Of a DNA stretch of 58,547 nt, positions 1 to 58,547 are shown piece by piece. How positions within the stretch are numbered: the stretch's first letter is position 1; the number at the start of each line of letters is the position of its first letter. A model generated the notes under the pieces. That model worked only from the letters and a program-made list of their open reading frames with translations. It was not told where the DNA came from and searched no databases. Both the position numbers and the translations under genes were made by a program. This stretch comes from a virus (Duplodnaviria; Caudoviricetes), in IMG/VR virus record IMGVR_UViG_3300037156_000120, positions 1 through 58,547 of that record, one strand, 5' to 3'.

Positions 1-18
1 CAGCGGCATGGGAAGCCG
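1..18. repeat. Terminal direct repeat / assembly overlap (left copy)
   Basis: CAGCGGCATGGGAAGCCG at 1-18 is identical to 58530-58547. Confidence 0.95.
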
Positions 19-281
19 CGCGCGATGCTGTTGTGAATACTGCTACGAAGGGTATCACCGACCCGGAACAGAAAGCTTCGACAGCCAGCGATGCAGTCAC
101 GACATTCGTGGATCAGAACCCAATGCCGACAGACCCTCTTATAGCTGCGTGGAAAAACGGTCTAAACACAGCAATTCAAACCGCCGCAAAAACTGCCAAC
201 ACGCCAGCTGGCGCCGAGGTGGCGAAACGGCAGGCGGTTGATAGGTATATTGCGGGCCATCCGTATCCCGACACTAAATAG
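1..281 (+). CDS. C-terminal part of a putative ejection/internal virion protein that starts at 57542 and crosses the circular join
   Basis: Codons from position 3 (AAWEAARDAVVNTATK...) are in frame with the open ORF from 57542 once the 18-bp overlap is collapsed. Confidence 0.85.
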   Translation, partial: AAWEAARDAVVNTATKGITDPEQKASTASDAVTTFVDQNPMPTDPLIAAWKNGLNTAIQTAAKTANTPAGAEVAKRQAVDRYIAGHPYPDTK

Positions 282-290
282 GAGTCTGAC

Positions 291-3200
291 TTGTCGCAGG
301 CCGGTCTCATCAACGCGACGCAAGATCAGGGTCTTTCCATTGCTGAGGCCCGGAACTTTCGCGCCCCGCAATACGGGACGGCAACCGTTCCGTCCGGCGG
401 TGAAGGTATGTCTTTAGAAGAAGCGAGAAACTTTCGCCCCGCCACGCCGTTATCTCCGCCTACGTCGCCAGCTGATGCTGATGACGGATTTTTCAAGACG
501 ACCGGCAAGGCGTTAATTCGCGGCGCGGTTGAAGGCGCGACGGATATCGGCGAAGCGCCGACAGCCTTTGAAGATCGCCCAACAGACGAGCAAGACAATT
601 CGCATCTCGGAAAGATACTTGCCACACCTGTCAGCGAAGGCTGGAGTAGCCCTACTTGGTGGGCAGCGCACATAGCACACGATGTGGCTAGCGCAGCTCC
701 GTCTCTTGCGCTCGGCCTCGCTGGTGGGGCTGCCGGTGCTGCTACGGCTGGCGCTCTGACAGCCGAAACTGGCCCCGGCGCGATTGCTGCGGCTGCTGCA
801 GGTGGTCTTGCGGGTAGCGCCGCAGGCTTCGGTCTAGGCTCTGGTCTTTCGGAACTAAAACCTGCCTATCTGAAAGCGCGGGCCGATGGACTCGATCACG
901 ACGAGGCCGTGAGCCGTGCCATGGTAGAAAGCGGCATCGCTGGGGCGTTCGGATCGGTGATGGGCCTCGCGCCAGGCATGTCGTTTTTCGGTAAAACGGT
1001 GGAAAGCGCACTCAAGAAACCCATATCCGAGGCGTTGGCGCAGACATTCGGCGTCATGCCTGCCGTCGGAGCCGCGCAACAAGTCACGCAAGGAGCTGTC
1101 GAGGGTAAACTCCCGACGGCGGGCGAACTTGCAACAGGCTACGCGGAGAATGTTGGTGTTGGTGCTGCTCTTGTCGGCATTCATTCCGCTTTAGGGGTTG
1201 TTAGAAAAACGCCTGCTGACAAGATTGCTGACGATGTCACCGATCCGAATATCGACCTTAACACCGCGATCGACACAGCCGCGCAGGCCGCCAAGGGCGA
1301 GACGCCTGCCGCAGAGAGCATCGTCGCTGGCAAAGATGCGCTCGACGCCGCTGCCGCCCAGAGCAAGATCAGCACCCTGTTCAAAGGGATGAACACAGGC
1401 ACTGCAGAGCAAACCGACAACGGGACTGTTAACTACACGCCTAAGGGCTCCGACATCGCCATGCCAATGGAAGTGCGCGATCCGAGTCAAGAGCCGGAAG
1501 ACGGCAACGGCGTGTCTTCGTCGTTAGCGCAGAAAGTAACAGATCATTATCAAGACGAACATGGTGTCAATGTTGTGTGGGTGAAAGATCCCGGCAAGAA
1601 TGTACCATTCGACGGCGCTGTAGACCCGAATCAGCCGAACACGATATTCCTGTCAGATAACCCTGACCGCGCGATAACCGGCGTCGTCACTCATGAATTC
1701 GGTCACCTGATGGAAAACATCAGGGCGCCCGACACCAAGCTGCCCGACACGATAGGCCCTGACGGCGAAACGATCCCCGGCGCAATTAAACCCGGCGAAC
1801 GCTTCGGTGACCTCCTGAACGAGACCGTGTTGAAAAACATGAACTCCACTGCGTGGGATCAGGCTATCGAAATATTCTCGCCGTCCGCTCCGAAACGTGG
1901 CGCCGTCGACGACAACGGCGCGCCGGTCTACGCGCCCGGCGGCGAAGGCGACGCAGACCACGCGCAGGACATGGCCGTCCACTTCGTCAATGAATTCGCG
2001 AAAGACACGATAGGAGACGTCCAGAAAAACCCCGCTCTCGAACAACTAGTCCTTGGCAAAGTGGCCGACCTTGCGGAAGAGCGTTATGGGCCTGAAGTCG
2101 CCCAGACCATGATGACGAAATTCATGGACGGCATCAAAGCCGCTATGCAGACCGTGCGCGATCTATTTTCTGCGGACAAGAATACCGCATCGCTTTCCGA
2201 AAGCCGTTTTAATAATCTCGCCGAGGTCCACGACGTTGTCGCCAGCATGTTAGCGCACAAGTATTTCGAGAGGTTCGGGGATGAGCCTGCGCCCGTAGAC
2301 GACGTAGCGAACCGAGATAGTTTCTTAAAAGCTGGGACGCCCTCGCCGGCAACCGTAACGGCAGACACAAACCATCCGCTCGGCCCTGCCTATATCGACG
2401 CGCGTACGAAAGCCGCGAGCTATGCCCGCTGGCTCGGCCAGCTCGACGCCAAGCGTCGCGAAGACGCAAAGACGAGCGAACCTGTTCGCGTGTTGCAGCA
2501 GGCGCGTGACGCAATCCTGAACAAGGTTGGTGGTGTCGAAGATCGTCTTACGAAAACGGGTGCTGCACGTCTTGCGGATATCCGCTCACAGCTCGACGCA
2601 CGCCTTAATCCGGTCGGCGACAATGCTGATATGGCGAACGTGCGCGCGGCGATGGTTCGCGAGCATCAGAGAATGGCTGACGCGGCTTCAGTGTCGAAAG
2701 GACCGCAGTTTTCGCCGAAGCAGCGTGACGAAGACAATAAGCCGTTCTTCTCCGCGCTTCAGCGCGGTGTCGAAGACTTGAAGATGGACAAGGCGCCCCC
2801 CGGCCAGTGGGAAGCTACAATCAAAAATCTGCCCGGTATCAAGAGCGAAGAGATCGCTTGGTCCGGTCTGAATGAATTTTTGCGCGGTCAGACGAGACCT
2901 GTCACCAAGACAGAAGTGCTGCAACATCTGCGCGATAATGACGTGCAGATCAATGAAGTCGTTAAAGGCAATACGATCTCGGCTGAAGACGAAGAGGAAC
3001 ACGCTGAAATAAAACAGCGTTATCGCTACGATCCAGACAGCGTGTCGCAAGCCGACTATGATCGCATGGTTGATCTGGAGAAGCGCGCCTACAACTCAGA
3101 AGGCCAGACAAAATTTAGTACATACGCGCTGCCTGGCGGCGAGAACTATCGAGAAATGCTGATGACATTGCCGCCGACGGTGAGAGAAATACCGGCGTGG

Positions 3201-6200
3201 AAGGCGGTTCGACACGACGGTCAAGTAGACAGCACGTACGACAACGAGCTCGCTGCGCGCGATCGCGCCTCTGCGATCGGCGGAACTGTAGAACGGGGAA
3301 AGACAATCCGAGCGGAAGGCGGCTTCAAGTCGAGCCACTTTGACGAGCCGAACATTCTTGCCCACGCGCGCTTCGACGACCGCACCACCGCTGATGGCAA
3401 GAAAGATTTGCATGTTGCGGAGATTCAGAGCGATTGGCATCAAAAAGGCCGTCGAGAAGGATACGCCAAAGATCAACCGCAATTTTGGGTTCGCAACACA
3501 CGCTCTGGTAACGCATCACCTTTCTTCAACACGTTAGAAGAAGCTGACGCATATCGAAACAAGCTTCCTGAAGCGGTGCGCGGACAAACTATTATAAGCA
3601 AGCGTCCCGGCAAAGTCGGAACTGTTCCTGATGCCCCGTTCAAGACAACGTGGCACGAGCTGGCGATGAAGCGCATGCTGCGTTACGCCGCTGAGAACGG
3701 CTACGATCGTCTCAGTTGGGATACTGGTGAGACGCAAGCCGATCGATACGATCTCAGCCATCAAGTGGACAGCATCGGCTATCGTAAAGACGGCGACAAC
3801 ACTTACGAAGTCTCTGCCATAAAAGACGGCGAGAGTGTCATGTCTGAGCACGGTCAAACGCCTGCGCAGTTGGAAAACATTGTTGGCAAGGATGCCGCCA
3901 AGAAAATCGTTGACGGGGAAGGCACACCGCGCGCTGGCGGCGGCAATGTGAAAGACCTTTCCGGCCTTGATCTCAAAGTCGGCGGCGAAGGCATGAAAGG
4001 GTTCTACGACAAGATCCTGCCGAACTTCGTCAACAAATATGTGAAGAAGTGGAACGGCAAAGTCGAGAGAACGACTTTCGAGGCGGACGCAAACCGCAAA
4101 GAGTTCGATCAAGTCCCCTACATTGAAAGCGGAGACACGCCTGTGCATTCGGTCGCTATCACGCCTGAGATGCGCAAGAGCGTCATGCGCGGCCAGCCGA
4201 AATTCAGTCCGCGCAAAATCGAAGAACCGACTGAAGGCAAGCCGGTTCCGAAAGACGTCGCTCTCGCCAGCGGCTTGAAGAACAGCAACAAGGCTGTACT
4301 TAACGATTCGGCGCTGTCTGAGGCTGAAAAACGTGGTAGGCTTATCTCTGATCGCCGCATCAACGCGGCCCTCGCAAAGGAAGCAAATGGACGCCCAGCT
4401 GATGCACAATCAGGCCTTTCAGGCCCCGACGCCGGAAAAGGTAGCGGACGCCTCGACACTGGAGGCTTCACTGACAGCGAAAAACGGGCCTTCGCAAGAG
4501 CCAGCGCCGCCCAAGACGTTCGATCCGCTCGCCTCGGCGGTGAGCCGTCATCCTTCTCTTTCGAGCGAAAGAGCAGCGGAGATGGCGGAAAATCTCGGGT
4601 TCTAAAAAGCCTCGGCGTCACCTATGACGCCGAATGGAAAGCTGGCGCCGGTCTGCGCCGCGTCTACGAGAAAAACGGCAGCAAAGTCCCGCTCAGAATT
4701 CTCGAGCTCACGCCCGGTGATGACAAAAACGCCGCGCGTTTCGAGCAGGCGATCACGGCCAGCAAAAACTCCAGCAAGGATGGCGCCGCCGTCGCGGTCT
4801 ATCCTGTCGAGGACTATAAAAATTTCAAGCTGCTGATGTCCGACGACGGCAAGTCCGGCGCCGCGGTCAAGCCGGACGGCGACATCATCTCGGTGTTTTC
4901 AAACAATGGCACCGGTCACGCGATGTTCGAGGCTGCGATCGCAGCTGGTGGCCGCAAGCTCGACGCCTTCGACACCATCCTGCCCGATTTCTATCACAGC
5001 CACGGCTTCATCGAAGCCGCGCGCACGGCTTGGAATGACGAGTTCGCTCCCGAAGGCTGGGACAAGGCGCATTTCGCCGAATTCAACAACGGCAAGCCGG
5101 ATGTCGTCCTGATGGTTCTCGATCGCGGCAACGTCTCGCCCGTACTCGAGAAATCAAAAGTCTTCAGCGACTGGGACGGCGCTGCTCGCGTGCAGGAAAA
5201 GCTGCTCAAGAAAATGGACCGCGAGCAGCCCGCCGCGACGATCAATCTCCGTCTCGATCGCCTGGACGGCAAGAAGCCGTTCACTGTCGCCCAGGCGAAA
5301 GCCGAGTTGGCAAAATTCGGTGTCGACGCTGTCGCGACCCGTACGCGCAAGATTAACGGCAAGGAAGGCGAGCCCGGTGTCGTGATGAACCTGTCGCGCG
5401 CGCTGACGCCCGAGGAAGCCACGCGCTTCAGCGAGGCGATGAAGCAGGAAGCTATCCCGCAGTTTGCCAATGGCCGCGGCGAGCTGCACGGGCCCAACGC
5501 CGAGAAATGGGGAGATTTCAACCCTGAGAAATTTCATCCGATGCAGGAAGGTCAGGCGCTGCATTCTCCGCGAGTTTCATCCGAAACTCGCGACGCCCTT
5601 ATCAGAAAATATCCCGATCTCGCCCAGATGTTTAGGCGCCCCGCTAAGATATCCGAAGAGCCCGTCACGCCAGAAAAAGTCGAAACGCCTGCTTTCGAAA
5701 AGGAGCATGTCGGCTCGCTGGAAGAAGAGCTGGCCAAGGCAGGCCTTTCCGGGGCCGATAAAACTGCGCCAGCGGCTGAAACGCCCAAGCAGCGCGCCAT
5801 CACGATGCAAAACCCCGAGGGTAATGGCAAACCGATTCAGCGCGCCTTGAACGACGAGGAAACCCGCGCCCTCGAAAATGCGCCGCAGATAGAAGCTGCA
5901 TCGAAGCTGGTCGACATGAACAAGGATCGCGCCATCCGGATCGCTATGCGGAAGGAGCAGCCGCCGAAGGATCTGCTGCCGACCTTCGTATATTTCGAGC
6001 TGGAGCGCCGTGCGCTGGCTGAAGGTGATGACGAGCTTCAGGCCAAGCTCAGAACATCACCACTGGCGAAGGAAGTTACGACAGCCGGTCGTCTTGGACA
6101 ATCCTTCGTGACGCGAGATCCCGTCGCCGCCGCCGTAGACGCGCACATCCAAGTTGTGGAAAATGCTCGCACAGCGGCGCTCAAGGCCAAAGGCGGCGAC

Positions 6201-6332
6201 GTAGTGAAAGTGCAGGCCAAAGCCGAAAAGGAAGTGGCCGAGCAGATGGTAGCAGCGAAGAGACAGGCGCGGGCGCTTTCGCCGCGCGAGAAATGGGCGC
6301 AAACTATCGCCAAAATAACGTGTGCGACATAA
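291..6332 (+). CDS. Giant (2013 aa) internal virion / polyvalent protein
   Basis: Gly/Ala-rich hydrophobic N-terminus, HEFGH zincin-like motif, a domain with LPGGENYRE...EIQSDW...APFK motifs, a GNAT-like segment (GGRKLDAFD...FYHSHGF); lies after the other ejection genes. Confidence 0.8.
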   Translation: MSQAGLINATQDQGLSIAEARNFRAPQYGTATVPSGGEGMSLEEARNFRPATPLSPPTSPADADDGFFKTTGKALIRGAVEGATDIGEAPTAFEDRPTDEQDNSHLGKILATPVSEGWSSPTWWAAHIAHDVASAAPSLALGLAGGAAGAATAGALTAETGPGAIAAAAAGGLAGSAAGFGLGSGLSELKPAYLKARADGLDHDEAVSRAMVESGIAGAFGSVMGLAPGMSFFGKTVESALKKPISEALAQTFGVMPAVGAAQQVTQGAVEGKLPTAGELATGYAENVGVGAALVGIHSALGVVRKTPADKIADDVTDPNIDLNTAIDTAAQAAKGETPAAESIVAGKDALDAAAAQSKISTLFKGMNTGTAEQTDNGTVNYTPKGSDIAMPMEVRDPSQEPEDGNGVSSSLAQKVTDHYQDEHGVNVVWVKDPGKNVPFDGAVDPNQPNTIFLSDNPDRAITGVVTHEFGHLMENIRAPDTKLPDTIGPDGETIPGAIKPGERFGDLLNETVLKNMNSTAWDQAIEIFSPSAPKRGAVDDNGAPVYAPGGEGDADHAQDMAVHFVNEFAKDTIGDVQKNPALEQLVLGKVADLAEERYGPEVAQTMMTKFMDGIKAAMQTVRDLFSADKNTASLSESRFNNLAEVHDVVASMLAHKYFERFGDEPAPVDDVANRDSFLKAGTPSPATVTADTNHPLGPAYIDARTKAASYARWLGQLDAKRREDAKTSEPVRVLQQARDAILNKVGGVEDRLTKTGAARLADIRSQLDARLNPVGDNADMANVRAAMVREHQRMADAASVSKGPQFSPKQRDEDNKPFFSALQRGVEDLKMDKAPPGQWEATIKNLPGIKSEEIAWSGLNEFLRGQTRPVTKTEVLQHLRDNDVQINEVVKGNTISAEDEEEHAEIKQRYRYDPDSVSQADYDRMVDLEKRAYNSEGQTKFSTYALPGGENYREMLMTLPPTVREIPAWKAVRHDGQVDSTYDNELAARDRASAIGGTVERGKTIRAEGGFKSSHFDEPNILAHARFDDRTTADGKKDLHVAEIQSDWHQKGRREGYAKDQPQFWVRNTRSGNASPFFNTLEEADAYRNKLPEAVRGQTIISKRPGKVGTVPDAPFKTTWHELAMKRMLRYAAENGYDRLSWDTGETQADRYDLSHQVDSIGYRKDGDNTYEVSAIKDGESVMSEHGQTPAQLENIVGKDAAKKIVDGEGTPRAGGGNVKDLSGLDLKVGGEGMKGFYDKILPNFVNKYVKKWNGKVERTTFEADANRKEFDQVPYIESGDTPVHSVAITPEMRKSVMRGQPKFSPRKIEEPTEGKPVPKDVALASGLKNSNKAVLNDSALSEAEKRGRLISDRRINAALAKEANGRPADAQSGLSGPDAGKGSGRLDTGGFTDSEKRAFARASAAQDVRSARLGGEPSSFSFERKSSGDGGKSRVLKSLGVTYDAEWKAGAGLRRVYEKNGSKVPLRILELTPGDDKNAARFEQAITASKNSSKDGAAVAVYPVEDYKNFKLLMSDDGKSGAAVKPDGDIISVFSNNGTGHAMFEAAIAAGGRKLDAFDTILPDFYHSHGFIEAARTAWNDEFAPEGWDKAHFAEFNNGKPDVVLMVLDRGNVSPVLEKSKVFSDWDGAARVQEKLLKKMDREQPAATINLRLDRLDGKKPFTVAQAKAELAKFGVDAVATRTRKINGKEGEPGVVMNLSRALTPEEATRFSEAMKQEAIPQFANGRGELHGPNAEKWGDFNPEKFHPMQEGQALHSPRVSSETRDALIRKYPDLAQMFRRPAKISEEPVTPEKVETPAFEKEHVGSLEEELAKAGLSGADKTAPAAETPKQRAITMQNPEGNGKPIQRALNDEETRALENAPQIEAASKLVDMNKDRAIRIAMRKEQPPKDLLPTFVYFELERRALAEGDDELQAKLRTSPLAKEVTTAGRLGQSFVTRDPVAAAVDAHIQVVENARTAALKAKGGDVVKVQAKAEKEVAEQMVAAKRQARALSPREKWAQTIAKITCAT

Positions 6333-6333
6333 G

Positions 6334-8217
6334 ATGGCATTTTGCGTCCCACCAAACCAAGCTGAGAAACTGATCGCCGCCCTCGAGAAGGCCGGGACGA
6401 CGCCGCCCGACCTGATGGATATGCCGAGCAGCGATGCTCGCCGTGCATTCTTCGAGAAGTTCGTCAGTAAGGAAGATGCTGCGCAGATCAATCTTGCATT
6501 AGAGAAGACCAGCCTTCTGAAAGACCAAAATGCTGGCTACATGCGCTGGTACAACAACATCAAGGAAACTGTCCCGAAAACTGTTCAGCGTGATCTTCTG
6601 CACAAAATTGAAAAGCTTGACCGCGTGTTGAGTCCTGCCGAAGAAAAAGATTTCTATGCCGATCTTGCTGCCAGCAAAGTTGGCACGGCTGTCACCTTCG
6701 AAGAAGGACAGAAGATAACAAAACTCGCGCAAAAAGCGGCGCTGGAGCGCGACAAGGCGACTACGGCTTCGGCTGGCGTGAGTACGGAATTTCTGATGGC
6801 CGCGTCCGATCTCGAGCATTACGTGAAATCCCTGAAGCCGACGACGGTTTATGGATCAATCGGCAGAATGGCCGCCATTATTGCCAGAAACCATCTGCTG
6901 ATGAACCTGTCGACGCCAATCAAGACCACTGCAGGGCAACTAACAAACTCCGTGATGGACCTTTTCACCCGCAGAATGTCGAACCGTGTTCTCAGCGGGG
7001 CGGATCCAGCAACAGCGACCGCGTTGAAGAAAGAAGCCTGGGAAGTATTCCGGGGGTCCAAAAACCAGTTCAATACTGCCTCCATGGAAAGCTATAGAGA
7101 TACCGGCAAGCTCGGCGAGAAAGCGCGCTTTGACGTCTCAGAAGGAATGTTGTCCAGCAATCCGGCTTTGCGCACAGCCGAGGCAGTTGTGCGAGGGTAT
7201 GCGCGACTTACCAACAAGATCGCCATTGACTACGAGCATAATTTTACCTTCACAAAATTCTATCAGAACGCGTTCTTCGACGGCGCGCACATAGGCGCGA
7301 CCAATATCGCCAAGTCGGAAGGATTGGCTGGTGCGGCGTTGAAATCGCGAACTGGCGCCATCATGCGCGATGCCGCGAAGATCGAGCCGGAAACGGACGT
7401 CGGGAAGCTTGTCCGCGTCGAGGCGCAGAAGCAGGCCGCGCGCGTCACGTCGACGAACGAAACCATCATGGCAAAGATGGCGCTAGGCGTGAAGGACGCG
7501 ATGAACAAGTGGGTTCCCGGTCTTGGCGATGCCATGATGCCGATAGCGAAGATACCAGCGAACATCATTTACAACGGTATCGAGAATGCCGGTATCGGTC
7601 TTCCGCACGGCGCGTGGGATATCTTCCAGGGCCGCAAGAAGATACAGTCGGATGATCTGCAGACACGTTACGAAGGTATGGCGCAGTTCGCAAACGGAAT
7701 ACAGCGCGTTGGCCGCACGGTTGGCGTTCTCGCTGCTGCCGCCTTCTTCTCCAGTTTATTCGTGAAAAGAGATTTCCGGACGGATGGATACGGCAATCAT
7801 TTCTTCCGCATTGGCGACATCTGGATCAACACGGAATATCTGAATTTCATCTCACCCGCGTTCGCTGGCGCGATGGAGGTCAAGCAGTATGGCCGCGCCA
7901 ATGACGGCCCCGAGAAGGCGATCGAGAATTATGGCCGCGGCGCGCTTCAAGGCTTGAAGAGCGCGCCCGGTGTCGACGAGATCAGCAATCTGGTCAACAG
8001 AGTTACCAGCGGCGACCCTTTCAAAGGCATCACGAAATACGCCGCTTCTCGCGGCGTTCCAGCCTTTGCGCATAATCTAGCCAATACCAGACCAATGGAC
8101 CGGCTGTTCTTCGGTGCGACTGGCGTCGAGACGCAACACGATGTCGAGCGCGATAGAATCGAGAAAGCACAGCGCGCCGCGCAAAGCAGACGCGAGAATG
8201 AAAGATATAGGCAATAG
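6334..8217 (+). CDS. Internal virion protein (resembles the C-terminal part of large ejection proteins)
   Basis: 627-aa helical ORF starting MAFC, 1 nt after the giant gene's stop; hydrophobic segments near the C-terminus. Confidence 0.65.
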   Translation: MAFCVPPNQAEKLIAALEKAGTTPPDLMDMPSSDARRAFFEKFVSKEDAAQINLALEKTSLLKDQNAGYMRWYNNIKETVPKTVQRDLLHKIEKLDRVLSPAEEKDFYADLAASKVGTAVTFEEGQKITKLAQKAALERDKATTASAGVSTEFLMAASDLEHYVKSLKPTTVYGSIGRMAAIIARNHLLMNLSTPIKTTAGQLTNSVMDLFTRRMSNRVLSGADPATATALKKEAWEVFRGSKNQFNTASMESYRDTGKLGEKARFDVSEGMLSSNPALRTAEAVVRGYARLTNKIAIDYEHNFTFTKFYQNAFFDGAHIGATNIAKSEGLAGAALKSRTGAIMRDAAKIEPETDVGKLVRVEAQKQAARVTSTNETIMAKMALGVKDAMNKWVPGLGDAMMPIAKIPANIIYNGIENAGIGLPHGAWDIFQGRKKIQSDDLQTRYEGMAQFANGIQRVGRTVGVLAAAAFFSSLFVKRDFRTDGYGNHFFRIGDIWINTEYLNFISPAFAGAMEVKQYGRANDGPEKAIENYGRGALQGLKSAPGVDEISNLVNRVTSGDPFKGITKYAASRGVPAFAHNLANTRPMDRLFFGATGVETQHDVERDRIEKAQRAAQSRRENERYRQ

Positions 8218-8527
8218 TGATGACGCTTACCGAGATGGAAACCAGGGCATGAAGCTCGCCAATTGGAACTGGTCGAACATAGACGAGATTGTCGCCAGCT
8301 TCGCGCGACCGTGGCAGCAATATGCCTGCTCCGGTGCCGTAGCGTTCAGCGCGCTCTGGTCTACGATAACAGGCAATGTTGCAATTGCGGCCATTGCGAT
8401 ACCGGCGGCTGCCGCGCTCGCGGGCGGCTCGGCGTACCTTCGCTCTGTAGACAAGAAAACAGCGGCGGCGACCGAAGTTGCCAATTCAAAGCCGTCAGAT
8501 AACACCGTGACAGCGGAGATCAAGTGA
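8198..8527 (+). CDS. Putative holin
   Basis: Small protein with two hydrophobic segments and a charged tail, first gene of the lysis cluster; start could be 8198 or the later MKLANW Met. Confidence 0.5.
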   Translation: MKDIGNSDDAYRDGNQGMKLANWNWSNIDEIVASFARPWQQYACSGAVAFSALWSTITGNVAIAAIAIPAAAALAGGSAYLRSVDKKTAAATEVANSKPSDNTVTAEIK

Positions 8528-9087
8528 TGCTACCAAATCCCTATGTGATCCTAGCCGTCGTAGCCTTCTTCATCATTTCGATGGGGACAGAAGGCATCCT
8601 CGCATATAACCGGGGCAAAGACGACATGAAGGCGGCTTACACGTCGCAGCAACTTGACATAGCCAACAAGAATTTGAAACTGGCGCAGACGCAAACCGCA
8701 GTAGCCGCCGCAGCAGGAGTGCAGCACGATGATCATGTCACCAAAGTCAATGTCGATACTTCAGCCATCGCGAGACAGATGCAAGGCTTCCTTGCCAACC
8801 TCCCGCATGATCAAAATTCTGATCCTTTCGTGCCTGTGTGGTTTGTCCGCATGCACGACCGTGCAGCAGGCCGACAAGTCACCGCAGACCCCTATCCCGG
8901 CCAATCTGACAGCGCCCCCTCTGACGTTAGATTGTCTGAGGCTGTCGCCATGCTCAATACCAACTACGGGAAATGTGAAGTCAACCGAAAAACCATCGAC
9001 GATATCATAGCCCTTAAACCTGTCTTGCCAGATCCGGTAGCGCCGCCGTCGCAATCGTTCTTGAACAGGATAAACCCCTTCCAATGA
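8524..9087 (+). CDS. Rz: Rz-like inner-membrane spanin
   Basis: N-terminal TM helix followed by an Ala/Gln-rich helical periplasmic region; contains an embedded lipoprotein ORF. Confidence 0.7.
   Translation: MMLPNPYVILAVVAFFIISMGTEGILAYNRGKDDMKAAYTSQQLDIANKNLKLAQTQTAVAAAAGVQHDDHVTKVNVDTSAIARQMQGFLANLPHDQNSDPFVPVWFVRMHDRAAGRQVTADPYPGQSDSAPSDVRLSEAVAMLNTNYGKCEVNRKTIDDIIALKPVLPDPVAPPSQSFLNRINPFQ
8807..9010 (+). CDS. Rz1: Rz1-like outer-membrane spanin lipoprotein embedded in Rz
   Basis: MIKILILSCLCGLSAC signal peptide with lipobox LSAC and a Pro-rich mature part, in the +1 frame inside Rz. Confidence 0.65.
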   Translation: MIKILILSCLCGLSACTTVQQADKSPQTPIPANLTAPPLTLDCLRLSPCSIPTTGNVKSTEKPSTIS

Positions 9088-9536
9088 GCATTAGCGATCT
9101 TGCCATCGTTGCGAGCATGATCCTCTCGTCCATTTCTATCTTGAGCGTTGTTTATATTGGCGGCTGGCGTTTGGGGCGTTTAGAATTGCAAGTGGCCACC
9201 ATGTGGGAATTCACCCTGCGCCGCGCGCACGTCGAGGTGGTAGATTCAGGATTCGGAACAAGAAACAGTCCGCTCCGCCTGAACGAAAGCGCCACGGTGC
9301 TGATGTCGAAGATGGAGACTGAGTTGCGGGCGCTCTATGCGGAAATGAAGAAGCCTGTTTTGGATCAGGACTTAGCCCTCGCAATAGAGAGGCAGTTCGG
9401 GGAGCGCATCATGGACGAAGTATGTATCCCGAATAAACTGCGCTTAGGGGCGTGCCTCATCATGGCTATTGGCGCAGCGAAGAATGATCCTGTCGTCACG
9501 GCGGTATACACTAAACATTCAAAGGACGCGCGCTAA
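9084..9536 (+). CDS. Membrane-anchored protein of the lysis cluster
   Basis: Single N-terminal TM helix; ATGA overlap with the Rz stop. Confidence 0.6.
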   Translation: MSISDLAIVASMILSSISILSVVYIGGWRLGRLELQVATMWEFTLRRAHVEVVDSGFGTRNSPLRLNESATVLMSKMETELRALYAEMKKPVLDQDLALAIERQFGERIMDEVCIPNKLRLGACLIMAIGAAKNDPVVTAVYTKHSKDAR

Positions 9537-9558
9537 AGGTCTTTCCCATCCACTGAAA

Positions 9559-9628
9559 CCGGCCTGCGCCTTTCTTCCCTCGGGCGCTTGTCGAGACTGG
9601 CCGCCAGCGAAAGCTGGCGGTCCTTTTT
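9559..9628 (+). ncRNA. Candidate MmgR/SuhB(alpha-r8)-like small RNA ending in an intrinsic terminator
   Basis: GCGCC/GGCGC stem presenting the loop TTTCTTCCCTCG, then GACTG and a GCCGCCAGC-GAAA-GCTGGCGGT hairpin with a T-run. Confidence 0.4.
9600..9628 (+). terminator. Rho-independent terminator
   Basis: GCCGCCAGC GAAA GCTGGCGGT followed by CCTTTTT. Confidence 0.75.
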
Positions 9629-9667
9629 ATCAAATTCTCCCGACGTACGCGACGAAAGGTTTCCACC

Positions 9668-10192
9668 ATGCTTCCGACATTCGAGACAGCGTTGCGTCTT
9701 TTGCTTCAACACGAAGGCGGCTTCGTCAACAATAGTTCTGATCCTGGCGGAAGAACCAACCTCGGCGTAACGCAGCGCCAGTGGGAAAAATACGTCGGCC
9801 ACCCGGTAGACGAAGCCGACATGAGGGCCCTTACGCCCGCGCGCGTATCCCCTTTCTACAAGACCGAATATTGGGATGCGATAAAGGGCGACGCGCTGCC
9901 AGCTGGCGTCGATGACTGCCTGCTCGATTGTTGTGTCAACAGCGGCCCCGGGCGCGCAGTAAAGATCCTGCAGGGCGTTCTCGGCCTTGCCGAGGATGGC
10001 GCGATCGGCCCGGCGACGATTACTGCGGTCTCGTCACGATCGCCGCACGACACGATTCCAGCATATTGTGCTGCCCGGCTGGCTTTCCTGAAGACGCTCC
10101 CAACATGGCCGACATTCGGCAAGGGCTGGGAAGCGCGCGTCGTTGAGGTTCAGACCGAGGCGCTGGCTTTCGTCAGCCACGACAAAAGTTAG
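9668..10192 (+). CDS. Endolysin, glycoside hydrolase family 108 with a peptidoglycan-binding C-terminus
   Basis: HEGGFVN..DPGGRTNLGVT motif, DGAIGPAT, and FGKGW..R C-terminus. Confidence 0.92.
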   Translation: MLPTFETALRLLLQHEGGFVNNSSDPGGRTNLGVTQRQWEKYVGHPVDEADMRALTPARVSPFYKTEYWDAIKGDALPAGVDDCLLDCCVNSGPGRAVKILQGVLGLAEDGAIGPATITAVSSRSPHDTIPAYCAARLAFLKTLPTWPTFGKGWEARVVEVQTEALAFVSHDKS

Positions 10193-10205
10193 GCTCCCTC
10201 TCTGA

Positions 10206-10439
10206 CTATTCTGTTGGGGATTGGCGCGGTGAGCCGTCAGCGTTGCGTGTAAGCGCGACGTTGATCCACATCGCTGTCTCGCGGATGCGGCGTAGAATGT
10301 AGGTCTTGTCCGGGCCGTCATCGAGCGCCTTGTCGATCACGGCGGCATAGTCAGCCGTGGTCTTACGCAGGGCGTTCATCACATCAACCTGCCCATCGGT
10401 CGGCTTGAGATAGTCAAATGTCGAAGGGTGTAAAAGCAT
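10206..10439 (-). CDS. Acb2/Tad1-like helical hairpin protein (putative immune-nucleotide sponge)
   Basis: FDYLKPTDGQVDVMNALR...GPDKTYILRRIRETAMWINVALTR matches the FxYxxPxxxQ...R...ExxMWxNxxxxR pattern. Confidence 0.55.
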   Translation of the reverse strand: MLLHPSTFDYLKPTDGQVDVMNALRKTTADYAAVIDKALDDGPDKTYILRRIRETAMWINVALTRNADGSPRQSPTE

Positions 10440-10481
10440 TTTCAGTTCTCCTTTATGCCGGGGGAAGGCCCGGCTCCTTAC

Positions 10482-10670
10482 CTAGAATTGTGAAACTGGA
10501 TTGAACCGGGTACTGGCGCGACCATCGGCAAACGCCTTTTCCAATTCTTTCTGGATCAGGTCTTTGGGCCATGCGTCATCCGGCACCGGCTTGGCGTGAG
10601 GCCAGCGAACTTCCCAGCCGAAATCCGTGATCGTGTCGTACAGGTGCTTGGCGCGTTCGGCAGGCGTCAT
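10482..10670 (-). CDS. Hypothetical protein
   Basis: 62-aa ORF with a GGAG RBS in the - strand gene array. Confidence 0.6.
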   Translation of the reverse strand: MTPAERAKHLYDTITDFGWEVRWPHAKPVPDDAWPKDLIQKELEKAFADGRASTRFNPVSQF

Positions 10671-10837
10671 GGTTTGCTCCCTACTTGGATATGATTGCGG
10701 CGAGAATGCCGATCAGCAGGACGGTCTGCACCCATGACAGCAGTATTCCGATGGTGACTTGTCTAAGTGCTTCGCGCCGCTCTGGGTCTGTCCGCGCAAT
10801 CCAGTCTCTAGTTTCGTCGTCCACGGTCTCTCCTCTC

Positions 10838-11338
10838 TTATTCGTTCACTAGGGCGATGAAGGCACCACCACCGAAAATAAGCGCAAGCATGAATGACAG
10901 CCATCCCCACCACGCGAAGGCGACATTGTGCGGAGATATTCCGATGCCTTTTGGTTCGGCAATGGCCCCGCTAGTGTGAACAAGAGTTTCACGGACGCGC
11001 ATCATGGTGTTGGAAATCTCCAACGGCGCATCATTCTTAGGAAGGGCGCTTAGGATGGCTCGGCTGTCCACCATCCGGCGATACCAGAAGCCAATGTCGT
11101 TTGTCGGGTAGTTGAATAAGACGCCAGTATTCCCGGCGGTCATCCCGTTTCGTTCGGCATAGGCGATGGCCGCGTCTAGCCTCTGCACGGCAATGGCCGG
11201 GTCGGGGGAGGACGCCGCCTGCGAAATGTAATCTTCGCAGTTCAGTCCGAATTGAATGTTGTAATAGATGCGAGTGCCAGCCCACGCCAAAAAGGCGAAG
11301 CAAGCCATCGCGCCGATAAATCCAAAAAACGCTTTCAT
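10838..11338 (-). CDS. Membrane protein with N- and C-terminal TM helices
   Basis: MKAFFGFIGAMACFAFLAW and FAWWGWLSFMLALIFGGGAFIAL; GGGAGA RBS. Confidence 0.75.
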   Translation of the reverse strand: MKAFFGFIGAMACFAFLAWAGTRIYYNIQFGLNCEDYISQAASSPDPAIAVQRLDAAIAYAERNGMTAGNTGVLFNYPTNDIGFWYRRMVDSRAILSALPKNDAPLEISNTMMRVRETLVHTSGAIAEPKGIGISPHNVAFAWWGWLSFMLALIFGGGAFIALVNE

Positions 11339-11351
11339 CAAAAGTCTCCCC

Positions 11352-11558
11352 TTATAGAGATTGAAGTTTGCCAGCGCGGCCATCACGGAAGGTGCGCTGC
11401 TCTCTACCAGCCGCCTTTCCGTTCTGATAGCCGGTGGCATACGCCTTGCGGCTCTCGGTGCTACCGGGGCCGCTTGGCGGGTTGCTGCCGTTGCCGTGGA
11501 GGCCGTCTTGATACCCGGCGCGGGTCCAATCGGCGGCGGTCACAACTTTCGGTTCCAT
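11352..11558 (-). CDS. Small protein with an Rmf-like GY..G...P...Y..GY..G pattern
   Basis: RAGYQDGLHG...KAYATGYQNG; GGGAGA RBS. Confidence 0.5.
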   Translation of the reverse strand: MEPKVVTAADWTRAGYQDGLHGNGSNPPSGPGSTESRKAYATGYQNGKAAGREQRTFRDGRAGKLQSL

Positions 11559-11569
11559 GAAAAGTCTCC

Positions 11570-11746
11570 CTATCTGACTTTCTTAAAGTGTTTGTCCCAG
11601 CACTTGTCGCAGACCGTGAATGTCGTGCCGCCTTCATCCTTTGAGCGGAGCGTCCCGCAATCCTCGCAAGGATAGACGCGATCACTGTTGTTCTTTGGCG
11701 AACGGACCGGCCCGCTACGGTCACAGACTTTAACGACGCTTCGCAT
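11570..11746 (-). CDS. Small zinc-ribbon protein (58 aa; not in ORF track)
   Basis: Manual translation MRSVVKVC...CEDC...CDKCWDKHFKKVR; GGGGAG RBS. Confidence 0.6.
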   Translation of the reverse strand: MRSVVKVCDRSGPVRSPKNNSDRVYPCEDCGTLRSKDEGGTTFTVCDKCWDKHFKKVR

Positions 11747-11749
11747 TTC

Positions 11750-11810
11750 GCTCCCCTACTGATTTTTGTAGCCGGGGAGAAACTGCACCCCAGCCGTGTT
11801 GACCCGCGCC
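11750..11810. repeat. 61-bp exact direct repeat, copy 1 (copy 2 at 13074-13134)
   Basis: GCTCCCCTACTGATTTTTGTAGCCGGGGAGAAACTGCACCCCAGCCGTGTTGACCCGCGCC occurs at both sites. Confidence 0.95.
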
Positions 11811-11854
11811 TTGTAGCAAGTATCGCATGTGCATGGGCATTCGCCGTGGGTCAT
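11756..11854 (-). CDS. 32-aa Cys-rich chimeric mini-ORF
   Basis: MTHGECPCTCDTCYKARVNTAGVQFLPGYKNQ with a GGAG RBS; last 17 codons identical to those of 13080-13298. Confidence 0.5.
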   Translation of the reverse strand: MTHGECPCTCDTCYKARVNTAGVQFLPGYKNQ

Positions 11855-11864
11855 GGTCGCTCCT

Positions 11865-12170
11865 TTATATCAATTCGCCAAGTTGGAATTTTACGCAAGC
11901 GCGGCGAAACAGCGTGGAAAGTTTCGGTCCTTTGAATGTGTTAGTCTTCTCGACCCAGCCCATCTTCCACCACTTACCTATGCCACAGCACTTCAAACAT
12001 TCCTGCATCGCGGTACGCAACCGCTTCCCGTATCCGCCGTGGCTGCCAGTGCAGCAGCCATAGTGCCACTTAAGACCGGACTCTTCGATGCCATCGCCGG
12101 GTCGCGACATCATAACGCCGCGCGCTTCGAGCCAATCGGCTGCCAGCTTTTCTCTATCGCGGAGTAGCAT
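11865..12170 (-). CDS. Hypothetical protein
   Basis: 101-aa ORF with a GGAG RBS in the operon. Confidence 0.6.
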   Translation of the reverse strand: MLLRDREKLAADWLEARGVMMSRPGDGIEESGLKWHYGCCTGSHGGYGKRLRTAMQECLKCCGIGKWWKMGWVEKTNTFKGPKLSTLFRRACVKFQLGELI

Positions 12171-12181
12171 TTCCCGGCTCC

Positions 12182-12673
12182 CTACTTGGCTTCTGTTGAT
12201 ACTGAAACAATCGCAACCAGCAATTCGTGCGAACGCTCAAGATACTGCACCCGCGTTTCTTCGGTCCATGACAGCGCGCCCTTGTCGGCAAGATGCTCGA
12301 TTGCTGCTTCGATCTTCTTGGTCGAAACAGGAAAGCACTCTTTGGCGTTGATCTCTAGATCATTTCGCAGCGTCATCGTGACAGGGACGCGCCGAAGGAA
12401 AAGACCGCCCATGTCGTGATGCTGGCGACTGTTCGGCTCCATGCCGCGCGCCTCAGCGTCACCGGCCCGATACCATTCATGGGTCGCGGTCAAAGATTGA
12501 TCGACACGGTAGAACTCGCTTTGCGCCACGCCATCACAAAAGCGCACCCGACACGGGGCCATGAATGGCGTCGTGCCATCGTCCTTGTCCACGGTGACAT
12601 ACCACGAATTGCACTTCCGGCATGTATAGCGGTTTTTCTGGCCGACTAGGCTGTTGCCGTTCTTGTCGCTCAT
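12182..12673 (-). CDS. Hypothetical protein with an N-terminal Cys cluster
   Basis: CRKC...CRVRFC; start overlaps the upstream stop. Confidence 0.7.
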   Translation of the reverse strand: MSDKNGNSLVGQKNRYTCRKCNSWYVTVDKDDGTTPFMAPCRVRFCDGVAQSEFYRVDQSLTATHEWYRAGDAEARGMEPNSRQHHDMGGLFLRRVPVTMTLRNDLEINAKECFPVSTKKIEAAIEHLADKGALSWTEETRVQYLERSHELLVAIVSVSTEAK

Positions 12674-12885
12674 CAGATGAACCCCTTATCCTTTGCCAGC
12701 CATTCTGGCATCGTGAACGTGCCATCGTCGTTCCGCTCTACCTGAGACTTGGGCACCCATTCGGTGTACTGCCCGTCATAGATGCGGAAAGCCTTTTCGG
12801 TTTCGCCTTTGAGTTCGGCGGAAATGTCTACGAGGTCCGACGCGCACTCACCGCGATTGCCAGCGTTGCCGTATGGGAGCACCAT
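12673..12885 (-). CDS. Small conserved-type phage protein
   Basis: ETEKAFRI...WVPKSQV...MPEWLAKDKG motif typical of small phage beta-proteins. Confidence 0.75.
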   Translation of the reverse strand: MVLPYGNAGNRGECASDLVDISAELKGETEKAFRIYDGQYTEWVPKSQVERNDDGTFTMPEWLAKDKGFI

Positions 12886-13067
12886 CAAAATTCCCCTTCG
12901 CGTTCGGCATAGTCGCCGCACCAATCTGTTTTCTGCACGATAGGCCAACACGCGAGCCACGGCTTTTTCTCCGCGAGCCTTTCGGCGGCAATCGTCGCGC
13001 CGCATGGAGCCATCCGGCGGCATTGCTCTGTTGGCACATCGAAGAACTTGCATGTCTCACACTTCAC
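12885..13067 (-). CDS. Small Cys-rich protein
   Basis: CETC..F...CRR..P...WP.V...DWCG pattern. Confidence 0.7.
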   Translation of the reverse strand: MKCETCKFFDVPTEQCRRMAPCGATIAAERLAEKKPWLACWPIVQKTDWCGDYAEREGEF

Positions 13068-13073
13068 GGCCCG

Positions 13074-13134
13074 GCTCCCCTACTGATTTTTGTAGCCGGG
13101 GAGAAACTGCACCCCAGCCGTGTTGACCCGCGCC
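13074..13134. repeat. 61-bp exact direct repeat, copy 2
   Basis: Identical to 11750-11810. Confidence 0.95.
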
Positions 13135-13298
13135 GGACGCCAGACCATGCCGCAATGTTGGCAAGCGTGAGTGTGGTGCGGCTTCGTCGCAAACTCGCCT
13201 TCGTCAATGTGCCGCTCGCCGCAAGCTGGGCACCAGAGCAGCATCGGGAAAATGTCTACCGCGTCTTGGATCATCCGAACGCTTGGCTTCTTGCTCAC
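13080..13298 (-). CDS. Zinc-ribbon protein
   Basis: CPAC...HHTHACQHC. Confidence 0.7.
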   Translation of the reverse strand: MSKKPSVRMIQDAVDIFPMLLWCPACGERHIDEGEFATKPHHTHACQHCGMVWRPARVNTAGVQFLPGYKNQ

Positions 13299-13310
13299 GG
13301 CTTCACTCCT

Positions 13311-13733
13311 TCACTGATTTTTGGTTGGCTGGAAGATTACGATTGCAGACGGAAACGGCGCTGAGTTTTTATGACCGCCGAACTTCAACCGTCCACGCAA
13401 AAATTCTACCTGTCCCTTGATCGCGTAGTCATGCCACCACGCAGTATCGGTTCTGGCCGGAACAAGACACACCACCGTCGCGCCAGATTGGGCGCTCTCG
13501 TAAGCCTTCTTCATCCACCGGCCTATCGTGCGACCATAGGGCGGGTTCATCCAGCACACGCCGGTCCACTCCTGCACCAAGCCGTTCTCGGCTTCGGAAA
13601 AGTATTCGTAGCATTTTGTGTTGTCCTTGTTCGCGCAAACATCGCGCACGAAATGCCAGCGCGCATGAAGGCGGTCAAACAAATCTTGCGGCGTTGACCA
13701 TAGATCGGTGGCGCTGCTGAAATGGACGTTCAA
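13311..13733 (-). CDS. Phage DNA N6-adenine methyltransferase (Dam-like)
   Basis: W.TP, D.CA, WMNPPY, LVPARTDT.WWH, GRLKF, APFPS motifs; TTG start overlapping the upstream TGA. Confidence 0.9.
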   Translation of the reverse strand: MNVHFSSATDLWSTPQDLFDRLHARWHFVRDVCANKDNTKCYEYFSEAENGLVQEWTGVCWMNPPYGRTIGRWMKKAYESAQSGATVVCLVPARTDTAWWHDYAIKGQVEFLRGRLKFGGHKNSAPFPSAIVIFQPTKNQ

Positions 13734-13891
13734 TGCGTCCTCCCGAAAGTGATAATTGTCGTGAGGCCAAGGGCGCAAGCCCAATACCCAGCCGCCCACA
13801 AGTTTCCGGCGAACAGCCAGCGCGTCACCGCCAGCCCGTACAGGGTCATGATGACGAAGTTGAAAATGCGAGGGTCTAGCAGGACGGTCAA
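13730..13891 (-). CDS. 53-aa two-TM membrane peptide, paralog A (not in ORF track)
   Basis: MTVLLDPRIFNFVIMTLYGLAVTRWLFAGNLWAAGYWACALGLTTIITFGRTH; GGAG RBS, TTG start. Confidence 0.75.
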   Translation of the reverse strand: MTVLLDPRIFNFVIMTLYGLAVTRWLFAGNLWAAGYWACALGLTTIITFGRTH

Positions 13892-13904
13892 AATCGCTCC
13901 CTCG

Positions 13905-14630
13905 TTATGCTGCTTTGGTTCTGGACAATTCCAGCCGCTTTTGCGCCATCACAAAATACTCACCCTCTAGTTCTATGCCAATGAAGTTCCGGCCAGTGTT
14001 GATTGCGGCGTGGCCTGTTGTGCCGCTGCCCATCACATTGTCGAGGATGGTGTCGCCGGGGTTGCTGTAAGTGCGGATCAGATATTCGCAGAGGGCGAGC
14101 GGCTTCTGCGTCGGGTGTTTTCCTCCCCGCTGCTTGTCGCTTGAAAACCGCAGCACATCGCGCGGGTAACGGGTGGTGCTGTCATACGGCGTCCGGTCAT
14201 GCTCGTTATAGACCGGACAATCTTCGCGGCGTTTCTTGGTGGAAACCTTGCGTGCATGGCCGCTGGTCATCTGCGGATTGTAGGTATATCCGCCAGCAGA
14301 GAACACCAAGATATTTTCGTGTGCCTTCATCGGTGCGCGGTTGGCGTTGAGGTGCCCGGTGGCATTTCCCTTTTCCCAAATCCATTCGTGGCGCAGTTCT
14401 TTGATGTTGCTCATACCAAGCATCTTATCGAAGGGCGATTGAGCGAACAGGACGATAGCGCCACGGCATACGCGCCTGAACTCCGGCCATAGCCGCTGCA
14501 GGTCAATGGGGCTATCCCATTTGCAGTTGGTGGTGCCATACGGAAGATCGGCAAGGATCATCGCAGCCGAGCGGCTGTTCAGCCCCGGCAGGATTTCCAT
14601 GCAATCTCCATGTAGTAGATGCGCGGTCAA
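13905..14630 (-). CDS. DNA methyltransferase, N6/N4 (beta class)
   Basis: DLPYG catalytic motif before HPTQKP and LDNVMGSGTTG SAM-binding motif. Confidence 0.92.
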   Translation of the reverse strand: MTAHLLHGDCMEILPGLNSRSAAMILADLPYGTTNCKWDSPIDLQRLWPEFRRVCRGAIVLFAQSPFDKMLGMSNIKELRHEWIWEKGNATGHLNANRAPMKAHENILVFSAGGYTYNPQMTSGHARKVSTKKRREDCPVYNEHDRTPYDSTTRYPRDVLRFSSDKQRGGKHPTQKPLALCEYLIRTYSNPGDTILDNVMGSGTTGHAAINTGRNFIGIELEGEYFVMAQKRLELSRTKAA

Positions 14631-14688
14631 AATCGCTCCTCGTTTGCAGGGTCGGCGGCTCGGACGATTAGCCCAAGCCGCCTTCCGG

Positions 14689-14838
14689 TTACTTGATCGT
14701 CTTTTCAGATGCGACGGCGCACCGTGCGTTCGCTGCGTTGCAAGCCGCCTGTGAAAACTTCAAGGCGTCGTCCGACTTCTCCGCGCTCGCGGCCTTATCT
14801 ATCAGTTGTTCAACGGCACTTTTCGTCTCAGTCGTCAT
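14689..14838 (-). CDS. 49-aa helical protein flanked by hairpins (not in ORF track)
   Basis: MTTETKSAVEQLIDKAASAEKSDDALKFSQAACNAANARCAVASEKTIK; GGAG RBS lies inside a hairpin loop. Confidence 0.7.
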   Translation of the reverse strand: MTTETKSAVEQLIDKAASAEKSDDALKFSQAACNAANARCAVASEKTIK

Positions 14839-14844
14839 CGGGTT

Positions 14845-15078
14845 CTAGCTCCGATTAGAAAGCCCAGAGCCGCTGGGCGCGGTTTCGAGTGCGTCTAGGA
14901 CGTGCTGCGGGTTATAGCCGGGTTTGAAGTGCCACTCTGCATCTGCCCCGCAATAGGTCATGTCCGCGACATAATTTAGCGCCTCTCTCGCCTTCCGCAG
15001 CTTCGCAGAGGCGGCCATGCGAGCGTCCATATCTCGGTGCTGTTGCTCAACGCTGACGAGAACTTGTGTCCTGCTCAT
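14845..15078 (-). CDS. Hypothetical protein
   Basis: ATG start just downstream of the MTase stop; continuous operon. Confidence 0.55.
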   Translation of the reverse strand: MSRTQVLVSVEQQHRDMDARMAASAKLRKAREALNYVADMTYCGADAEWHFKPGYNPQHVLDALETAPSGSGLSNRS

Positions 15079-15088
15079 ACCTTTGCCC

Positions 15089-15715
15089 CTAAACTGCAAG
15101 AGTGAACTGCCGCTGCGCTGCCTCGATGCGCTGGCAGGCAATGTCGAAATACTTTGGATCAATCTCTATGCCGGTGAATTTTCGCTCCATCTGCACCGCC
15201 GCCACGCCGGTTGTCCCACTACCCATGAACGGGTCGAGAATGGTTTCGGCAGGTTCGGGCAATTTAGAAATGCACCACTTCATGACGCGAAGCGGCTTTT
15301 GTGTCGGATGACAGCCGCGCTCTGCGTTAGTGGCCGCGATTGTCTGGTCCACCAACCGAGCGTTGCCGTCTAGATTGGTCCAGGCCATTTCACAATCCGC
15401 CATAGTTATGACGGCATCGCGCTTATACCAGACTAGAAAGCAGCGTGACGGTGGCAAGGAGAAGTAGTTTCCGCCCCAGACCACCGCGCTCTTTGCTTTT
15501 GAGATTGCCAGTTCGATGTTCTTTTGTGGCGCACAGGCATCCCAAACCTTGTATTTGCCCTCGAACTTTTTACCCCATGTTCCGCCTTGCAATTTCTCCC
15601 CAAGCCCATATGGCGGGTCAGTCACCAAAGCATCAGCCGTCCCAAGCGTCGGCAATATCTCCCGGCAGTCTCCCAGGTAGAGCGTAGCGTTTCCGATTGT
15701 CTCAGCCCGGCTCAA
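15089..15715 (-). CDS. DNA methyltransferase, N6/N4 (beta class)
   Basis: TDPPYG, HPTQKP, LDPFMGSGTTG, GIEID; TTG start overlapping the upstream TGA. Confidence 0.92.
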   Translation of the reverse strand: MSRAETIGNATLYLGDCREILPTLGTADALVTDPPYGLGEKLQGGTWGKKFEGKYKVWDACAPQKNIELAISKAKSAVVWGGNYFSLPPSRCFLVWYKRDAVITMADCEMAWTNLDGNARLVDQTIAATNAERGCHPTQKPLRVMKWCISKLPEPAETILDPFMGSGTTGVAAVQMERKFTGIEIDPKYFDIACQRIEAAQRQFTLAV

Positions 15716-15873
15716 TGTTTGTACCCGAATGTGACAGTTAGCGTGATAGCGAGCGCCGAGAGCCAGTAGCAGCAATCGGCCCATGACCCATTGATGGCCC
15801 AGCGCATCGCATTGGCGCAGTACAGGCCAATGATGATGAAGTTAAAAATGCGCGGGTCTAGAAGATAGGCCAC
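15712..15873 (-). CDS. 53-aa two-TM membrane peptide, paralog B (not in ORF track)
   Basis: MAYLLDPRIFNFIIIGLYCANAMRWAINGSWADCCYWLSALAITLTVTFGYKH; GGAG RBS, GTG start. Confidence 0.75.
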   Translation of the reverse strand: MAYLLDPRIFNFIIIGLYCANAMRWAINGSWADCCYWLSALAITLTVTFGYKH

Positions 15874-15882
15874 GGTTGCTCC

Positions 15883-16074
15883 TCATTTAACCAGTGTTGG
15901 CTTAGAAAGTTGTCTGGCGGCTGAAACAGTCGTCTGAGTGAACGAGCTATTCAAATCCTCGCGGCTCAGATAGTTCATTTCGCCCTTCCCACATTCCCAG
16001 CAAATAACTTCGCGCTCGCTGTCCTCCAAGTTTCCGCAATGGCCGCAGCGCCATATTCCTTTTATCTTCGCCAT
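15883..16074 (-). CDS. Zinc-ribbon protein
   Basis: CGHC...CWEC; GGGAG RBS before MAKIKG. Confidence 0.65.
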   Translation of the reverse strand: MAKIKGIWRCGHCGNLEDSEREVICWECGKGEMNYLSREDLNSSFTQTTVSAARQLSKPTLVK

Positions 16075-16085
16075 GCCCGTCTCCC

Positions 16086-16223
16086 TCAGTGGAAAGTGAT
16101 GTGGTGAAACGCCCACCAGATGGCAGCCGGTATCCCGACAACGACAGCCGCAGCCGCGACGATCATCCCGAAGATGCCGAATTTAATCAGCGTGTCTAAG
16201 CCGTCGAACATACCCGGTCCCAT
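16086..16223 (-). CDS. 45-aa single-TM peptide
   Basis: MGPGMFDGLDTLIKFGIFGMIVAAAAVVVGIPAAIWWAFHHITFH fills the gap in the operon. Confidence 0.55.
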   Translation of the reverse strand: MGPGMFDGLDTLIKFGIFGMIVAAAAVVVGIPAAIWWAFHHITFH

Positions 16224-16225
16224 GA

Positions 16226-16411
16226 TTATCCCCCTGCTTGAAGTTGTGGCGCGATGTTCGCCAGTCGTGTTTGATCCAGCCGCAGGCGCTCACCGTAATA
16301 GGCAATGGCCCACCGAAGGGTAATGGCCTCGCAATCCACGCACGGTTCATCAAACGTCTTTCCGTGGGAACAGCCTTTGCGCTTTACGTCTGACAAATTC
16401 GGCTCCTTCAA
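16226..16411 (-). CDS. Hypothetical small protein (CxH...CxxC)
   Basis: Start overlaps the upstream stop; Cys/His cluster. Confidence 0.55.
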   Translation of the reverse strand: MKEPNLSDVKRKGCSHGKTFDEPCVDCEAITLRWAIAYYGERLRLDQTRLANIAPQLQAGG

Positions 16412-16947
16412 TCTGCTAGATGTTTTGGTGGACGCCCGACGCCAACGCCGCGCGGCTTCAAAAGCTGATAGGCCAAGCTGCGGGTCAGGCCGATCAGGGC
16501 CAACACTTCCGCCAGCTTCAATTTCGGATTGCGCCAGTGAACCAGCATTTCGCGCTCGGACATTTTGGCCCGGTCCACTATCTCCTGGCGGCGCTTCTCG
16601 GCCAGATATGCCTCCGAAGGCTTCTCAGGCTCCAGCGCGGCATCGCGCATCGTTACGCCGTGGGTTTTGCTGTCCTGGCCGGTCACAATGTCATGGACGG
16701 TCACGCCCTGGCCGTGGAAGCGTTCCAGCGCCTTGCGGATCGCCACCTTGCCGCCGAAGCTGCGAAGGCCATCCACGGTGCCAAGGCGCTCGCCGCTCTT
16801 GAGCGTGATCTTCGACCAATGCTCTGACGGCTCCCAGCCTTCGTAAATATCCTTGCCGCGAACGCCCATATCCACCATGCGGGCGAAAACCTTCTTGGTC
16901 CCGGCATAGTATCTAATTGGTTTTGGGGCTGGTTTTTCTTTAAGCAT
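16408..16947 (-). CDS. Degenerate serine-resolvase-like protein with C-terminal HTH and AT-hook
   Basis: LKSGERLGTVDGLRSFG...RFHGQGVTVHDIVTGQDS resembles the resolvase core; LAEVLALIGLTRSLAYQLL HTH; GRPPK; no YxRVS. Confidence 0.55.
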   Translation of the reverse strand: MLKEKPAPKPIRYYAGTKKVFARMVDMGVRGKDIYEGWEPSEHWSKITLKSGERLGTVDGLRSFGGKVAIRKALERFHGQGVTVHDIVTGQDSKTHGVTMRDAALEPEKPSEAYLAEKRRQEIVDRAKMSEREMLVHWRNPKLKLAEVLALIGLTRSLAYQLLKPRGVGVGRPPKHLAD

Positions 16948-16955
16948 GGAAACAT

Positions 16956-16984
16956 TCCATAGCCTATGGACAATTACCCGTCAA
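16956..16984 (-). promoter_or_regulatory. Putative sigma70 promoter with palindromic operator
   Basis: TTGACG-17-TATGGA overlapping the palindrome TCCATAG-C-CTATGGA, only 8 nt before the ATG. Confidence 0.45.
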
Positions 16985-17100
16985 GGGCGTATATCGCTGG
17001 AACTGACCCTGGCTGAGGCTTTATGCCAGCGCAAGTTGGTTCTGGGGACTAGACCACGCCGATGCCGAAGCGGTGGGGCTCAAATTACAAGAGAGGCCGA

Positions 17101-18483
17101 TCAAGCGGCGCGCTTCATGTAATCGAGCAGCGCCTCTTGGACGCTTTTCTTGCCGACAAGACGATCATAGACGCCGAGATCCATCGTGTGGCGCGCGAGG
17201 ATCAAATGCACGAAGACCGGGCGATCGTAACCAGACTGCTTCTGGCGCATCGGGCCAATGCGCTCGATGATCTGCATGAAGTTTTCCAGATTCCAGTCGA
17301 CGCCAAAGAACACGAGGATATTGCCGCCATCCTGCAGATTCAGGCCGTGACCGGCTGACGCCGGGTGCGCAAAGAGAATCGGGATCTTGCCCGCGTTCCA
17401 ATCCGCTTCGGTGCTGGGCTTCGCGTCGAGCACGCGGCCATTGGGAAACGCTTTCTGAAGGCGCTCGAGATCCGCGACAAAATTATAGGCGACCAGAACC
17501 GGCGTGCCGTTCGCCTCTTCGATCACGCTCTTCAGCGCATCGATCTTGGCGTCGTGCAGCTCTTCCCACTGGCCTTTTGTTTCCGATATGTCGCTGTCGC
17601 CGGTATAGCAGAAGCCATTGGCGATCTGCAGTAGCTTGCTGGTCTTGACCGCAGCGTTGGCGGCGCCGACACCCTTTCCCTTGATCTCCGTGAATTTCTT
17701 CTTCTCCATTTCGCGGTAGATCTTGCGGACGCTATCGGGCAGATCCACGAAAACCTGATTGTAGATCGGCTCGTCGACGTCGAGACCTTTGACGGTGATG
17801 TAGACGTCGTGAACCTTCACGTGGATCTCGCTCTCGGCGTGCGCCATCGGCTCGAGGCTGTAGCCATCCTTACCGCGCTGAAACCAGCGGTTTTCGAAAG
17901 CCGTGAATGAATCGCCGAGACGCGCGCCTTTATCGATGAAATAGGTCTGGCCCCATAGATCCTTGAGCCCATTAGGCGACGGCGTGCCTGTCAGGCCGAT
18001 AAGACGGGTGATCTTGTCGAAGGCGACCTTCTTCAGCGCCTGCCCGCGCTTGGCGCCCTGTGTGACGCGCGTGCCTTTGAGCCGGGTGAATTCATCGGGA
18101 ATGACGGTATGAAACGGCCAGTCATCGCCCAGTTCTTCGACCAGCCACGGGACGTTCTCATAATTGATGGCCATGATCTGCGCGTCGACAGTCAGCGCCT
18201 TCTCGCGCTCTTTCGGTGTGCCGGTGATGATCGATGCGCGCAGATGGTTCAGATGCTTCCATTTCTCGAGCTCAGGCCCCCAGACTGTGCGCGCGACGCG
18301 CAGGGGCGCGATTACCAACGCCGGGAAGATGTCATCCTCGACCAGCGTCAGCTGGTCGAGCGCTGTCAGCGTGCAGACCGTCTTACCGCCGCCCATCGGC
18401 GCCCAGATCCCGCAACGCTTGTTGTCGCGAATGAACTGCATCGTCGGGTATTGATAGTCGTGCGGGACGAAGATCCTGCTCAC
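17101..18483 (-). CDS. SNF2-family (SF2) helicase
   Basis: MGGGKT Walker A, DE motif II, LTGTP, SAGHGLNLQ, QIIERI. Confidence 0.92.
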   Translation of the reverse strand: MSRIFVPHDYQYPTMQFIRDNKRCGIWAPMGGGKTVCTLTALDQLTLVEDDIFPALVIAPLRVARTVWGPELEKWKHLNHLRASIITGTPKEREKALTVDAQIMAINYENVPWLVEELGDDWPFHTVIPDEFTRLKGTRVTQGAKRGQALKKVAFDKITRLIGLTGTPSPNGLKDLWGQTYFIDKGARLGDSFTAFENRWFQRGKDGYSLEPMAHAESEIHVKVHDVYITVKGLDVDEPIYNQVFVDLPDSVRKIYREMEKKKFTEIKGKGVGAANAAVKTSKLLQIANGFCYTGDSDISETKGQWEELHDAKIDALKSVIEEANGTPVLVAYNFVADLERLQKAFPNGRVLDAKPSTEADWNAGKIPILFAHPASAGHGLNLQDGGNILVFFGVDWNLENFMQIIERIGPMRQKQSGYDRPVFVHLILARHTMDLGVYDRLVGKKSVQEALLDYMKRAA

Positions 18484-18788
18484 GATTTTATAACCACATG
18501 TGCTTTTATGAAATCATCGATCTTCTCGATCGTATCCAGAATGAACACGGTGATGCCACTCTCGCGCAACTTTTTGTGCTCTTCCAGCTGCTGCGGTTCA
18601 GCTTTTCCGCCGGGGCGCTTCAACTCTACGAAATAGATATAAGCTGGCTTGTAAGGCGCAGATGGCCACCAGACCATGCGATCGGGCGCGCCGTTACGTC
18701 CAATCCATTTAATTTTTCGGACAAAGCCGCCAGATACGCGCATTTGTTCTACGAGATAGTTTTCGATTTTTCCTTCAGGCGTTGTCAC
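18480..18788 (-). CDS. VRR-NUC domain nuclease
   Basis: E..IE, G.PDR, FVELK.PGGK, Q motifs. Confidence 0.9.
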   Translation of the reverse strand: MTTPEGKIENYLVEQMRVSGGFVRKIKWIGRNGAPDRMVWWPSAPYKPAYIYFVELKRPGGKAEPQQLEEHKKLRESGITVFILDTIEKIDDFIKAHVVIKS

Positions 18789-20776
18789 GATTGATCCTTA
18801 CGATATCTGTGTGTCTCGAAGCCAGCTGCTGCGAGCGGCAAACCTTGCATCCACGTCGTTTTTTCTATCATCATTTTGGAAAGAGCTTCGTCTGTGAATT
18901 CTTCAGTGTCGGGCGTCTCGGTGATCAGCTCGTCGTGTGCGTGGAGACAGACTTCATAGCCAGCTTGTTCCGCGGCTTTCATACCGCGAGCAAGAATATC
19001 ACGGGCGACTTTTTCAGTGACGTTCTGCAGCAACTTCGGGCCATAGGTGTCGAGCTGCGTCCATTGCCGGGTGTATTGATCAATGCCGTCATAGACCAGC
19101 TGGCCGTCTTCGCGCTCATCGACTGCAGGATATGAAAGATAGCTGCCGGAAGGCGTCTTGATGCGCAGCCATTTTACGCCGTTGTGAACGACGCAATCCA
19201 TCTCCAAAACACCAGCAACAAATCTGCCGCCGACATTTCGAACAGCCTGACGGCAAGCCCATTCGAGATCGTACCAGAAAGATTTGATCGCAGGATGCGC
19301 CTTGCGCCATTTCTGAACGATCTCGACGACTTCGCTCTCCGGAAGCGACACGCCGTACGCCGCGCCCATTTTCATAAACGCGCCGACCGCACCACCATAT
19401 TGCAAGCTCAACTCCATGACCTTGCCGACAGCGCGCATCAGACCGAGGCCGTGTTTCTTGTCGGCGATCACCATCTCGGGCGTTACGCCGAAAGCGCGAG
19501 CATAGGCGAGCACATAGATGTCGTGACCGATGCCTTTATCGTACTCGAAGAAAGCGCGAACCTTCCACGCCTCGCCAGCCAGCCACGCAACTACGCGGCC
19601 TTCGATATTGCTGAGATCCGCGATCACCAGCTTTTTGCCGAATTCAGAAATCAGCGTACCACGCACCGCCGAGGCGCAGAGATCCATGACAGTCGCGAAT
19701 TTTATTTCATCGCTGGTATCGAAGATCAGATCTTCGCAATCGGCTTTCATGGCCGCAATGCCCAGATCTATGAGATCTTGTTTTATGGTTGGGCGCGGAA
19801 GATTCTGCGGCTGAAACAGACGCCCGCTCCACCGAAGCGTCCGGCCCGCTCCGCAGAATTGCAGCGTGCCGCGCAGGCGCTTATCGCGCGTGGATGTGCC
19901 TTTCACCAAGACGGTATATTTCGCCGGGCTGGTGGCCGCCGCCTGCTGGCGAATCTCCAGCAGCTCGCGAACGGCTTCCGTCATCTCATCTTTCAGCGCC
20001 GTGGCTACGGTGCCCTTGGTCATGTCGACCATATTGAAATTGTGCTCTTCACCGAGATGTTCGAGGAGCTTCGCACGCTGCGTGGCCGAGCCGACTTTAC
20101 CATCAGTGAGTTTGTCCATGCGCGCCGCTAGAAGTATTTGCGACCGAGCGGCGGCGCGCAGGGCTGCATGCGCCAGATCCATGTCGACCTTGATGCCGCG
20201 ATCGTTGATCTTCTGGTCGAGGATCCAGAGCTCGCATTCTTTGGGTGTCAGATTCCAACGCGGCATAAGCCTGCGGCATTCGCGCATCGAGACGATATCG
20301 AAACCAGCGTACTCGACAAACTCGGCCCATTCCTTCGGATGGGTCTCTTTAGTCGCGCGGCGCAGCTTCATGTTCTTGGGGCGCGGCTTGCAGAAAAGAT
20401 TGATCAGCTTTTTGCCGGTCTTCTTTTTCGCCATGTCCTCGGCGACGCCCAGCACTTGGCAGAGCTGATCCAATCCGCCAGGCAAGGCGTGCGCGTAGGC
20501 CGTGACCATCGTGTCTTCGATCTTCTCGACCGGGATCCTGACGCCGCAAGCGGCGAACATCGTACGGTCAAAAAAGCTGTTGTGAATGATGATCGTGTCG
20601 GCGTCGTCGATCATCGCCTGGATCTGCGCTGGCACAAAATCCTCAAGCACGTCGACAGGATTATCGTCCCACGCATATGCGGTGAGGATGATCTCGACGC
20701 GCTCAGAATAGGCGTACGTCCCGTTCTTCAACGGGATGTCGCTCCACGTTTCCGCATCAATGTGTAAAACAGCCAC
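18785..20776 (-). CDS. polA: DNA polymerase family A with 3'-5' exonuclease
   Basis: DAET (ExoI), HN..FD, QPQNLPR, DLSNIEGR (motif A), K...LSLQYG (B), HDE (C). Confidence 0.95.
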   Translation of the reverse strand: MAVLHIDAETWSDIPLKNGTYAYSERVEIILTAYAWDDNPVDVLEDFVPAQIQAMIDDADTIIIHNSFFDRTMFAACGVRIPVEKIEDTMVTAYAHALPGGLDQLCQVLGVAEDMAKKKTGKKLINLFCKPRPKNMKLRRATKETHPKEWAEFVEYAGFDIVSMRECRRLMPRWNLTPKECELWILDQKINDRGIKVDMDLAHAALRAAARSQILLAARMDKLTDGKVGSATQRAKLLEHLGEEHNFNMVDMTKGTVATALKDEMTEAVRELLEIRQQAAATSPAKYTVLVKGTSTRDKRLRGTLQFCGAGRTLRWSGRLFQPQNLPRPTIKQDLIDLGIAAMKADCEDLIFDTSDEIKFATVMDLCASAVRGTLISEFGKKLVIADLSNIEGRVVAWLAGEAWKVRAFFEYDKGIGHDIYVLAYARAFGVTPEMVIADKKHGLGLMRAVGKVMELSLQYGGAVGAFMKMGAAYGVSLPESEVVEIVQKWRKAHPAIKSFWYDLEWACRQAVRNVGGRFVAGVLEMDCVVHNGVKWLRIKTPSGSYLSYPAVDEREDGQLVYDGIDQYTRQWTQLDTYGPKLLQNVTEKVARDILARGMKAAEQAGYEVCLHAHDELITETPDTEEFTDEALSKMMIEKTTWMQGLPLAAAGFETHRYRKDQS

Positions 20777-20801
20777 TTCGCATTTTCCTTGTCAGCAATT
20801 A

Positions 20802-20835
20802 GAAAAGCGGCGCCCAGCCGTTAAACCGGGCGCCG
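20802..20835 (-). terminator. Putative terminator between gapR and polA
   Basis: CGGCGCCC stem pair with CTTTTCT following on the - strand. Confidence 0.5.
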
Positions 20836-20839
20836 GTAC

Positions 20840-21097
20840 TCAGACCAGATCGTTGAAATCAAGACCGACAGCCGATCGATAAAGATCGAGGATCGCATCC
20901 TGTTCCTGCAGATCCGCCTTGTCCAGCTTACGCAAGCGGACAATCATCCGCATAATCCGAGTATTGAAACCGGTGCCTTTGGCCTCGGAGTAAATTTCCC
21001 GAATGTCTGCAGATATGGTGTCCTTCTCTTCCGTCAGGCGCTCGACGCGCTCGATAAAAGATTTCAAAACATCCTTGGCGAATCCGCTTTTCGCCAT
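20840..21097 (-). CDS. gapR: GapR-like (DUF2312) nucleoid-associated protein
   Basis: LKSFIERVERLTEEK...DIREIYSEAKGTGF...IVRLRK...EQDAILDLY. Confidence 0.92.
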   Translation of the reverse strand: MAKSGFAKDVLKSFIERVERLTEEKDTISADIREIYSEAKGTGFNTRIMRMIVRLRKLDKADLQEQDAILDLYRSAVGLDFNDLV

Positions 21098-21663
21098 CAG
21101 GTCAGACTTTCGTCTTCGTCGGCGGCAAGATCCTTGAAGTCCTCGCCCGTCGCCGGGGTCGAACCACCGAAGGCTTCGCCGTCTTTAGCAAACATCACAC
21201 CGGCGATGTTGGCGTTGATGCGGCGACCCCACTTGTTGTCCTGCGCCCAGATATCAATCTTGGCGTGGACGAAACACCCCGAGTAGATCAACGACTTGAT
21301 GTCACGGGGGTCCGTGACTTCGCGGTTGAACTTGTCGAACACGGTGGGACGGTTCTTGCTGCGCGTCGACAGCGAGAACATGCCTTCAAAACCGGCATAG
21401 GCTTCGCCGGTCTTCTTGTTGCGATAGGACGCCTTCACGAAGCACAATTTCTTGTCTTCCTTCAGAAGCTCCAGCACGCTGGTCGCCTTGTCTTTCCACT
21501 GCTCTTTGGCAACCGCCGCCATGGCGTCCTCGATCAGTTGAACCTCGGGCGACTTCGGGACGATGATGAACTTCGCCTGATACGCAGGCTCACCTTCGCC
21601 GAACGCTTCCGGCTTGTCCAAGGCCGGGAAAGAGATACGGACATTCTTCAGTCGCAGTTCCAT
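21097..21663 (-). CDS. ssDNA-binding protein (DUF2815 type)
   Basis: NVRISFP, IYSGC, VMFAKDGEAFG and an acidic tail; lies between the nuclease and polA. Confidence 0.85.
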   Translation of the reverse strand: MELRLKNVRISFPALDKPEAFGEGEPAYQAKFIIVPKSPEVQLIEDAMAAVAKEQWKDKATSVLELLKEDKKLCFVKASYRNKKTGEAYAGFEGMFSLSTRSKNRPTVFDKFNREVTDPRDIKSLIYSGCFVHAKIDIWAQDNKWGRRINANIAGVMFAKDGEAFGGSTPATGEDFKDLAADEDESLT

Positions 21664-21666
21664 TTT

Positions 21667-22881
21667 TCAGTCTTCCTTTTCGCTGCTTGCAATTAAATCC
21701 CGGAAGGTTTCTTCCGAGACAGTCGAAACGTCCAACGCCGGACGCTTATCCGTGACGAGAGCCACGGATGGTTTGCCGTCGCTGCGGGTAATCAGATTCT
21801 GCATCTTCGCCCACAGCTTCGACTTTGTCTTCTTGAGAAGCTTTTCAGCCGTGGTCGGGCTAATCAGCTTCATGTCGTACATTTCACTCTGCTTCAACTT
21901 AGCGCTCTTCATCGCGTCCGTCGCAGCAACCTCATCGGCCCAGGCACGGTTGCCCTTACGCCCCTCGACGATCTTATAGCCCGGCACGTCTCGCCGGTCG
22001 AAGAGACGACGCTCGGTCTCCGCACGAATCGCCTTGCACCAATGCTCGACCAGCGGGACTTTATCCATCGCGTTGGCCAGAGCATTCTCGTTCACTTCCG
22101 CGAGATCCGCGAAATCGTCTTTGGTGGCCAGATGACCGACGATTCCATGGACCTCTTCTTTCAAAGCCGGGCACGTCGCCTTGGCCTTGCAGAATCGGCA
22201 TTGCTTCTCGCCCGGAACAAGGTCAGCAGTTTCATCCGCGCCGAGAGCAAGACTCGCGGCGAGCTTCGCCGTCTCTATGAACAGCTCCAGCTTTTCAGGC
22301 GCGATGCAGCAATCGCTAATATGATCAATGCGCGGCTGGAAGATGATCATCACGTAGTCGTTAGCGTCGACCATCATGCCGTAGTCATTAACCGCGCCGA
22401 CAAGATAGAGCAGCGCTTGCTCGTTGTCCTCGGCATCGACCTTGACGCCCATCCCGTATTTCAGATCGATGACAGTAACGCGATCTGGAAATAGAATGAT
22501 GACGTCTGCCGTGCCGGTGCTGCCCGGCACGCCAATCGCTTCAGAGAAATCGACGCGCTTCTCGACGAGAATCTGGCCGGTCTCGCCAGCAGTCTGATAA
22601 ACGAATTCGATATAATTCTCGACATGCTCGACCATGTCTTTGGTGACGCAAAACTCGAATTCATCGGCGGACATCATGCGACCGAGATAATCTTCGGGCA
22701 CATCTTTTTTGCCGTCCAGCCGGGCTTGAATGCATTCAGAACCGATTTGATGCGCGATGGTGCCTTCCGCCGCGTACTTCGAGGGTTGATCCTTGATCTT
22801 GCTTTCCAGGGCAAGGCTCCCCGGGCAACGCATCCAGCGATGCGCACCCGAGGGGGAGAGCATTGAATGTTCTCCTGCCAT
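21667..22881 (-). CDS. Cas4-like PD-(D/E)xK exonuclease (DUF2800 type)
   Basis: HS.LSPS..HRW..CPGS, GTAD, IDLKYG.G, QPR, CRFCK.K..CP. Confidence 0.88.
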   Translation of the reverse strand: MAGEHSMLSPSGAHRWMRCPGSLALESKIKDQPSKYAAEGTIAHQIGSECIQARLDGKKDVPEDYLGRMMSADEFEFCVTKDMVEHVENYIEFVYQTAGETGQILVEKRVDFSEAIGVPGSTGTADVIILFPDRVTVIDLKYGMGVKVDAEDNEQALLYLVGAVNDYGMMVDANDYVMIIFQPRIDHISDCCIAPEKLELFIETAKLAASLALGADETADLVPGEKQCRFCKAKATCPALKEEVHGIVGHLATKDDFADLAEVNENALANAMDKVPLVEHWCKAIRAETERRLFDRRDVPGYKIVEGRKGNRAWADEVAATDAMKSAKLKQSEMYDMKLISPTTAEKLLKKTKSKLWAKMQNLITRSDGKPSVALVTDKRPALDVSTVSEETFRDLIASSEKED

Positions 22882-22885
22882 GGTC

Positions 22886-23236
22886 CTAGACGTCCAGCGC
22901 GGTGTCGACAGCCGCGATGAAAGCCGGATACTGGTCGGCCTTCAGCTGCGGCGCCTTCTCGACGCCAAACTTCGCCAGAACTTCCAGCGCAGCCGGGCGG
23001 CCCTTAGCTTCAGCCAGCTTCAGGACACGCCGCGCGATGTCCTTGGCATAGCTGATTTCGGCGACGTCGGTCTTGGAGGCGGTCTTCTCTTCCTTCGGCG
23101 CGGTTTCCTTGGGCGCTTTGTTTGCTTCTTTGGGCGCTTCGGCTCTGGAGACGGTGGTAGCGACTTGCTCACCCGCGAAATGCGCGACGATTGCGTCAAA
23201 CTCCGCGAGGGTATCTGCTTCAATATTGATTCTCAT
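22886..23236 (-). CDS. Conserved replication-module protein
   Basis: Ala/Lys/Pro linker and a C-terminal LAKFGVEK..QL..DQY domain, typical upstream of DUF2800 genes. Confidence 0.7.
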   Translation of the reverse strand: MRINIEADTLAEFDAIVAHFAGEQVATTVSRAEAPKEANKAPKETAPKEEKTASKTDVAEISYAKDIARRVLKLAEAKGRPAALEVLAKFGVEKAPQLKADQYPAFIAAVDTALDV

Positions 23237-23350
23237 TTTGTATGGTCCTTTGGTTGGTGGTTGTAGACTCAATTCGCTTGCTAGAATTTTCGCATATGAG
23301 CAGTTAGCAAGTCGTCCTGCTTATCTGATTCAATTATAGAATTGCAATAG

Positions 23351-23566
23351 CTATCTCCGCGTCTGATTAGCAATTTGTTGTATTTCGAGATCCCATAGAG
23401 CTTTGTGACCACGAGTCATGACGTAGACGCGATACTCGCTCGCCACAACAATCATGTCTTGGAATTGAATCAACCCAACTATTTTCTGGCCGTCTTCCGG
23501 ACCCCAAAAATCTTGAAGTGTTGGGCGATAGCGCCAGCGATTCCAGATGCGCATAAACCAGTTCAT
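23351..23566 (-). CDS. Hypothetical protein
   Basis: GGAG RBS; follows the primase gene. Confidence 0.6.
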   Translation of the reverse strand: MNWFMRIWNRWRYRPTLQDFWGPEDGQKIVGLIQFQDMIVVASEYRVYVMTRGHKALWDLEIQQIANQTRR

Positions 23567-23575
23567 CTCGGTCTC

Positions 23576-25633
23576 CTATTTGTGAAAAAACACATATCCA
23601 TGTTTCAGTTCGAGCAGAGCTTCCTTGCCTTTGCAGAGAGCCATCACGGATCTGCGGACATTACCCTTGCGATTGTCGCGCTCGTCTTCTCCTGGAACTG
23701 GCATCGCCTCGGCGCAGACATTAATGAACTCTTCCGTCGGCATGCTTTCAATACTCTTGTCAATCGTATCGACCATGTCGAGGACAAAAGATTCCATCTT
23801 CGTGTAACTTCTCACGCCGCTACGCGGCTTGTCGTCGGCTGGCGGCATCGGCACCTCGGCATCGACCGCAACGCATGACGTGATGTCGTCGCCGTCGGCA
23901 TCCCTGCCGACCGTAATGATCTCCAGCTTGAAGCCCCACTGCAGGCCGTCGTCACCGTCTTTCATCTTACTGATGCGAATCTCGCGCCCGCCATTTTCAT
24001 ATTTGATGATCTCGATCTCGGCATCGGCTGCGGCCTTGATACCAGACCAGCCGCGCGCGCCGCGCGCTGCATCTTTACCCGCGTGGTGGATCAGCAGCAC
24101 AGGCGCACCGGTCGCCTCGCGCAGCGCCTTTGCGTTGCCCATCGCGAGACCCATGTCTTCGCCAGCATTCTCGTTGGCGCCGGGCGTCACTTGCGCGAAG
24201 GTATCGGCGATGATCAAATCGACGCCGCCACCGGCACGGATTGTTGAGACTACCTCGAAAATCTCTTCCTTTTGGAGAAAGTTAGGCGCGGCGACGATGA
24301 CACCGATGTCCATCCCGGCCAGGTCTAGGCCGTGGTGCTGGGCGTAAGCCTTGAGCCGCTTGCCCACCCCGCCGCCGCCTTCCGCCGCGATGATCAGCAC
24401 ACGACCTTTTTTCGATTTGTGACCGCGCCAGTCTTCGCCCCGGGCTATCGCCGCGGCCAGATCCAGCGCCACAAAACTCTTGCCGGACCCGCTGGCGCCG
24501 AATAGCACGATCACGTCGGCCCGGGGGATCACCCCCTTGATCAGCCAGTCCCCGGGCGGGCGCCGGGACAGGGCGTTGGCGGACACCATGGGGTACTTGC
24601 CCGCGAAGCCTTCCGGCGTAGCCACGGCGCCCTTGGGATCGCCTGCCGGGGTCTCGGCCACCGCCGCCTCTACCTCCTCCACCGTGGCCGCCTGCTGGGG
24701 CTGGGCGGCCTGGTTGGCCAGCTTTACCATCCTGATCACCGACGCCATGGTGACCGGCCTGCGACCCGCTGGGCGGGGTCTGGAAAAGCTTTCCCACTGA
24801 GCCCTCAGAGCCTCGCTAGAGGGGTATTTGCCACCATTCGCCGACCATTCATCCCAGAGAGCCAGGCCGGTGTCGTCACCCTCGCACTCGAAATGTAACG
24901 CCATGCCGACGCGGATCCAGTCGTCCCGGCCCATGTCAGGGTCCAACTGGGCAAGCAGCTCGGTCATGCGGTCTATGGACAAGCCCAGCGGCTTCTCCAG
25001 CCCAGCGAAGGGATCATCACCCGCGGCGCCCGGCGCCTGCCGATCTTCGCCGAAGCGACGGCTGCAGAGATCCTTGAATTCAGGGGTAACATTTTCGATT
25101 GTGTCTTCGAGGCCCAACAGTTCGACATGGGGGAGCAAATTTCCTGTCAGCGTCACGAACCCGCTGGTAGAAAAAACTTCAAAGCCATACTGCCCCGGTG
25201 CTGTTTTACTCTTGTGATTTCCTATGTTGCCGTAAAATAAAGCGCGAACACCTTTTCCGCTCGGACTAAATTCTGAGTATGTGTTGCGCACAAGATTTTG
25301 AATCTCAGCATCTATACCAGCTTCACCAACGCAATTGTCTGCGTCCACGGCGACGATATTTTCACCTTCCAGCAATGCCAGTCCGATACCGTCGAAGCCG
25401 TATTCCGCAACGGCGCTGCGCGCGATTTGGAAAGTTGTCAGCTGCGCACGATCTTCTGCGCTTCCTTGATGCCCGCGTCGTTTTCCGCCGTGGGGATAAT
25501 ATGGGATTTTTCTAGGTTTGTTTTCGCCCGGATATGTTTCAAGCCGATACGCAACCCAGATCTTTCGGTCCCGTATGTCTGCCGGGGCCAAAATCTGAGA
25601 TGCGCGCGTTTGAGCAGCGGGTGCGGTCGACAC
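23576..25633 (-). CDS. Primase-polymerase + PriCT-2 + RepA/AAA_25 helicase
   Basis: DxD and SPSGKG in the N-terminal primase domain, WIRVGMAL..WDEWS..G.KY (PriCT-2), GASGSGKS, HHAGK, RGWS. Confidence 0.9.
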   Translation of the reverse strand: MSTAPAAQTRASQILAPADIRDRKIWVAYRLETYPGENKPRKIPYYPHGGKRRGHQGSAEDRAQLTTFQIARSAVAEYGFDGIGLALLEGENIVAVDADNCVGEAGIDAEIQNLVRNTYSEFSPSGKGVRALFYGNIGNHKSKTAPGQYGFEVFSTSGFVTLTGNLLPHVELLGLEDTIENVTPEFKDLCSRRFGEDRQAPGAAGDDPFAGLEKPLGLSIDRMTELLAQLDPDMGRDDWIRVGMALHFECEGDDTGLALWDEWSANGGKYPSSEALRAQWESFSRPRPAGRRPVTMASVIRMVKLANQAAQPQQAATVEEVEAAVAETPAGDPKGAVATPEGFAGKYPMVSANALSRRPPGDWLIKGVIPRADVIVLFGASGSGKSFVALDLAAAIARGEDWRGHKSKKGRVLIIAAEGGGGVGKRLKAYAQHHGLDLAGMDIGVIVAAPNFLQKEEIFEVVSTIRAGGGVDLIIADTFAQVTPGANENAGEDMGLAMGNAKALREATGAPVLLIHHAGKDAARGARGWSGIKAAADAEIEIIKYENGGREIRISKMKDGDDGLQWGFKLEIITVGRDADGDDITSCVAVDAEVPMPPADDKPRSGVRSYTKMESFVLDMVDTIDKSIESMPTEEFINVCAEAMPVPGEDERDNRKGNVRRSVMALCKGKEALLELKHGYVFFHK

Positions 25634-25644
25634 AGAAAAACTTT

Positions 25645-26436
25645 CTACGCGCTAAGTTCTTGGCGCTTGTTGACGTTGTATCGGTCGCGGAGAGAAACAG
25701 AATTTTCGTCGCCGTTAACGAAAACGGGTTCTACAAATATTTTCTTCGAGAACTGATTTTTTGGCCCGAAGTGTTGGAGACGAACATGACCGCGGCGAAG
25801 ATGCGGTCGAACGATAACAACACCTGTTGATGCGCCGCTTTCGTCTGTCGTTGTTAGAACAGGAAGCGAAAGCGTTGTTGTGTACGCATAATTTTTCTTA
25901 GCGCGCGGTTTGCCGATACCAAGTTTTTCTAGCTTCGATGGTTTCTCTTCCACCCTGTTTTTACGAACGACTTTTGTCGCTAGACCTACGATCAGAGCGC
26001 GAATCATATTTGCAGCGAAAGCCGATAAATTGCTCACGAGCTCGTTTGTACTTAGAACGTGTTCCCCGATAAGAACTTCAGGACCATAGGATTTTAGATG
26101 ATCAGTGAGATTCTCTGCGTGAGCGCCGTCTCGGCGTATCGTCTCCAAGAACGCAGAACCAAACTTTGTGCTGCCGTCAGAATTACGAATACACAATTCC
26201 CAAGTCGCGGTGCTGGAAATGCTTGAAAGATCGATAGTCCACATTTCTTTGTTTTTTGTAGACCGTACAAACTGACAATAAAGTGCGCTCTTTTCTTTGA
26301 AGGTTATACAGAAAGAAGAAAAGGGTGTGTGGTCGATGCCCAGTTCAGACATCGCCTCAATCGTTGCACAAACTTCGTCTGGATCGAAAGCGCGAAGTAT
26401 ATCGTCACTGAGAAAAAAGTTTTCCAGCTTCTCCAT
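25645..26436 (-). CDS. Hypothetical protein with a C-terminal HLRRGH motif
   Basis: RPHLRRGHVRLQHFGP...FVEPVFV; visibly more AT-rich than its neighbours. Confidence 0.7.
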   Translation of the reverse strand: MEKLENFFLSDDILRAFDPDEVCATIEAMSELGIDHTPFSSFCITFKEKSALYCQFVRSTKNKEMWTIDLSSISSTATWELCIRNSDGSTKFGSAFLETIRRDGAHAENLTDHLKSYGPEVLIGEHVLSTNELVSNLSAFAANMIRALIVGLATKVVRKNRVEEKPSKLEKLGIGKPRAKKNYAYTTTLSLPVLTTTDESGASTGVVIVRPHLRRGHVRLQHFGPKNQFSKKIFVEPVFVNGDENSVSLRDRYNVNKRQELSA

Positions 26437-26459
26437 GATACGCGGCCCCTTATTGGAAA

Positions 26460-26672
26460 TTAGATATTTAGCAGTTTGGCAAGTTGCGGATTGATCAGTT
26501 TGCTTCGCGGAACCTTGGTCTTGTTCTCGATCTGGACGGCGCGCTTCGGAGGCACCCAGCCCCGTTCGATCCACAGATAGACGATTTGATGCGAGACTTT
26601 GAGAAAGGCGGCAAGGGCGGTGACACCCCCGGCACGCTCCACGGCGGTGTCGAGATTCATAGGCGCGGTCAT
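26460..26672 (-). CDS. Cro/YdaS-like HTH regulator
   Basis: AGGVTALAAFLKVSHQIVYLW...VPPKRAVQIE. Confidence 0.85.
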   Translation of the reverse strand: MTAPMNLDTAVERAGGVTALAAFLKVSHQIVYLWIERGWVPPKRAVQIENKTKVPRSKLINPQLAKLLNI

Positions 26673-26710
26673 GTGATTCGGTCTCCAGCGGGCGGCGAAG
26701 ATAGGTTCAA

Positions 26711-26977
26711 TCAGCCGGTTGATGCAAGGCTTTTTTCAACCAACGTCGCGTAACCAGCAATATCATGCCAGTGATCGACGAAACTCGGATCGCCGGACAA
26801 GATACGCGACACTTTAACAGCCACCATATCCAGCGACTCTCGCATTTCCGATGACAACCGATGCCAGCCATCAGTATTATGCATGGTCGACTTCAAATTA
26901 GCAGCCACAAATGCCTGCACAGCGTAATCGCCGTGGGTAGCGTCACGCGCCACAAGCGTTTCCTTGATATCACCCAT
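26711..26977 (-). CDS. DUF6378-like protein
   Basis: L..R...HGDY...K..RIL.GD....DHW.DIAGYA.L. Confidence 0.8.
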   Translation of the reverse strand: MGDIKETLVARDATHGDYAVQAFVAANLKSTMHNTDGWHRLSSEMRESLDMVAVKVSRILSGDPSFVDHWHDIAGYATLVEKSLASTG

Positions 26978-27167
26978 GGTAGTCAACCGTGTCGCCGCAC
27001 TCGGCGCAAAGAATGACGTCCTTCGTCATCTCCTGCGCGCATTCCCAGAACTCGATCCAGTTCTTCGCGCCTATTGTCGCGCGGCGTTGCACGCGCGTCT
27101 CCTGGCCGTCTTGTTTGATAACGACGCTGTCTGAATTAATATCAAAATCGATCATCACGGTCTCCAA
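26970..27167 (-). CDS. Hypothetical protein
   Basis: GGAG RBS before the GTG at 27158; CxxC near the C-terminus. Confidence 0.55.
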   Translation of the reverse strand: METVMIDFDINSDSVVIKQDGQETRVQRRATIGAKNWIEFWECAQEMTKDVILCAECGDTVDYHG

Positions 27168-27179
27168 TAGTTAGGCGCC

Positions 27180-27392
27180 GGATTTTGAAGAGATCCAGCA
27201 AACTCTGTTACCCGCGTCAAGCTGAACAGGCTTTGTTCAGACCCTTCCCCGCCAGTTTGTGCTGGGCTTACGACCTGGGTTTTGGCGACGCGGGGTATTC
27301 AGCGCCCCGACTTATCCACCGCTCGGGGCCACACAGTGCTGTAGATTTCCGAGGAGTGGGACCCACTCGAAAATCTCTGAATCCTTCCGGGA
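27180..27392 (-). ncRNA. Candidate multi-stem structured RNA downstream of gcrA
   Basis: At least six complementary stem pairs, several nested, in a 210-nt intergenic gap of an otherwise tightly packed operon. Confidence 0.55.
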
Positions 27393-27809
27393 TTAACGCG
27401 CCTTTCTCTGGTACATCGGTTGAAAAGCAATTTGGCAATGTCCAACGCAATACGCAGACCCGGCTTTAGGCTGGGCGCCACAATAAATAACACCGTCGGA
27501 CGCATCATAAGGCCAGCGGCAATGATAATCGCGCAGACCCATCGTGTCGATCGGCGGATGCGCGGGCAGCAATTCAGTCACGGGTATTAGCTCAGACTTT
27601 GGTTGTGGTGCGTGCCGTGGTACTGCCGCTGGCCGGGAGCGAACAAACGTCGGGAAGCGTTTCGGCAAATCTGACGAGCGATGCACGGCGCCTAGAACGG
27701 AATTGCGCGTCCGGCCCGGAAGCGCCCTGCTTATAGTGGACGCCGACGCGCCGCCCAGCCACATCTCGCGAAGCGTCTTAAGCTCATCCTCGCTCCAGCT
27801 CGATCCCAT
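27393..27809 (-). CDS. gcrA: GcrA-like cell-cycle regulator
   Basis: WSEDELKTLREMWLGG.SAS.I...L..TRNSVLGAVHR and CRWP...YCG......YC..H...A.Q. Confidence 0.9.
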   Translation of the reverse strand: MGSSWSEDELKTLREMWLGGASASTISRALPGRTRNSVLGAVHRSSDLPKRFPTFVRSRPAAVPRHAPQPKSELIPVTELLPAHPPIDTMGLRDYHCRWPYDASDGVIYCGAQPKAGSAYCVGHCQIAFQPMYQRKAR

Positions 27810-28011
27810 CACGGCATGAGCCCGATACTGACGCAGATCAAAAAGAAATACAGCCCGACTCCGCAGGCCGCCAATAAGACGATGGCGAGCACGGTCGCAA
27901 TGATATCCCCCAGCGTCGCGACCCTCAACGACGGCGGCTCGTAGCAGTATCCGGTTTCCCGTTTTTTCATGGCGCACCCCAGTCAACAGCCCGACAGACT
28001 AGGCAGATCAA

Positions 28012-28179
28012 TCAGATGATTGCAAGAGCCTTCTTACGCTCCCGGGCTCTGGCGTTTACGTTTTTCATACTTTCGTTGTACCGCGCGCGATCGCGCACGG
28101 TGATCTTGGCCTCGGCGATCTTAGCCGAAACCTTTCCAGACCCCTTGCACAGGGGGCAGTCGCGGGTTGCCTTGCTCAT
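28012..28179 (-). CDS. Small basic protein with CPLCKGSG
   Basis: Manual translation; ATGA overlap with the upstream gene. Confidence 0.55.
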   Translation of the reverse strand: MSKATRDCPLCKGSGKVSAKIAEAKITVRDRARYNESMKNVNARARERKKALAII

Positions 28180-28526
28180 TTTCCGGCTCTTTCCTTGATG
28201 ATCTTAAGCTCGGGCTTGCGGCGTTGTGGCCGCCTGGCGCGAACTTTGACTACTTGCGCCACGCTGGCGACGAAGCCCTCGCCTTTAAATCTGGCCTCGA
28301 CCCCCTTGCTGTTCAACGCCAGGACAATGGCCGACGCATCGAGAACAGGCAGATGACCAACCACCAAGGTTCTGCCGCCCAGCTCAGTCGGCACCTGTAT
28401 GATCAGCGTCACGATCGCATCTGGCTGGACATCTTCCAGCAGATCCGGAACGTACTGGCCGAAAACGAGCGGCGCCGCGCCAGCAAGCCAGCGACGAAAA
28501 AGACGATGCGCGGTTTTGAATTTCAT
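28176..28526 (-). CDS. Hypothetical protein
   Basis: MKFKTAHR start with ATGA overlap. Confidence 0.55.
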   Translation of the reverse strand: MKFKTAHRLFRRWLAGAAPLVFGQYVPDLLEDVQPDAIVTLIIQVPTELGGRTLVVGHLPVLDASAIVLALNSKGVEARFKGEGFVASVAQVVKVRARRPQRRKPELKIIKERAGK

Positions 28527-28602
28527 TTGCCGACACCATCGCCGCCGATAGCGACCCAAGTCAACAACACCAAAATGATCACAGCAACTGCGTAAACTAA
28601 CA

Positions 28603-28764
28603 TCAGATCATCCTTCCTGTTGCGCGCTTGTCGTCGTTAACGATTTCCTGCGCGCCCTGCCGGTTCTTGGATTGGCCCAGCCAGTCGCCGCAGAAACGAG
28701 CGACCCAGCGCGGCGTGTCGTAGCCGCAGTATTCGCGGGCGATAGTGTAGCGCTTGTCAGTCAT
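28603..28764 (-). CDS. 53-aa hypothetical protein (not in ORF track)
   Basis: MTDKRYTIAREYCGYDTPRWVARFCGDWLGQ...; coupled stop/start at both ends. Confidence 0.6.
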   Translation of the reverse strand: MTDKRYTIAREYCGYDTPRWVARFCGDWLGQSKNRQGAQEIVNDDKRATGRMI

Positions 28765-29066
28765 CCGTTATCCAGTTCAAGACTAAGACGCACAATTTCC
28801 ATTTTGTCTTTAGCGCGACCTTTGACCGGCGTGTATTCGAGCCCGCTGACGTCCCTATAACCTGTTTCCCAGTCCACCGTCGTTCTGGTGCTGGCGCGGC
28901 CCTTGCACCAAGCTGTCAGAGCAAGATGCGCCGCCTTGTGCGAGGCGAAGAGACGAGGCAGCGGGCCAGCAACCGGCTCGCTATACGTAAAGCCCTTGCC
29001 GTTGCCCTGCGGCAAAAACTTTCCCACACCCTTTTCTCGTATGGCAAAGAAATGACCAATAATCAT
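28761..29066 (-). CDS. Hypothetical protein
   Basis: Coupled start/stop with its neighbours. Confidence 0.6.
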   Translation of the reverse strand: MIIGHFFAIREKGVGKFLPQGNGKGFTYSEPVAGPLPRLFASHKAAHLALTAWCKGRASTRTTVDWETGYRDVSGLEYTPVKGRAKDKMEIVRLSLELDNG

Positions 29067-29425
29067 GCTCCGATTCTCCCCAGTTTACGCGCCTCGTCGG
29101 CGTACTCCGACAAAGTCATCCGCGGCGTGAACCAGTAGTCGCGCTCGATGCCCAGACCGAGGCGCCCGCGAACGGACTGCAGCTCGCGAAGCGACACGCT
29201 GCCCAGCTCGACGCAATCCATACCAAGGTCACACAAGCCGAAAGCAGTGTCGCCGTCTTCATCGAGCTCCGAAATCAGCCACGTCGCCGCGCCACACGGG
29301 TTAAAGAACTTGACCACCGGACTAAAGTCGATCGTGTTTCCGGTCTTCTCCATCGCCGCGGCATTAGCGCGGCCATTGGCCAGCAACTTCTTCAGCAGCG
29401 GCGCGGTGAGAAATTTCTGGCTCAT
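29063..29425 (-). CDS. DUF2958-family protein
   Basis: PVVKFFNP.GAATWLISE...FGLCDLG...ELGSVSL.EL...IERD. Confidence 0.85.
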   Translation of the reverse strand: MSQKFLTAPLLKKLLANGRANAAAMEKTGNTIDFSPVVKFFNPCGAATWLISELDEDGDTAFGLCDLGMDCVELGSVSLRELQSVRGRLGLGIERDYWFTPRMTLSEYADEARKLGRIGA

Positions 29426-29625
29426 GATACTGCATCAAGCTTTCCGTCGACCCAACGATAATTCACCGGGTCAGAACTTTCAACCACGCGCGTATCGCGC
29501 ACCGTGAACCAACGAAACATTAAGTCGTGCACGTTGCCTTCAGCCTCTTCGCGCGTGGCGAAGCGCAAGCCGTTGCCAACGAATTTTCCATCGCGATCGG
29601 CGATGACTTCAGGAGCAAAGCTCAT
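29422..29625 (-). CDS. Early hypothetical protein
   Basis: N.LRFAT.EEA...RW...DTRVVES.DPVNY; ATGA overlaps. Confidence 0.7.
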   Translation of the reverse strand: MSFAPEVIADRDGKFVGNGLRFATREEAEGNVHDLMFRWFTVRDTRVVESSDPVNYRWVDGKLDAVS

Positions 29626-29867
29626 GACTTCGCTCCCTTCAACAAAGCCTTGAGCTCGGCCTTAACAGACCTTGCAACAGAACCGCGCCAGGTGGTGGCA
29701 TTGCTCAGAAAGTAGAGCACGACGCTCTGGCCGCTATCGGCGCCGTAAGGATCGGTGACCTTGTCCATCTGGCGCATTGCGTTGAGATACGGCACGGCGC
29801 CGAAGTAAACCGGGTGCCAATCCTTGCGGATCTCGCCAGCAATTTCACTGATTGATCTATTCGTCAT
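29622..29867 (-). CDS. Early hypothetical protein
   Basis: IA.EI..DW....GA.PYL.AM...YFLSNA..WRG..A..VK.EL; strong RBS. Confidence 0.75.
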   Translation of the reverse strand: MTNRSISEIAGEIRKDWHPVYFGAVPYLNAMRQMDKVTDPYGADSGQSVVLYFLSNATTWRGSVARSVKAELKALLKGAKS

Positions 29868-29898
29868 TTCGCATTTTCCTTCTTGTATCTTCCCAGTG

Positions 29899-29927
29899 AT
29901 AATAGACGCCTATCGAAAAGGTTGCAA
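29899..29927 (-). promoter_or_regulatory. Early sigma70-like promoter with operator ATAGACGCCTAT
   Basis: TTGCAA-17-TATTAT; palindromic operator at 29902-29913. Confidence 0.75.
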
Positions 29928-29963
29928 GGGGGTGGTTGCATTTATTTTACCACCCCCGAGCCC

Positions 29964-30398
29964 TTAATCGCGGCCCAGATCGACCGTGAGTTCCCGGCCC
30001 AGAGCCTTTTTGGCCAGCTCCAGCCCGTCCTGCCAGTCGGCGAGATCGCCGTCAGACGACACTTTCACCATCCACGCCCAGTCGGCTATGGCCGCGAGCA
30101 CCGCAGTGACCACAACGTCATAAGGCTTGTTCGCGGTCTCACAGAAAGCAAACTTCTGCGCAGCCTGCTCGAAAAAGAACGTCTCGTGGCCGTCGTCTTC
30201 GACACCATTGAAGCGGATTAGCGCCGCGCCGCCGTCAGCATTCTGGCGTTTTACTTCCGGCACTTTTTTCGGCTCGTCATATTCCCAGGCAAGCGGCACA
30301 GGCGACGCGGCGATGATCTTCTCGGCATCGTCGCAGATCAGCTGCCACGTCTTGAGCGGTATTGGCTTGGCAGTTTTCCAGTAATGTGTATATCCCAT
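29964..30398 (-). CDS. Early hypothetical protein
   Basis: MGYTHYW...FNG....HETF...FCET..KPYD..V...SSDGD..DW pattern; strong RBS. Confidence 0.8.
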   Translation of the reverse strand: MGYTHYWKTAKPIPLKTWQLICDDAEKIIAASPVPLAWEYDEPKKVPEVKRQNADGGAALIRFNGVEDDGHETFFFEQAAQKFAFCETANKPYDVVVTAVLAAIADWAWMVKVSSDGDLADWQDGLELAKKALGRELTVDLGRD

Positions 30399-30416
30399 TT
30401 CGTATTTTCCTTTTCG

Positions 30417-31172
30417 CTAGTGGTCGATGAAAACTATCGGCTCGTCAGTACTCCAGCACAAAGCGCAGCTCGAGCAGCACACCTCATCGCCCTCGGTCTG
30501 AGCTGGGCAAACGATGCCCTCGGCGATGCGACCACGCGCCGTCACGTCCTTGATCGTCACGGTGCCCATCTCGCCGCCGCGTTCGCTCCAGCGTATCCGC
30601 CAGCGATCAGGAAACGTTGCATTCATCACCGCGATGCGCTGACCCTCGGGCGAATGCTTCTCACAACGCGTGTAGCCGTAAACGTGCAGCTCGGGGTGCT
30701 TGAACATCAGATCGTCCCACAGTTGGACGTACTGCCGCGAATAAAAATCCCCAAGAATGTGCAAACGAATTACAAAGCCCCGCGGATGTTTGCGGGCAAG
30801 CGTTGCGACCTGACCCGGGATGATCTTCTCCAAAGCCGGGCCAGCCTTCCATCGCGTTGGCCATTGCATATGATTTCCGTAGCAGGAATGCCAGCTGCCG
30901 CAAATCGTCGGGCATGTCGCGCGTTCTTCAAGCGTAAGCGTATAAATCGGCATGCCGCTCCACGCGCCCTTGATCACGCGGTTTCCGATCTTGCTGTTGT
31001 TCTTGCCTTCCTTGAACAGCATCGCGGAATAATCCGGCACCGCGACGCGGCTCGGAAAGATCGTCGTCGCCTCGACGATCGCATTGTGATCCGGCTTCAG
31101 GACCATCGGCTTACCGAGGCGCCCGTGCTTGACGTGACGCCGCAGTGTTCTCGGTTTGACGGTGGTCTTCAT
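30417..31172 (-). CDS. GP88-like / radical-SAM-like Cys-cluster protein
   Basis: N.KIG, TCP..C.....CY, IRLH..GDF, YGYT, C-terminal CP...C..C..C. Confidence 0.65.
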   Translation of the reverse strand: MKTTVKPRTLRRHVKHGRLGKPMVLKPDHNAIVEATTIFPSRVAVPDYSAMLFKEGKNNSKIGNRVIKGAWSGMPIYTLTLEERATCPTICGSWHSCYGNHMQWPTRWKAGPALEKIIPGQVATLARKHPRGFVIRLHILGDFYSRQYVQLWDDLMFKHPELHVYGYTRCEKHSPEGQRIAVMNATFPDRWRIRWSERGGEMGTVTIKDVTARGRIAEGIVCPAQTEGDEVCCSSCALCWSTDEPIVFIDH

Positions 31173-31570
31173 TTCTCGAAAGCCTCGCCGTTCATCGCCA
31201 TCATCAGCGCTTTCTCGACAGCAGCGCACATTGCTTCGAAGCCGTAATTAACGGTAGTGCATTTGCGGCGGTGAAAAGGATTTATAGATCCGCCAGCGAC
31301 GCACCCGAAGGCATCAGTCAAACGGTCGTCGCTGCGCAGACCCATGTGCCAGGCGAGAACAAACGTGCCTTCGCGCATTTGGCCGCTGTCGCCGTCAAGG
31401 TCGATCGTCACGTCAAGGCCGCGCGGCGTTGAGACGTGTAGCCAGATCGCGCGGCCATGCGTCATGATCACGTCGCGCACAATTTCAGCGCCGGTTTTTA
31501 CGGCGATGGCTTCCAGACGCGCAGCCATGGTCTCGCGATCTTTCGCGCGGGCGACAGATAGAATTTTCAT
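31169..31570 (-). CDS. Early hypothetical protein
   Basis: MKILSVARAK start; ATGA overlap with the next gene. Confidence 0.65.
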   Translation of the reverse strand: MKILSVARAKDRETMAARLEAIAVKTGAEIVRDVIMTHGRAIWLHVSTPRGLDVTIDLDGDSGQMREGTFVLAWHMGLRSDDRLTDAFGCVAGGSINPFHRRKCTTVNYGFEAMCAAVEKALMMAMNGEAFEK

Positions 31571-31575
31571 GGGTC

Positions 31576-31773
31576 TCAGCCTTTCCTGTTGTTGATGAAG
31601 CGATCGACCGCCGCGTTGATATCGGCGCCGCCAACGCGAACCCGGCGCGGAAACGTCGTGATCGAATGACCGGCGGCGAGATGTTCGCGCAGGCCCGGCG
31701 TGCGCGACTGCGCTTGGCTCTCGTGGCCGAAAGGGTTCTCGGCCACTACGTCGTTGAGATAAAAATCGTTCAT
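31576..31773 (-). CDS. Early hypothetical protein
   Basis: AGGAG RBS directly after the promoter. Confidence 0.65.
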   Translation of the reverse strand: MNDFYLNDVVAENPFGHESQAQSRTPGLREHLAAGHSITTFPRRVRVGGADINAAVDRFINNRKG

Positions 31774-31798
31774 AGGCGGTTCTCCTGTCTTCCCCGCC

Positions 31799-31827
31799 TA
31801 TAAAACATAGGCGTCTATCTATGTCAA
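31799..31827 (-). promoter_or_regulatory. Early sigma70-like promoter with operator
   Basis: TTGACA-17-TTTATA; operator ATAGGCGTCTAT at 31807-31818. Confidence 0.7.
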
Positions 31828-31922
31828 CCCGCCGGTTGCGAAAAAGTTGCAGGGTTCCGAAATCTGGGATAAGCCTGATTCGCGCCTGCCGCGCACATCT
31901 CAATCCACAAAGGAAAGACCGC

Positions 31923-32309
31923 ATGCTGAACAAGATCATACAGAAGGTCGCCAACCTGATCACCACCGACGTCGACCCGGCCCTGTGCCGGGTTTATGAT
32001 GACATCGTCCGCGATCTCGAGGCCCTGCGCGAAAGCATGGGCGCGCCCGCCCCTACCTACCCAATCGACCCGGCCCAGTCCGAACTGCCGCTGGAGGCCG
32101 TCTCGGTGGGCGAGGGCGTCATATGGTGCGAGCCGCTGGCCGCGTCCGAGGCCGTCCCGGTGGGCGTCGACATCCCGCTTGGTCTCACTGCCCCCGCCAG
32201 CGCGGCGCCGCCCCAGCCCGCCCCGCTGCCCGGCTCCGAGGCCCTGGTCGACACTCTGCAGGCAGCCCACGACGTGGCCAAGGCCGACGATTCCTGCGGC
32301 ACTGCCTAA
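31923..32309 (+). CDS. Lone rightward Pro/Ala-rich acidic protein
   Basis: AAGGA RBS, GC-rich third codon positions, its own terminator. Confidence 0.65.
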   Translation: MLNKIIQKVANLITTDVDPALCRVYDDIVRDLEALRESMGAPAPTYPIDPAQSELPLEAVSVGEGVIWCEPLAASEAVPVGVDIPLGLTAPASAAPPQPAPLPGSEALVDTLQAAHDVAKADDSCGTA

Positions 32310-32310
32310 A

Positions 32311-32346
32311 CAAAAAGGCCGGTAGAAACGCCCACCGGCCTTTTTG
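32311..32346. terminator. Bidirectional intrinsic terminator
   Basis: CAAAAAGGCCGGT...ACCGGCCTTTTTG between convergent genes. Confidence 0.85.
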
Positions 32347-32394
32347 TAACTATGCTGCACTGCAATATATCGAAATCGTTATGTGCCAGGCTGA

Positions 32395-32766
32395 TCAGCC
32401 CAGCGGGCGCCCCGCTTTCTGCTGCTCGACGGCAGCCCGGGCGCTGGGACGCCAGTCGGTGGCGATCCAACCCGCCACCGCGGCGAGCAGCTGCTCCAGA
32501 TCAGCGGCATTGAGGTTCAGGTGCTTGGCCAGGCGCTGGAGATTACGGTCGAGGGTGGCCAGCGCCCCGACAAAGGCGCCGTGCTCGTACTCGCCGTCGC
32601 GCGTGACGAAGTCGCACATGACATAGCCGTCGAACGTGACGCTGGCCCGGCCAACGAAGTGAGGGCCCTCGTCATAGCAATCGTCGCCCAGGGCGTAGGC
32701 GAGGATGGCGCCCAGCTGGGTCTGGAGGGTGGCGGAGAGAATGCGGGCTTGAAGTTCGGGGGTCAT
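32395..32766 (-). CDS. Early hypothetical protein
   Basis: AAGGA RBS; 123 aa. Confidence 0.7.
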   Translation of the reverse strand: MTPELQARILSATLQTQLGAILAYALGDDCYDEGPHFVGRASVTFDGYVMCDFVTRDGEYEHGAFVGALATLDRNLQRLAKHLNLNAADLEQLLAAVAGWIATDWRPSARAAVEQQKAGRPLG

Positions 32767-32874
32767 TTTTCAGTTCCTTTCAGTTGTTTTCAGGGGTGGT
32801 GCTCAAATCGGTCGTAAACGGCTGGGGAAGGCGCTGGGGAGCGGGTTTAGGGTGGTGCTCTCCAGCGCCCGGTC

Positions 32875-33192
32875 TCAGCGGTCCTCGACGCGGACGCGGC
32901 TATAACCGGCTCTGGTCTTCATGTGGTGCCGGAACCAGTTGTCGTTCACGCCCATCTCGCGCAGTTTCTTCTCCATGTCGCTGGCGTCCGGCGACTCGCT
33001 GGGGGCGATCTCAGAGACGCTGGCGGCGAAGAGCCGGCCCTCGTGGCGGCCCGGGCCCATAGCAATGATGTCGGCCTTGAGCGGCTTGGCCTGGGCCTCG
33101 AGCTCGGCAATTTGTGCGTTCAAAGAGCCCAGCACATCGATGGAGCTCTGGGCATTGTGGCCAATCTTGGCGATGGTGGCGGTCATGTTCAT
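32875..33192 (-). CDS. First early gene, coiled-coil protein
   Basis: IDVLGSLNAQIAELEAQAKPLKADI; strong RBS after the promoter. Confidence 0.75.
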   Translation of the reverse strand: MNMTATIAKIGHNAQSSIDVLGSLNAQIAELEAQAKPLKADIIAMGPGRHEGRLFAASVSEIAPSESPDASDMEKKLREMGVNDNWFRHHMKTRAGYSRVRVEDR

Positions 33193-33232
33193 CTTGCATT
33201 TTCCTTTTTGGTTGTTTGCAGTCAGTAACGTA

Positions 33233-33261
33233 ACAATAGACCCCTATTCAACGCTTGTCAA
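33233..33261 (-). promoter_or_regulatory. Early sigma70-like promoter with operator AATAGACCCCTATT
   Basis: TTGACA-17-TATTGT; palindrome at 33235-33248. Confidence 0.8.
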
Positions 33262-33555
33262 ATGAAAAAGTTGCACCTGGCCGGTGGCCTGCGGCGCGGC
33301 CCCCAAATTAGCGAAGGGCTTGTTAACTCTTGCTTTTAACTCACGGCGGAACTCTGCGCATATATGGGGTAATATGAGTTAAATATTGAGAATGATTCGC
33401 AGACTTCACTCGGCATGCCAAATCTTCCTACTGCACTAAGGCTATATCACATCCGAAGGGAACCTAAGCTTCGGTGATATAGGCTAGTGCGTACTTTGTT
33501 GACAGAGCGTAGGCCGGAGCTTTATACCACGAGTTTATCAAGCGGAGATTTTAAA

Positions 33556-34092
33556 ATGACAGGCACCCTCGAAAATAAGCGCGCCGAGGCGAAAGAGTAC
33601 CCGGGCGTTTCCTACGATGCTCGCATTCGAAAGTTTGTGGCGAACATAACCGTCAATGGAAAACGGACCTATCTTGGCAGCTTCGATGTTGCTGAAGATG
33701 CTGGCGCGACGTGGGCTCTTCATCGGTCGGATAATCCCGTCGTTCGAAAACGTAACGCAGATGGTGAGGCGGTCAGCTTCGCGCACGTATATCGTGAATT
33801 CCTGACAGAGGTGCAGGCGGCTAACAAGGATGCAGGCAAAGACACACCGTTTGGCAGACTCGAGCCCAAGGATACTTTTCGGGCGCCGGACGGCCAGTGG
33901 TTTGATCTTGAGAGGGTTCAGTATGCTCAGCGCAAGGGCGGAAAGAAATGGGTTTTTTACGTGTGGTCGTCTCCCTGCAGGATTTGCAAGACCATCTACG
34001 AGACTAAAACTTTGGCGGGGAAGGTGCTGACAGGGATCACGCGAAACTGCCCCCAGCACCGCGGCAAGTCTGCTGGCGACGGCTTGTCATGA
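33556..34092 (+). CDS. AP2-domain DNA-binding protein with C-terminal Cys cluster
   Basis: YPGVSYD...KFVANITVNGKRTYLGSFDVAEDA; CRIC...CPQH; GGAG RBS. Confidence 0.75.
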   Translation: MTGTLENKRAEAKEYPGVSYDARIRKFVANITVNGKRTYLGSFDVAEDAGATWALHRSDNPVVRKRNADGEAVSFAHVYREFLTEVQAANKDAGKDTPFGRLEPKDTFRAPDGQWFDLERVQYAQRKGGKKWVFYVWSSPCRICKTIYETKTLAGKVLTGITRNCPQHRGKSAGDGLS

Positions 34093-34275
34093 CTAGTGCG
34101 CCCGACTTGGTAGAGTTTGATGATAAAATTTGGGTGTTGGTCCGAACGAGCACGACATGGCTCTCGAGGGTAATTGGGATCTGATCTAGGCTGGACAGAT
34201 CGTAACGAATCAGGCACTTAGTTGGGCCGCGCTGCTGCGCTTCGCGGTGGCTGCTTCACGATGAAGGGCTAGACC

Positions 34276-34707
34276 ATGAGCGCTGCGGGTGCCTCCGATA
34301 CTTCTTCCGACGACACTGATCCCACTGCTGGCGTTGATACGTCTGATGACTCTACGCCGCAGGCTACTGTTCTCTGTACCATCATGAATAACGGCGATGG
34401 GACGTTTTCTTTAATTGCTGGAGATGACAGCGATGACGCTTCCGGCGCCAGCGCGAGTGGCGATGATACGGATGCCAGCGCTTCCAGCGATGACGCTGCA
34501 GGCGCTGGTGAAGGCGCTGAAGGCCTTCCGCCTGCAGCTGGTGGCGTTGCTGCCTCGTCTGCGGGCCAGACGTTCACGTCGCCTGGGCCGCTTCTGAAGG
34601 CTGTGCTCGATCTGGTGAAGACCGCGCAGGAATCTGGCGGCGGATCGGACGAGGACAACTTTGCGGCGGGCTTCAGCGGTGACAAGACACCCATTGCAAA
34701 ATCCTGA
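34276..34707 (+). CDS. Acidic low-complexity protein
   Basis: Asp/Ser/Ala-rich; ends EDNFAAGFSG. Confidence 0.65.
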   Translation: MSAAGASDTSSDDTDPTAGVDTSDDSTPQATVLCTIMNNGDGTFSLIAGDDSDDASGASASGDDTDASASSDDAAGAGEGAEGLPPAAGGVAASSAGQTFTSPGPLLKAVLDLVKTAQESGGGSDEDNFAAGFSGDKTPIAKS

Positions 34708-34937
34708 AGAGCAGGACTTTGTGTCCCTTATCAATTCGGTTGATGGGGCGGCGTATCGATATGCCGCCCATCCCGGGTGATGGCCCGATCGTTTACATCA
34801 ATGGTATCGGCGATCTCACGATCGTCGCTCGCCTTGCGCCCGGTGAAGCTCTGGCTGCAATTTGGTCTTGGCGCGTGGGCGATGACTCCTGGCTTAGAAA
34901 TTACGCGTGTTGATCTTGTAACGAAAAGGAGAAAGTC

Positions 34938-35135
34938 ATGGCTAAACTTACGAGCAAAGGTCGCAACAGTCTTCCGGCTAAAGATTTCGCTGGGCCAAAG
35001 CGTTCGTTTCCTATCCCAGATGCCAGTCATGCTCGGAATGCTTTGGCGCGCGTTGCCAACAAAAGCCCGGCAGTCAAGGCTGAAGTCAGATCAGCTGTTC
35101 ACCGGAAATTTCCCGGCATCAATGGCGGGAAGTAA
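34938..35135 (+). CDS. Small basic protein (DUF6582-like)
   Basis: R..LP...FA...R.FPI.D..HARNALAR; AGGAG RBS. Confidence 0.75.
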   Translation: MAKLTSKGRNSLPAKDFAGPKRSFPIPDASHARNALARVANKSPAVKAEVRSAVHRKFPGINGGK

Positions 35136-35161
35136 TTCCGTAACGCAGAGTTTTTGAGCAG

Positions 35162-35677
35162 ATGTCGAACGAAGACCTTGTTGATCACGCTGTTGATGAC
35201 GAGCAAGAACTTGTTGAAACAAAGGCTTTAAGCCCGCGTCATGAGCTTTTCTGCAAGACTTATGTGAGCAATGGCGGCAACGCGACACGAGCCTATATCG
35301 CGTGCGGCTATTCGCCTGATGGCGCGATACAAAATGCCAGTCGCTTGATGACCAACGATAACGTAACGAAGCGAATTGCAGAATTGCAGGGCAAAGTCCA
35401 TCAGCGCACTGAGATGACTTTGGAAAAAACTCTTCAGGAGATTGCTGCTGTTGCGCAGTTTGATCAGCGAAAACTCTTCTATGAAGATGGCACACCAGTG
35501 CCGCGCCACTTGCTTGACGACGACACGTCAGCTGCGATTTCGCATGAAGGAAAAAACGGCATCGTGCCGTTCAACAAATTGTCTGCGCTCGACATGTCGA
35601 TGAAATATCTGGGCGCGTACGAGAAAGACAATTCGCAGAAGAGCAGCAATCTTGCGATTCAGATCATTCTGGAGTGA
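35162..35677 (+). CDS. terS: Terminase small subunit
   Basis: FC..YV....NATRAYI..GYS...A...ASRLM; K..ALD...KYLG. Confidence 0.9.
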   Translation: MSNEDLVDHAVDDEQELVETKALSPRHELFCKTYVSNGGNATRAYIACGYSPDGAIQNASRLMTNDNVTKRIAELQGKVHQRTEMTLEKTLQEIAAVAQFDQRKLFYEDGTPVPRHLLDDDTSAAISHEGKNGIVPFNKLSALDMSMKYLGAYEKDNSQKSSNLAIQIILE

Positions 35678-36180
35678 GCGATATGGCCGGGCTGTGGGAT
35701 TTGATCAAAGATAAAGTATCGGCGCTGACGTCGATCGCCAACGACGAGATTCAGGAAGCAACAGATCCTGTGCGCGGCGCGCCGATCAGGACGCGCAGGA
35801 CTGAAGGCTTGAAGTTTGCGCCCGTCAATCGTTCTGCTTATCTCGAGCTGGAGAACGGCGGCTCGATTGAATTCGTCGGCGAGGCCGAAGATCTTGTGTC
35901 GCAGCTCGATCTCGAAAACCCGAACTTGGATCTCGTGACTGAAGACGCGCCAGCGTACACGTTCACTGCCGATCTGCCTGCAGAGCCAGCGCGCAAGCTT
36001 GGCTGCACTGATGGCCGCGGCAAGATCGCGCGTGAGATCAAGAAGCGGGAAGAAGGTGATCGATCGAAAGGTGGCAGGCCGCGCAAGTTTGCGTCGAATG
36101 CTGAACGTCAGGCGGCGTATCGCTTGCGTGAAGCGATCAAGGCGTTGCCGCCGCTGCCTCACACGCGCAAAAACAAATGA
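35674..36180 (+). CDS. Hypothetical protein with AT-hook/basic helix
   Basis: KGGRPRKFASNAERQAAYRLR; coupled to both terS and terL. Confidence 0.7.
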   Translation: MSDMAGLWDLIKDKVSALTSIANDEIQEATDPVRGAPIRTRRTEGLKFAPVNRSAYLELENGGSIEFVGEAEDLVSQLDLENPNLDLVTEDAPAYTFTADLPAEPARKLGCTDGRGKIAREIKKREEGDRSKGGRPRKFASNAERQAAYRLREAIKALPPLPHTRKNK

Positions 36181-37628
36181 ACAACCGAGATCTCGTCGAC
36201 GATGACGGGCCCATGTTCGATCTCACGCGCGATGATATGCCGCGTGATGGTGACAAGCCGCTCGGCATGCTGCGTGGTGATCTGGGCGAGAACCGGCCGC
36301 GCCAGATCGTCCAGATCAGATTGCCGAAGCGATGCGGTTTCCTCATGGAGATGCATCGCTTCAAGGTGCTGCATGGTGGCCGCGGCGGCGGCAAGTCGTG
36401 GGCGGTTGCTGATGCATTGCTGGCGCTCGGCGCCGCGCAGGAGCTGCGCATCCTGTGCGCACGCGAGATTCAGGATTCGATCAAGCAGTCCGTGCATAAG
36501 CTGCTGTCTGATCGCATTGCAGCGCTTGGTTTGGGCGCGTTCTACAAGATCCTCGACAACGAGATCCGCGGCGTCAACGGCACCGAGATCACCTTCACTG
36601 GTCTTGGCCGCCACACCGCGGAATCGATCAAGTCGTTCGAAGGCATCGACATCGTCTGGATCGAAGAGGCGCAGACCGTTGCTGAGCGTAGCTGGGCGAT
36701 TCTCATCCCGACGATACGCGCCAAGAACAGCGAGATCTGGGTCACGTTCAATCCGGACATGGACACGGATCCTGTGTGGCAGCGCTTCATCGTCAACAGG
36801 CCGACCGACGAGGCGCCATTCGATTGCGTCGTGGTCGAGATCAACTGGAACAACAACAAGCATTTTCCCGAGGTGCTCGATCGTGAGCGCAAGCACTGCA
36901 AGAAAGTCTCGCCAGACGATTACGACAACATCTGGGAAGGCAAGTGCCGCACCTCGATTGCCGGTGCCATCTACGCGCGTGAGCTCAACGAGATGGACAT
37001 CACGCAGCGCATTAGGCCGATGCCGTACGATCCGCGTTATCCCGTGCATTGCATCTGGGATCTGGGCTGGAATGACGCGATGACTGTGGTGATGGTGCAG
37101 AAGCCGCAGCCGTCGGTGGCCAACATCATCAACTATTTCGAAGATAGCTTTCAGCGCTATGACGAGGTGATCAGGGATCTGCGCTTGCTCAATTACAATT
37201 GGGGTTGGGACTGGTTGCCGCACGATAGTAGTCACACCAATCCAATCACGGGCACGAATGCCTTCATTACACTGAAGCGGCTGGGTCGGTGCGTGAAGCC
37301 GCCTATGGAACGCACGGATCCAGAGGCGCGCATCAGGGCAGCGCGCATGATGTTTCCGCGCATTTACATTGATCCGTCAGTGTTCAAGCGCGGAACTGGA
37401 TGGCTTGGCGGCGCCAGGTTGATCGAATGCCTTCGCCACTATCGTCGCAGCGTGCCGCAAACAACCGGCGAGCCGGGATCGCCGCGGCATGATGAATATT
37501 GTCACGGGGCAGACGCATTTGGCGCGACCGCAGAGGTGATCGATCAGATCGTCAACGATGCTGACGTGGTGCGCCGCGCGCTGCCTGTCTATAGCAACTC
37601 AGACCCAACGATGGGTTTACTTGGGTGA
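36177..37628 (+). CDS. terL: Terminase large subunit (PBSX-like)
   Basis: GGRGGGKS Walker A, WIEEAQ Walker B, TFNP, WDLG and HGADAF nuclease motifs. Confidence 0.95.
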   Translation: MNNRDLVDDDGPMFDLTRDDMPRDGDKPLGMLRGDLGENRPRQIVQIRLPKRCGFLMEMHRFKVLHGGRGGGKSWAVADALLALGAAQELRILCAREIQDSIKQSVHKLLSDRIAALGLGAFYKILDNEIRGVNGTEITFTGLGRHTAESIKSFEGIDIVWIEEAQTVAERSWAILIPTIRAKNSEIWVTFNPDMDTDPVWQRFIVNRPTDEAPFDCVVVEINWNNNKHFPEVLDRERKHCKKVSPDDYDNIWEGKCRTSIAGAIYARELNEMDITQRIRPMPYDPRYPVHCIWDLGWNDAMTVVMVQKPQPSVANIINYFEDSFQRYDEVIRDLRLLNYNWGWDWLPHDSSHTNPITGTNAFITLKRLGRCVKPPMERTDPEARIRAARMMFPRIYIDPSVFKRGTGWLGGARLIECLRHYRRSVPQTTGEPGSPRHDEYCHGADAFGATAEVIDQIVNDADVVRRALPVYSNSDPTMGLLG

Positions 37629-37903
37629 ACAACAACAGCAAGGAGAAGACCATGGACAAATATGTTGCGCGTGTTTTCAAAGCGGTGAATGCGGATTTTG
37701 ACGTGAAGAGGGCGACGTTCTATCTGTCACCAAGCACGACGATAAAGATCACGCGCCAACGTCGCGGGCGCGCCTCGCGCCAGACCTATCTGCTCACGGT
37801 CGGCACCGCCAATTACCTCGAGCACAAATTCATCAAGACTTGCAAGAAGGCGGGTGAAGCTTTCCCGGTTAAGAAGATCCAGTTGCAGCGCTATCGGAGC
37901 TGA
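37625..37903 (+). CDS. Hypothetical basic protein
   Basis: AGGAG RBS before MDKYVAR. Confidence 0.6.
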   Translation: MNNNSKEKTMDKYVARVFKAVNADFDVKRATFYLSPSTTIKITRQRRGRASRQTYLLTVGTANYLEHKFIKTCKKAGEAFPVKKIQLQRYRS

Positions 37904-37907
37904 CACG

Positions 37908-38126
37908 ATGAGCGACGAAGCGAAAGTCATATCGATGCTTGGCGTGCGGTTGAATTCGCTCGCTGGGTTGATCGTCGACCAGACCATCGCTGACTGCGTC
38001 GGGCGCTATACTCACATCGTGATCATCGGCAAGCTGCCGGACGGTTCGATCGAAGCGAACAGCCCGCATACGTGCGAGACTGCGCTCTGGATGCTCGAGC
38101 GCGCCAAGAAGATCGTGATGGATTAG
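37908..38126 (+). CDS. Hypothetical protein
   Basis: GGAG RBS; ...IIG...G...ALWMLERAK pattern. Confidence 0.6.
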   Translation: MSDEAKVISMLGVRLNSLAGLIVDQTIADCVGRYTHIVIIGKLPDGSIEANSPHTCETALWMLERAKKIVMD

Positions 38127-38256
38127 CGTTACAAAACTTGAAGGCTCTTGCGAACTGCCACGAATTTGATCATGACGGTTAATCAAGCGTGTCGTGGCTG
38201 GTGCGTTCTGGAACGCCGAGAGGCTGTCCCAACCCTTTGATGGAAGCCAGTGTCTC

Positions 38257-40080
38257 ATGGGATTCAAGAATCGCGATCGTGTATGGGAGAACACTTCGTC
38301 GAGCGCATTGCTCGACTTCGTTCTCGCTGGCGCGATCGGATCGCCTTACGAAGCGTTCAACGCTACCGGCAATTATTCTGACGGCGACACGTTCAAGTAT
38401 TGCGCCTTTGCTGATGCGCAGTGGGAAACAGCCACTGGCACTTACGTCGCCGCAGGCAATAAGGTCACGCGACCAGCCACTGTCGACGAGAATTCTCTCG
38501 GCACCACAGCCAAGATCAACTTCGCGTCGCCGCCGCAGATCTTCGTCACCTTCACCGCGGGCTTTGCGCAGCTGCTGATCGGCAGCGCGACTGGCAGTCT
38601 GCTGACATCGGCTAATGGTGGCCTGCCGTCATGGACGGCGCTCGGCACTGGCGTGCTGACTGCTCTCACCAACACGGCGGGCGCTGCGGGCGGATTTGCT
38701 ACCTACTCATCTCTCGGGACTGCGGCGTTCACTGCGTCGTCTGCTTATGACGTTGCTGGGGCTGCTGCTGCCGTCACGCCTACAACACTCGGCTTGGTCA
38801 TCGGAACGAACACGCAAGCCTATGCGGCGAACCTGACGACCTGGGCCGGGAAAACGCCTTACGCCGGAACCGTCACTGTCACAACTGGTAAGACCGGCAA
38901 CTTTACGAATTCCATTACGATCTCAGGAACTGATAGTTCGACTCTGAATGTCGGGACTGGTGGCACGCTTGGCACGGCTGCCTACACGGCATCGTCTGCC
39001 TATGACGTCGCGGGTGCGGCGGTAACACCCACTACGCTCGGTCTGGTCATCGGAACAAACACGCAAGCCTACAACGCCAATCTGACGGCGATAAACCAGG
39101 CGCTTACCACCACATCAAGTCCGTCATTCACGACTGTCACGGCGGCGCTGACAGGCCACGCATCGCTTGATCTGGCGTTTGCTGGCGGCACGATCAGCGG
39201 CACCGTCACCGGCCCAGACAGCGGGACTTGGACTTCCGGTGGTCTAAACAATGTCGCCAAGCAAAGCGTTATTATCAACGGCGGCTTTACTATAAACCAG
39301 CGCACCTACGTGTCCGCCGCGACTCTCGCCGCAGGTGCTTACGGGCATGATCGCTGGAAGGCGGGAGCGAGTGGCGGCAATTACTCCTTCACCCAACTCA
39401 AGAGTTCGACAGCGATCACCATTGCGACCAGCAAGTCTCTGATCCAAGTTGTCGAGGATGTAGATGTCGTAGGCGGCACATATACGCTGTCATGGACAGG
39501 CACCGCGACGGCACGCTGCACCATCAACAGTGCAACGCCTTCAGGTAACTTCGCCGTCAGTCCAATAACCGTGACTGGGCAGACGGCAGGCACTACGATG
39601 TCTGTAGAGTTTACTGGCGCGAATGCCGCCGGTGGAAGCTCCGTCGCGACGAACGCCGGGACACTCGGCACTGTCAAGCTCGAAACTGGCTCTGTCGCCA
39701 CGCCTTATGTCGAGGATGTTTACTCGGTGCTGTTGGAGAAGTGTCTGCGATATTGTTCGATGTATATCGCGGCTGCAAATACTGGTGTGGTCGGACCAGC
39801 ACCGATAGGTTTTGCAATATCAACGACCATTATCATATTTCGGGGCTCCTATGTAGTCCCTATGCGGACGGTCCCGACACTACTTACATCGGCAGGTTTG
39901 CAAGTGACGGGGAACCTAGGAACCGCGACGCCGTCTTCTATTGTTATAGCGAATGATGCGTCAGGACTGTTGTTTTCTATAAACGCAACGCTTGGCTCGC
40001 CTACGACAGCAGGGGCATCATTCGCTCTAATCGGTACGACAGCTAACTCTGACTATCTGCTACTGACAGCGGAACTTTGA
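38257..40080 (+). CDS. Tail fibre / receptor-binding protein
   Basis: DRVWE N-terminus, GLVIGTNTQAY repeats, IINGGF.INQR...DRWK, VKLETGSVATPY, C.RY, MRTVPT. Confidence 0.85.
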   Translation: MGFKNRDRVWENTSSSALLDFVLAGAIGSPYEAFNATGNYSDGDTFKYCAFADAQWETATGTYVAAGNKVTRPATVDENSLGTTAKINFASPPQIFVTFTAGFAQLLIGSATGSLLTSANGGLPSWTALGTGVLTALTNTAGAAGGFATYSSLGTAAFTASSAYDVAGAAAAVTPTTLGLVIGTNTQAYAANLTTWAGKTPYAGTVTVTTGKTGNFTNSITISGTDSSTLNVGTGGTLGTAAYTASSAYDVAGAAVTPTTLGLVIGTNTQAYNANLTAINQALTTTSSPSFTTVTAALTGHASLDLAFAGGTISGTVTGPDSGTWTSGGLNNVAKQSVIINGGFTINQRTYVSAATLAAGAYGHDRWKAGASGGNYSFTQLKSSTAITIATSKSLIQVVEDVDVVGGTYTLSWTGTATARCTINSATPSGNFAVSPITVTGQTAGTTMSVEFTGANAAGGSSVATNAGTLGTVKLETGSVATPYVEDVYSVLLEKCLRYCSMYIAAANTGVVGPAPIGFAISTTIIIFRGSYVVPMRTVPTLLTSAGLQVTGNLGTATPSSIVIANDASGLLFSINATLGSPTTAGASFALIGTTANSDYLLLTAEL

Positions 40081-40089
40081 GGAAGAAAG

Positions 40090-40350
40090 ATGAGCAGTTA
40101 TCAGTTAATCGAATCAAGTTTCCCACCTTCTGTGCTTCCGACCTCTGTTACAAGAGAATTAGACCGGGCTAGTATCCCTCTTGCACAAGACAATTGCGAT
40201 TGCGTCCAGTTCCTTGCAGACTGGAAAGCTGGCACTAAGGTAACAAACGCGGACGGCTCTCCGGCGCCATACAGCGACGACGCAGTGCGTGCGCTTGGGT
40301 TGGCGCTGGAAACTATCCAAACGCCAACAGTTATTGCGGTTGCGTCCTGA
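40090..40350 (+). CDS. Putative fibre-associated/assembly protein
   Basis: IP...DN.D...FL..W..G pattern directly after the fibre gene. Confidence 0.6.
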   Translation: MSSYQLIESSFPPSVLPTSVTRELDRASIPLAQDNCDCVQFLADWKAGTKVTNADGSPAPYSDDAVRALGLALETIQTPTVIAVAS

Positions 40351-40581
40351 TGTTCGGGTTTTCCTGCTTTAGCGCTTCGCCGTTCGGGGATACCGGCATA
40401 GTGGTGGGGCCGATAGGCCTCTTCGAAGAATTTTTGTATTTCTGCCGTCATCGCGGCAGGCGATGAAACGTAACGCATTACAAACTTGCGTCTTGACATT
40501 GCTTTGGATTAGATGAAGGCCGATTGATTTGCTTTCGTGCCGTCGTGATGACGCCACAGACCCGTTGATGGAGATCCGCGC

Positions 40582-40947
40582 ATGGCCGTGATCAAGCCTA
40601 CTATTACAGCCGTTGGCCGTGGTGACGGCTCGACGCTTCAAGCCATCTGGACGCCGGTAACCGAGGCGGATTCGTGCGCCGCGATCAGCTACCCAGAGTG
40701 TAGCGACAAATCCATCCAGGCCATCGGCACGTTCGGCGGCAGTTCGGTTGCCCTTAACGGCAGCAATTACGGCACCACTTACGCCGCTCTGCGAGATCCT
40801 GGCGGCACCACGATCGCCTTGTCATCGGCCGGCATCAAGGCCGTGCTGGAAAACACCACAGCGATCCAGCCGTCGATAACTGGTGGCACCAACCAATCCC
40901 TCACCATCGCGATGCTTCTCCACCTCACTAACCCCTTGAGGCAATAA
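40582..40947 (+). CDS. Virion beta-rich protein
   Basis: GTFGG..V.L.GSN.G motif; GGAG RBS. Confidence 0.65.
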   Translation: MAVIKPTITAVGRGDGSTLQAIWTPVTEADSCAAISYPECSDKSIQAIGTFGGSSVALNGSNYGTTYAALRDPGGTTIALSSAGIKAVLENTTAIQPSITGGTNQSLTIAMLLHLTNPLRQ

Positions 40948-40949
40948 CC

Positions 40950-41498
40950 ATGTCGAACTTAACTGATGCCGCAGACGTAGCCCTTCAGCTTGGTGACAGG
41001 CTCCAGGCGTTTGTCACCGTGGCGAATGCCCTGAAGACCCTTGGCTCCATCGACACCGCCACTGCCGAGCGTAAGCAGGGTCTGATCGATGCTGTTGCCG
41101 CCCATCAAGCCATGCTGGCGCAGATCACGGTGGCGCAAGCCGATCTTGATACCGTCGAGGCAACGAATGCCGCAAACATTCAGGACGCCAAAAACAAAAT
41201 TGCTGATCTGCAGGCTGAAGCTGAAAAAGAAGCCGACGACGTTCGCGCCAAGGCCGCGCAGGACGCGGCCACCATGCTTGCCAATGCCCAAGAAGAACAC
41301 AACATCGCCATGGCCAGTTATAAGGAGAGAATTGCTGCCGCGTCCGCGCAACTCGTGAACGCCAACAGCGCCCTTGCACAAGCGCAAAGCGACCGCGCCG
41401 CCGCCCAGACGGATCTCGCTGCCTTGCAGACGCAGCGCGATGATATCGCAAAGCAGATCGACGACCTCAAAGCCGCCGCCCGTAATGTTTTGGCATAG
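40950..41498 (+). CDS. Coiled-coil protein
   Basis: Ala/Gln-rich heptads. Confidence 0.75.
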   Translation: MSNLTDAADVALQLGDRLQAFVTVANALKTLGSIDTATAERKQGLIDAVAAHQAMLAQITVAQADLDTVEATNAANIQDAKNKIADLQAEAEKEADDVRAKAAQDAATMLANAQEEHNIAMASYKERIAAASAQLVNANSALAQAQSDRAAAQTDLAALQTQRDDIAKQIDDLKAAARNVLA

Positions 41499-41507
41499 GA
41501 GATCACG

Positions 41508-41912
41508 ATGAGCATATTTCCGGCCTTTAATTCGACAGTGAAGCCGCTTAGTGCCCGCATTCTCGCGGCCTGGGATCGCTGGCTCACCGACCCGGTGACG
41601 GGCGCAATCGTCGGTGTGAAGAATCCGAACGCCAACGGCGCCGATGCGCGCTTCATTCCCGTCGATCTTACGGCAGACCAGATCGCCGCGCCGACCGCGG
41701 CCATGCTCGCGGATATCGACGCCACCTATCGCCTGAATGTCGCGCCCTACACAAGATATCAATCGGACGGCACGAATTTAGTTCTGGCGGGCGGCAGCAC
41801 GGCAGACGTGATCGTTCCGGCTGGCTACAGCGTCATGTACTACGCGCCTCTCACGATCACGCAGCAGCTTGTCGTTCAGGGACAGGTCACTGTGCAGAAT
41901 CTCCCGGCATAA
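41508..41912 (+). CDS. Hypothetical virion protein
   Basis: AGGAG RBS; in the structural operon. Confidence 0.7.
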   Translation: MSIFPAFNSTVKPLSARILAAWDRWLTDPVTGAIVGVKNPNANGADARFIPVDLTADQIAAPTAAMLADIDATYRLNVAPYTRYQSDGTNLVLAGGSTADVIVPAGYSVMYYAPLTITQQLVVQGQVTVQNLPA

Positions 41913-41951
41913 ACATCACCCCATCACCCCAACACAAAGGATTCCAATCCC

Positions 41952-43499
41952 ATGGCTTCAACTGCATCCGCGATTATCACTCCGAATGCCCTCAAAGGTC
42001 AGCCGGGCTCTGCTGATGCTGGCGGCGCGATGGCTGTTACTGGCGGCGTCGGTGGCGCAACCAACAATGCTGGCGGCGCGACGTCGCTGACCGGCGGCGC
42101 GGGCGCCGGTACCGGCGCTGGTGGCGCGTCAACCGTCACTGGCGGTGCGAGCGGAGCAGGCGCCACTGGCGCAGGCGGTGCCGCGACGATCACGGGCGGC
42201 GCTGCTGCTTCCACCAATGATGTCGGCGGCGTCGCATCGCTGGTCGGCGGCGCGGGCAACGGCACGGGCAACGGCGCTGCTGCCGTGATTGCTGGCGGTG
42301 TCGGCGGTGCGACTTCAGGTATCGGTGGCGCTGTCACAGCCACGGGCGGCACAGGTGGAACGTCGGCGGGCGCTGGCGGCGCCGTCACGCTTCTGGGCGG
42401 CACGGCAACGGCTGCCGCGACTGCGGGCGGCGCGGTGTCGATGACAGGCGGAACGTCCACAACTTCCGCAGCTGGCGCGACCGCAAGAGTGGCCGGTGGC
42501 GTCGGCGGAACGACCGGTGCAGGCGGCGCGGTTACGGTTGTCGGCGGCGTCGGTGGCTCAACTTCCGGAGCAGGCGGCGCGGTAAACGTTACGGGCGGCG
42601 CCTCTGCCGCCACGGCTGGCACGGGCGGTGCAGTTACGATCGTTGCCGGTGTCGGCACGACTACGGGCGCTGGCGGCGCGGTTTCCGTAACGACCGGCGC
42701 GGGCGGCACGTCCGGCCTGTCCGGCACGATGACGCTGGCGACTGGCGCGGGCGGCACGACTTCCGCTTCCGGCGCGATCACCATCCAATCCGGCGCGGTC
42801 ACCGCGGGCGCGGGCGCGGCTTCGGGCGCCATCACCATCACGTCGGCGGCTGGCGCGACCGGCACGACCGGCACGGCGGGCGGCGCGTCTGGCGCACTCA
42901 CCATCGGCAGCAATGCTGGCGGCACGTCCGGCACGTCGACCGGCGGCGCGGGCGGTGCCCTCGCACTCTCGACCGGAGCGGGTGGCGCGGTTGTCACCTC
43001 GACCGGCACGGGCGGAGCGGGCGGTGCTCTCTCCATCGTGGCTGGCGCAGGCGGCGGCACCAATGCCGTGGTCGGCGGCGCGGGCGGCAACGTCACCATC
43101 ACGGCGGGCGCTGGCGCAACCGGCTCAACCACTGGCGGCGCGGCTGGCACGGTCGTCATCACGGCGGGCGCGGCTGGTTCCGGCAGCAACGTCAACGGCG
43201 GCAATATCGACTTGGTGCCTGGCGCTGTCAGCGCCACGGCGCTCAATGGTCATGTCCGCATCGCGCCTTCCGTCGCGACAGCTTCTGGCGGTGTCTCGGC
43301 TGGCACCATCGCGTCGCGCCTCGGTTTGCTGTTCGGCTCGACGGCTGGCTTCGGCATCTACGCTGGTACCGGCACGCCGACGCTCACCGCTGCGCAGGGT
43401 TCGCTCTATCTCAATGCTGCGGGCTCAAGCACCAGCACACGTTTATACGTAAATTCGGACGGCGGAACTACCTGGGTAGCGATGACGTCCGCGTCGTAA
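41952..43499 (+). CDS. Glycine-rich repeat fibre-like protein
   Basis: Many 15-17-aa repeats of GGxxxxxxAGGAVx(V/I); C-terminal G.P...A..GSLYL...LYVN.DG.T.W. Confidence 0.8.
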   Translation: MASTASAIITPNALKGQPGSADAGGAMAVTGGVGGATNNAGGATSLTGGAGAGTGAGGASTVTGGASGAGATGAGGAATITGGAAASTNDVGGVASLVGGAGNGTGNGAAAVIAGGVGGATSGIGGAVTATGGTGGTSAGAGGAVTLLGGTATAAATAGGAVSMTGGTSTTSAAGATARVAGGVGGTTGAGGAVTVVGGVGGSTSGAGGAVNVTGGASAATAGTGGAVTIVAGVGTTTGAGGAVSVTTGAGGTSGLSGTMTLATGAGGTTSASGAITIQSGAVTAGAGAASGAITITSAAGATGTTGTAGGASGALTIGSNAGGTSGTSTGGAGGALALSTGAGGAVVTSTGTGGAGGALSIVAGAGGGTNAVVGGAGGNVTITAGAGATGSTTGGAAGTVVITAGAAGSGSNVNGGNIDLVPGAVSATALNGHVRIAPSVATASGGVSAGTIASRLGLLFGSTAGFGIYAGTGTPTLTAAQGSLYLNAAGSSTSTRLYVNSDGGTTWVAMTSAS

Positions 43500-43511
43500 T
43501 CTGAAAACCGC

Positions 43512-43533
43512 GCCGGGGCGGCTCCCCGGTTTT
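43512..43533 (+). terminator. Intrinsic terminator
   Basis: CCGGGG-CGGCT-CCCCGG-TTTTT. Confidence 0.7.
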
Positions 43534-43554
43534 TACTTCTTGAGGACCGCAAGA

Positions 43555-44034
43555 ATGACAATGAAACTTAAAGTTCAGCACATAATGGATGCGACGCTAA
43601 TCTTGTCGCAGATCATCCGCGAAGACAGGCCGATGCCGCAGAAGGGCAAGTATCGTCTTGCTCGCATGCATCCCAAGCTCAATGCCGAGTTCATGATCAT
43701 CAATACCAGGCGCGATGAGATGATCACGGCCTACAACCACCACGGGATGATTCCGAATCCGGAGAACAATCTGACCGACGAGGCGCGCGAAGCCATGGTC
43801 GCTGCTGGTCATCTCGACAAGCTGCCGCCCAAGGAAATCGAGGATCCGCAATTCTCGGTGCCCGCCGATAAGCTCGCCGAATTCCAGGCCGCGTGGAAGG
43901 AAATCGCCGAGTCGGAAATCGAAGTCGACGTGCAGCCGTTGCCGCTCGACCAGATCGTCTTCCCCGGCGATCTCGACAACGGCAGCATCACTGCTCATGA
44001 GTTCATTATTCTCGGTGATTTGGTAGTCGAATGA
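43555..44034 (+). CDS. Hypothetical protein
   Basis: GAGG RBS; ATGA overlap with the portal gene. Confidence 0.7.
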   Translation: MTMKLKVQHIMDATLILSQIIREDRPMPQKGKYRLARMHPKLNAEFMIINTRRDEMITAYNHHGMIPNPENNLTDEAREAMVAAGHLDKLPPKEIEDPQFSVPADKLAEFQAAWKEIAESEIEVDVQPLPLDQIVFPGDLDNGSITAHEFIILGDLVVE

Positions 44035-46652
44035 GTCTAGCCAAAGATGATCTCGCTGGTCTTCCGGACGATGTCCGAGACCTGATACGTCCCCATCTGG
44101 ATCCCGCTGCGGATACACTGGAGTCGATCAGTCTTGCCATTTCGCAAAAGCGCGATGATGCCAAGACAGCGAGATTATCTTCTGGCATCGAAGCCATATG
44201 GGAGGAGTGCGAAGAGGCCTACATCGGCGTCGACGCAGCCAACCGCGGTGAGTTCGGCACCGGCACCTGGGCGAAGCCCATGAGCTCTGACGGCCCGGTC
44301 ACCACCAAGACCGCGCCGCAGGCTACCGATCACAAGTCCACCGTCTTCCTTCGCCTGACTGCACGTTACGTCGACGCTGGCACGGCGAAACTGGCCGAGA
44401 TCCTGCTGCCCGCCAACGACAAGGCCTTCTCGATCACCGAGACGCCGCTGCCTGATCTGATCAAGGCGAAAGATGATCACTCTCAAGTGATGAGTGACGA
44501 AGGAATTCCGCTGACGCGGCCCGCGAAGCCGGGCGAAGTGCCCGCTGCAACGCCGCCGCCCGGCTCGCCGATGATGGCTCCCGCGCCATCAACCTCCGGG
44601 CCGGTTGCCCCAGTCGCAGGATCCTCTCCGCCTGCGGCTGTTGGTGCGACGCCTGCCACTGCCCCAGCTGGAGCGGTCCAGGCTGGGGCAGTTGGCCCGA
44701 CGCCAGCGCCGCGCGTACCGCTCACCGTGTCGGATCTCGCGAATGAGAACCTCGAGCTTGCGCGCAAGAAGGCCAAGATGGCCGAGACGCGCATCTACGA
44801 CTGGATGGTTAAGTCGCGTTACACGACGGAAATGCGCAAGGTCATCTTCGATGCCGCGAAGCTCGGTTCCGGCGTCGTCAAGGGCCCGTTTCCGAAAGCG
44901 TCGCGCGGCATCGCTGTCAACAAGGCGAAGGACGGCGGCGTCGACATCGAGATCAAGGATGACGTCAAGCCCGGCTACAAGCGGGTCGATCTCAATAACG
45001 CATTCCCCGACCCCTCGTGCGGCGAAGATATTCACGATGGCGATTATTTCTTCGAGCGCGATTACCTGTCCGCGCGTCAGGTGCGTAAGCTCAAGAAGCT
45101 CGCCGGTTACGTCGGATCCCAGATCGACAAGGTGCTCACCGAGGGCCCGCAGATCGCGACCACGTCGCAGACCGCGCCCTCGAAACTCGATGATCAGACG
45201 CTGAAGAAAGGCCGCTTCGAGGTCTGGTATTACTACGGCATGCTGACGCGCGACGAGCTCAATTGTGTCTCGACGGCGAGCGGCAAAGCTCTCACCAAGG
45301 ACGACGTGCCGGAAGACAAGCAACAGGTCTACGCGATCTGCACCATGATCAATTCAACGGTCGTGCGCGCGACGATCAATCCGCTCGACAGCGGCGAATT
45401 CCCTTATCACATTATGTGCTGGCAGCGCCGCGCCGGTTACTGGGCAGGCATCGGTGTCGCCGAGCAGCTTCGCGCGCCGCAGCGCATGCTCAACGCCGCG
45501 ACCCGCGCGATGCTCAACAACGCAGGCAAATCCGCTGGTAGTCAGATCGTCCTCGATCAAGGTGCTATCACACCAGCCGACGGCAACTTCACGATCACGC
45601 CGGACAAGATTTGGTACAAGTCCGGCGACAGCATGGGTCAGGATGTCAACGAGGCGTTTGCGATCCACGAAATTCCGAACGTCACCGATCAGATGCTCAA
45701 GATCATCGACTTCGCGCTGAAGCAGGCCGAAGAGGTGACATCAATTCCGCTGGTAACGCAGGGCCAGTCCGGCGCCACGACGCCGGAAACTTTCGGCGCG
45801 ACCCAGCTGCAGGACAACAACGCCAACCAGTTGCTTCGGAATATCGGATGGTCGTTTGATGACAGCGTCACCGAGCCGTTGGTGCGCCAGTCTTACGAAT
45901 ATCTGCTGCTGGATCCGGATGTGCCCGAGGAGGAGAAGGGCGATTTCGTTATCAACGCGCATGGCTCGATCGCGCTGGTCGAGCGTGCGATCCAGAACCA
46001 GACGCTCGCCCAGTTGCTGCCTGTTTCGCTCAATCCTGCTTACGGCATTGACCCGAAGCGCTGCGCCAAGGAATTCTTGAAGTCCAAGAGCTTCAATCCG
46101 GTGGATCTCAATTATACCAACGAAGAGCTGGCCGACATGGCCAAGAACCAACCGCAGCCAATCCCGGTTCAGGTCGCCAACATCAACGCCAGCGTGGTGC
46201 GCGATGGTCTTGTGGCGAAACAGAGCGCCGCCGATCAGACCGTGCAGCATGAGCAGGCATTGCACGAAGCCGAGCAGGCGCTCGCTGGTCAGGATACGCA
46301 GAACGACACCGCGAGAATCGCAGCCGAACAGCAGCGCACCCAGACCGAAGCTACGGTACGCCTGCATGAAATCCAGATGAAGCGCGATGTTGCGATCATG
46401 GATTACGCCAATCGCATGAACATCAGCCTTGCCCAGGCGAAGAAGGATTTGGCGAAGACGGCCATGACGCTGCAGGCGCAGCGCGATCTGAACGCTGCCG
46501 ATAATGCCGTGGATCTTCACAAACACCACAATCCGTCGCCGGTTGATGGTAGCAGCAAGAAGCAACCCACGCACATCATTCCGAGCAATGCCGCCAAACC
46601 GCTGGCGCAGACACCGGGCCGCGCTCCTAACGGGCGGGCATTTGAACAATGA
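44031..46652 (+). CDS. Portal protein
   Basis: 873 aa upstream of scaffold and capsid; G.GV.KGP, G.GVAE, Q.MLNA..RAM..NA motifs and a C-terminal coiled coil. Confidence 0.85.
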   Translation: MSLAKDDLAGLPDDVRDLIRPHLDPAADTLESISLAISQKRDDAKTARLSSGIEAIWEECEEAYIGVDAANRGEFGTGTWAKPMSSDGPVTTKTAPQATDHKSTVFLRLTARYVDAGTAKLAEILLPANDKAFSITETPLPDLIKAKDDHSQVMSDEGIPLTRPAKPGEVPAATPPPGSPMMAPAPSTSGPVAPVAGSSPPAAVGATPATAPAGAVQAGAVGPTPAPRVPLTVSDLANENLELARKKAKMAETRIYDWMVKSRYTTEMRKVIFDAAKLGSGVVKGPFPKASRGIAVNKAKDGGVDIEIKDDVKPGYKRVDLNNAFPDPSCGEDIHDGDYFFERDYLSARQVRKLKKLAGYVGSQIDKVLTEGPQIATTSQTAPSKLDDQTLKKGRFEVWYYYGMLTRDELNCVSTASGKALTKDDVPEDKQQVYAICTMINSTVVRATINPLDSGEFPYHIMCWQRRAGYWAGIGVAEQLRAPQRMLNAATRAMLNNAGKSAGSQIVLDQGAITPADGNFTITPDKIWYKSGDSMGQDVNEAFAIHEIPNVTDQMLKIIDFALKQAEEVTSIPLVTQGQSGATTPETFGATQLQDNNANQLLRNIGWSFDDSVTEPLVRQSYEYLLLDPDVPEEEKGDFVINAHGSIALVERAIQNQTLAQLLPVSLNPAYGIDPKRCAKEFLKSKSFNPVDLNYTNEELADMAKNQPQPIPVQVANINASVVRDGLVAKQSAADQTVQHEQALHEAEQALAGQDTQNDTARIAAEQQRTQTEATVRLHEIQMKRDVAIMDYANRMNISLAQAKKDLAKTAMTLQAQRDLNAADNAVDLHKHHNPSPVDGSSKKQPTHIIPSNAAKPLAQTPGRAPNGRAFEQ

Positions 46653-46870
46653 GCAACGACAAGGTGCCCTTCATTCTTACGTCCGGCGATAAGGTCAGCC
46701 CGACATGGCAGAAGCTCTGCGAGCATTTGGAAAATAAGCTCAAGGATCTTCGTGGCAAGAATGATGACTCGAAGCTCGACGCAATTCAGACCGCAGCACT
46801 TCGCGGTCAAATCCAGACTCTCAAGTCGCTTTTGCAACTTGGAGACATATCGCCGGTCATTCCCGACTGA
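46649..46870 (+). CDS. Small head-associated protein
   Basis: W..L..HL...L..LR..ND...TA.LRGQI..LK.LL; conserved position after the portal. Confidence 0.75.
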   Translation: MSNDKVPFILTSGDKVSPTWQKLCEHLENKLKDLRGKNDDSKLDAIQTAALRGQIQTLKSLLQLGDISPVIPD

Positions 46871-46921
46871 CGGTTAAACAGGTGCCAGTGACGGAAACGC
46901 CGCTGGTCTTAGGAGTTTGAA

Positions 46922-47806
46922 ATGACAGAGAAGACAGAAGTTGTTGACGACACGCAAGCCGACAAGGATTTCGAGGCGGGCTTCACTGCGACTGTAGCGG
47001 CACCGGTAACGGCGGCGTCTGTGGTTGTTGAGGATCCTGCTCTGAAGGCCGATGCGCCTGCGCCGGTCGTGGAGGATCCTGCCGTTGTGGTAGCGCCTCC
47101 CGCAGCGGCACCTGAATATGTCCAGATCACGAAAGAGCAGTTCGCCTCTCTCGAGGCCGCCGCCGCAAAGGTTGGCGACTTCGATAAGAAATTCGACAAG
47201 GCTTTCGGCACGGTCGGCGGCATGCAGGATGTCATCAAGCAATTACAGTCCGCAACGCCCAAAGGCGAGGCCGTCGTGATAAGCGACGACATGTTCGCCG
47301 AAATGGCCGAGGACTATCCGCAGTTGGCTGCGCAGTTTCGTGGCGTCCTCGAGAAAGTTCTCAAGGGTGCTCGCGGTACCGGCACCGCTGACCCGGCTTC
47401 TGTTGACCCCGCCGTGGTTACCAAGATGGTCGCCGATGGCATCAAGCAGCGCGAAATGGATGCGCTGGAGGATGATCATCCCGGCTGGAAGACCATAGTC
47501 GGGGCTGTCGAGAGCGCGGAAAAAGCCGATCCGAACAATCTGTTTCGGAAATGGCTTACCACGCAATCCGAGGCGTATCGAACCAAGATCACTTCCACGC
47601 AGTCAGCGTCCGTGCTGGCGAAGGCGATCGACAGGTTCAAGGAAGCGACGAAAACGCCGCCTCCCCCGCCGAAGGCCCCAACTCTTAAGGACTTGGCCCG
47701 CAAGGCCAATCTCAAGGCCGCAATTCCCCTCAGAGGCGACGGCAATCCGCCACCGCCTTCCAAAAACGCCGACGATGAATTCGAAGCAGGATTCAGGTCT
47801 GGCTAG
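46922..47806 (+). CDS. Capsid scaffolding protein
   Basis: Acidic/Pro-rich and helical, HPGW motif, directly upstream of the capsid gene. Confidence 0.75.
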   Translation: MTEKTEVVDDTQADKDFEAGFTATVAAPVTAASVVVEDPALKADAPAPVVEDPAVVVAPPAAAPEYVQITKEQFASLEAAAAKVGDFDKKFDKAFGTVGGMQDVIKQLQSATPKGEAVVISDDMFAEMAEDYPQLAAQFRGVLEKVLKGARGTGTADPASVDPAVVTKMVADGIKQREMDALEDDHPGWKTIVGAVESAEKADPNNLFRKWLTTQSEAYRTKITSTQSASVLAKAIDRFKEATKTPPPPPKAPTLKDLARKANLKAAIPLRGDGNPPPPSKNADDEFEAGFRSG

Positions 47807-47828
47807 CTCTTGAAAGGAGCACCTTCTC

Positions 47829-48899
47829 ATGGCTTTGCAAAATTTTACGATGACTCCGGGTCGGCTCAACAAGTACAAGGGCCAGATCCTTGCGCATGCT
47901 GTGCCGGTTGAAGTTCTTGGCCGTACGGGTCGCCAGATCCCGTTCCCCAAGAACCAGTCCGACACCTATGTCGCTCGCAAGTGGCTCCCTTACGGTGCTA
48001 CCGCGACCAGCGGCAACACGCAGAATCAGTTCTTCGCGAACGGTACTGGCGATCGCGGCAACGCGATCGTGCAGGCTCATCAGACTGCGGAAGGCGTGAC
48101 GCCGCTGCCCGACAGCATCATGCCGCTGGACATCACTGTCGTGATGCAGCAGTACGCCTGCCTTTACGGCTTCACTGACAAGACCTACGACCTCTATGAG
48201 GACGATATTCCGCAGGCCATGATCACCCAGATTGGCGAGCGCGTCACGTTCGTCAACGAGATGATCCTCTACGGGGCGCTGCGTGCTTGCACCAACCAGT
48301 ATTTCGGCGGCACCGGCACGACCATCGCCACCGTCAATGGTGGTATGACGCTGGGTATGGTTCGCAAGATCGCCAAGAACTTGCAGGCCAATCACGGCAA
48401 GCCGGTCAACGCGATGCTGAAGGCTTCCCAGAACTACGGCACCGATGCCGTGGCGCCGGGCTTCACCGTCTACTGCCATACGGATCTCGAGCCCGACATT
48501 CGCGATCTGCCGAACTTCATCTCCGCTGAGAAGTATGCGACGGGCACCGCGATGCCGAATGAAATCGGCAAGTGCGAACGCTTCCGCTTCATTACTTCAC
48601 CCGATCTGCCTTCCATTCAGGATGGCGGTGCGGCGATCGGCGCCACTGGTCTCTACTCGACCTCGCTTGCCAACATCGACGTGTATCCCTTCATCGTCGC
48701 TGCGGCGGATGCTTGGGGTCAGGTCGCGGTTCGCGGCAAGGACAGCCTCAACCCGACCTATCTGCCCCCGGGCGAGAAGTCGAAGTCGGATCCGCTCGGC
48801 CAGCGTGGCTATGCGGGCACGATCTGGTGGAAGGCCGTGATGATCGAAAATCAAGGATGGATGGCAGTTGGTTTCGTCGGCTCCAAGGTTCTGACGTAA
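47829..48899 (+). CDS. Major capsid protein (N4-gp56-like)
   Basis: EGVTP, QY, HTDLE.DIR, EIG..E.FRFI, DVYP, SDPLGQRG. Confidence 0.92.
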   Translation: MALQNFTMTPGRLNKYKGQILAHAVPVEVLGRTGRQIPFPKNQSDTYVARKWLPYGATATSGNTQNQFFANGTGDRGNAIVQAHQTAEGVTPLPDSIMPLDITVVMQQYACLYGFTDKTYDLYEDDIPQAMITQIGERVTFVNEMILYGALRACTNQYFGGTGTTIATVNGGMTLGMVRKIAKNLQANHGKPVNAMLKASQNYGTDAVAPGFTVYCHTDLEPDIRDLPNFISAEKYATGTAMPNEIGKCERFRFITSPDLPSIQDGGAAIGATGLYSTSLANIDVYPFIVAAADAWGQVAVRGKDSLNPTYLPPGEKSKSDPLGQRGYAGTIWWKAVMIENQGWMAVGFVGSKVLT

Positions 48900-48941
48900 A
48901 CCCGGGTTGATTCCCTAACTTCCTGAGAAAGGAAAAACCCT

Positions 48942-49463
48942 ATGTTTACCGATACCCTCACTCGATACCTCGAGGCGGTGAAAGATTACACTTCGCAGTG
49001 GAATCTTCGCAAAATCCTCGAGCCGATCTTCGATCGAGAATCCTCTCTCGCGCTCAATACCGCGGGTCTGGCCATCAAGGGTGCTAGCGCGAGTCCTACT
49101 GTAGCGTCGGGAGCGGCGGATTGTTATCTGCTCGCTAACGGCGTCCTGCAGAAGATCACCGCTGCCACCGACATGCCTGCTCTTGTCGGAACGGTTCTCA
49201 CTGCCACGTTCAACGTCTTCTGCTTCTTCATTGATTCTGCGGGCACGAAAACCGTGGCGATGGGGACGGCAGGCTCGACTTTGGCGAAGCTGGCGTTTCC
49301 CCAGTTTCCGCAGAAGAAGGCGTTGATCGGCTTTGTCATCATCGCTCCGACCGGCTCTGGCAGTTTCGTTGGCGGCTCGACTAACCTGGATGACGGTGGT
49401 GTCATTCCGGGCGCTGTGTTCATCAACGGCATCGGCTTCGATCCTTACTGCTTGATCGGCTAA
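48942..49463 (+). CDS. Putative capsid decoration protein 1
   Basis: Beta-rich, directly after the capsid gene. Confidence 0.6.
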   Translation: MFTDTLTRYLEAVKDYTSQWNLRKILEPIFDRESSLALNTAGLAIKGASASPTVASGAADCYLLANGVLQKITAATDMPALVGTVLTATFNVFCFFIDSAGTKTVAMGTAGSTLAKLAFPQFPQKKALIGFVIIAPTGSGSFVGGSTNLDDGGVIPGAVFINGIGFDPYCLIG

Positions 49464-49504
49464 GTCGCCGGTTTCAACAATCTCTGTCTCGAAAGGACAA
49501 CACA

Positions 49505-50035
49505 ATGGACTATCAATCGGCTGTTCCCGTCACGATGTGTTTGAGCAAGGTCACCCTTGCTGCGGGAACCACTTCAACCTTGAGCACCACCGGTACCACG
49601 ACCTACGCGATCCGGGGCAAGGCCTACACCAAAGCGGCACTGAGCAATGTGGTCACGCCGACAACTGACTGGGCTACCGGCAAGGCGTTCTTGCCCTGCC
49701 CGGCCAGTTCCGGCACGGTCTACATGATCGGCCTTGATAGCGGCGGGACTGTTCGCGCTGTTCAGGGTACTGTGGTTTCGACAGACGGCGTCGCTCAGAG
49801 CGCGACGGCCTTCAATAACGGTGCTCCGCAGTTCGGCGGAGACGGCCCCGCCGGGTCCGGCTCCACTGACAACGACTTCTGCCCGATCGGTTACATCATC
49901 TTCAAGGCTGACAGCACGGCGAGTTCTTCGCCGGGCGCGGTTCTTGGCTCAGCTAATTTGGCTACGCCAGCGACCGGCATGAGCTACTCGTTTGTGGATG
50001 TGATCACCCAACCGGATCGTCCGCAGATCGCCTAA
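49505..50035 (+). CDS. Putative capsid decoration protein 2
   Basis: Similar size and motifs to the preceding gene. Confidence 0.6.
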   Translation: MDYQSAVPVTMCLSKVTLAAGTTSTLSTTGTTTYAIRGKAYTKAALSNVVTPTTDWATGKAFLPCPASSGTVYMIGLDSGGTVRAVQGTVVSTDGVAQSATAFNNGAPQFGGDGPAGSGSTDNDFCPIGYIIFKADSTASSSPGAVLGSANLATPATGMSYSFVDVITQPDRPQIA

Positions 50036-50044
50036 TGACCTAAC

Positions 50045-50076
50045 GGCGAGGGGCATTGTGCTCCTCGCCGCCTTTC
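50045..50076 (+). terminator. Stem-loop after the head genes
   Basis: GGCGAGGGGCA-TTG-TGCTCCTCGCC followed by a short T-run. Confidence 0.5.
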
Positions 50077-50091
50077 TACCAGGAGAAAAAC

Positions 50092-50595
50092 ATGCGTACC
50101 GAATTACACACCAGTGACATCAAAATCGACCAGAACAGTGATCTGGTTGGTGATGTCGCGCTGAAAGACCGCGAAAGTCCCATTGTCATCGCTGACAAGC
50201 CCTTGAATTCCGATTATCTGGATGAGCTGGCCTTCAACGAAGAGCCCGTCACTATCCGCCTCGAGCCCAGCACCGACAAGAACGCGGCGACTTGGTTTCC
50301 GATCTGGGTCAACGGCAAGGGTGCTGAAGTCCTGATCGATGACAAGTGGGTCGCTTTCGGTTATCTGCCGGTCGCTGTCCCGCTGGTGGTCAAGCGCAAA
50401 TATGTCGAAGTGATTCTGCGCGCCAAGATCGACAACGTCACCACCGAGATCGTCGATCTCAAGACCGATGCGGCCAACGACAAGGAAAATCGCGTGAAGC
50501 GCTTCACCACGGCGGTTCACTCTTTCTCGATCCTGCATGACAAAAATCCGATGGGTAATGCATGGATCAACGAAATCCGTCGCAGGAATATGTAA
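50092..50595 (+). CDS. Hypothetical morphogenesis protein
   Basis: AGGAG RBS; F.EEPV.I, VNG, V.RKYVEVI. Confidence 0.75.
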   Translation: MRTELHTSDIKIDQNSDLVGDVALKDRESPIVIADKPLNSDYLDELAFNEEPVTIRLEPSTDKNAATWFPIWVNGKGAEVLIDDKWVAFGYLPVAVPLVVKRKYVEVILRAKIDNVTTEIVDLKTDAANDKENRVKRFTTAVHSFSILHDKNPMGNAWINEIRRRNM

Positions 50596-50598
50596 CCC

Positions 50599-51312
50599 AT
50601 GAACTATCTTCAACTTTCTCAACGGTTGGCGCAGGAGGTGGGTGTCAGTGGAGCGCTGACGGCAACTGTTGGGCAAGTGGGGAGTCTTCTGCGTATCGTG
50701 ACGTGGATCAATCAGGCTTGGTACGAGCTTCAGACCAAGCACGACGATTGGTCGTGGATGAAATCGAGTTACCTTCTCGGCGGCGGCGTGTCCTTCGCGA
50801 CCGTCGCCGGGCAGGCTTCATATCCTCTCGGCACTGGCGTCGGAACAGTTGGCGTCACAGCTGCTAATTTCGGAAAGTGGGTCGAAGATAGTTTCCGCAA
50901 TTACGCGACGGCGGCCAGCTACACGAACGAAATCTTCATGGACCCGATCACCTTCGAGAGCTGGCGCAATTCCTATATGTACGGCGCGATGCGCAATGTG
51001 AAAACGCGCCCTGTTGCTGCCGCGATTGGACCGGACAAATCTGTTTGTGTCGGTCCACCGTCTGACGGCTCTTGGACCGTCACGGGCGACTATTTCATCG
51101 CGCCGTCGCAAATGGCTGCCGACATCGATGTACCGACTGGTTTACCGCTGCAGTATCACATGGCGATCGTCTATCTCGCCATGCAGATGTACGCTGGTTA
51201 CGAGTCCGCGTCGGAAGTCTTTCAGCGCGGGGAAGCTGGCTACAATAAAGCACTCGCCGAACTCGAAAGACAATATGCGCCGCGTATCGGCTTCGCCGGG
51301 AGTCTTTGCTGA
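50599..51312 (+). CDS. Head-tail adaptor / tail tubular protein A-like
   Basis: M.YLQL..RL..E, W.WM, DVP..LP..YH.AIVY.A. Confidence 0.8.
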   Translation: MNYLQLSQRLAQEVGVSGALTATVGQVGSLLRIVTWINQAWYELQTKHDDWSWMKSSYLLGGGVSFATVAGQASYPLGTGVGTVGVTAANFGKWVEDSFRNYATAASYTNEIFMDPITFESWRNSYMYGAMRNVKTRPVAAAIGPDKSVCVGPPSDGSWTVTGDYFIAPSQMAADIDVPTGLPLQYHMAIVYLAMQMYAGYESASEVFQRGEAGYNKALAELERQYAPRIGFAGSLC

Positions 51313-53441
51313 TGGCGCGCGCTATGAGGTCCATGCAGCAATCGTTTCCGGCAGTAAAGTATTCGGTTACTCGGCTTGGCAGCGGCGTGACTTCGTCCGG
51401 CGTATCATTTCCTGGCGGCCTTGATCAAACGACACCGAGCCTTCAGTTACAGCCCGGCGCCTGCCGCGACGCCATCAATTTTGAATGTAGTCAGTCCGGC
51501 GGTTATGCGCGCATCGAGGGCTACGAGCGCTTTGACGGGCGCCTGTCACCCAGTTCGGCGTCTTATCAAATTATTCAAGTCTCGGCGTTCGTAAACGTCC
51601 CGGTGGTTGGAAACACGATCACTCAGGCGGTCAGCGGTGCCACGGGAAAGGTGGTTGCTGTCGTCAGCGCGAGCGGCGTTTCTTACGTCGCAATTACCAA
51701 GATCACGGGGGTGTTTGATTTTACCGATACCATCTCTGTCGGCGCCACTCTGATCGGAACCGTTATTTTGCAAACTGCGTTGATCACGTCTAAGACCGGC
51801 GCGCAGTATCTCGCGCTGGCGGCGGATGTTTATCGCGCGGATATCGGAGCTGTGCCTGGATCGGGCGCTATCCTCGGTGTCGTCGCCATGAATTTCAGCG
51901 GCACTGACAACGTCTACGCTTTCCGCGGCAACGCTGGAAACACTGCGGTTGCGATCTACAAGCAAAGTGCGTCAGGCTGGACGTTGGTTCCTTTCTATAA
52001 AACCGTCAGCTTCACTACCGGCGGCGTCGCAACGCCAGCCGACGGCGAGACGCTTACGCAAGGCGGCGTGACGGCAACCGTGAAACGTGTCGTGACGCAG
52101 TCGGGAGCGTGGACTGGCGCAGCGGCTGGCCAGTTTGTCATCACGACTCCGAGCGGCGGAAACTTCTCGGGGGCTGGCGCGACGTTGAGCGGTGGCGCTA
52201 CCGTCACTCTTACAGGCATCCAGACTGCGATAACCTTGATCCCCGGCGGCAAGTTTGTTTTTGCCAAGGGAAATTTCTCCGGGCAGTCAACTACACGCCG
52301 GATTTACGGCGTCGATGGCGTCAACAAGGCTTTTGAGTTCGACGGCGGCACGCTCGTTCCAATCGCTACCGGCTTGTCGCCCGACAATCCGAAGTTCATC
52401 TGCATTCACAAGAATTTCCTGTTCCTGTCGAAAGACAGCTCCATCATCTATTCAGGTGCGGGAGTTCCGTATAAATTTGGTTCAGTTGCCGGTGGCGGCG
52501 AGATCGCGACCGGCGACAACGTTACCGGTCTCATCACGCTGCCTGGCAGCCAGACGACAGCCACACTTTGCGTCTACATGCGCAGCAACACGTCGTTCCT
52601 TTACGGCACAGACCCGACGACTTTCAATTTTGTCACCTTCAACACAGGTATCGGCGCTCTCTCGTATACGTGCCAAAATCTGGCCGATACTTTCGCGCTC
52701 GATGATCTCGGTGTCGTCACGCTGAAGACGACCCTGAATTACGGCAACTTTTTGCCGAGCTCGCTGACGAAAGACTTGTACCCATTCATCAAGAATGAGC
52801 GGGCCAAAGTAACTTGTTCGAGCCTGATGCGGTCGAAGAGCCAGTACCGTCTGTTTTTCAGCGATGGCTACGGTCTCTATCTGACATCCGTGAATCAGCA
52901 GTATCTCGGCGCGATGCCGGTTCTGTTTCCGAATCCAGTGAACTGCGTCGACGAGGACGATTCCTCCGATTTCGGAATGGTAAGCTATTTTGGCTCCAAT
53001 GACGGGCTCGGATATGTGTATCAACTCGATATGGGAACGTCGTTTGATGGTGGTGTGATCGACGCGCACATTTCACTGGCGTGGGATGCTTTGAAATCGC
53101 CGCGCATTCTCAAGCGTTTCCGCGCGGCCAGCATCGAGATGCAAGGCAATGCGTACGCGCAGATCAGCTTTGGCTACCAGCTCGGCTATGGGAGCCTAAA
53201 TATCGGCCAACCTGCCAACGTCAACTACTCTTCAGGATTTTCTGGTGTTCCGCTGTGGGATAGTTTCGTGTGGGATAATTTCATCTGGGACGGTCAGACG
53301 TTGATGCCAACAGACGTCGACATGACAGGCACTGCCGAGAATGTTCAGGTGATCCTTAGCTCGACGACGAATTACATTGCGGCCTTTAACGTCAATAGTG
53401 TGATTTACCAGTACACTTCACGCAGAGGAATGCGCGTATGA
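51312..53441 (+). CDS. Tail nozzle / tubular protein B-like
   Basis: About 710 aa, beta-rich, GGLD N-terminus, WD.FVWD repeat near the C-terminus. Confidence 0.75.
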   Translation: MARAMRSMQQSFPAVKYSVTRLGSGVTSSGVSFPGGLDQTTPSLQLQPGACRDAINFECSQSGGYARIEGYERFDGRLSPSSASYQIIQVSAFVNVPVVGNTITQAVSGATGKVVAVVSASGVSYVAITKITGVFDFTDTISVGATLIGTVILQTALITSKTGAQYLALAADVYRADIGAVPGSGAILGVVAMNFSGTDNVYAFRGNAGNTAVAIYKQSASGWTLVPFYKTVSFTTGGVATPADGETLTQGGVTATVKRVVTQSGAWTGAAAGQFVITTPSGGNFSGAGATLSGGATVTLTGIQTAITLIPGGKFVFAKGNFSGQSTTRRIYGVDGVNKAFEFDGGTLVPIATGLSPDNPKFICIHKNFLFLSKDSSIIYSGAGVPYKFGSVAGGGEIATGDNVTGLITLPGSQTTATLCVYMRSNTSFLYGTDPTTFNFVTFNTGIGALSYTCQNLADTFALDDLGVVTLKTTLNYGNFLPSSLTKDLYPFIKNERAKVTCSSLMRSKSQYRLFFSDGYGLYLTSVNQQYLGAMPVLFPNPVNCVDEDDSSDFGMVSYFGSNDGLGYVYQLDMGTSFDGGVIDAHISLAWDALKSPRILKRFRAASIEMQGNAYAQISFGYQLGYGSLNIGQPANVNYSSGFSGVPLWDSFVWDNFIWDGQTLMPTDVDMTGTAENVQVILSSTTNYIAAFNVNSVIYQYTSRRGMRV

Positions 53442-54355
53442 CGACCCCGTATTATAACACCAGCGGCGCACCGACGACTGGCGCGAACGGCTACTCCGCT
53501 ACCATCCGCGCGGAGTTCACAGCTATCGCTGCGGGCTTCGCTCTTCTACCTTCCGCACTGACGGCCAACAAGGCTGTCGTCATGAATGCTGGCGGCACTG
53601 GCATGACGGTGACGGCGGGATCCCTGGCGCTCGCTGGTGATCTCGCGACTACGGGCGCGTTCAACACGACGTTGGTGGCAGGCGCGTCAACTACACTGAC
53701 GCTTCCTGCCGTCAGTGGAACGCTGGCGACACTGGCTGGTACGGAAACGCTGACGAATAAGACGTTAGGCGGGGTGACGGTTACGGGAACTATAATATGC
53801 GCCAGCATACGGGCTAACGGCGCGGGCGCTGGCGGTCGTATCAGCGCCCTTGTCACCGGGTCGGATATAAACTTCTATAGCAATAGCACGGGGCTTCCTA
53901 ACGATCATTCTTGGGAACATTTTGTCGGTCAAATAAATGGCGGCGGCTATGGCGCAATTATTTACGGCAACGGCGACATTGTTAACCAAAACAATTATTA
54001 CGGCGCAATCTCGGACGCCAAGTTGAAGCAAGATATTGTTCCGGCTGTTTCGCAGTGGAGTGACATTAAAGCTATCGGCGGTATTGTTAAAAAATACCAT
54101 CTTAAATCTGATCCGACAGGACCGCTTCAGCTTGGTCTTGTTGCTCAAGATTTGCAGGCGATAAGCCCCGGTCTTGTTGGTGCGACTGACGATTATGAGA
54201 TTGGCGAACCTGACGAGAACGGCAAGCCGACGCGAGTAATGCTTGGCACGCAAACACTGCATGTTAATTACAGCGTTCTCTACATGAAGGCCGTGAAGGC
54301 GTTGGGCGAAGCGCTTGTCCGCATTGAAGCGCTAGAAGCGAAGGTGTCCTTATGA
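53438..54355 (+). CDS. Tail needle/fibre with peptidase S74 intramolecular chaperone
   Basis: SDAKLKQDI, GLVAQDLQ..P.LV, VNY, C-terminal coiled coil. Confidence 0.85.
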   Translation: MTTPYYNTSGAPTTGANGYSATIRAEFTAIAAGFALLPSALTANKAVVMNAGGTGMTVTAGSLALAGDLATTGAFNTTLVAGASTTLTLPAVSGTLATLAGTETLTNKTLGGVTVTGTIICASIRANGAGAGGRISALVTGSDINFYSNSTGLPNDHSWEHFVGQINGGGYGAIIYGNGDIVNQNNYYGAISDAKLKQDIVPAVSQWSDIKAIGGIVKKYHLKSDPTGPLQLGLVAQDLQAISPGLVGATDDYEIGEPDENGKPTRVMLGTQTLHVNYSVLYMKAVKALGEALVRIEALEAKVSL

Positions 54356-55626
54356 GCAGCGCAGGAACACTCGCACCGACAGATCCGACCTCCACAGCGG
54401 GACTGATCAACGCCGCGCCCGGCATGGCGTCGGCTATCCCAGGCGTCACGCCGTCCGGAGCAACGCCGGGCGCGCCGGTTACTGGTTATATTCCCGCTGG
54501 CGCGACGTCGTCGAATGCCAAGACGACAGGTTATGACGCGAACGGTTTCCCGGTCACGTCGGATCAGACCGTCGCCGGTCAGATATCGAGCATCATCGCA
54601 TCCGGCTCGCCGCTGATGGAGCAGGCTCAGACGAACGCGCGCAATCTGATGAATCAGCGCGGGCTCATCAATTCGACGCAAGGCATCACCGCTGATCAAA
54701 GCGCGCTCTACGCCGCCGCGACGCCAATCGCGACGGCTGACGCTGCTCGCTATTCTTCTGCCTCGGATCAAACAGTCGCGGCGAAGAACGCTGCGGCTGC
54801 GGCAGAGGCTGCTGCGAAGAATGCGGCAGGACTACAAGATGCAAACCTCCAGACCCAAACCAGTCAATATAACGCCGGGCAAACGAACGCTTCTCTGGCG
54901 TCGTCCGCGTCGGCATCCAACGCCGCATCGCTTACCGCCCAACAGATCGCCGGGTCGACGAATATTGCTGACATCCAGTCGAAGAGTTCTCAGGCTATTG
55001 CTGCGTTGCAGGCCGACACGACACTGTCCGTTCAGGATAAGTCGAACGCATCGGCGCAAATCATCGCCGCCATTCAGTCCAACACGACACTGTCCGTTCA
55101 GGATAAGTCGAACGCATCGGCGCAAATCATCGCCGCCATTCAGTCCAACACGTCGATGTCCGTCGCGGACAAGAATAACGTATCGTCGCAGCTTATTGCT
55201 GCCATTCAGTCCAACACGTCGATGTCCGTCGCGGACAAGAATAACGTATCGTCGCAGCTTATTGCTGCCATAAATTCCAGCACCACTCTTTCGGAAACCG
55301 ATAAACAAACCGTGTCGGCGCAGGTCGTTGCCGCGATGAACAATCAAAATGCCCAGATCATACAGCAGGCGTCCGCAACGTCAGCACAGCAGCTGGCAAC
55401 CATCAATAACACGAACGCCCAGCTGCTGCAGACGTCGACTGGGGCCTCGCAGATGTATACGCAGGCCATTTCTCAGATGGCTGCGATTGCCACGAGCACG
55501 TCTCTCGATCCAGGTCAGAAGGCAACGGCTCTTAATAACGCCGTGCAACAACTGAACGACGGTCTCGCCGCCATATCTTCCATCGCCAACATACCGGGCG
55601 TCCAGTCGACGTTAGTGTTCAATTGA
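54352..55626 (+). CDS. Ejection/internal virion protein with 22-aa tandem repeats
   Basis: Ala/Gln/Ser-rich, RGLINS motif; position after the tail genes. Confidence 0.75.
   Translation: MSSAGTLAPTDPTSTAGLINAAPGMASAIPGVTPSGATPGAPVTGYIPAGATSSNAKTTGYDANGFPVTSDQTVAGQISSIIASGSPLMEQAQTNARNLMNQRGLINSTQGITADQSALYAAATPIATADAARYSSASDQTVAAKNAAAAAEAAAKNAAGLQDANLQTQTSQYNAGQTNASLASSASASNAASLTAQQIAGSTNIADIQSKSSQAIAALQADTTLSVQDKSNASAQIIAAIQSNTTLSVQDKSNASAQIIAAIQSNTSMSVADKNNVSSQLIAAIQSNTSMSVADKNNVSSQLIAAINSSTTLSETDKQTVSAQVVAAMNNQNAQIIQQASATSAQQLATINNTNAQLLQTSTGASQMYTQAISQMAAIATSTSLDPGQKATALNNAVQQLNDGLAAISSIANIPGVQSTLVFN
55018..55271 (+). repeat. 66-bp coding tandem repeat, AABB arrangement
   Basis: Two identical TTLSVQDKSNASAQIIAAIQSN units, then two TSMSVADKNNVSSQLIAAI units. 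Confidence 0.95.
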
Positions 55627-56006
55627 TGATCACGCGCGCTGAAATCATTGATCGCATCTGGGAGGCGGCAGAGCCGGAAGTCTTCATTCCGAAAGCCGCA
55701 TTCATGGCTGGTCTTGACAGCTGGGATATCCAACCCGTCGAGATCGACGGCGAAATGGCGTTCGTAACGATGACGAACGGCCCAGCATTTCATTTCCACA
55801 GTTTCGACACCGGGCACGCGATTTCGCGTCGGATGATCAAGGATTTTCTCAAACGGATCACAGATCACTACGGCTATGCGACGACCAAGACGCCGAAGGA
55901 AGATACGCGGCAACATCGCTTCAATCTGATGTTCGGTTTCAAGGTTGTCGGCATGGACGAATATGATATCTTCTACCGGATCGACAGGAGCGGGCCATGC
56001 CAATAA
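55623..56006 (+). CDS. GNAT-fold virion assembly protein (P22 gp14 / T7 gp13-like position)
   Basis: RFNLMFGF motif; lies among the ejection genes. Confidence 0.6.
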   Translation: MMITRAEIIDRIWEAAEPEVFIPKAAFMAGLDSWDIQPVEIDGEMAFVTMTNGPAFHFHSFDTGHAISRRMIKDFLKRITDHYGYATTKTPKEDTRQHRFNLMFGFKVVGMDEYDIFYRIDRSGPCQ

Positions 56007-57007
56007 TTGCAGTCGGAATAGCGGTAGCGACAGCAATTGGCGAGGCTGGTGCTATCGGGGGCCTTCTTGCTGGTACGATCACGGCGACAACCGTCCTTGG
56101 AACGATGGCCGCTGTTGGCGCGACGATTGGCGCTATCGGTGCCGTTACTGGCGACAAGTCGTTACAGACGGCTGGCATGATCGTTGGCGGCATCGGCGGG
56201 ATTGGTTCTCTTGCAGCTGGTGCCGGTCTTTTTGGCGACGCAACTACATCTGCTGCTAACGCATTTGGCGGCGCAACGACAGCGGCAGACATTCCGGCGA
56301 CAGCGTCGGCCAGCGTTATGAACGGCGCTGGTGGCGCCGTATCGGACGCGACGGCAGCCATGGCGGCATCAGGGCCTACCAGCGCAGATATCATCGGAAG
56401 CGTTACAGGGAACATAAGTCTTCCGGGCGCAGCTACCGACACGTTGGCCAGCGCGGCCAGCGCGGCCAGTCCGACGACAATTACCGGCAACACCTTGAGC
56501 GGCGGTCTCGGTAATAACATAAAGCTGGCCGTACCTCTCGCGGACGCGAACCCAACCGGTACTGGCGCAACGGCGGAGTCAGACTATCTGTCGTCGCTTG
56601 CTGTGCCGTCGACGAATACTGTTAACGGCACACCTGGCGTGCCATACACGCCAACTGCGGCGCAAATGGCTAATACCCCTATTGCGCCGATTACGGTCAC
56701 GCCTCTGGCGCAGGCCACGTCTGCGCCAGCCGACCCCACCGTATTCGATAAAGTGTTGGGCGCGTTCACGACCAGCACCAATAACAATCTTGGCCTGATT
56801 GGCATGGGTGTCGTACAGTCCGCCGGATCACTCCTGTCCGGCGCGACTAGCACGCTGACACCTGCCCAGGTCGCGTCTTACAACGCGCAGGCTGCTGCGA
56901 ATAACGCGAACGCGGCAATGACGACGATGCAGGCCGCCAACATGAGCGGCGCGATTCCGACGGCGTCGCGCGGCAGTCTGATGAATTCTGTCACGGGAGC
57001 AGTCTAA
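55997..57007 (+). CDS. Ejection protein with hydrophobic Gly/Ala-rich N-terminus
   Basis: Composition and position. Confidence 0.7.
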   Translation: MPIIAVGIAVATAIGEAGAIGGLLAGTITATTVLGTMAAVGATIGAIGAVTGDKSLQTAGMIVGGIGGIGSLAAGAGLFGDATTSAANAFGGATTAADIPATASASVMNGAGGAVSDATAAMAASGPTSADIIGSVTGNISLPGAATDTLASAASAASPTTITGNTLSGGLGNNIKLAVPLADANPTGTGATAESDYLSSLAVPSTNTVNGTPGVPYTPTAAQMANTPIAPITVTPLAQATSAPADPTVFDKVLGAFTTSTNNNLGLIGMGVVQSAGSLLSGATSTLTPAQVASYNAQAAANNANAAMTTMQAANMSGAIPTASRGSLMNSVTGAV

Positions 57008-57552
57008 TGGCCGCACTTCTCCAAAATAATATTCTCGAGGCTAGCGAGCAGAAGATCGAGAGCCAGCTGACGCCGCAGAACAAAGTCAACTATATGAAAA
57101 TAGTTGTCGCTGGAATGCGCGCTGCGATGGCAAAGGGCCCGAACAGCATCGTGGCGTCTCTGCATCAGAGCAAGGATCCCGTCAGCGATTGTGCGGTCGG
57201 CGCCGTGAAGCTTTGCTTACTGATGGCTCACACGTCGCGCGGCACGATGCCGCCGAAAGCAATGGTCCCGGCAGGGATGACACTGATGTTGCATGCGTTG
57301 GATTTCTGTGACAAATCCGGCATCGCGAAGATCGGAACGCCCGAGCTTGTTCGCGCCACGCACCTCTTCACCAATGAGATTTTCAAGGCGTTCAAGATCT
57401 CGCCGCAGATGCTGCAGAACGCGGCCACCAAAGTCCACGGCATCATGCAGGATCCGACGAAGATGGAAATGCTGAAGCATCAGGCGGGCATGACGAAAAA
57501 TCCCAACGCACCGGTTCCGACGCCAGTAGAGGGAGAGAAAAATGCCGTTTGA
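57007..57552 (+). CDS. Hypothetical virion-associated protein
   Basis: Coupled start/stop within the ejection gene cluster. Confidence 0.7.
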   Translation: MAALLQNNILEASEQKIESQLTPQNKVNYMKIVVAGMRAAMAKGPNSIVASLHQSKDPVSDCAVGAVKLCLLMAHTSRGTMPPKAMVPAGMTLMLHALDFCDKSGIAKIGTPELVRATHLFTNEIFKAFKISPQMLQNAATKVHGIMQDPTKMEMLKHQAGMTKNPNAPVPTPVEGEKNAV

Positions 57553-58547
57553 TATTTCAGCCGGACTTTCCTTGATGGGTAGCACCGTCGCCAAGTCGGC
57601 TGGCGACAGCATGCTGGAGATGCAGAAGGCCGATCTGGAGAACCAGAAGATCATCCTTGCTGATCAGCTCGCGGGAAATCGTGAAGAGAAGGGGCGTCAA
57701 GCACAAGCTGTGATAGACGCGGCGGGACGGCAACAGTCGTCTGATCTTGCTGTGTCGGCTGACAAGGCTGAGACGCAGAACGCAGCTGATCTTGCGCTTC
57801 AGCAAGCCCCAAAACTCGCTGCCGTGCGGGATACCATAGATCAGTTACACGCGAGCGATCTAACATGGGCGAAAAACAGGCAGATCATAACTGACGCAAA
57901 TTCTACCGTCGACCAGCGTGCTGCCGCGAATGCGTCTAACACAGAGGTATTGGCGAATAATCTGAAGATAAATGCGCTGAAACAAACGCAGGCTCTTCAG
58001 AAGCAACTGATGGCGACTACAGACCCAGATAAGCGTGCGAATATCTTTCAGCAACTCACAGACGCCACTACAGACGCTCAAACCATCGTTGCCGCGAAGA
58101 TGGCGGAAGAGGGCAAATACAAGGACGATGTCAGCAGATATTCGTCTGCAACATTGCGCCAGACACAGGCTCAGAGCGCGTTGAATGCTGCGATAAAAGA
58201 CGGCGCAGACGACCCGACGCTTGCTACTGCGAGAGCGGACTTGGATGCGGCGAGGGTACAGGCTAATAACGCTGCGTCAGTGCTGACTACTTCCACTTCT
58301 GACAGAGCGCCGAAATTACCGGCGCTGCCTACGGACCCGACGCAACTTAAGGACGGCACGGTATATGATAACGGGTACGGCGCTCCGATGCGCGCGAAAG
58401 GCGGAAAACTATTTCCCGTCGACCCGGGAAGTGTAGCCGTTCCGCCTGCGGCTGGTTCTGGTACTACAAGTCTCATGGGGCGCGACACTTCTACGCCCGC
58501 CACAGCGCCGGTATCTAAGTATAAAACACCAGCGGCATGGGAAGCCG
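57542..58547 (+). CDS. Putative ejection protein, N-terminal part (continues to 281; about 422 aa in total)
   Basis: GGGAGA RBS, MPFDISAGLSLMG...; no stop seen before the window end. Confidence 0.8.
   Translation, partial: MPFDISAGLSLMGSTVAKSAGDSMLEMQKADLENQKIILADQLAGNREEKGRQAQAVIDAAGRQQSSDLAVSADKAETQNAADLALQQAPKLAAVRDTIDQLHASDLTWAKNRQIITDANSTVDQRAAANASNTEVLANNLKINALKQTQALQKQLMATTDPDKRANIFQQLTDATTDAQTIVAAKMAEEGKYKDDVSRYSSATLRQTQAQSALNAAIKDGADDPTLATARADLDAARVQANNAASVLTTSTSDRAPKLPALPTDPTQLKDGTVYDNGYGAPMRAKGGKLFPVDPGSVAVPPAAGSGTTSLMGRDTSTPATAPVSKYKTPAAWEA
58530..58547. repeat. Terminal direct repeat / assembly overlap (right copy)
   Basis: Identical to 1-18. Confidence 0.95.

Follow-up and report, generated by a model that had tools for sequence, protein, structure and literature searches.

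The window analysed here, a whole stretch of 58,547 nucleotides of viral DNA, carries two genes, pepA and pepB, which are real paralogous genes, two diverged copies of one conserved phage gene encoding a small hydrophobic protein (hereafter the peptide). The peptide belongs to a viral family that is so far without annotation, and its adjacency to DNA methyltransferase (MTase) genes is non-random but not obligate. The explanation that we favour, if only mildly, is that the peptide gene is a self-contained mosaic cassette for a small membrane protein, which resides in MTase islands and is not a dedicated MTase partner.

Orphan MTases are among the commonest counter-restriction genes of phages, and their expression and exchange are only partly understood. 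A micro-protein family lying against several MTase families in otherwise unrelated phage backgrounds could mark MTase islands in viral metagenomes, and the peptide itself is a candidate new early membrane factor. The peptide-MTase pairs would also be a tidy case for asking whether small upstream open reading frames (ORFs) set MTase dosage.

Two paralogous peptide genes among methyltransferase cassettes

A first-pass annotation of the window had proposed two paralogous ORFs of the same length, each ending in CAT-TGA with an embedded TTG that opens the frame of a MTase. Both ORFs are present on the minus strand, encode 53 amino acids each and show this ending. The features of the region are the following.

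13080-13298, minus: 72-aa CxxC zinc-ribbon-like protein, directly after the Dam gene
13311-13736, minus: Dam-like N6-adenine DNA MTase (PF05869, E 1.3e-27; phrog_111, E 7.6e-54), TTG start inside the CATTGA end of pepA
13730-13891, minus: pepA, 53-aa small hydrophobic protein gene, TTG start, end CAT TGA
13885-13900, minus: translation-initiation repeat, copy 2, at the start of pepA
13905-14630, minus: middle MTase, N6/N4 DNA MTase (PF01555, E 2.2e-29; phrog_67, E 2.6e-72)
14624-14639, minus: translation-initiation repeat, copy 1, GGAGCGATTTTGACCG, at the start of the middle MTase
14654-14682, minus: stable RNA hairpin with a 12-bp stem and without U-tract, between orf49 and the middle MTase
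14689-14838, minus: orf49, small ORF of 49 aa
14845-15078, minus: small ORF, 77 aa from an internal ATG
15089-15718, minus: MTase-B, N6/N4 (beta-class) DNA MTase (PF01555, E 1.9e-22; phrog_67, E 8.3e-46)
15712-15873, minus: pepB, 53-aa small hydrophobic protein gene, GTG start, end CAT TGA
15883-16116, minus: 77-aa CxxC zinc-ribbon-like protein, directly upstream of pepB

The products of pepA and pepB are identical at 25 of 53 residues (47%) in an ungapped BLASTP alignment (E 4e-16), and 123 of the 221 columns of their DNA alignment are identical, as counted from the list of invariant columns. Each gene has a Shine-Dalgarno-like sequence of its own, GAGGGAG upstream of the TTG start of pepA and a GAGGAG ribosome-binding site ahead of the GTG start of pepB.

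The three MTases of the window are ordinary members of PF05869 or PF01555, like known phage orphan MTase cassettes. The Dam-like enzyme scores 97 bits against a PF05869 cut-off of 28.1 and covers profile positions 7-145 of 169, and MTase-B and the middle MTase score 80.8 and 103.4 bits against a PF01555 cut-off of 26.7. The presence of a third MTase between the two peptide-MTase modules, noticed earlier, is confirmed by the PF01555 match at 13905-14630; this gene lies upstream of pepA and ends 13 nt from it. The Dam-like and beta-class partners had been called unrelated. Their Pfam families do differ, yet each partner is an amino-methyltransferase carrying a DPPY-type motif; for the PF01555 enzymes, D34-P35-P36-Y37 is invariant in an alignment of 56 relatives.

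A viral family conserved at the protein level

One search for homologues of the peptide yielded 22 clusters (E <= 3e-12) and a second 116 representative clusters (E <= 1e-3), nearly all of 50-60 aa. Matches L013 and L014 were left out as spurious (24-residue matches in 34-codon frames) and L057 as degenerate. The description of the paralogs as unannotated is borne out, as the 53-aa peptide matches no family at E <= 1 in Pfam-A, PHROGs v4, NCBIfam or PADLOC. A profile search against PDB sequences gives only two non-significant nanobody matches (E 0.13 and 0.42), the protein atlas only unnamed clusters, and tblastn of pepA and pepB against 50,697 cultured-phage records only matches at E 4-8. An Achromobacter match, which sits after a tail-fibre gene among hypothetical proteins, was judged to be due to chance. 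The search of genome contigs returned one locus, on the same contig as locus L004, which is labelled as an Alphaproteobacteria metagenome-assembled genome.

The family is under protein-level purifying selection. Seven residues are invariant in 46 peptide genes (D6, F10, N11, I14, Y36, W37 and A40), and synonymous third positions are unrestricted at these residues, A40 being encoded by GCC 11, GCG 18, GCA 6 and GCT 11 times. As synonymous sites are free to vary, only protein-level selection conserves the peptide DNA. The terminal histidine, encoded by CAC 15 times and by CAT 22 times, is also kept before TAA or TAG stops; it is thus a feature of the protein and not a by-product of the TTG overlap. 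The peptide genes have a start of their own, with at least four of six Shine-Dalgarno matches in 40 of 52.

Predicted structure and likeness to known small membrane proteins

AlphaFold2 predicts the peptide as a two-helix hairpin (residues 8-28 and 31-50, pLDDT 85). The predicted helices are 21 and 20 residues long, with strictly hydrophobic cores of about 15 residues each, and the hydropathy profile of the family likewise shows two hydrophobic stretches; about seven N-terminal, two loop and three C-terminal residues lie outside the helices. R24 and D33 are conserved near the predicted turn. From this model, the peptide is probably a two-pass inner-membrane micro-protein with two transmembrane helices. 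A fold search of the hairpin against the PDB gives generic helical hairpins only (E > 3), and the only fold match of the peptide is an uncharacterised family member.

Class II holins combine two transmembrane domains with a charged cytoplasmic C-terminal tail, and their gene lies next to that of the endolysin. The two predicted membrane helices of the peptide, and the presence of an endolysin gene within a few kb of it in several loci, recall these proteins. The peptide however has no charged tail, with three residues after helix 2 (G-Y-K-H or G-R-T-H); in the window its gene does not adjoin that of the endolysin (9668-10192, plus strand), which is more than 3.5 kb off, and it lies in an early operon and is present twice. 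The lack of a charged tail and of endolysin adjacency led us to reject the holin assignment.

Dual-topology small membrane proteins have a near-zero Lys+Arg bias and occur as paired or fused inverted homologues. The peptide is a candidate for such a protein, of the EmrE/SMR, CrcB/Fluc and DUF606 type: its Lys+Arg residues are near-balanced between the two ends of the hairpin (about 2.0 per protein in the termini and about 1.5 in the loop), the bias of the family being about 0.5 residue from column counts. P0024, a natural relative of 157 aa, consists of two peptide copies joined by an extra central helix (2+1+2 helices), which is the architecture expected of a fused antiparallel dimer, although its model has a low-confidence packing of the two halves (pTM 0.46). 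The peptide differs from the named dual-topology families in having only two helices per copy and no homology to them. It is also very small, helical and hydrophobic like superinfection-exclusion proteins of the T4 Imm type and moron membrane proteins and, as for such small phage membrane proteins, its gene lies among accessory genes that are gained or lost singly; neither its sequence nor a specific fold relates it to any named one.

Methyltransferase starts and overlaps

The TTG starts of both downstream MTases are supported by their relatives, whose N-termini agree with the TTG-defined N-terminus: those of 70 of the 79 analysed MTase-B relatives lie within two codons of it, and Dam relatives align from residue 2. 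Longer in-frame MTase ORFs of 162 aa and 231 aa do exist, from an upstream GTG (13799) or ATG (15784), and the peptide ORFs could in principle be chance frames in the 5' regions of such longer genes. This is most improbable, and for practical purposes refuted, by the family-wide conservation of the peptide at the protein level, the 26 loci that have the peptide without any MTase downstream, the N-termini of the MTase relatives, and the change of homology between MTase types exactly at the peptide stop.

At the end of pepB, the MTase-B TTG inside CATTGA gives a 4-nt overlap and has a weak Shine-Dalgarno sequence; at the end of pepA, the last codons (GGG AGG ACG CAT) provide the Dam gene with the Shine-Dalgarno sequence GGGAGG. 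A TTG embedded in CATTGA is used at 10 peptide-MTase junctions, and most downstream MTase starts are weak in Shine-Dalgarno (2-4 of 6 matches), so that MTase translation may really depend on the peptide ORF. A 4-nt overlap with some upstream ORF is also found in 44 of the 79 MTase-B relatives, and of 32 small ORFs upstream of them just one is hydrophobic. The overlap is thus usual for this MTase type with any upstream gene and is no control device particular to the peptide; the earlier suggestion that the peptide controls MTase translation gains no support from it.

In phage Mu, the com gene overlaps mom and controls its translation, Com being a soluble zinc-finger RNA-binding activator. The peptide gene is likewise a small ORF overlapping the start of a DNA-modification gene, and translation of the enzyme could depend on it. 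The likeness ends with the overlap, which is generic for these MTases, as the peptide is an almost wholly hydrophobic helix and its family alignment contains no Cys4 or zinc motif; a Com-like translational activator was rejected for this reason.

Association with methyltransferases across loci

A MTase abuts the peptide gene downstream in 12 of 38 evaluable independent loci, and these enzymes belong to four or five families (PF01555, PF05869, the MT-A70 family PF05063, phrog_799). A MTase is found within 0.5 kb of the peptide in 17 of 44 loci; it abuts upstream in L006 and lies within this distance in L010, L011, L050 and L056. Such a position, within 0.5 kb of one small hydrophobic protein gene, sets these MTases and those of the window apart from ordinary phage orphan MTases, and full-text literature searches gave no description of it. 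The flanks amount to 167 kb and contain 14 Pfam-significant MTase ORFs, each of them no more than 0.5 kb from the peptide, although 47% of the flank bases are more than 1.3 kb away (P ~1e-4 under uniform placement). The Pfam scan covered the 461 ORFs of the loci except the last 11 (one of L056 and ten of L057), with thresholds of E <= 1e-5 or 1e-4 depending on the batch.

The pairing is thus found well outside the window and with MTases of several families, but a non-MTase gene is downstream in the other 26 of 38 loci, where, many contigs being short, absence of a MTase refers to the available flank. Conversely, of 160 loci that contain close MTase relatives, just 3 have the peptide, in all three downstream of the MTase. 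These two counts speak against an obligate two-gene unit as it had first been conceived. Each peptide-linked MTase is sister to peptide-less MTases, and a MTase abuts upstream of the peptide in four loci (L006, L126, L077 and L103). In the complete phage G001, the PF01555 genes (524-745 and 44770-45582) and the peptide (near 28.4 kb) are 16-20 kb apart.

The pattern is tighter in two parts of the family. The peptide is followed by a MTase in 7 of 7 members of the TH clade (PF01555 short and long forms, PF05869, phrog_799) and in 5 of 5 members of a KH subclade (PF01555, PF05869, PF05063), i.e. in all 12 members of both, the two of the window included. That MTases are replaced by non-orthologous ones while the position stays fixed suggests that the presence of some MTase at this place is selected, which is more than co-residence predicts. 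Only 15 pairs of loci share any other ORF, and the 15 other genes of the window that were tested have no relative in any peptide locus; with so few shared flanking ORFs, the peptide-MTase link is not simple synteny. Full-text literature searches found no description of this pairing, in line with what the first-pass annotation had stated.

Cassette boundaries and the role of the peptide

Between loci, DNA homology sets in some 10-15 nt past the start of the peptide ORF and runs to the peptide stop, and the homology of pepA to other loci ends exactly at 13730. Sister MTases share DNA over the MTase gene only, and the three MTases of the window, like phage orphan MTases in general, behave as single-gene mosaic cassettes whose homology stops at gene borders. 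It had been proposed that the conserved peptide gene is a recombination handle, a homology patch for exchanging the adjoining MTase cassette among related phages. The confinement of homology to the peptide ORF, its break at the stop where the MTase family changes, the 16-nt translation-initiation repeat bracketing the middle MTase, and a 466-nt contig of another run whose match is limited to 13770-13884, with divergence to either side, are all in line with this proposal. We nevertheless hold it to be unlikely. Synonymous sites are as variable as expected under protein-only constraint, the copies are about 70-86% identical over about 150 nt of DNA, which makes them a poor substrate for homologous exchange, and the far side of the MTase has no conserved second flank. 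Breakpoints at gene ends reflect general phage mosaicism and are also seen for MTase genes alone. The part of the proposal that stands is thus that the breakpoints fall exactly at the peptide stop; the DNA itself is conserved only via protein-level selection.

A real, though minority, possibility is that the two genes form a functional unit, at least in the TH and KH clades, in which the peptide ORF would be the translational entry for any downstream MTase. Termination at TGA and re-initiation at the embedded TTG would give a low, early and peptide-linked MTase level, and selection would keep a MTase directly after the peptide and/or both products would act in one pathway (e.g. anti-restriction and exclusion). 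The 12 of 12 abutting MTases of four or five families, the ten CATTGA junctions, the mostly weak Shine-Dalgarno sequences and the occurrence of the pairs in unrelated flanks argue for such a unit; the loci with other downstream genes or with the MTase upstream, the 157 of 160 MTase-relative loci (sister MTases included) that lack the peptide, and the same overlaps with unrelated upstream ORFs argue against it, and the strong GGGAGG at the end of pepA would permit independent initiation of Dam. Somewhat doubtful is a related possibility, in which the peptide would be a functional companion of orphan MTases, a dual-topology two-helix micro-protein that dimerises in the inner membrane and forms with the translationally chained MTase a portable two-part self-protection module, combining epigenetic masking of the phage DNA with a membrane-level block or counter-defence. 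Selection would retain a MTase beside the peptide but allow its family to change freely. This would account for the 12 of 12 pattern as well as for the peptide being found upstream or downstream of MTases. By far less probable is a membrane tether, in which the peptide would bind the MTase and anchor it to the inner membrane, close to DNA that is entering or replicating. Adjacency and predicted membrane character are what speak for this earlier suggestion; only about a dozen residues are exposed outside the helices of the predicted hairpin, the MTase partners come from several families and are found upstream as well as downstream of the peptide, and it is missing beside most MTase relatives.

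The peptide does not serve MTases as a dedicated cofactor or tether, since MTases of the same type mostly lack it, it lies on either side of them and it is sometimes far from any MTase. The mosaic membrane-protein cassette that we favour would have as its preferred address a cluster of orphan DNA MTase cassettes, or MTase island, at the distal end of the early/replication operon in phages of Alphaproteobacteria and of other soil or peat bacteria. Genes of such an island are packed with 4-nt stop/start overlaps. Both downstream MTases of the window take their TTG start from the end of a peptide gene and are thus probably translated by ribosomes coming directly from the end of peptide synthesis. 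Our best guess from this context is that the peptide has a role inside the membrane at an early stage of infection (host takeover, phage exclusion or counter-defence), and that its co-residence with MTases may reflect a shared accessory "self-protection" region and not a physical partnership. Should peptide and MTase cooperate, they would make up a two-component phage self-protection module of a new type; otherwise the peptide family would be one more small accessory gene.

Minor features of the region

The translation-initiation repeat is a 16-nt exact direct repeat (family D5) with a spacing of 739 nt; with the flanking bases included, the copies match at 21 of 22 positions with one 1-nt indel. 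Junctions of the window are also seen outside it, since pieces identical to 13582-13739, 13647-13797 and 15672-15865 occur in short contigs from four other peat-metagenome runs. The two zinc-ribbon-like neighbours have sub-threshold matches only, including one of the 13080-13298 protein to Lar_restr_allev (E 0.062), and a likeness to Lar restriction alleviation was set aside at this value.

The small ORF at 14845-15078 matches no Pfam or PHROG family and orf49 none significantly. A terminator-like hairpin (14862-14878) follows the former, and the stable hairpin at 14654-14682 has a folding energy of -29.1 kcal/mol (z -2.9), with 3 of 200 shuffles folding as well.

Gene Order at the Distal End of the Early Block

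The window is a 58.5-kb linear IMG/VR virus record with a CheckV completeness of 90, and PHROG matches to terminase, portal, major head protein and endolysin identify it as a tailed phage. PHROG matches also delineate an early/replication block on its minus strand (primase-helicase, exonuclease, Gp2.5-like SSB, family-A DNA polymerase and SNF2-type helicase), of which the peptide and DNA methyltransferase (MTase) genes form the distal end.

Features at the distal end of the block, in minus-strand order
15883-16116, minus strand: zn77, small CxxC zinc-ribbon-like protein, first in order
15712-15873, minus strand: pepB, peptide gene, ends in CAT TGA
15089-15718, minus strand: MTase-B, PF01555
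Between MTase-B and middle MTase, minus strand: two small ORFs (orf77 and orf49)
14862-14878, minus strand: terminator-like hairpin, following orf77
14654-14682, minus strand: stable RNA hairpin between orf49 and middle MTase (12-bp stem, -29 kcal/mol, z -2.9, no U-tract)
13905-14630, minus strand: middle MTase, PF01555
13730-13891, minus strand: pepA, peptide gene, ends in CAT TGA
13311-13736, minus strand: Dam-like MTase, PF05869
13080-13298, minus strand: zn72, small CxxC zinc-ribbon-like protein, last in order

In both peptide genes the TTG embedded in the terminal CATTGA is the start of the downstream MTase frame, and the two peptides are identical at 25 of 53 residues without any gap (E 4e-16). 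The first-pass annotation, which had described two paralogous peptides with CAT TGA ends and a TTG opening an MTase frame, is thus correct as written on the sequence itself.

Small CxxC zinc-ribbon proteins recurrently adjoin peptide/MTase genes, in the window (13080-13298 and 15883-16116) and at two other loci (L006, 4152-4289; L048, 234-425); the match of zn72 to the Lar restriction-alleviation family is sub-threshold (E 0.062). Just upstream of zn77 lies a 45-aa hydrophobic ORF (16086-16223, minus strand), unrelated in sequence to the peptide, for which no family was found. A 2013-aa ORF (291-6332, plus strand), whose sole PHROG match is a weak one (phrog_2563, over residues 1503-1581), may encode a giant virion or injected protein.

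A Conserved Family of Small Peptides

The peptide gene is both real and conserved. A word-indexed search returned 22 clusters at 62-89% identity, almost all of 53-55 aa, and an exhaustive HMMER search with pepB as the query returned 116 representative clusters at E <= 1e-3. The loci gathered number 12 on viral contigs (2 of them dropped as spurious), 1 on a genome contig and 42 on metagenome contigs, and 44 distinct loci were left after merging those at least 95% identical across the peptide. Seven residues are invariant in a codon alignment of 46 genes (D6, F10, N11, I14, Y36, W37 and A40) with freely varying third codon positions, the mark of selection for the protein rather than the DNA. 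For the C-terminal His, CAT is used 22 times and CAC 15 times, and the residue is also retained ahead of TAA and TAG stops; it is therefore a property of the protein and does not result from the TTG overlap.

The peptide has no match in Pfam, PHROGs, NCBIfam or PADLOC, and its profile hits only two nanobodies among PDB sequences, at non-significant levels (E 0.13 and 0.42). It is present in the protein atlas in unnamed clusters only, and BFVD contains one uncharacterised member (A0A6J5QWH9). In the portions of text covered by a full-text literature search, no description of a peptide-MTase pairing was found.

AlphaFold2, with 46 sequences, predicts a helical hairpin (helices 8-28 and 31-50, two-residue turn, mean pLDDT 85), and the hydropathy profile displays two hydrophobic cores with aromatic residues on their flanks. 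The natural, albeit not proven, reading is a two-pass membrane protein. The hairpin carries nearly as many Lys and Arg residues at one end as at the other. Furthermore, P0024, a natural 157-aa relative from the HMMER search, is made of two peptide copies and an extra central helix (predicted helices 7-27, 31-50, 60-93, 103-124 and 130-155), the architecture that would be expected of a fused antiparallel dimer. Charge balance and fusion both hint at an antiparallel peptide dimer, to be taken as a lead only.

Methyltransferases beside the Peptide

The downstream gene could be evaluated at 38 of the 44 peptide loci, leaving out five with less than 150 nt downstream and a degenerate one (L057). 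An MTase directly abuts the peptide in 12 of the 38.

MTases directly downstream of the peptide
PF01555: L003, L004, L009, L016, L018, L019
PF01555-type, below the Pfam cut-off (phrog_67, E 5e-33): L023
PF01555-type, partial (phrog_67, E 6e-11): L045
PF05063 (MT-A70): L005, L035
PF05869 (Dam-like): L027
phrog_799 (EcoRI-methylase-like): L017

At the other 26, the downstream genes include small zinc-ribbon proteins, DUF3310, NinX, RusA and DUF1064, as well as a dGTP diphosphohydrolase domain, a ParB-like protein and unknowns. The 44 loci (167 kb) contain 461 six-frame ORFs of 110 aa or more, of which 450 were also scanned against Pfam. All 14 significant MTase ORFs begin or end within 0.5 kb of the peptide: nine abut it downstream, one abuts it upstream (a ParB_N-MTase fusion, L006), three lie 200-250 nt upstream (L010, L011 and L050) and a C5 MTase lies 463 nt downstream (L056). 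Bases more than 1.3 kb away from the peptide make up 47% of the scan, and the probability of such clustering under uniform placement is about 1e-4.

By tblastn, L032 has an MTase fragment 2.2 kb upstream of the peptide, and the second gene downstream of the peptide in L011 is Dam-like; overall, an MTase lies within 0.5 kb of the peptide at 17 of the 44 loci. The L011 gene (4397-4966) combines an Erf-like N-terminus (phrog_155) with a Dam-like C-terminus (phrog_111) 45% identical to the window's Dam, and could represent either a gene fusion or two genes separated by a frameshift.

When peptide and MTase regions are masked, only 15 locus pairs have any other ORF in common (E <= 1e-8), and no relative of any of 15 other window genes tested occurs at a peptide locus, indicating that MTase adjacency is not inherited synteny. 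In a tree of 46 peptides, built on just 53 columns, with many forks unresolved and both window copies counted in their clades, the fully supported TH clade has an MTase abutting downstream in all seven members (pepA, L003, L004, L016, L017, L018 and L019), drawn from three or four families. The same holds for all five members of the subclade containing pepB, L009, L027, L035 and L045 (support 88/86), with three families.

Two of these loci carry further genes of note. An IS1595-family transposase (5364-6158, minus strand) lies 1.5 kb from the peptide-MTase pair of L018. The phage contig L003 bears a GcrA-like cell-cycle regulator and a GTA-type 3-TM holin (5423-5887 and 6592-7014), which points to hosts among the Alphaproteobacteria, whose cell cycle is driven by adenine methylation.

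Methyltransferases without the Peptide

The reverse association was assessed with a peptide HMM, which recovered all peptide loci as a positive control, on 160 viral MTase loci with 1.5-kb flanks (80 with MTase-B relatives at 49-58% identity, 80 with Dam-like relatives at 60-75%). The peptide is present in only three, where it always directly follows the MTase and overlaps it by 4 nt. The seven peptide-linked MTases are scattered over a tree of 56 MTase-B-type proteins; for L126, L103, L077 and L003 the nearest neighbours are loci that lack the peptide (L104, L086, L068 and L134/L137, respectively). DNA homology between sister MTases with and without the peptide is limited to the MTase gene. 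In addition, the complete phage G001 (record of L008), which has terminal repeats, carries PF01555 genes at 524-745 and 44770-45582; its peptide is found near 28.4 kb, flanked by an RNase-H-fold gene and DUF3310. Neither partner therefore needs the other: MTases occur without the peptide, and the peptide without an adjacent MTase. As an obligate pair, the two-gene unit initially proposed is not supported by these results or by the 26 loci with another downstream gene; what stands is the recurrent association. The peptides form an undescribed family of small proteins, whose tie to orphan MTases is real and recurs without being obligate.

As in the window, L103 is a multi-MTase island, in which the peptide follows one MTase and a second (2775-3323; phrog_11619, E 3e-35) lies about 0.5 kb further downstream.

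Stop/Start Overlap and Mosaic Structure

Among 79 analysed MTase-B relatives, a same-strand upstream ORF, of whatever kind, is overlapped by 4 nt in 44 cases and by 1 nt in 4; among the 32 upstream ORFs that abut the MTase and do not exceed 100 aa, only one has a membrane-like segment. The 4-nt overlap is thus the normal packing of MTase cassettes. At peptide loci, the Shine-Dalgarno matches at the downstream MTase starts are mostly weak (2-4 of 6); pepA and L019 are exceptions, their Gly-Arg codons forming a GGGAGG placed five bases ahead of the TTG. Given this geometry and the mostly weak Shine-Dalgarno sequences, it is plausible that the MTases are translated by ribosomes finishing the peptide, without this being special to it. 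The earlier suggestion that the peptide controls MTase translation is not supported as a device specific to it, the overlap being generic.

DNA similarity between loci runs from about 10-15 nt inside the peptide ORF to its stop codon. In six TH-clade loci the match to pepA ends at window base 13730 (13728 for L004), past which they carry MTases of other kinds (PF01555, phrog_799) than the Dam-like gene of the window. Being bounded in this way, the peptide gene is a mosaic unit of its own, as are the MTase genes.

The middle MTase is precisely bracketed by a 16-nt exact direct repeat, GGAGCGATTTTGACCG (minus strand; 14624-14639 and 13885-13900), which comprises the ribosome-binding site, TTG start and first codons and extends with flanking bases to 21 of 22 with one indel, as if the cassette had been inserted with duplication of the pepA initiation region. 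A weaker 29-nt repeat (76%; 13064-13092 and 13295-13323), located at the ends of zn72 and the Dam gene and containing the last codons (Lys-Asn-Gln-stop), a Shine-Dalgarno sequence and a GTG start, may be a second junction repeat. Both resemble remnants left by the insertion of cassettes at gene junctions. The two hairpins (14654-14682 and 14862-14878) divide the pepB module from the middle MTase-pepA-Dam module.

Possible Roles of the Peptide

All these results are best accounted for, with a probability that we place a little above even, by a small membrane-protein cassette that is independent and usually resides in the early operon's MTase island. A functional unit of peptide and MTase, through translational dependence or a shared pathway, has as its strongest argument the 12 downstream MTases out of 12 in the two peptide clades despite changing MTase families; we nevertheless consider it rather unlikely. 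That the peptide gene could serve as a recombination handle for MTase swapping is more doubtful still: the mosaic breakpoints are at the right place, but there is no conservation at the DNA level and breakpoints at gene ends are general here. Physical tethering of the MTase at the membrane, as the first-pass annotation had also envisaged, is hardly credible, since the predicted helices would leave almost nothing of the peptide exposed and the partner MTases are heterogeneous. Mu com-mom, holins, exclusion proteins and dual-topology proteins are the systems considered for comparison. The peptide family with its tie to MTases is a variant within known phage accessory-cassette biology.

Recurrence in Peat Metagenomes

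Both peptide/MTase junctions are spanned by identical short contigs in four other peat-metagenome runs (X2-X5, from different studies; window 12000-17500), which suggests repeated occurrence of the phage or of close relatives in peat samples. One 466-nt contig matches the pepA gene only and diverges on both sides.

Follow-up and report, generated by a model that had tools for sequence, protein, structure and literature searches.

A candidate structured RNA family, new to Rfam, in the early region of two related uncultured phages

Known regulatory RNAs and the element downstream of gcrA

To our knowledge, most structured phage RNAs that control early expression have come from a few E. coli phages, and almost nothing comparable has been described for phages of Caulobacter-like alphaproteobacteria. 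Phages of this host group often carry cell-cycle genes such as gcrA. The put element of phage HK022 is made up of two simple stem-loops. Put is reported to be a cis-acting nascent RNA that lets RNA polymerase read through terminators (PMC9378689). For Caulobacter, the small RNA CcnA is reported to have a CCCC loop that pairs with GGGG motifs, through which it acts on the ctrA and gcrA mRNAs (PMC8959179).

The sequence considered here lies on the minus strand of the window, by which we mean the whole 58.5-kb IMG/VR virus record that was analysed (completeness ~90%; GC 57%), in a gap downstream of a phage gcrA homolog. About 130 nt of this gap, hereafter the core or the element, have a homolog in a second IMG/VR contig (locus L083), and comparison of both copies suggests an RNA family new to Rfam and of a familiar general kind, which we regard as a well-supported candidate rather than a discovery. 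If true, the element adds a new RNA family and, as a boundary RNA between the gcrA and replication blocks, offers a compact, testable handle on the timing of the phage programme.

The element is similar to put in being a sense-strand structured RNA in a phage early operon, upstream of a terminator-like site (in L083, 9 nt away), with no dedicated phage protein needed nearby. It differs from put in showing no relation at the sequence or model level, in its architecture of a three-way junction plus a hairpin, and in its host, which is presumably an alphaproteobacterium and not E. coli; the likeness is one of layout. With riboswitch leaders the element shares a conserved junction of several helices whose junction nucleotides do not vary, and past it comes a terminator-like hairpin (L083) or a ribosome-binding site (RBS; window). 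Unlike such leaders, it matches no Rfam riboswitch model even at E <= 10, no conserved alternative pairing, antiterminator included, was found in the core by inspection, and the downstream genes are unrelated small ORFs that suggest no ligand. Small RNAs from 3'-UTRs and phages, for instance DicF of the Qin prophage, are likewise short structured RNAs in a phage operon, and the element resembles them in its CU-rich exposed loop and, in L083, its terminator-like 3' end; unlike the known ones, it has no Rfam small-RNA homology and no conserved promoter of its own, and its window copy is without a terminator. CcnA is also an alphaproteobacterial non-coding RNA linked to GcrA, and in the window the element adjoins the phage gcrA and has an invariant GGGG run. 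However, the active loop of CcnA is CCCC whereas the run in the element is GGGG, and the link is adjacency only, the L083 element not being adjacent to gcrA. Homology to CcnA, which was compared by description, has no support, as the covariance model of the element (R1, see below) finds nothing in 301 alphaproteobacterial genomes including a Caulobacter MAG.

The early and replication block of the phage occupies the minus strand of the window, where gcrA is followed by the gap, orf61, a DUF6378 protein, a Cro/YdaS-type HTH protein, a 309-aa protein and a PriCT-2/AAA_25 primase-helicase. Farther along the block are an exonuclease, a Gp2.5-like ssDNA-binding protein, a family-A DNA polymerase, a helicase and three methyltransferase-like ORFs. 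The gap (27392..27168) measures ~225-237 nt depending on the start codon of orf61, and by a crude ORF map it is the largest non-coding gap of the minus-strand block at 17.1-29.9 kb. Neither orf61 nor the two window ORFs that overlap the gap had a Pfam or PHROG match. By DNA, the closest cultured relatives are the Caulobacter phages RW, KcrB, RLK and GB2A (68.7% over part of the primase gene), which makes a Caulobacter-like alphaproteobacterium the probable host of the window phage. The features referred to in this work are listed below; coordinates are those of the window unless L083 is named.

27393..27809, minus strand: phage gcrA homolog, 138 aa (ATG at 27809; stop TAA 27395-27393), adjoining the element upstream; Pfam GcrA PF07750, E 1.8e-21, 77.5 bits against a cut-off of 26.9
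27343..27376, minus strand: hairpin H1, AGATTT(T)C/GAAATCT around GAGTGG/CCACTC, ~14 pairs; from sequence, inverted repeat I9
27304..27330, minus strand: hairpin H2, GCCCCGA/TCGGGGC, with the DnaA-box-like TTATCCACC in its loop on the opposite strand; from sequence
27312-27320, plus strand: the DnaA-box-like TTATCCACC itself; from sequence
27171..27300, minus strand: core RNA element, ~130 nt, 32 consensus pairs; nhmmer match to L083 and model R1
27211..27294, minus strand: P1, predicted closing helix of 8 pairs that encloses the three-way junction; 2 pairs changed on both sides, 1 from C-G to U-G, 0 broken
27294-27287 with 27218-27211, minus strand: core of the P1 strands, 100% complementary (inverted repeat I20), within TACCC(C)GCGTC/GACGCGGGTA of the preliminary description
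27280-27277 with 27244-27241, minus strand: ACCC/GGGT stem; from sequence
Minus strand: P2, predicted helix of 4 pairs, ACCC/GGGU; RNAalifold on two copies
27265-27262 with 27255-27252, minus strand: CCAG/CTGG stem; from sequence
Minus strand: P3, predicted arm with variable tip (8-nt length difference), beyond the internal loop AGGUCGUAAG opposite GGGGAA; RNAalifold
27222..27240, minus strand: P4, predicted hairpin of 7 pairs, CTGAACA/TGTTCAG (27240-27234 with 27228-27222, also read from sequence), abutting P2; 2 pairs changed on both sides
27176..27200, minus strand: P5, predicted hairpin of 6-8 pairs with a conserved CU-rich loop, CUCUUCAAA (CUCUUUAAAA in L083); RNAalifold
27153..27165, minus strand: start of orf61 (61 aa), Shine-Dalgarno GGAG 27165-27162 and ATG 27155-27153; from sequence
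L083 2384-2406: terminator-like hairpin with T-run, starting 9 nt past the element; consensus match with just 4 G-C pairs

The conserved core and its pairing

Homologs were searched with nhmmer and blastn in 161 loci with a relative of the DUF6378 protein, of GcrA or of the primase (81 loci earlier), and a single locus among the 161 gave a match, L083 at 2238-2380 (nhmmer E 2.6e-11; by blastn, 72.7% identity over 139 aligned columns), the element of L083 being placed at 2241-2374. The match is limited to the 3' part of the gap, window 27300..27171, and has the same orientation relative to the genes. The contig of L083 carries the closest primase to that of the window (60% amino acid identity), the replication genes of both phages are ~72% identical at the DNA level, and in both a distance of 1.6-2.6 kb separates the element from the primase-helicase gene downstream. 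In L083 two other genes stand between gcrA and the element, which begins at the stop codon of the second one, a member of the N4-gp49 family. Of nine L083 ORFs that were tested between gcrA and cro, none (o2, o130, d1, d1b, d2-d6) matches the window at E <= 0.01, and d7, an overlapping alternative reading, has just a 27-residue match (E 0.019) elsewhere in the window. Therefore, the element is an island of similarity amid replaced genes. The genes immediately downstream of it also differ between both phages, and therefore no common regulated gene can be named. On the 5' side, the similarity ends abruptly at GAAUA, a point that in L083 is inside the end of a coding gene; hence no promoter or other upstream sequence is conserved, and the RNA would most simply be part of the early message.

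Elsewhere in the two phages, a 92-nt island (window 28673-28764; L163 12888-12979) shows 88% DNA identity, the replication genes being at ~72%, and covers the 5' end of a 53-aa minus-strand ORF (28603-28764).

The consensus structure was obtained with RNAalifold from the two copies, and the predicted fold is a three-way junction of P1, the P2-P3 arm and P4, plus P5 as a separate 3' hairpin. Read from 5' to 3', the core consists of GAAUA, P1, the junction GCCAAAA, P2, the internal loop AGGUCGUAAG/GGGGAA, P3 with its variable tip, the P4 hairpin, the closure of P1, the linker ACAGAGUU, the P5 hairpin and a CGCCUA tail. The junction nucleotides are invariant between both copies and the internal loop is strictly conserved; by eye, nothing convincing in this loop resembled a k-turn, a loop-E or a tetraloop-receptor motif. 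Between the copies P5 is nearly identical, loop included (loop consensus CUCUUYAAAA), and this loop and the ACAGAGUU block are conserved though unpaired. As read from the sequence, the P5 loop has a pentamer, UCUCU, with its complement in GGAGA at the RBS of orf61, the Shine-Dalgarno sequence of which begins 10 nt past P5 in the window.

In a perfect 8-nt inverted repeat, I21 (27181-27188 with 27142-27149), one half lies in the loop and 3' arm of P5 and the other in codons 3-5 of orf61, so that their pairing encloses the RBS and start codon of this gene; it could be an alternative fold hiding the orf61 start site, or chance.

Standard pairs occupy all 64 of the 64 cells of the 32 consensus pairs. 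In six of the 32 pairs both bases differ between the copies (P1, P3 and P4 contribute two such pairs each), two pairs differ on one side via G-U and none is broken, so that the substitutions at 14 stem positions all keep pairing. Six pairs of P5 were scored, one of which is changed on one side, from U-G to C-G, and U-G pairs are present in this helix; P2 and the inner P3 pairs show no change and are hence neither supported nor contradicted by covariation. When the partners were slid by 1-3 columns, the six resulting controls gave 0 double changes, with 30-42% of cells pairing. RNAalifold picks structures that favour covariation, and column shuffles that were refolded served as the control for this optimisation; they had a mean of 1.9 compensatory pairs and reached six in 1 of 300 cases. 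A per-pair shuffle, which is a coarse control with two rows, equalled the observed values in 7 of 500 trials. The consensus energy was -41.65 against -16.2 +/- 3.4 for column shuffles, a contrast that is inflated because column shuffling also destroys stacking. The covariation rests on n = 2 sequences, which is below R-scape-grade statistics. As regards the strand, the antisense alignment gave a poorer consensus (-33.4 vs -41.65 for the sense), and the G-U pairs in P1 and P5 would become A-C mismatches on the other strand, which favours an RNA made from the gene-sense strand. By these results the core is a conserved structured RNA, whose helices are kept by compensatory substitutions between two sequences.

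The preliminary description had proposed a novel phage ncRNA of ~210 nt and had named homologs and covariation among them as one way to check it. One homolog and 6 of 32 compensatory pairs now speak for it, from two sequences and solely for the 3' ~130 nt: the proposal stands as to a structured, non-coding RNA outside Rfam with compensatory pairing on the sense strand, and falls as to its extent, which is ~130 and not 210 nt. As for the ribozyme or switch over the cro-primase genes that had also been suggested, L083 has other genes immediately past the element, with a terminator-like hairpin in between. All the stems that had been listed are indeed present in the sequence of the minus strand, H1 and P1 also as the inverted repeats I9 and I20, and the 5' arm of H1 has four T, which gives a one-base bulge. 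Nested stems are expected in a sequence of 57% GC, and therefore the list of stems is by itself no evidence. The folding energy of the whole gap (241 nt) was -86.6 vs -79.2 +/- 5.3 kcal/mol for shuffles (z -1.40; 17 of 200 shuffles as good); the core of the window alone had z -1.14 (29 of 200 shuffles as good) and the L083 copy z -1.60. With a conserved part of ~130 nt (27300..27171) and a whole gap that folds no better than shuffles, the idea of a single nested unit of 210 nt was abandoned. Its outer closing pairings, CAGCACTGT/ACAG-TGCTG and GGATT-AGAGAT/ATCTCT-AATCC, have no counterpart in the homolog L083 and turned out to be confined to the window, as are both 5' hairpins: H1 is single copy in the window and has no counterpart in L083, and H2 had no copy beyond the window's own (L082) among 323 loci with <=3 mismatches allowed. 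The GGATT-AGAGAT/ATCTCT-AATCC pairing, which is present in the window, competes with the conserved P5, and the long-range pairing displaces P5 in the 241-nt MFE structure; this may be a window-specific alternative fold, or simply chance.

Known identities and the reach of the family

Several identities were excluded. The whole window has 0 matches at gathering thresholds in Rfam 15, in line with the earlier statement that no known riboswitch was recognised. With a permissive search (E <= 10) of the gap and the core, the sole match was sR19, on the opposite strand and with 10.6 and 8.2 bits against a threshold of 45, and the L083 region gave four sub-threshold, chance-level matches (best, 16.7 bits vs 65). 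ARAGORN finds 0 tRNA or tmRNA genes in the window, which agrees with the earlier view that the element is not a tRNA. Translation of the region, named beforehand as a finding that would speak against an RNA, is contradicted by the alignment, where no frame is open in both copies and the indels are of 8, 1 and 1 nt, not multiples of three. Two mobile-DNA identities were rejected: an attP site, as no integrase was found among 67 ORFs scanned and the strict pattern of the element is absent from bacterial genomes; and a MITE, as the element occurs once, was missing from all bacterial genomes searched and has internal hairpins that covary too. No variants were found in contigs of 4 DNA runs. Our search of the literature returned no description of an RNA beside a phage gcrA, by which its absence from print is not proven.

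Model R1, built from the two copies, scores 146.8 bits in the window and 157.9 bits in L083. It retrieved no further member from the window and 81 viral loci, of which 80 are primase relatives and one is L001, nor from 4 + 21 pattern-derived viral loci. Among the pattern scans of IMG/VR, two matched the L083 contig only, and the others matched 3, 20 and 1 other contigs, none of which was confirmed by R1. The strict two-block pattern had 0 exact matches in a collection of genomes from 185,579 species and 0 in the metagenome collection; a looser metagenome pattern gave at least 119 stretches and, among the matches listed, 80 of the 80 loci returned failed R1 at E <= 1, so that true members may lie beyond these matches. 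R1 likewise found no match in 16 bacterial contigs encoding primase relatives, in 10 relatives searched with filters off (six with gcrA, three primase relatives without a gcrA match, and L001), over Caulobacter phage RW, or in 151 class-level and 151 order-level genomes around a Caulobacter MAG (301 distinct alphaproteobacterial genomes); these genome runs cover a sample of genomes with stricter filters, and a repeat around G002 drew essentially the same order sample. A blastn search of GenBank phages and PLSDB plasmids was negative as well. In the data reached, the family numbers two members, in two related uncultured phages from environmental assemblies, and is rare or fast-evolving.

A plausible transcription boundary and possible roles of the element

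Transcription signals around the element were also analysed. The terminator-like site of L083 belongs to a scan that returned 3 sites vs 3.0 expected, no more than shuffles, and in the window no terminator-like site was found after the element. Caulobacter phage RW (L324, MK929790) has a clear hairpin with a T-run at 2075-2125, in an unannotated 140-nt gap between GP038 and GP039; this gap is upstream of the primase block and corresponds to the gap of the window, and it has no similarity to the element. The hairpin and T-run at the corresponding place make a transcription boundary there plausible for this group of phages.

Two other signals were noted in the window. In the 3' portion of gcrA and ~130 nt ahead of the gap, there is a sigma-70-like promoter match on the minus strand (27522-27550; TCGACA, 17-nt spacer, TATCAT; 10 of 12 positions, a consensus match only) that, if real, would start a transcript spanning H1, H2 and the element. 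The strongest terminator-like hairpin of the replication block is at 20808-20835, minus strand (12 pairs, 9 of them G-C, then CTTTTCT), in a 63-nt gap between an 85-aa ORF (20840-21097) and the DNA polymerase gene, and it suggests a second transcription boundary inside the co-directional block.

With less than even confidence, we favour the reading that the element acts in cis, within the early message, at the boundary of the gcrA block and the downstream block. The element would be transcribed as part of the early message running from gcrA to cro to the primase, and its fold, possibly with a host or phage factor on the conserved junction bases, would set the expression that continues past it, in L083 through read-through of the terminator-like hairpin that follows and in the window through access to the RBS 10 nt past P5. 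We infer the transcription, the cis action and the terminator or RBS mechanism from the sequences of a two-member family. A junction RNA that precedes a terminator in one genome and an RBS in the other has the layout of a cis leader, and for this reason the cis reading is preferred. What counts against it is the near-identity of P5 and its loop, which a trans-acting seed would explain no less well than an expression platform, together with the ordinary folding energy of the single sequences, the number of sequences, which is two, and a window copy with no terminator.

Somewhat unlikely in itself, and nearly as likely as the cis reading, is a stable RNA derived from the 3' end of the early transcript, either a 3'-UTR small RNA or a 3' stabiliser, in which the three-way junction would serve for stability or protein binding, and the loop of P5 with its exposed CU-rich sequence (CUCUUYAAAA), or some other single-stranded block that is conserved, would pair in trans with Shine-Dalgarno-like sequences in mRNAs of the host or the phage. 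A stop codon followed by the element and a terminator is the classic layout of a 3'-UTR small RNA, and L083 has precisely this order of stop codon, element and terminator-like hairpin with T-run. The conservation of the P5 loop and of the ACAGAGUU block despite being unpaired argues in the same direction, as does an element that keeps its identity while its neighbours are replaced, like an independent module. However, the window has no terminator after P5, so that the 3' end would need processing, and no promoter is conserved. It is improbable that the element has no function of its own and is a leftover of shared ancestry or a recent exchange, with a covariation that arises from the choice of the best structure for two sequences. 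The two members found despite many searches and the ordinary folding z-scores would fit this explanation, and so would the identity of the element (72.7%), which is about that of the replication genes; yet a neutral spacer would not stay alignable amid replaced non-core genes, and the 14 stem substitutions that all keep pairing, with 0 double changes in slid controls and six compensatory pairs in 1 of 300 column shuffles, speak against it.

Least probable, and very much so, is an element that works as DNA, be it a replication origin, a single-strand initiation site for the primase-helicase or a protein-binding site, with hairpins formed in DNA. The nearness of the primase-helicase gene, 1.6-2.6 kb downstream in both phages, would suit it, covarying inverted repeats can be selected in single-stranded DNA too, and one DnaA-like box lies nearby; this box, TTATCCACC, had been mentioned in the preliminary description beside its alternative of a structured origin. 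The alternative has no support: DnaA-like boxes (<=1 mismatch) number 4 in the 58.5 kb vs 5.64 expected, with 77 of 100 shuffles having four or more, and the local box is located in the non-conserved H2 loop. Iterons were not found in the window, where direct-repeat families are no more than short two-copy matches, the core has a GC content of 0.57 and so is not AT-rich, and no integrase was matched among the 67 window ORFs scanned. Moreover, the G-U pairs and the better sense-strand consensus favour an RNA from one strand.

Returning to the preferred cis reading, a stronger form of it would make the element the first of a new class of cis-acting RNAs in alphaproteobacterial phages; modifying RNA polymerase as put does, independently of factors, or serving as a switch that senses a ligand or protein, it would gate the passage from the host-takeover block, with gcrA, to the cro-plus-replication block. 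We consider this form rather doubtful.

Other genes of the window also deserve mention. On the plus strand, a 2013-aa ORF (291-6332) has no Pfam family, and its sole PHROG match spans ~80 residues. Three ORFs on the minus strand (13311-13799, 13905-14630 and 15089-15784) have DNA methyltransferase PHROG matches and thus occur alongside gcrA in this phage. The GcrA of Caulobacter works at methylated promoters, and the window phage may thus be supplying both halves of a GcrA/methylation system.
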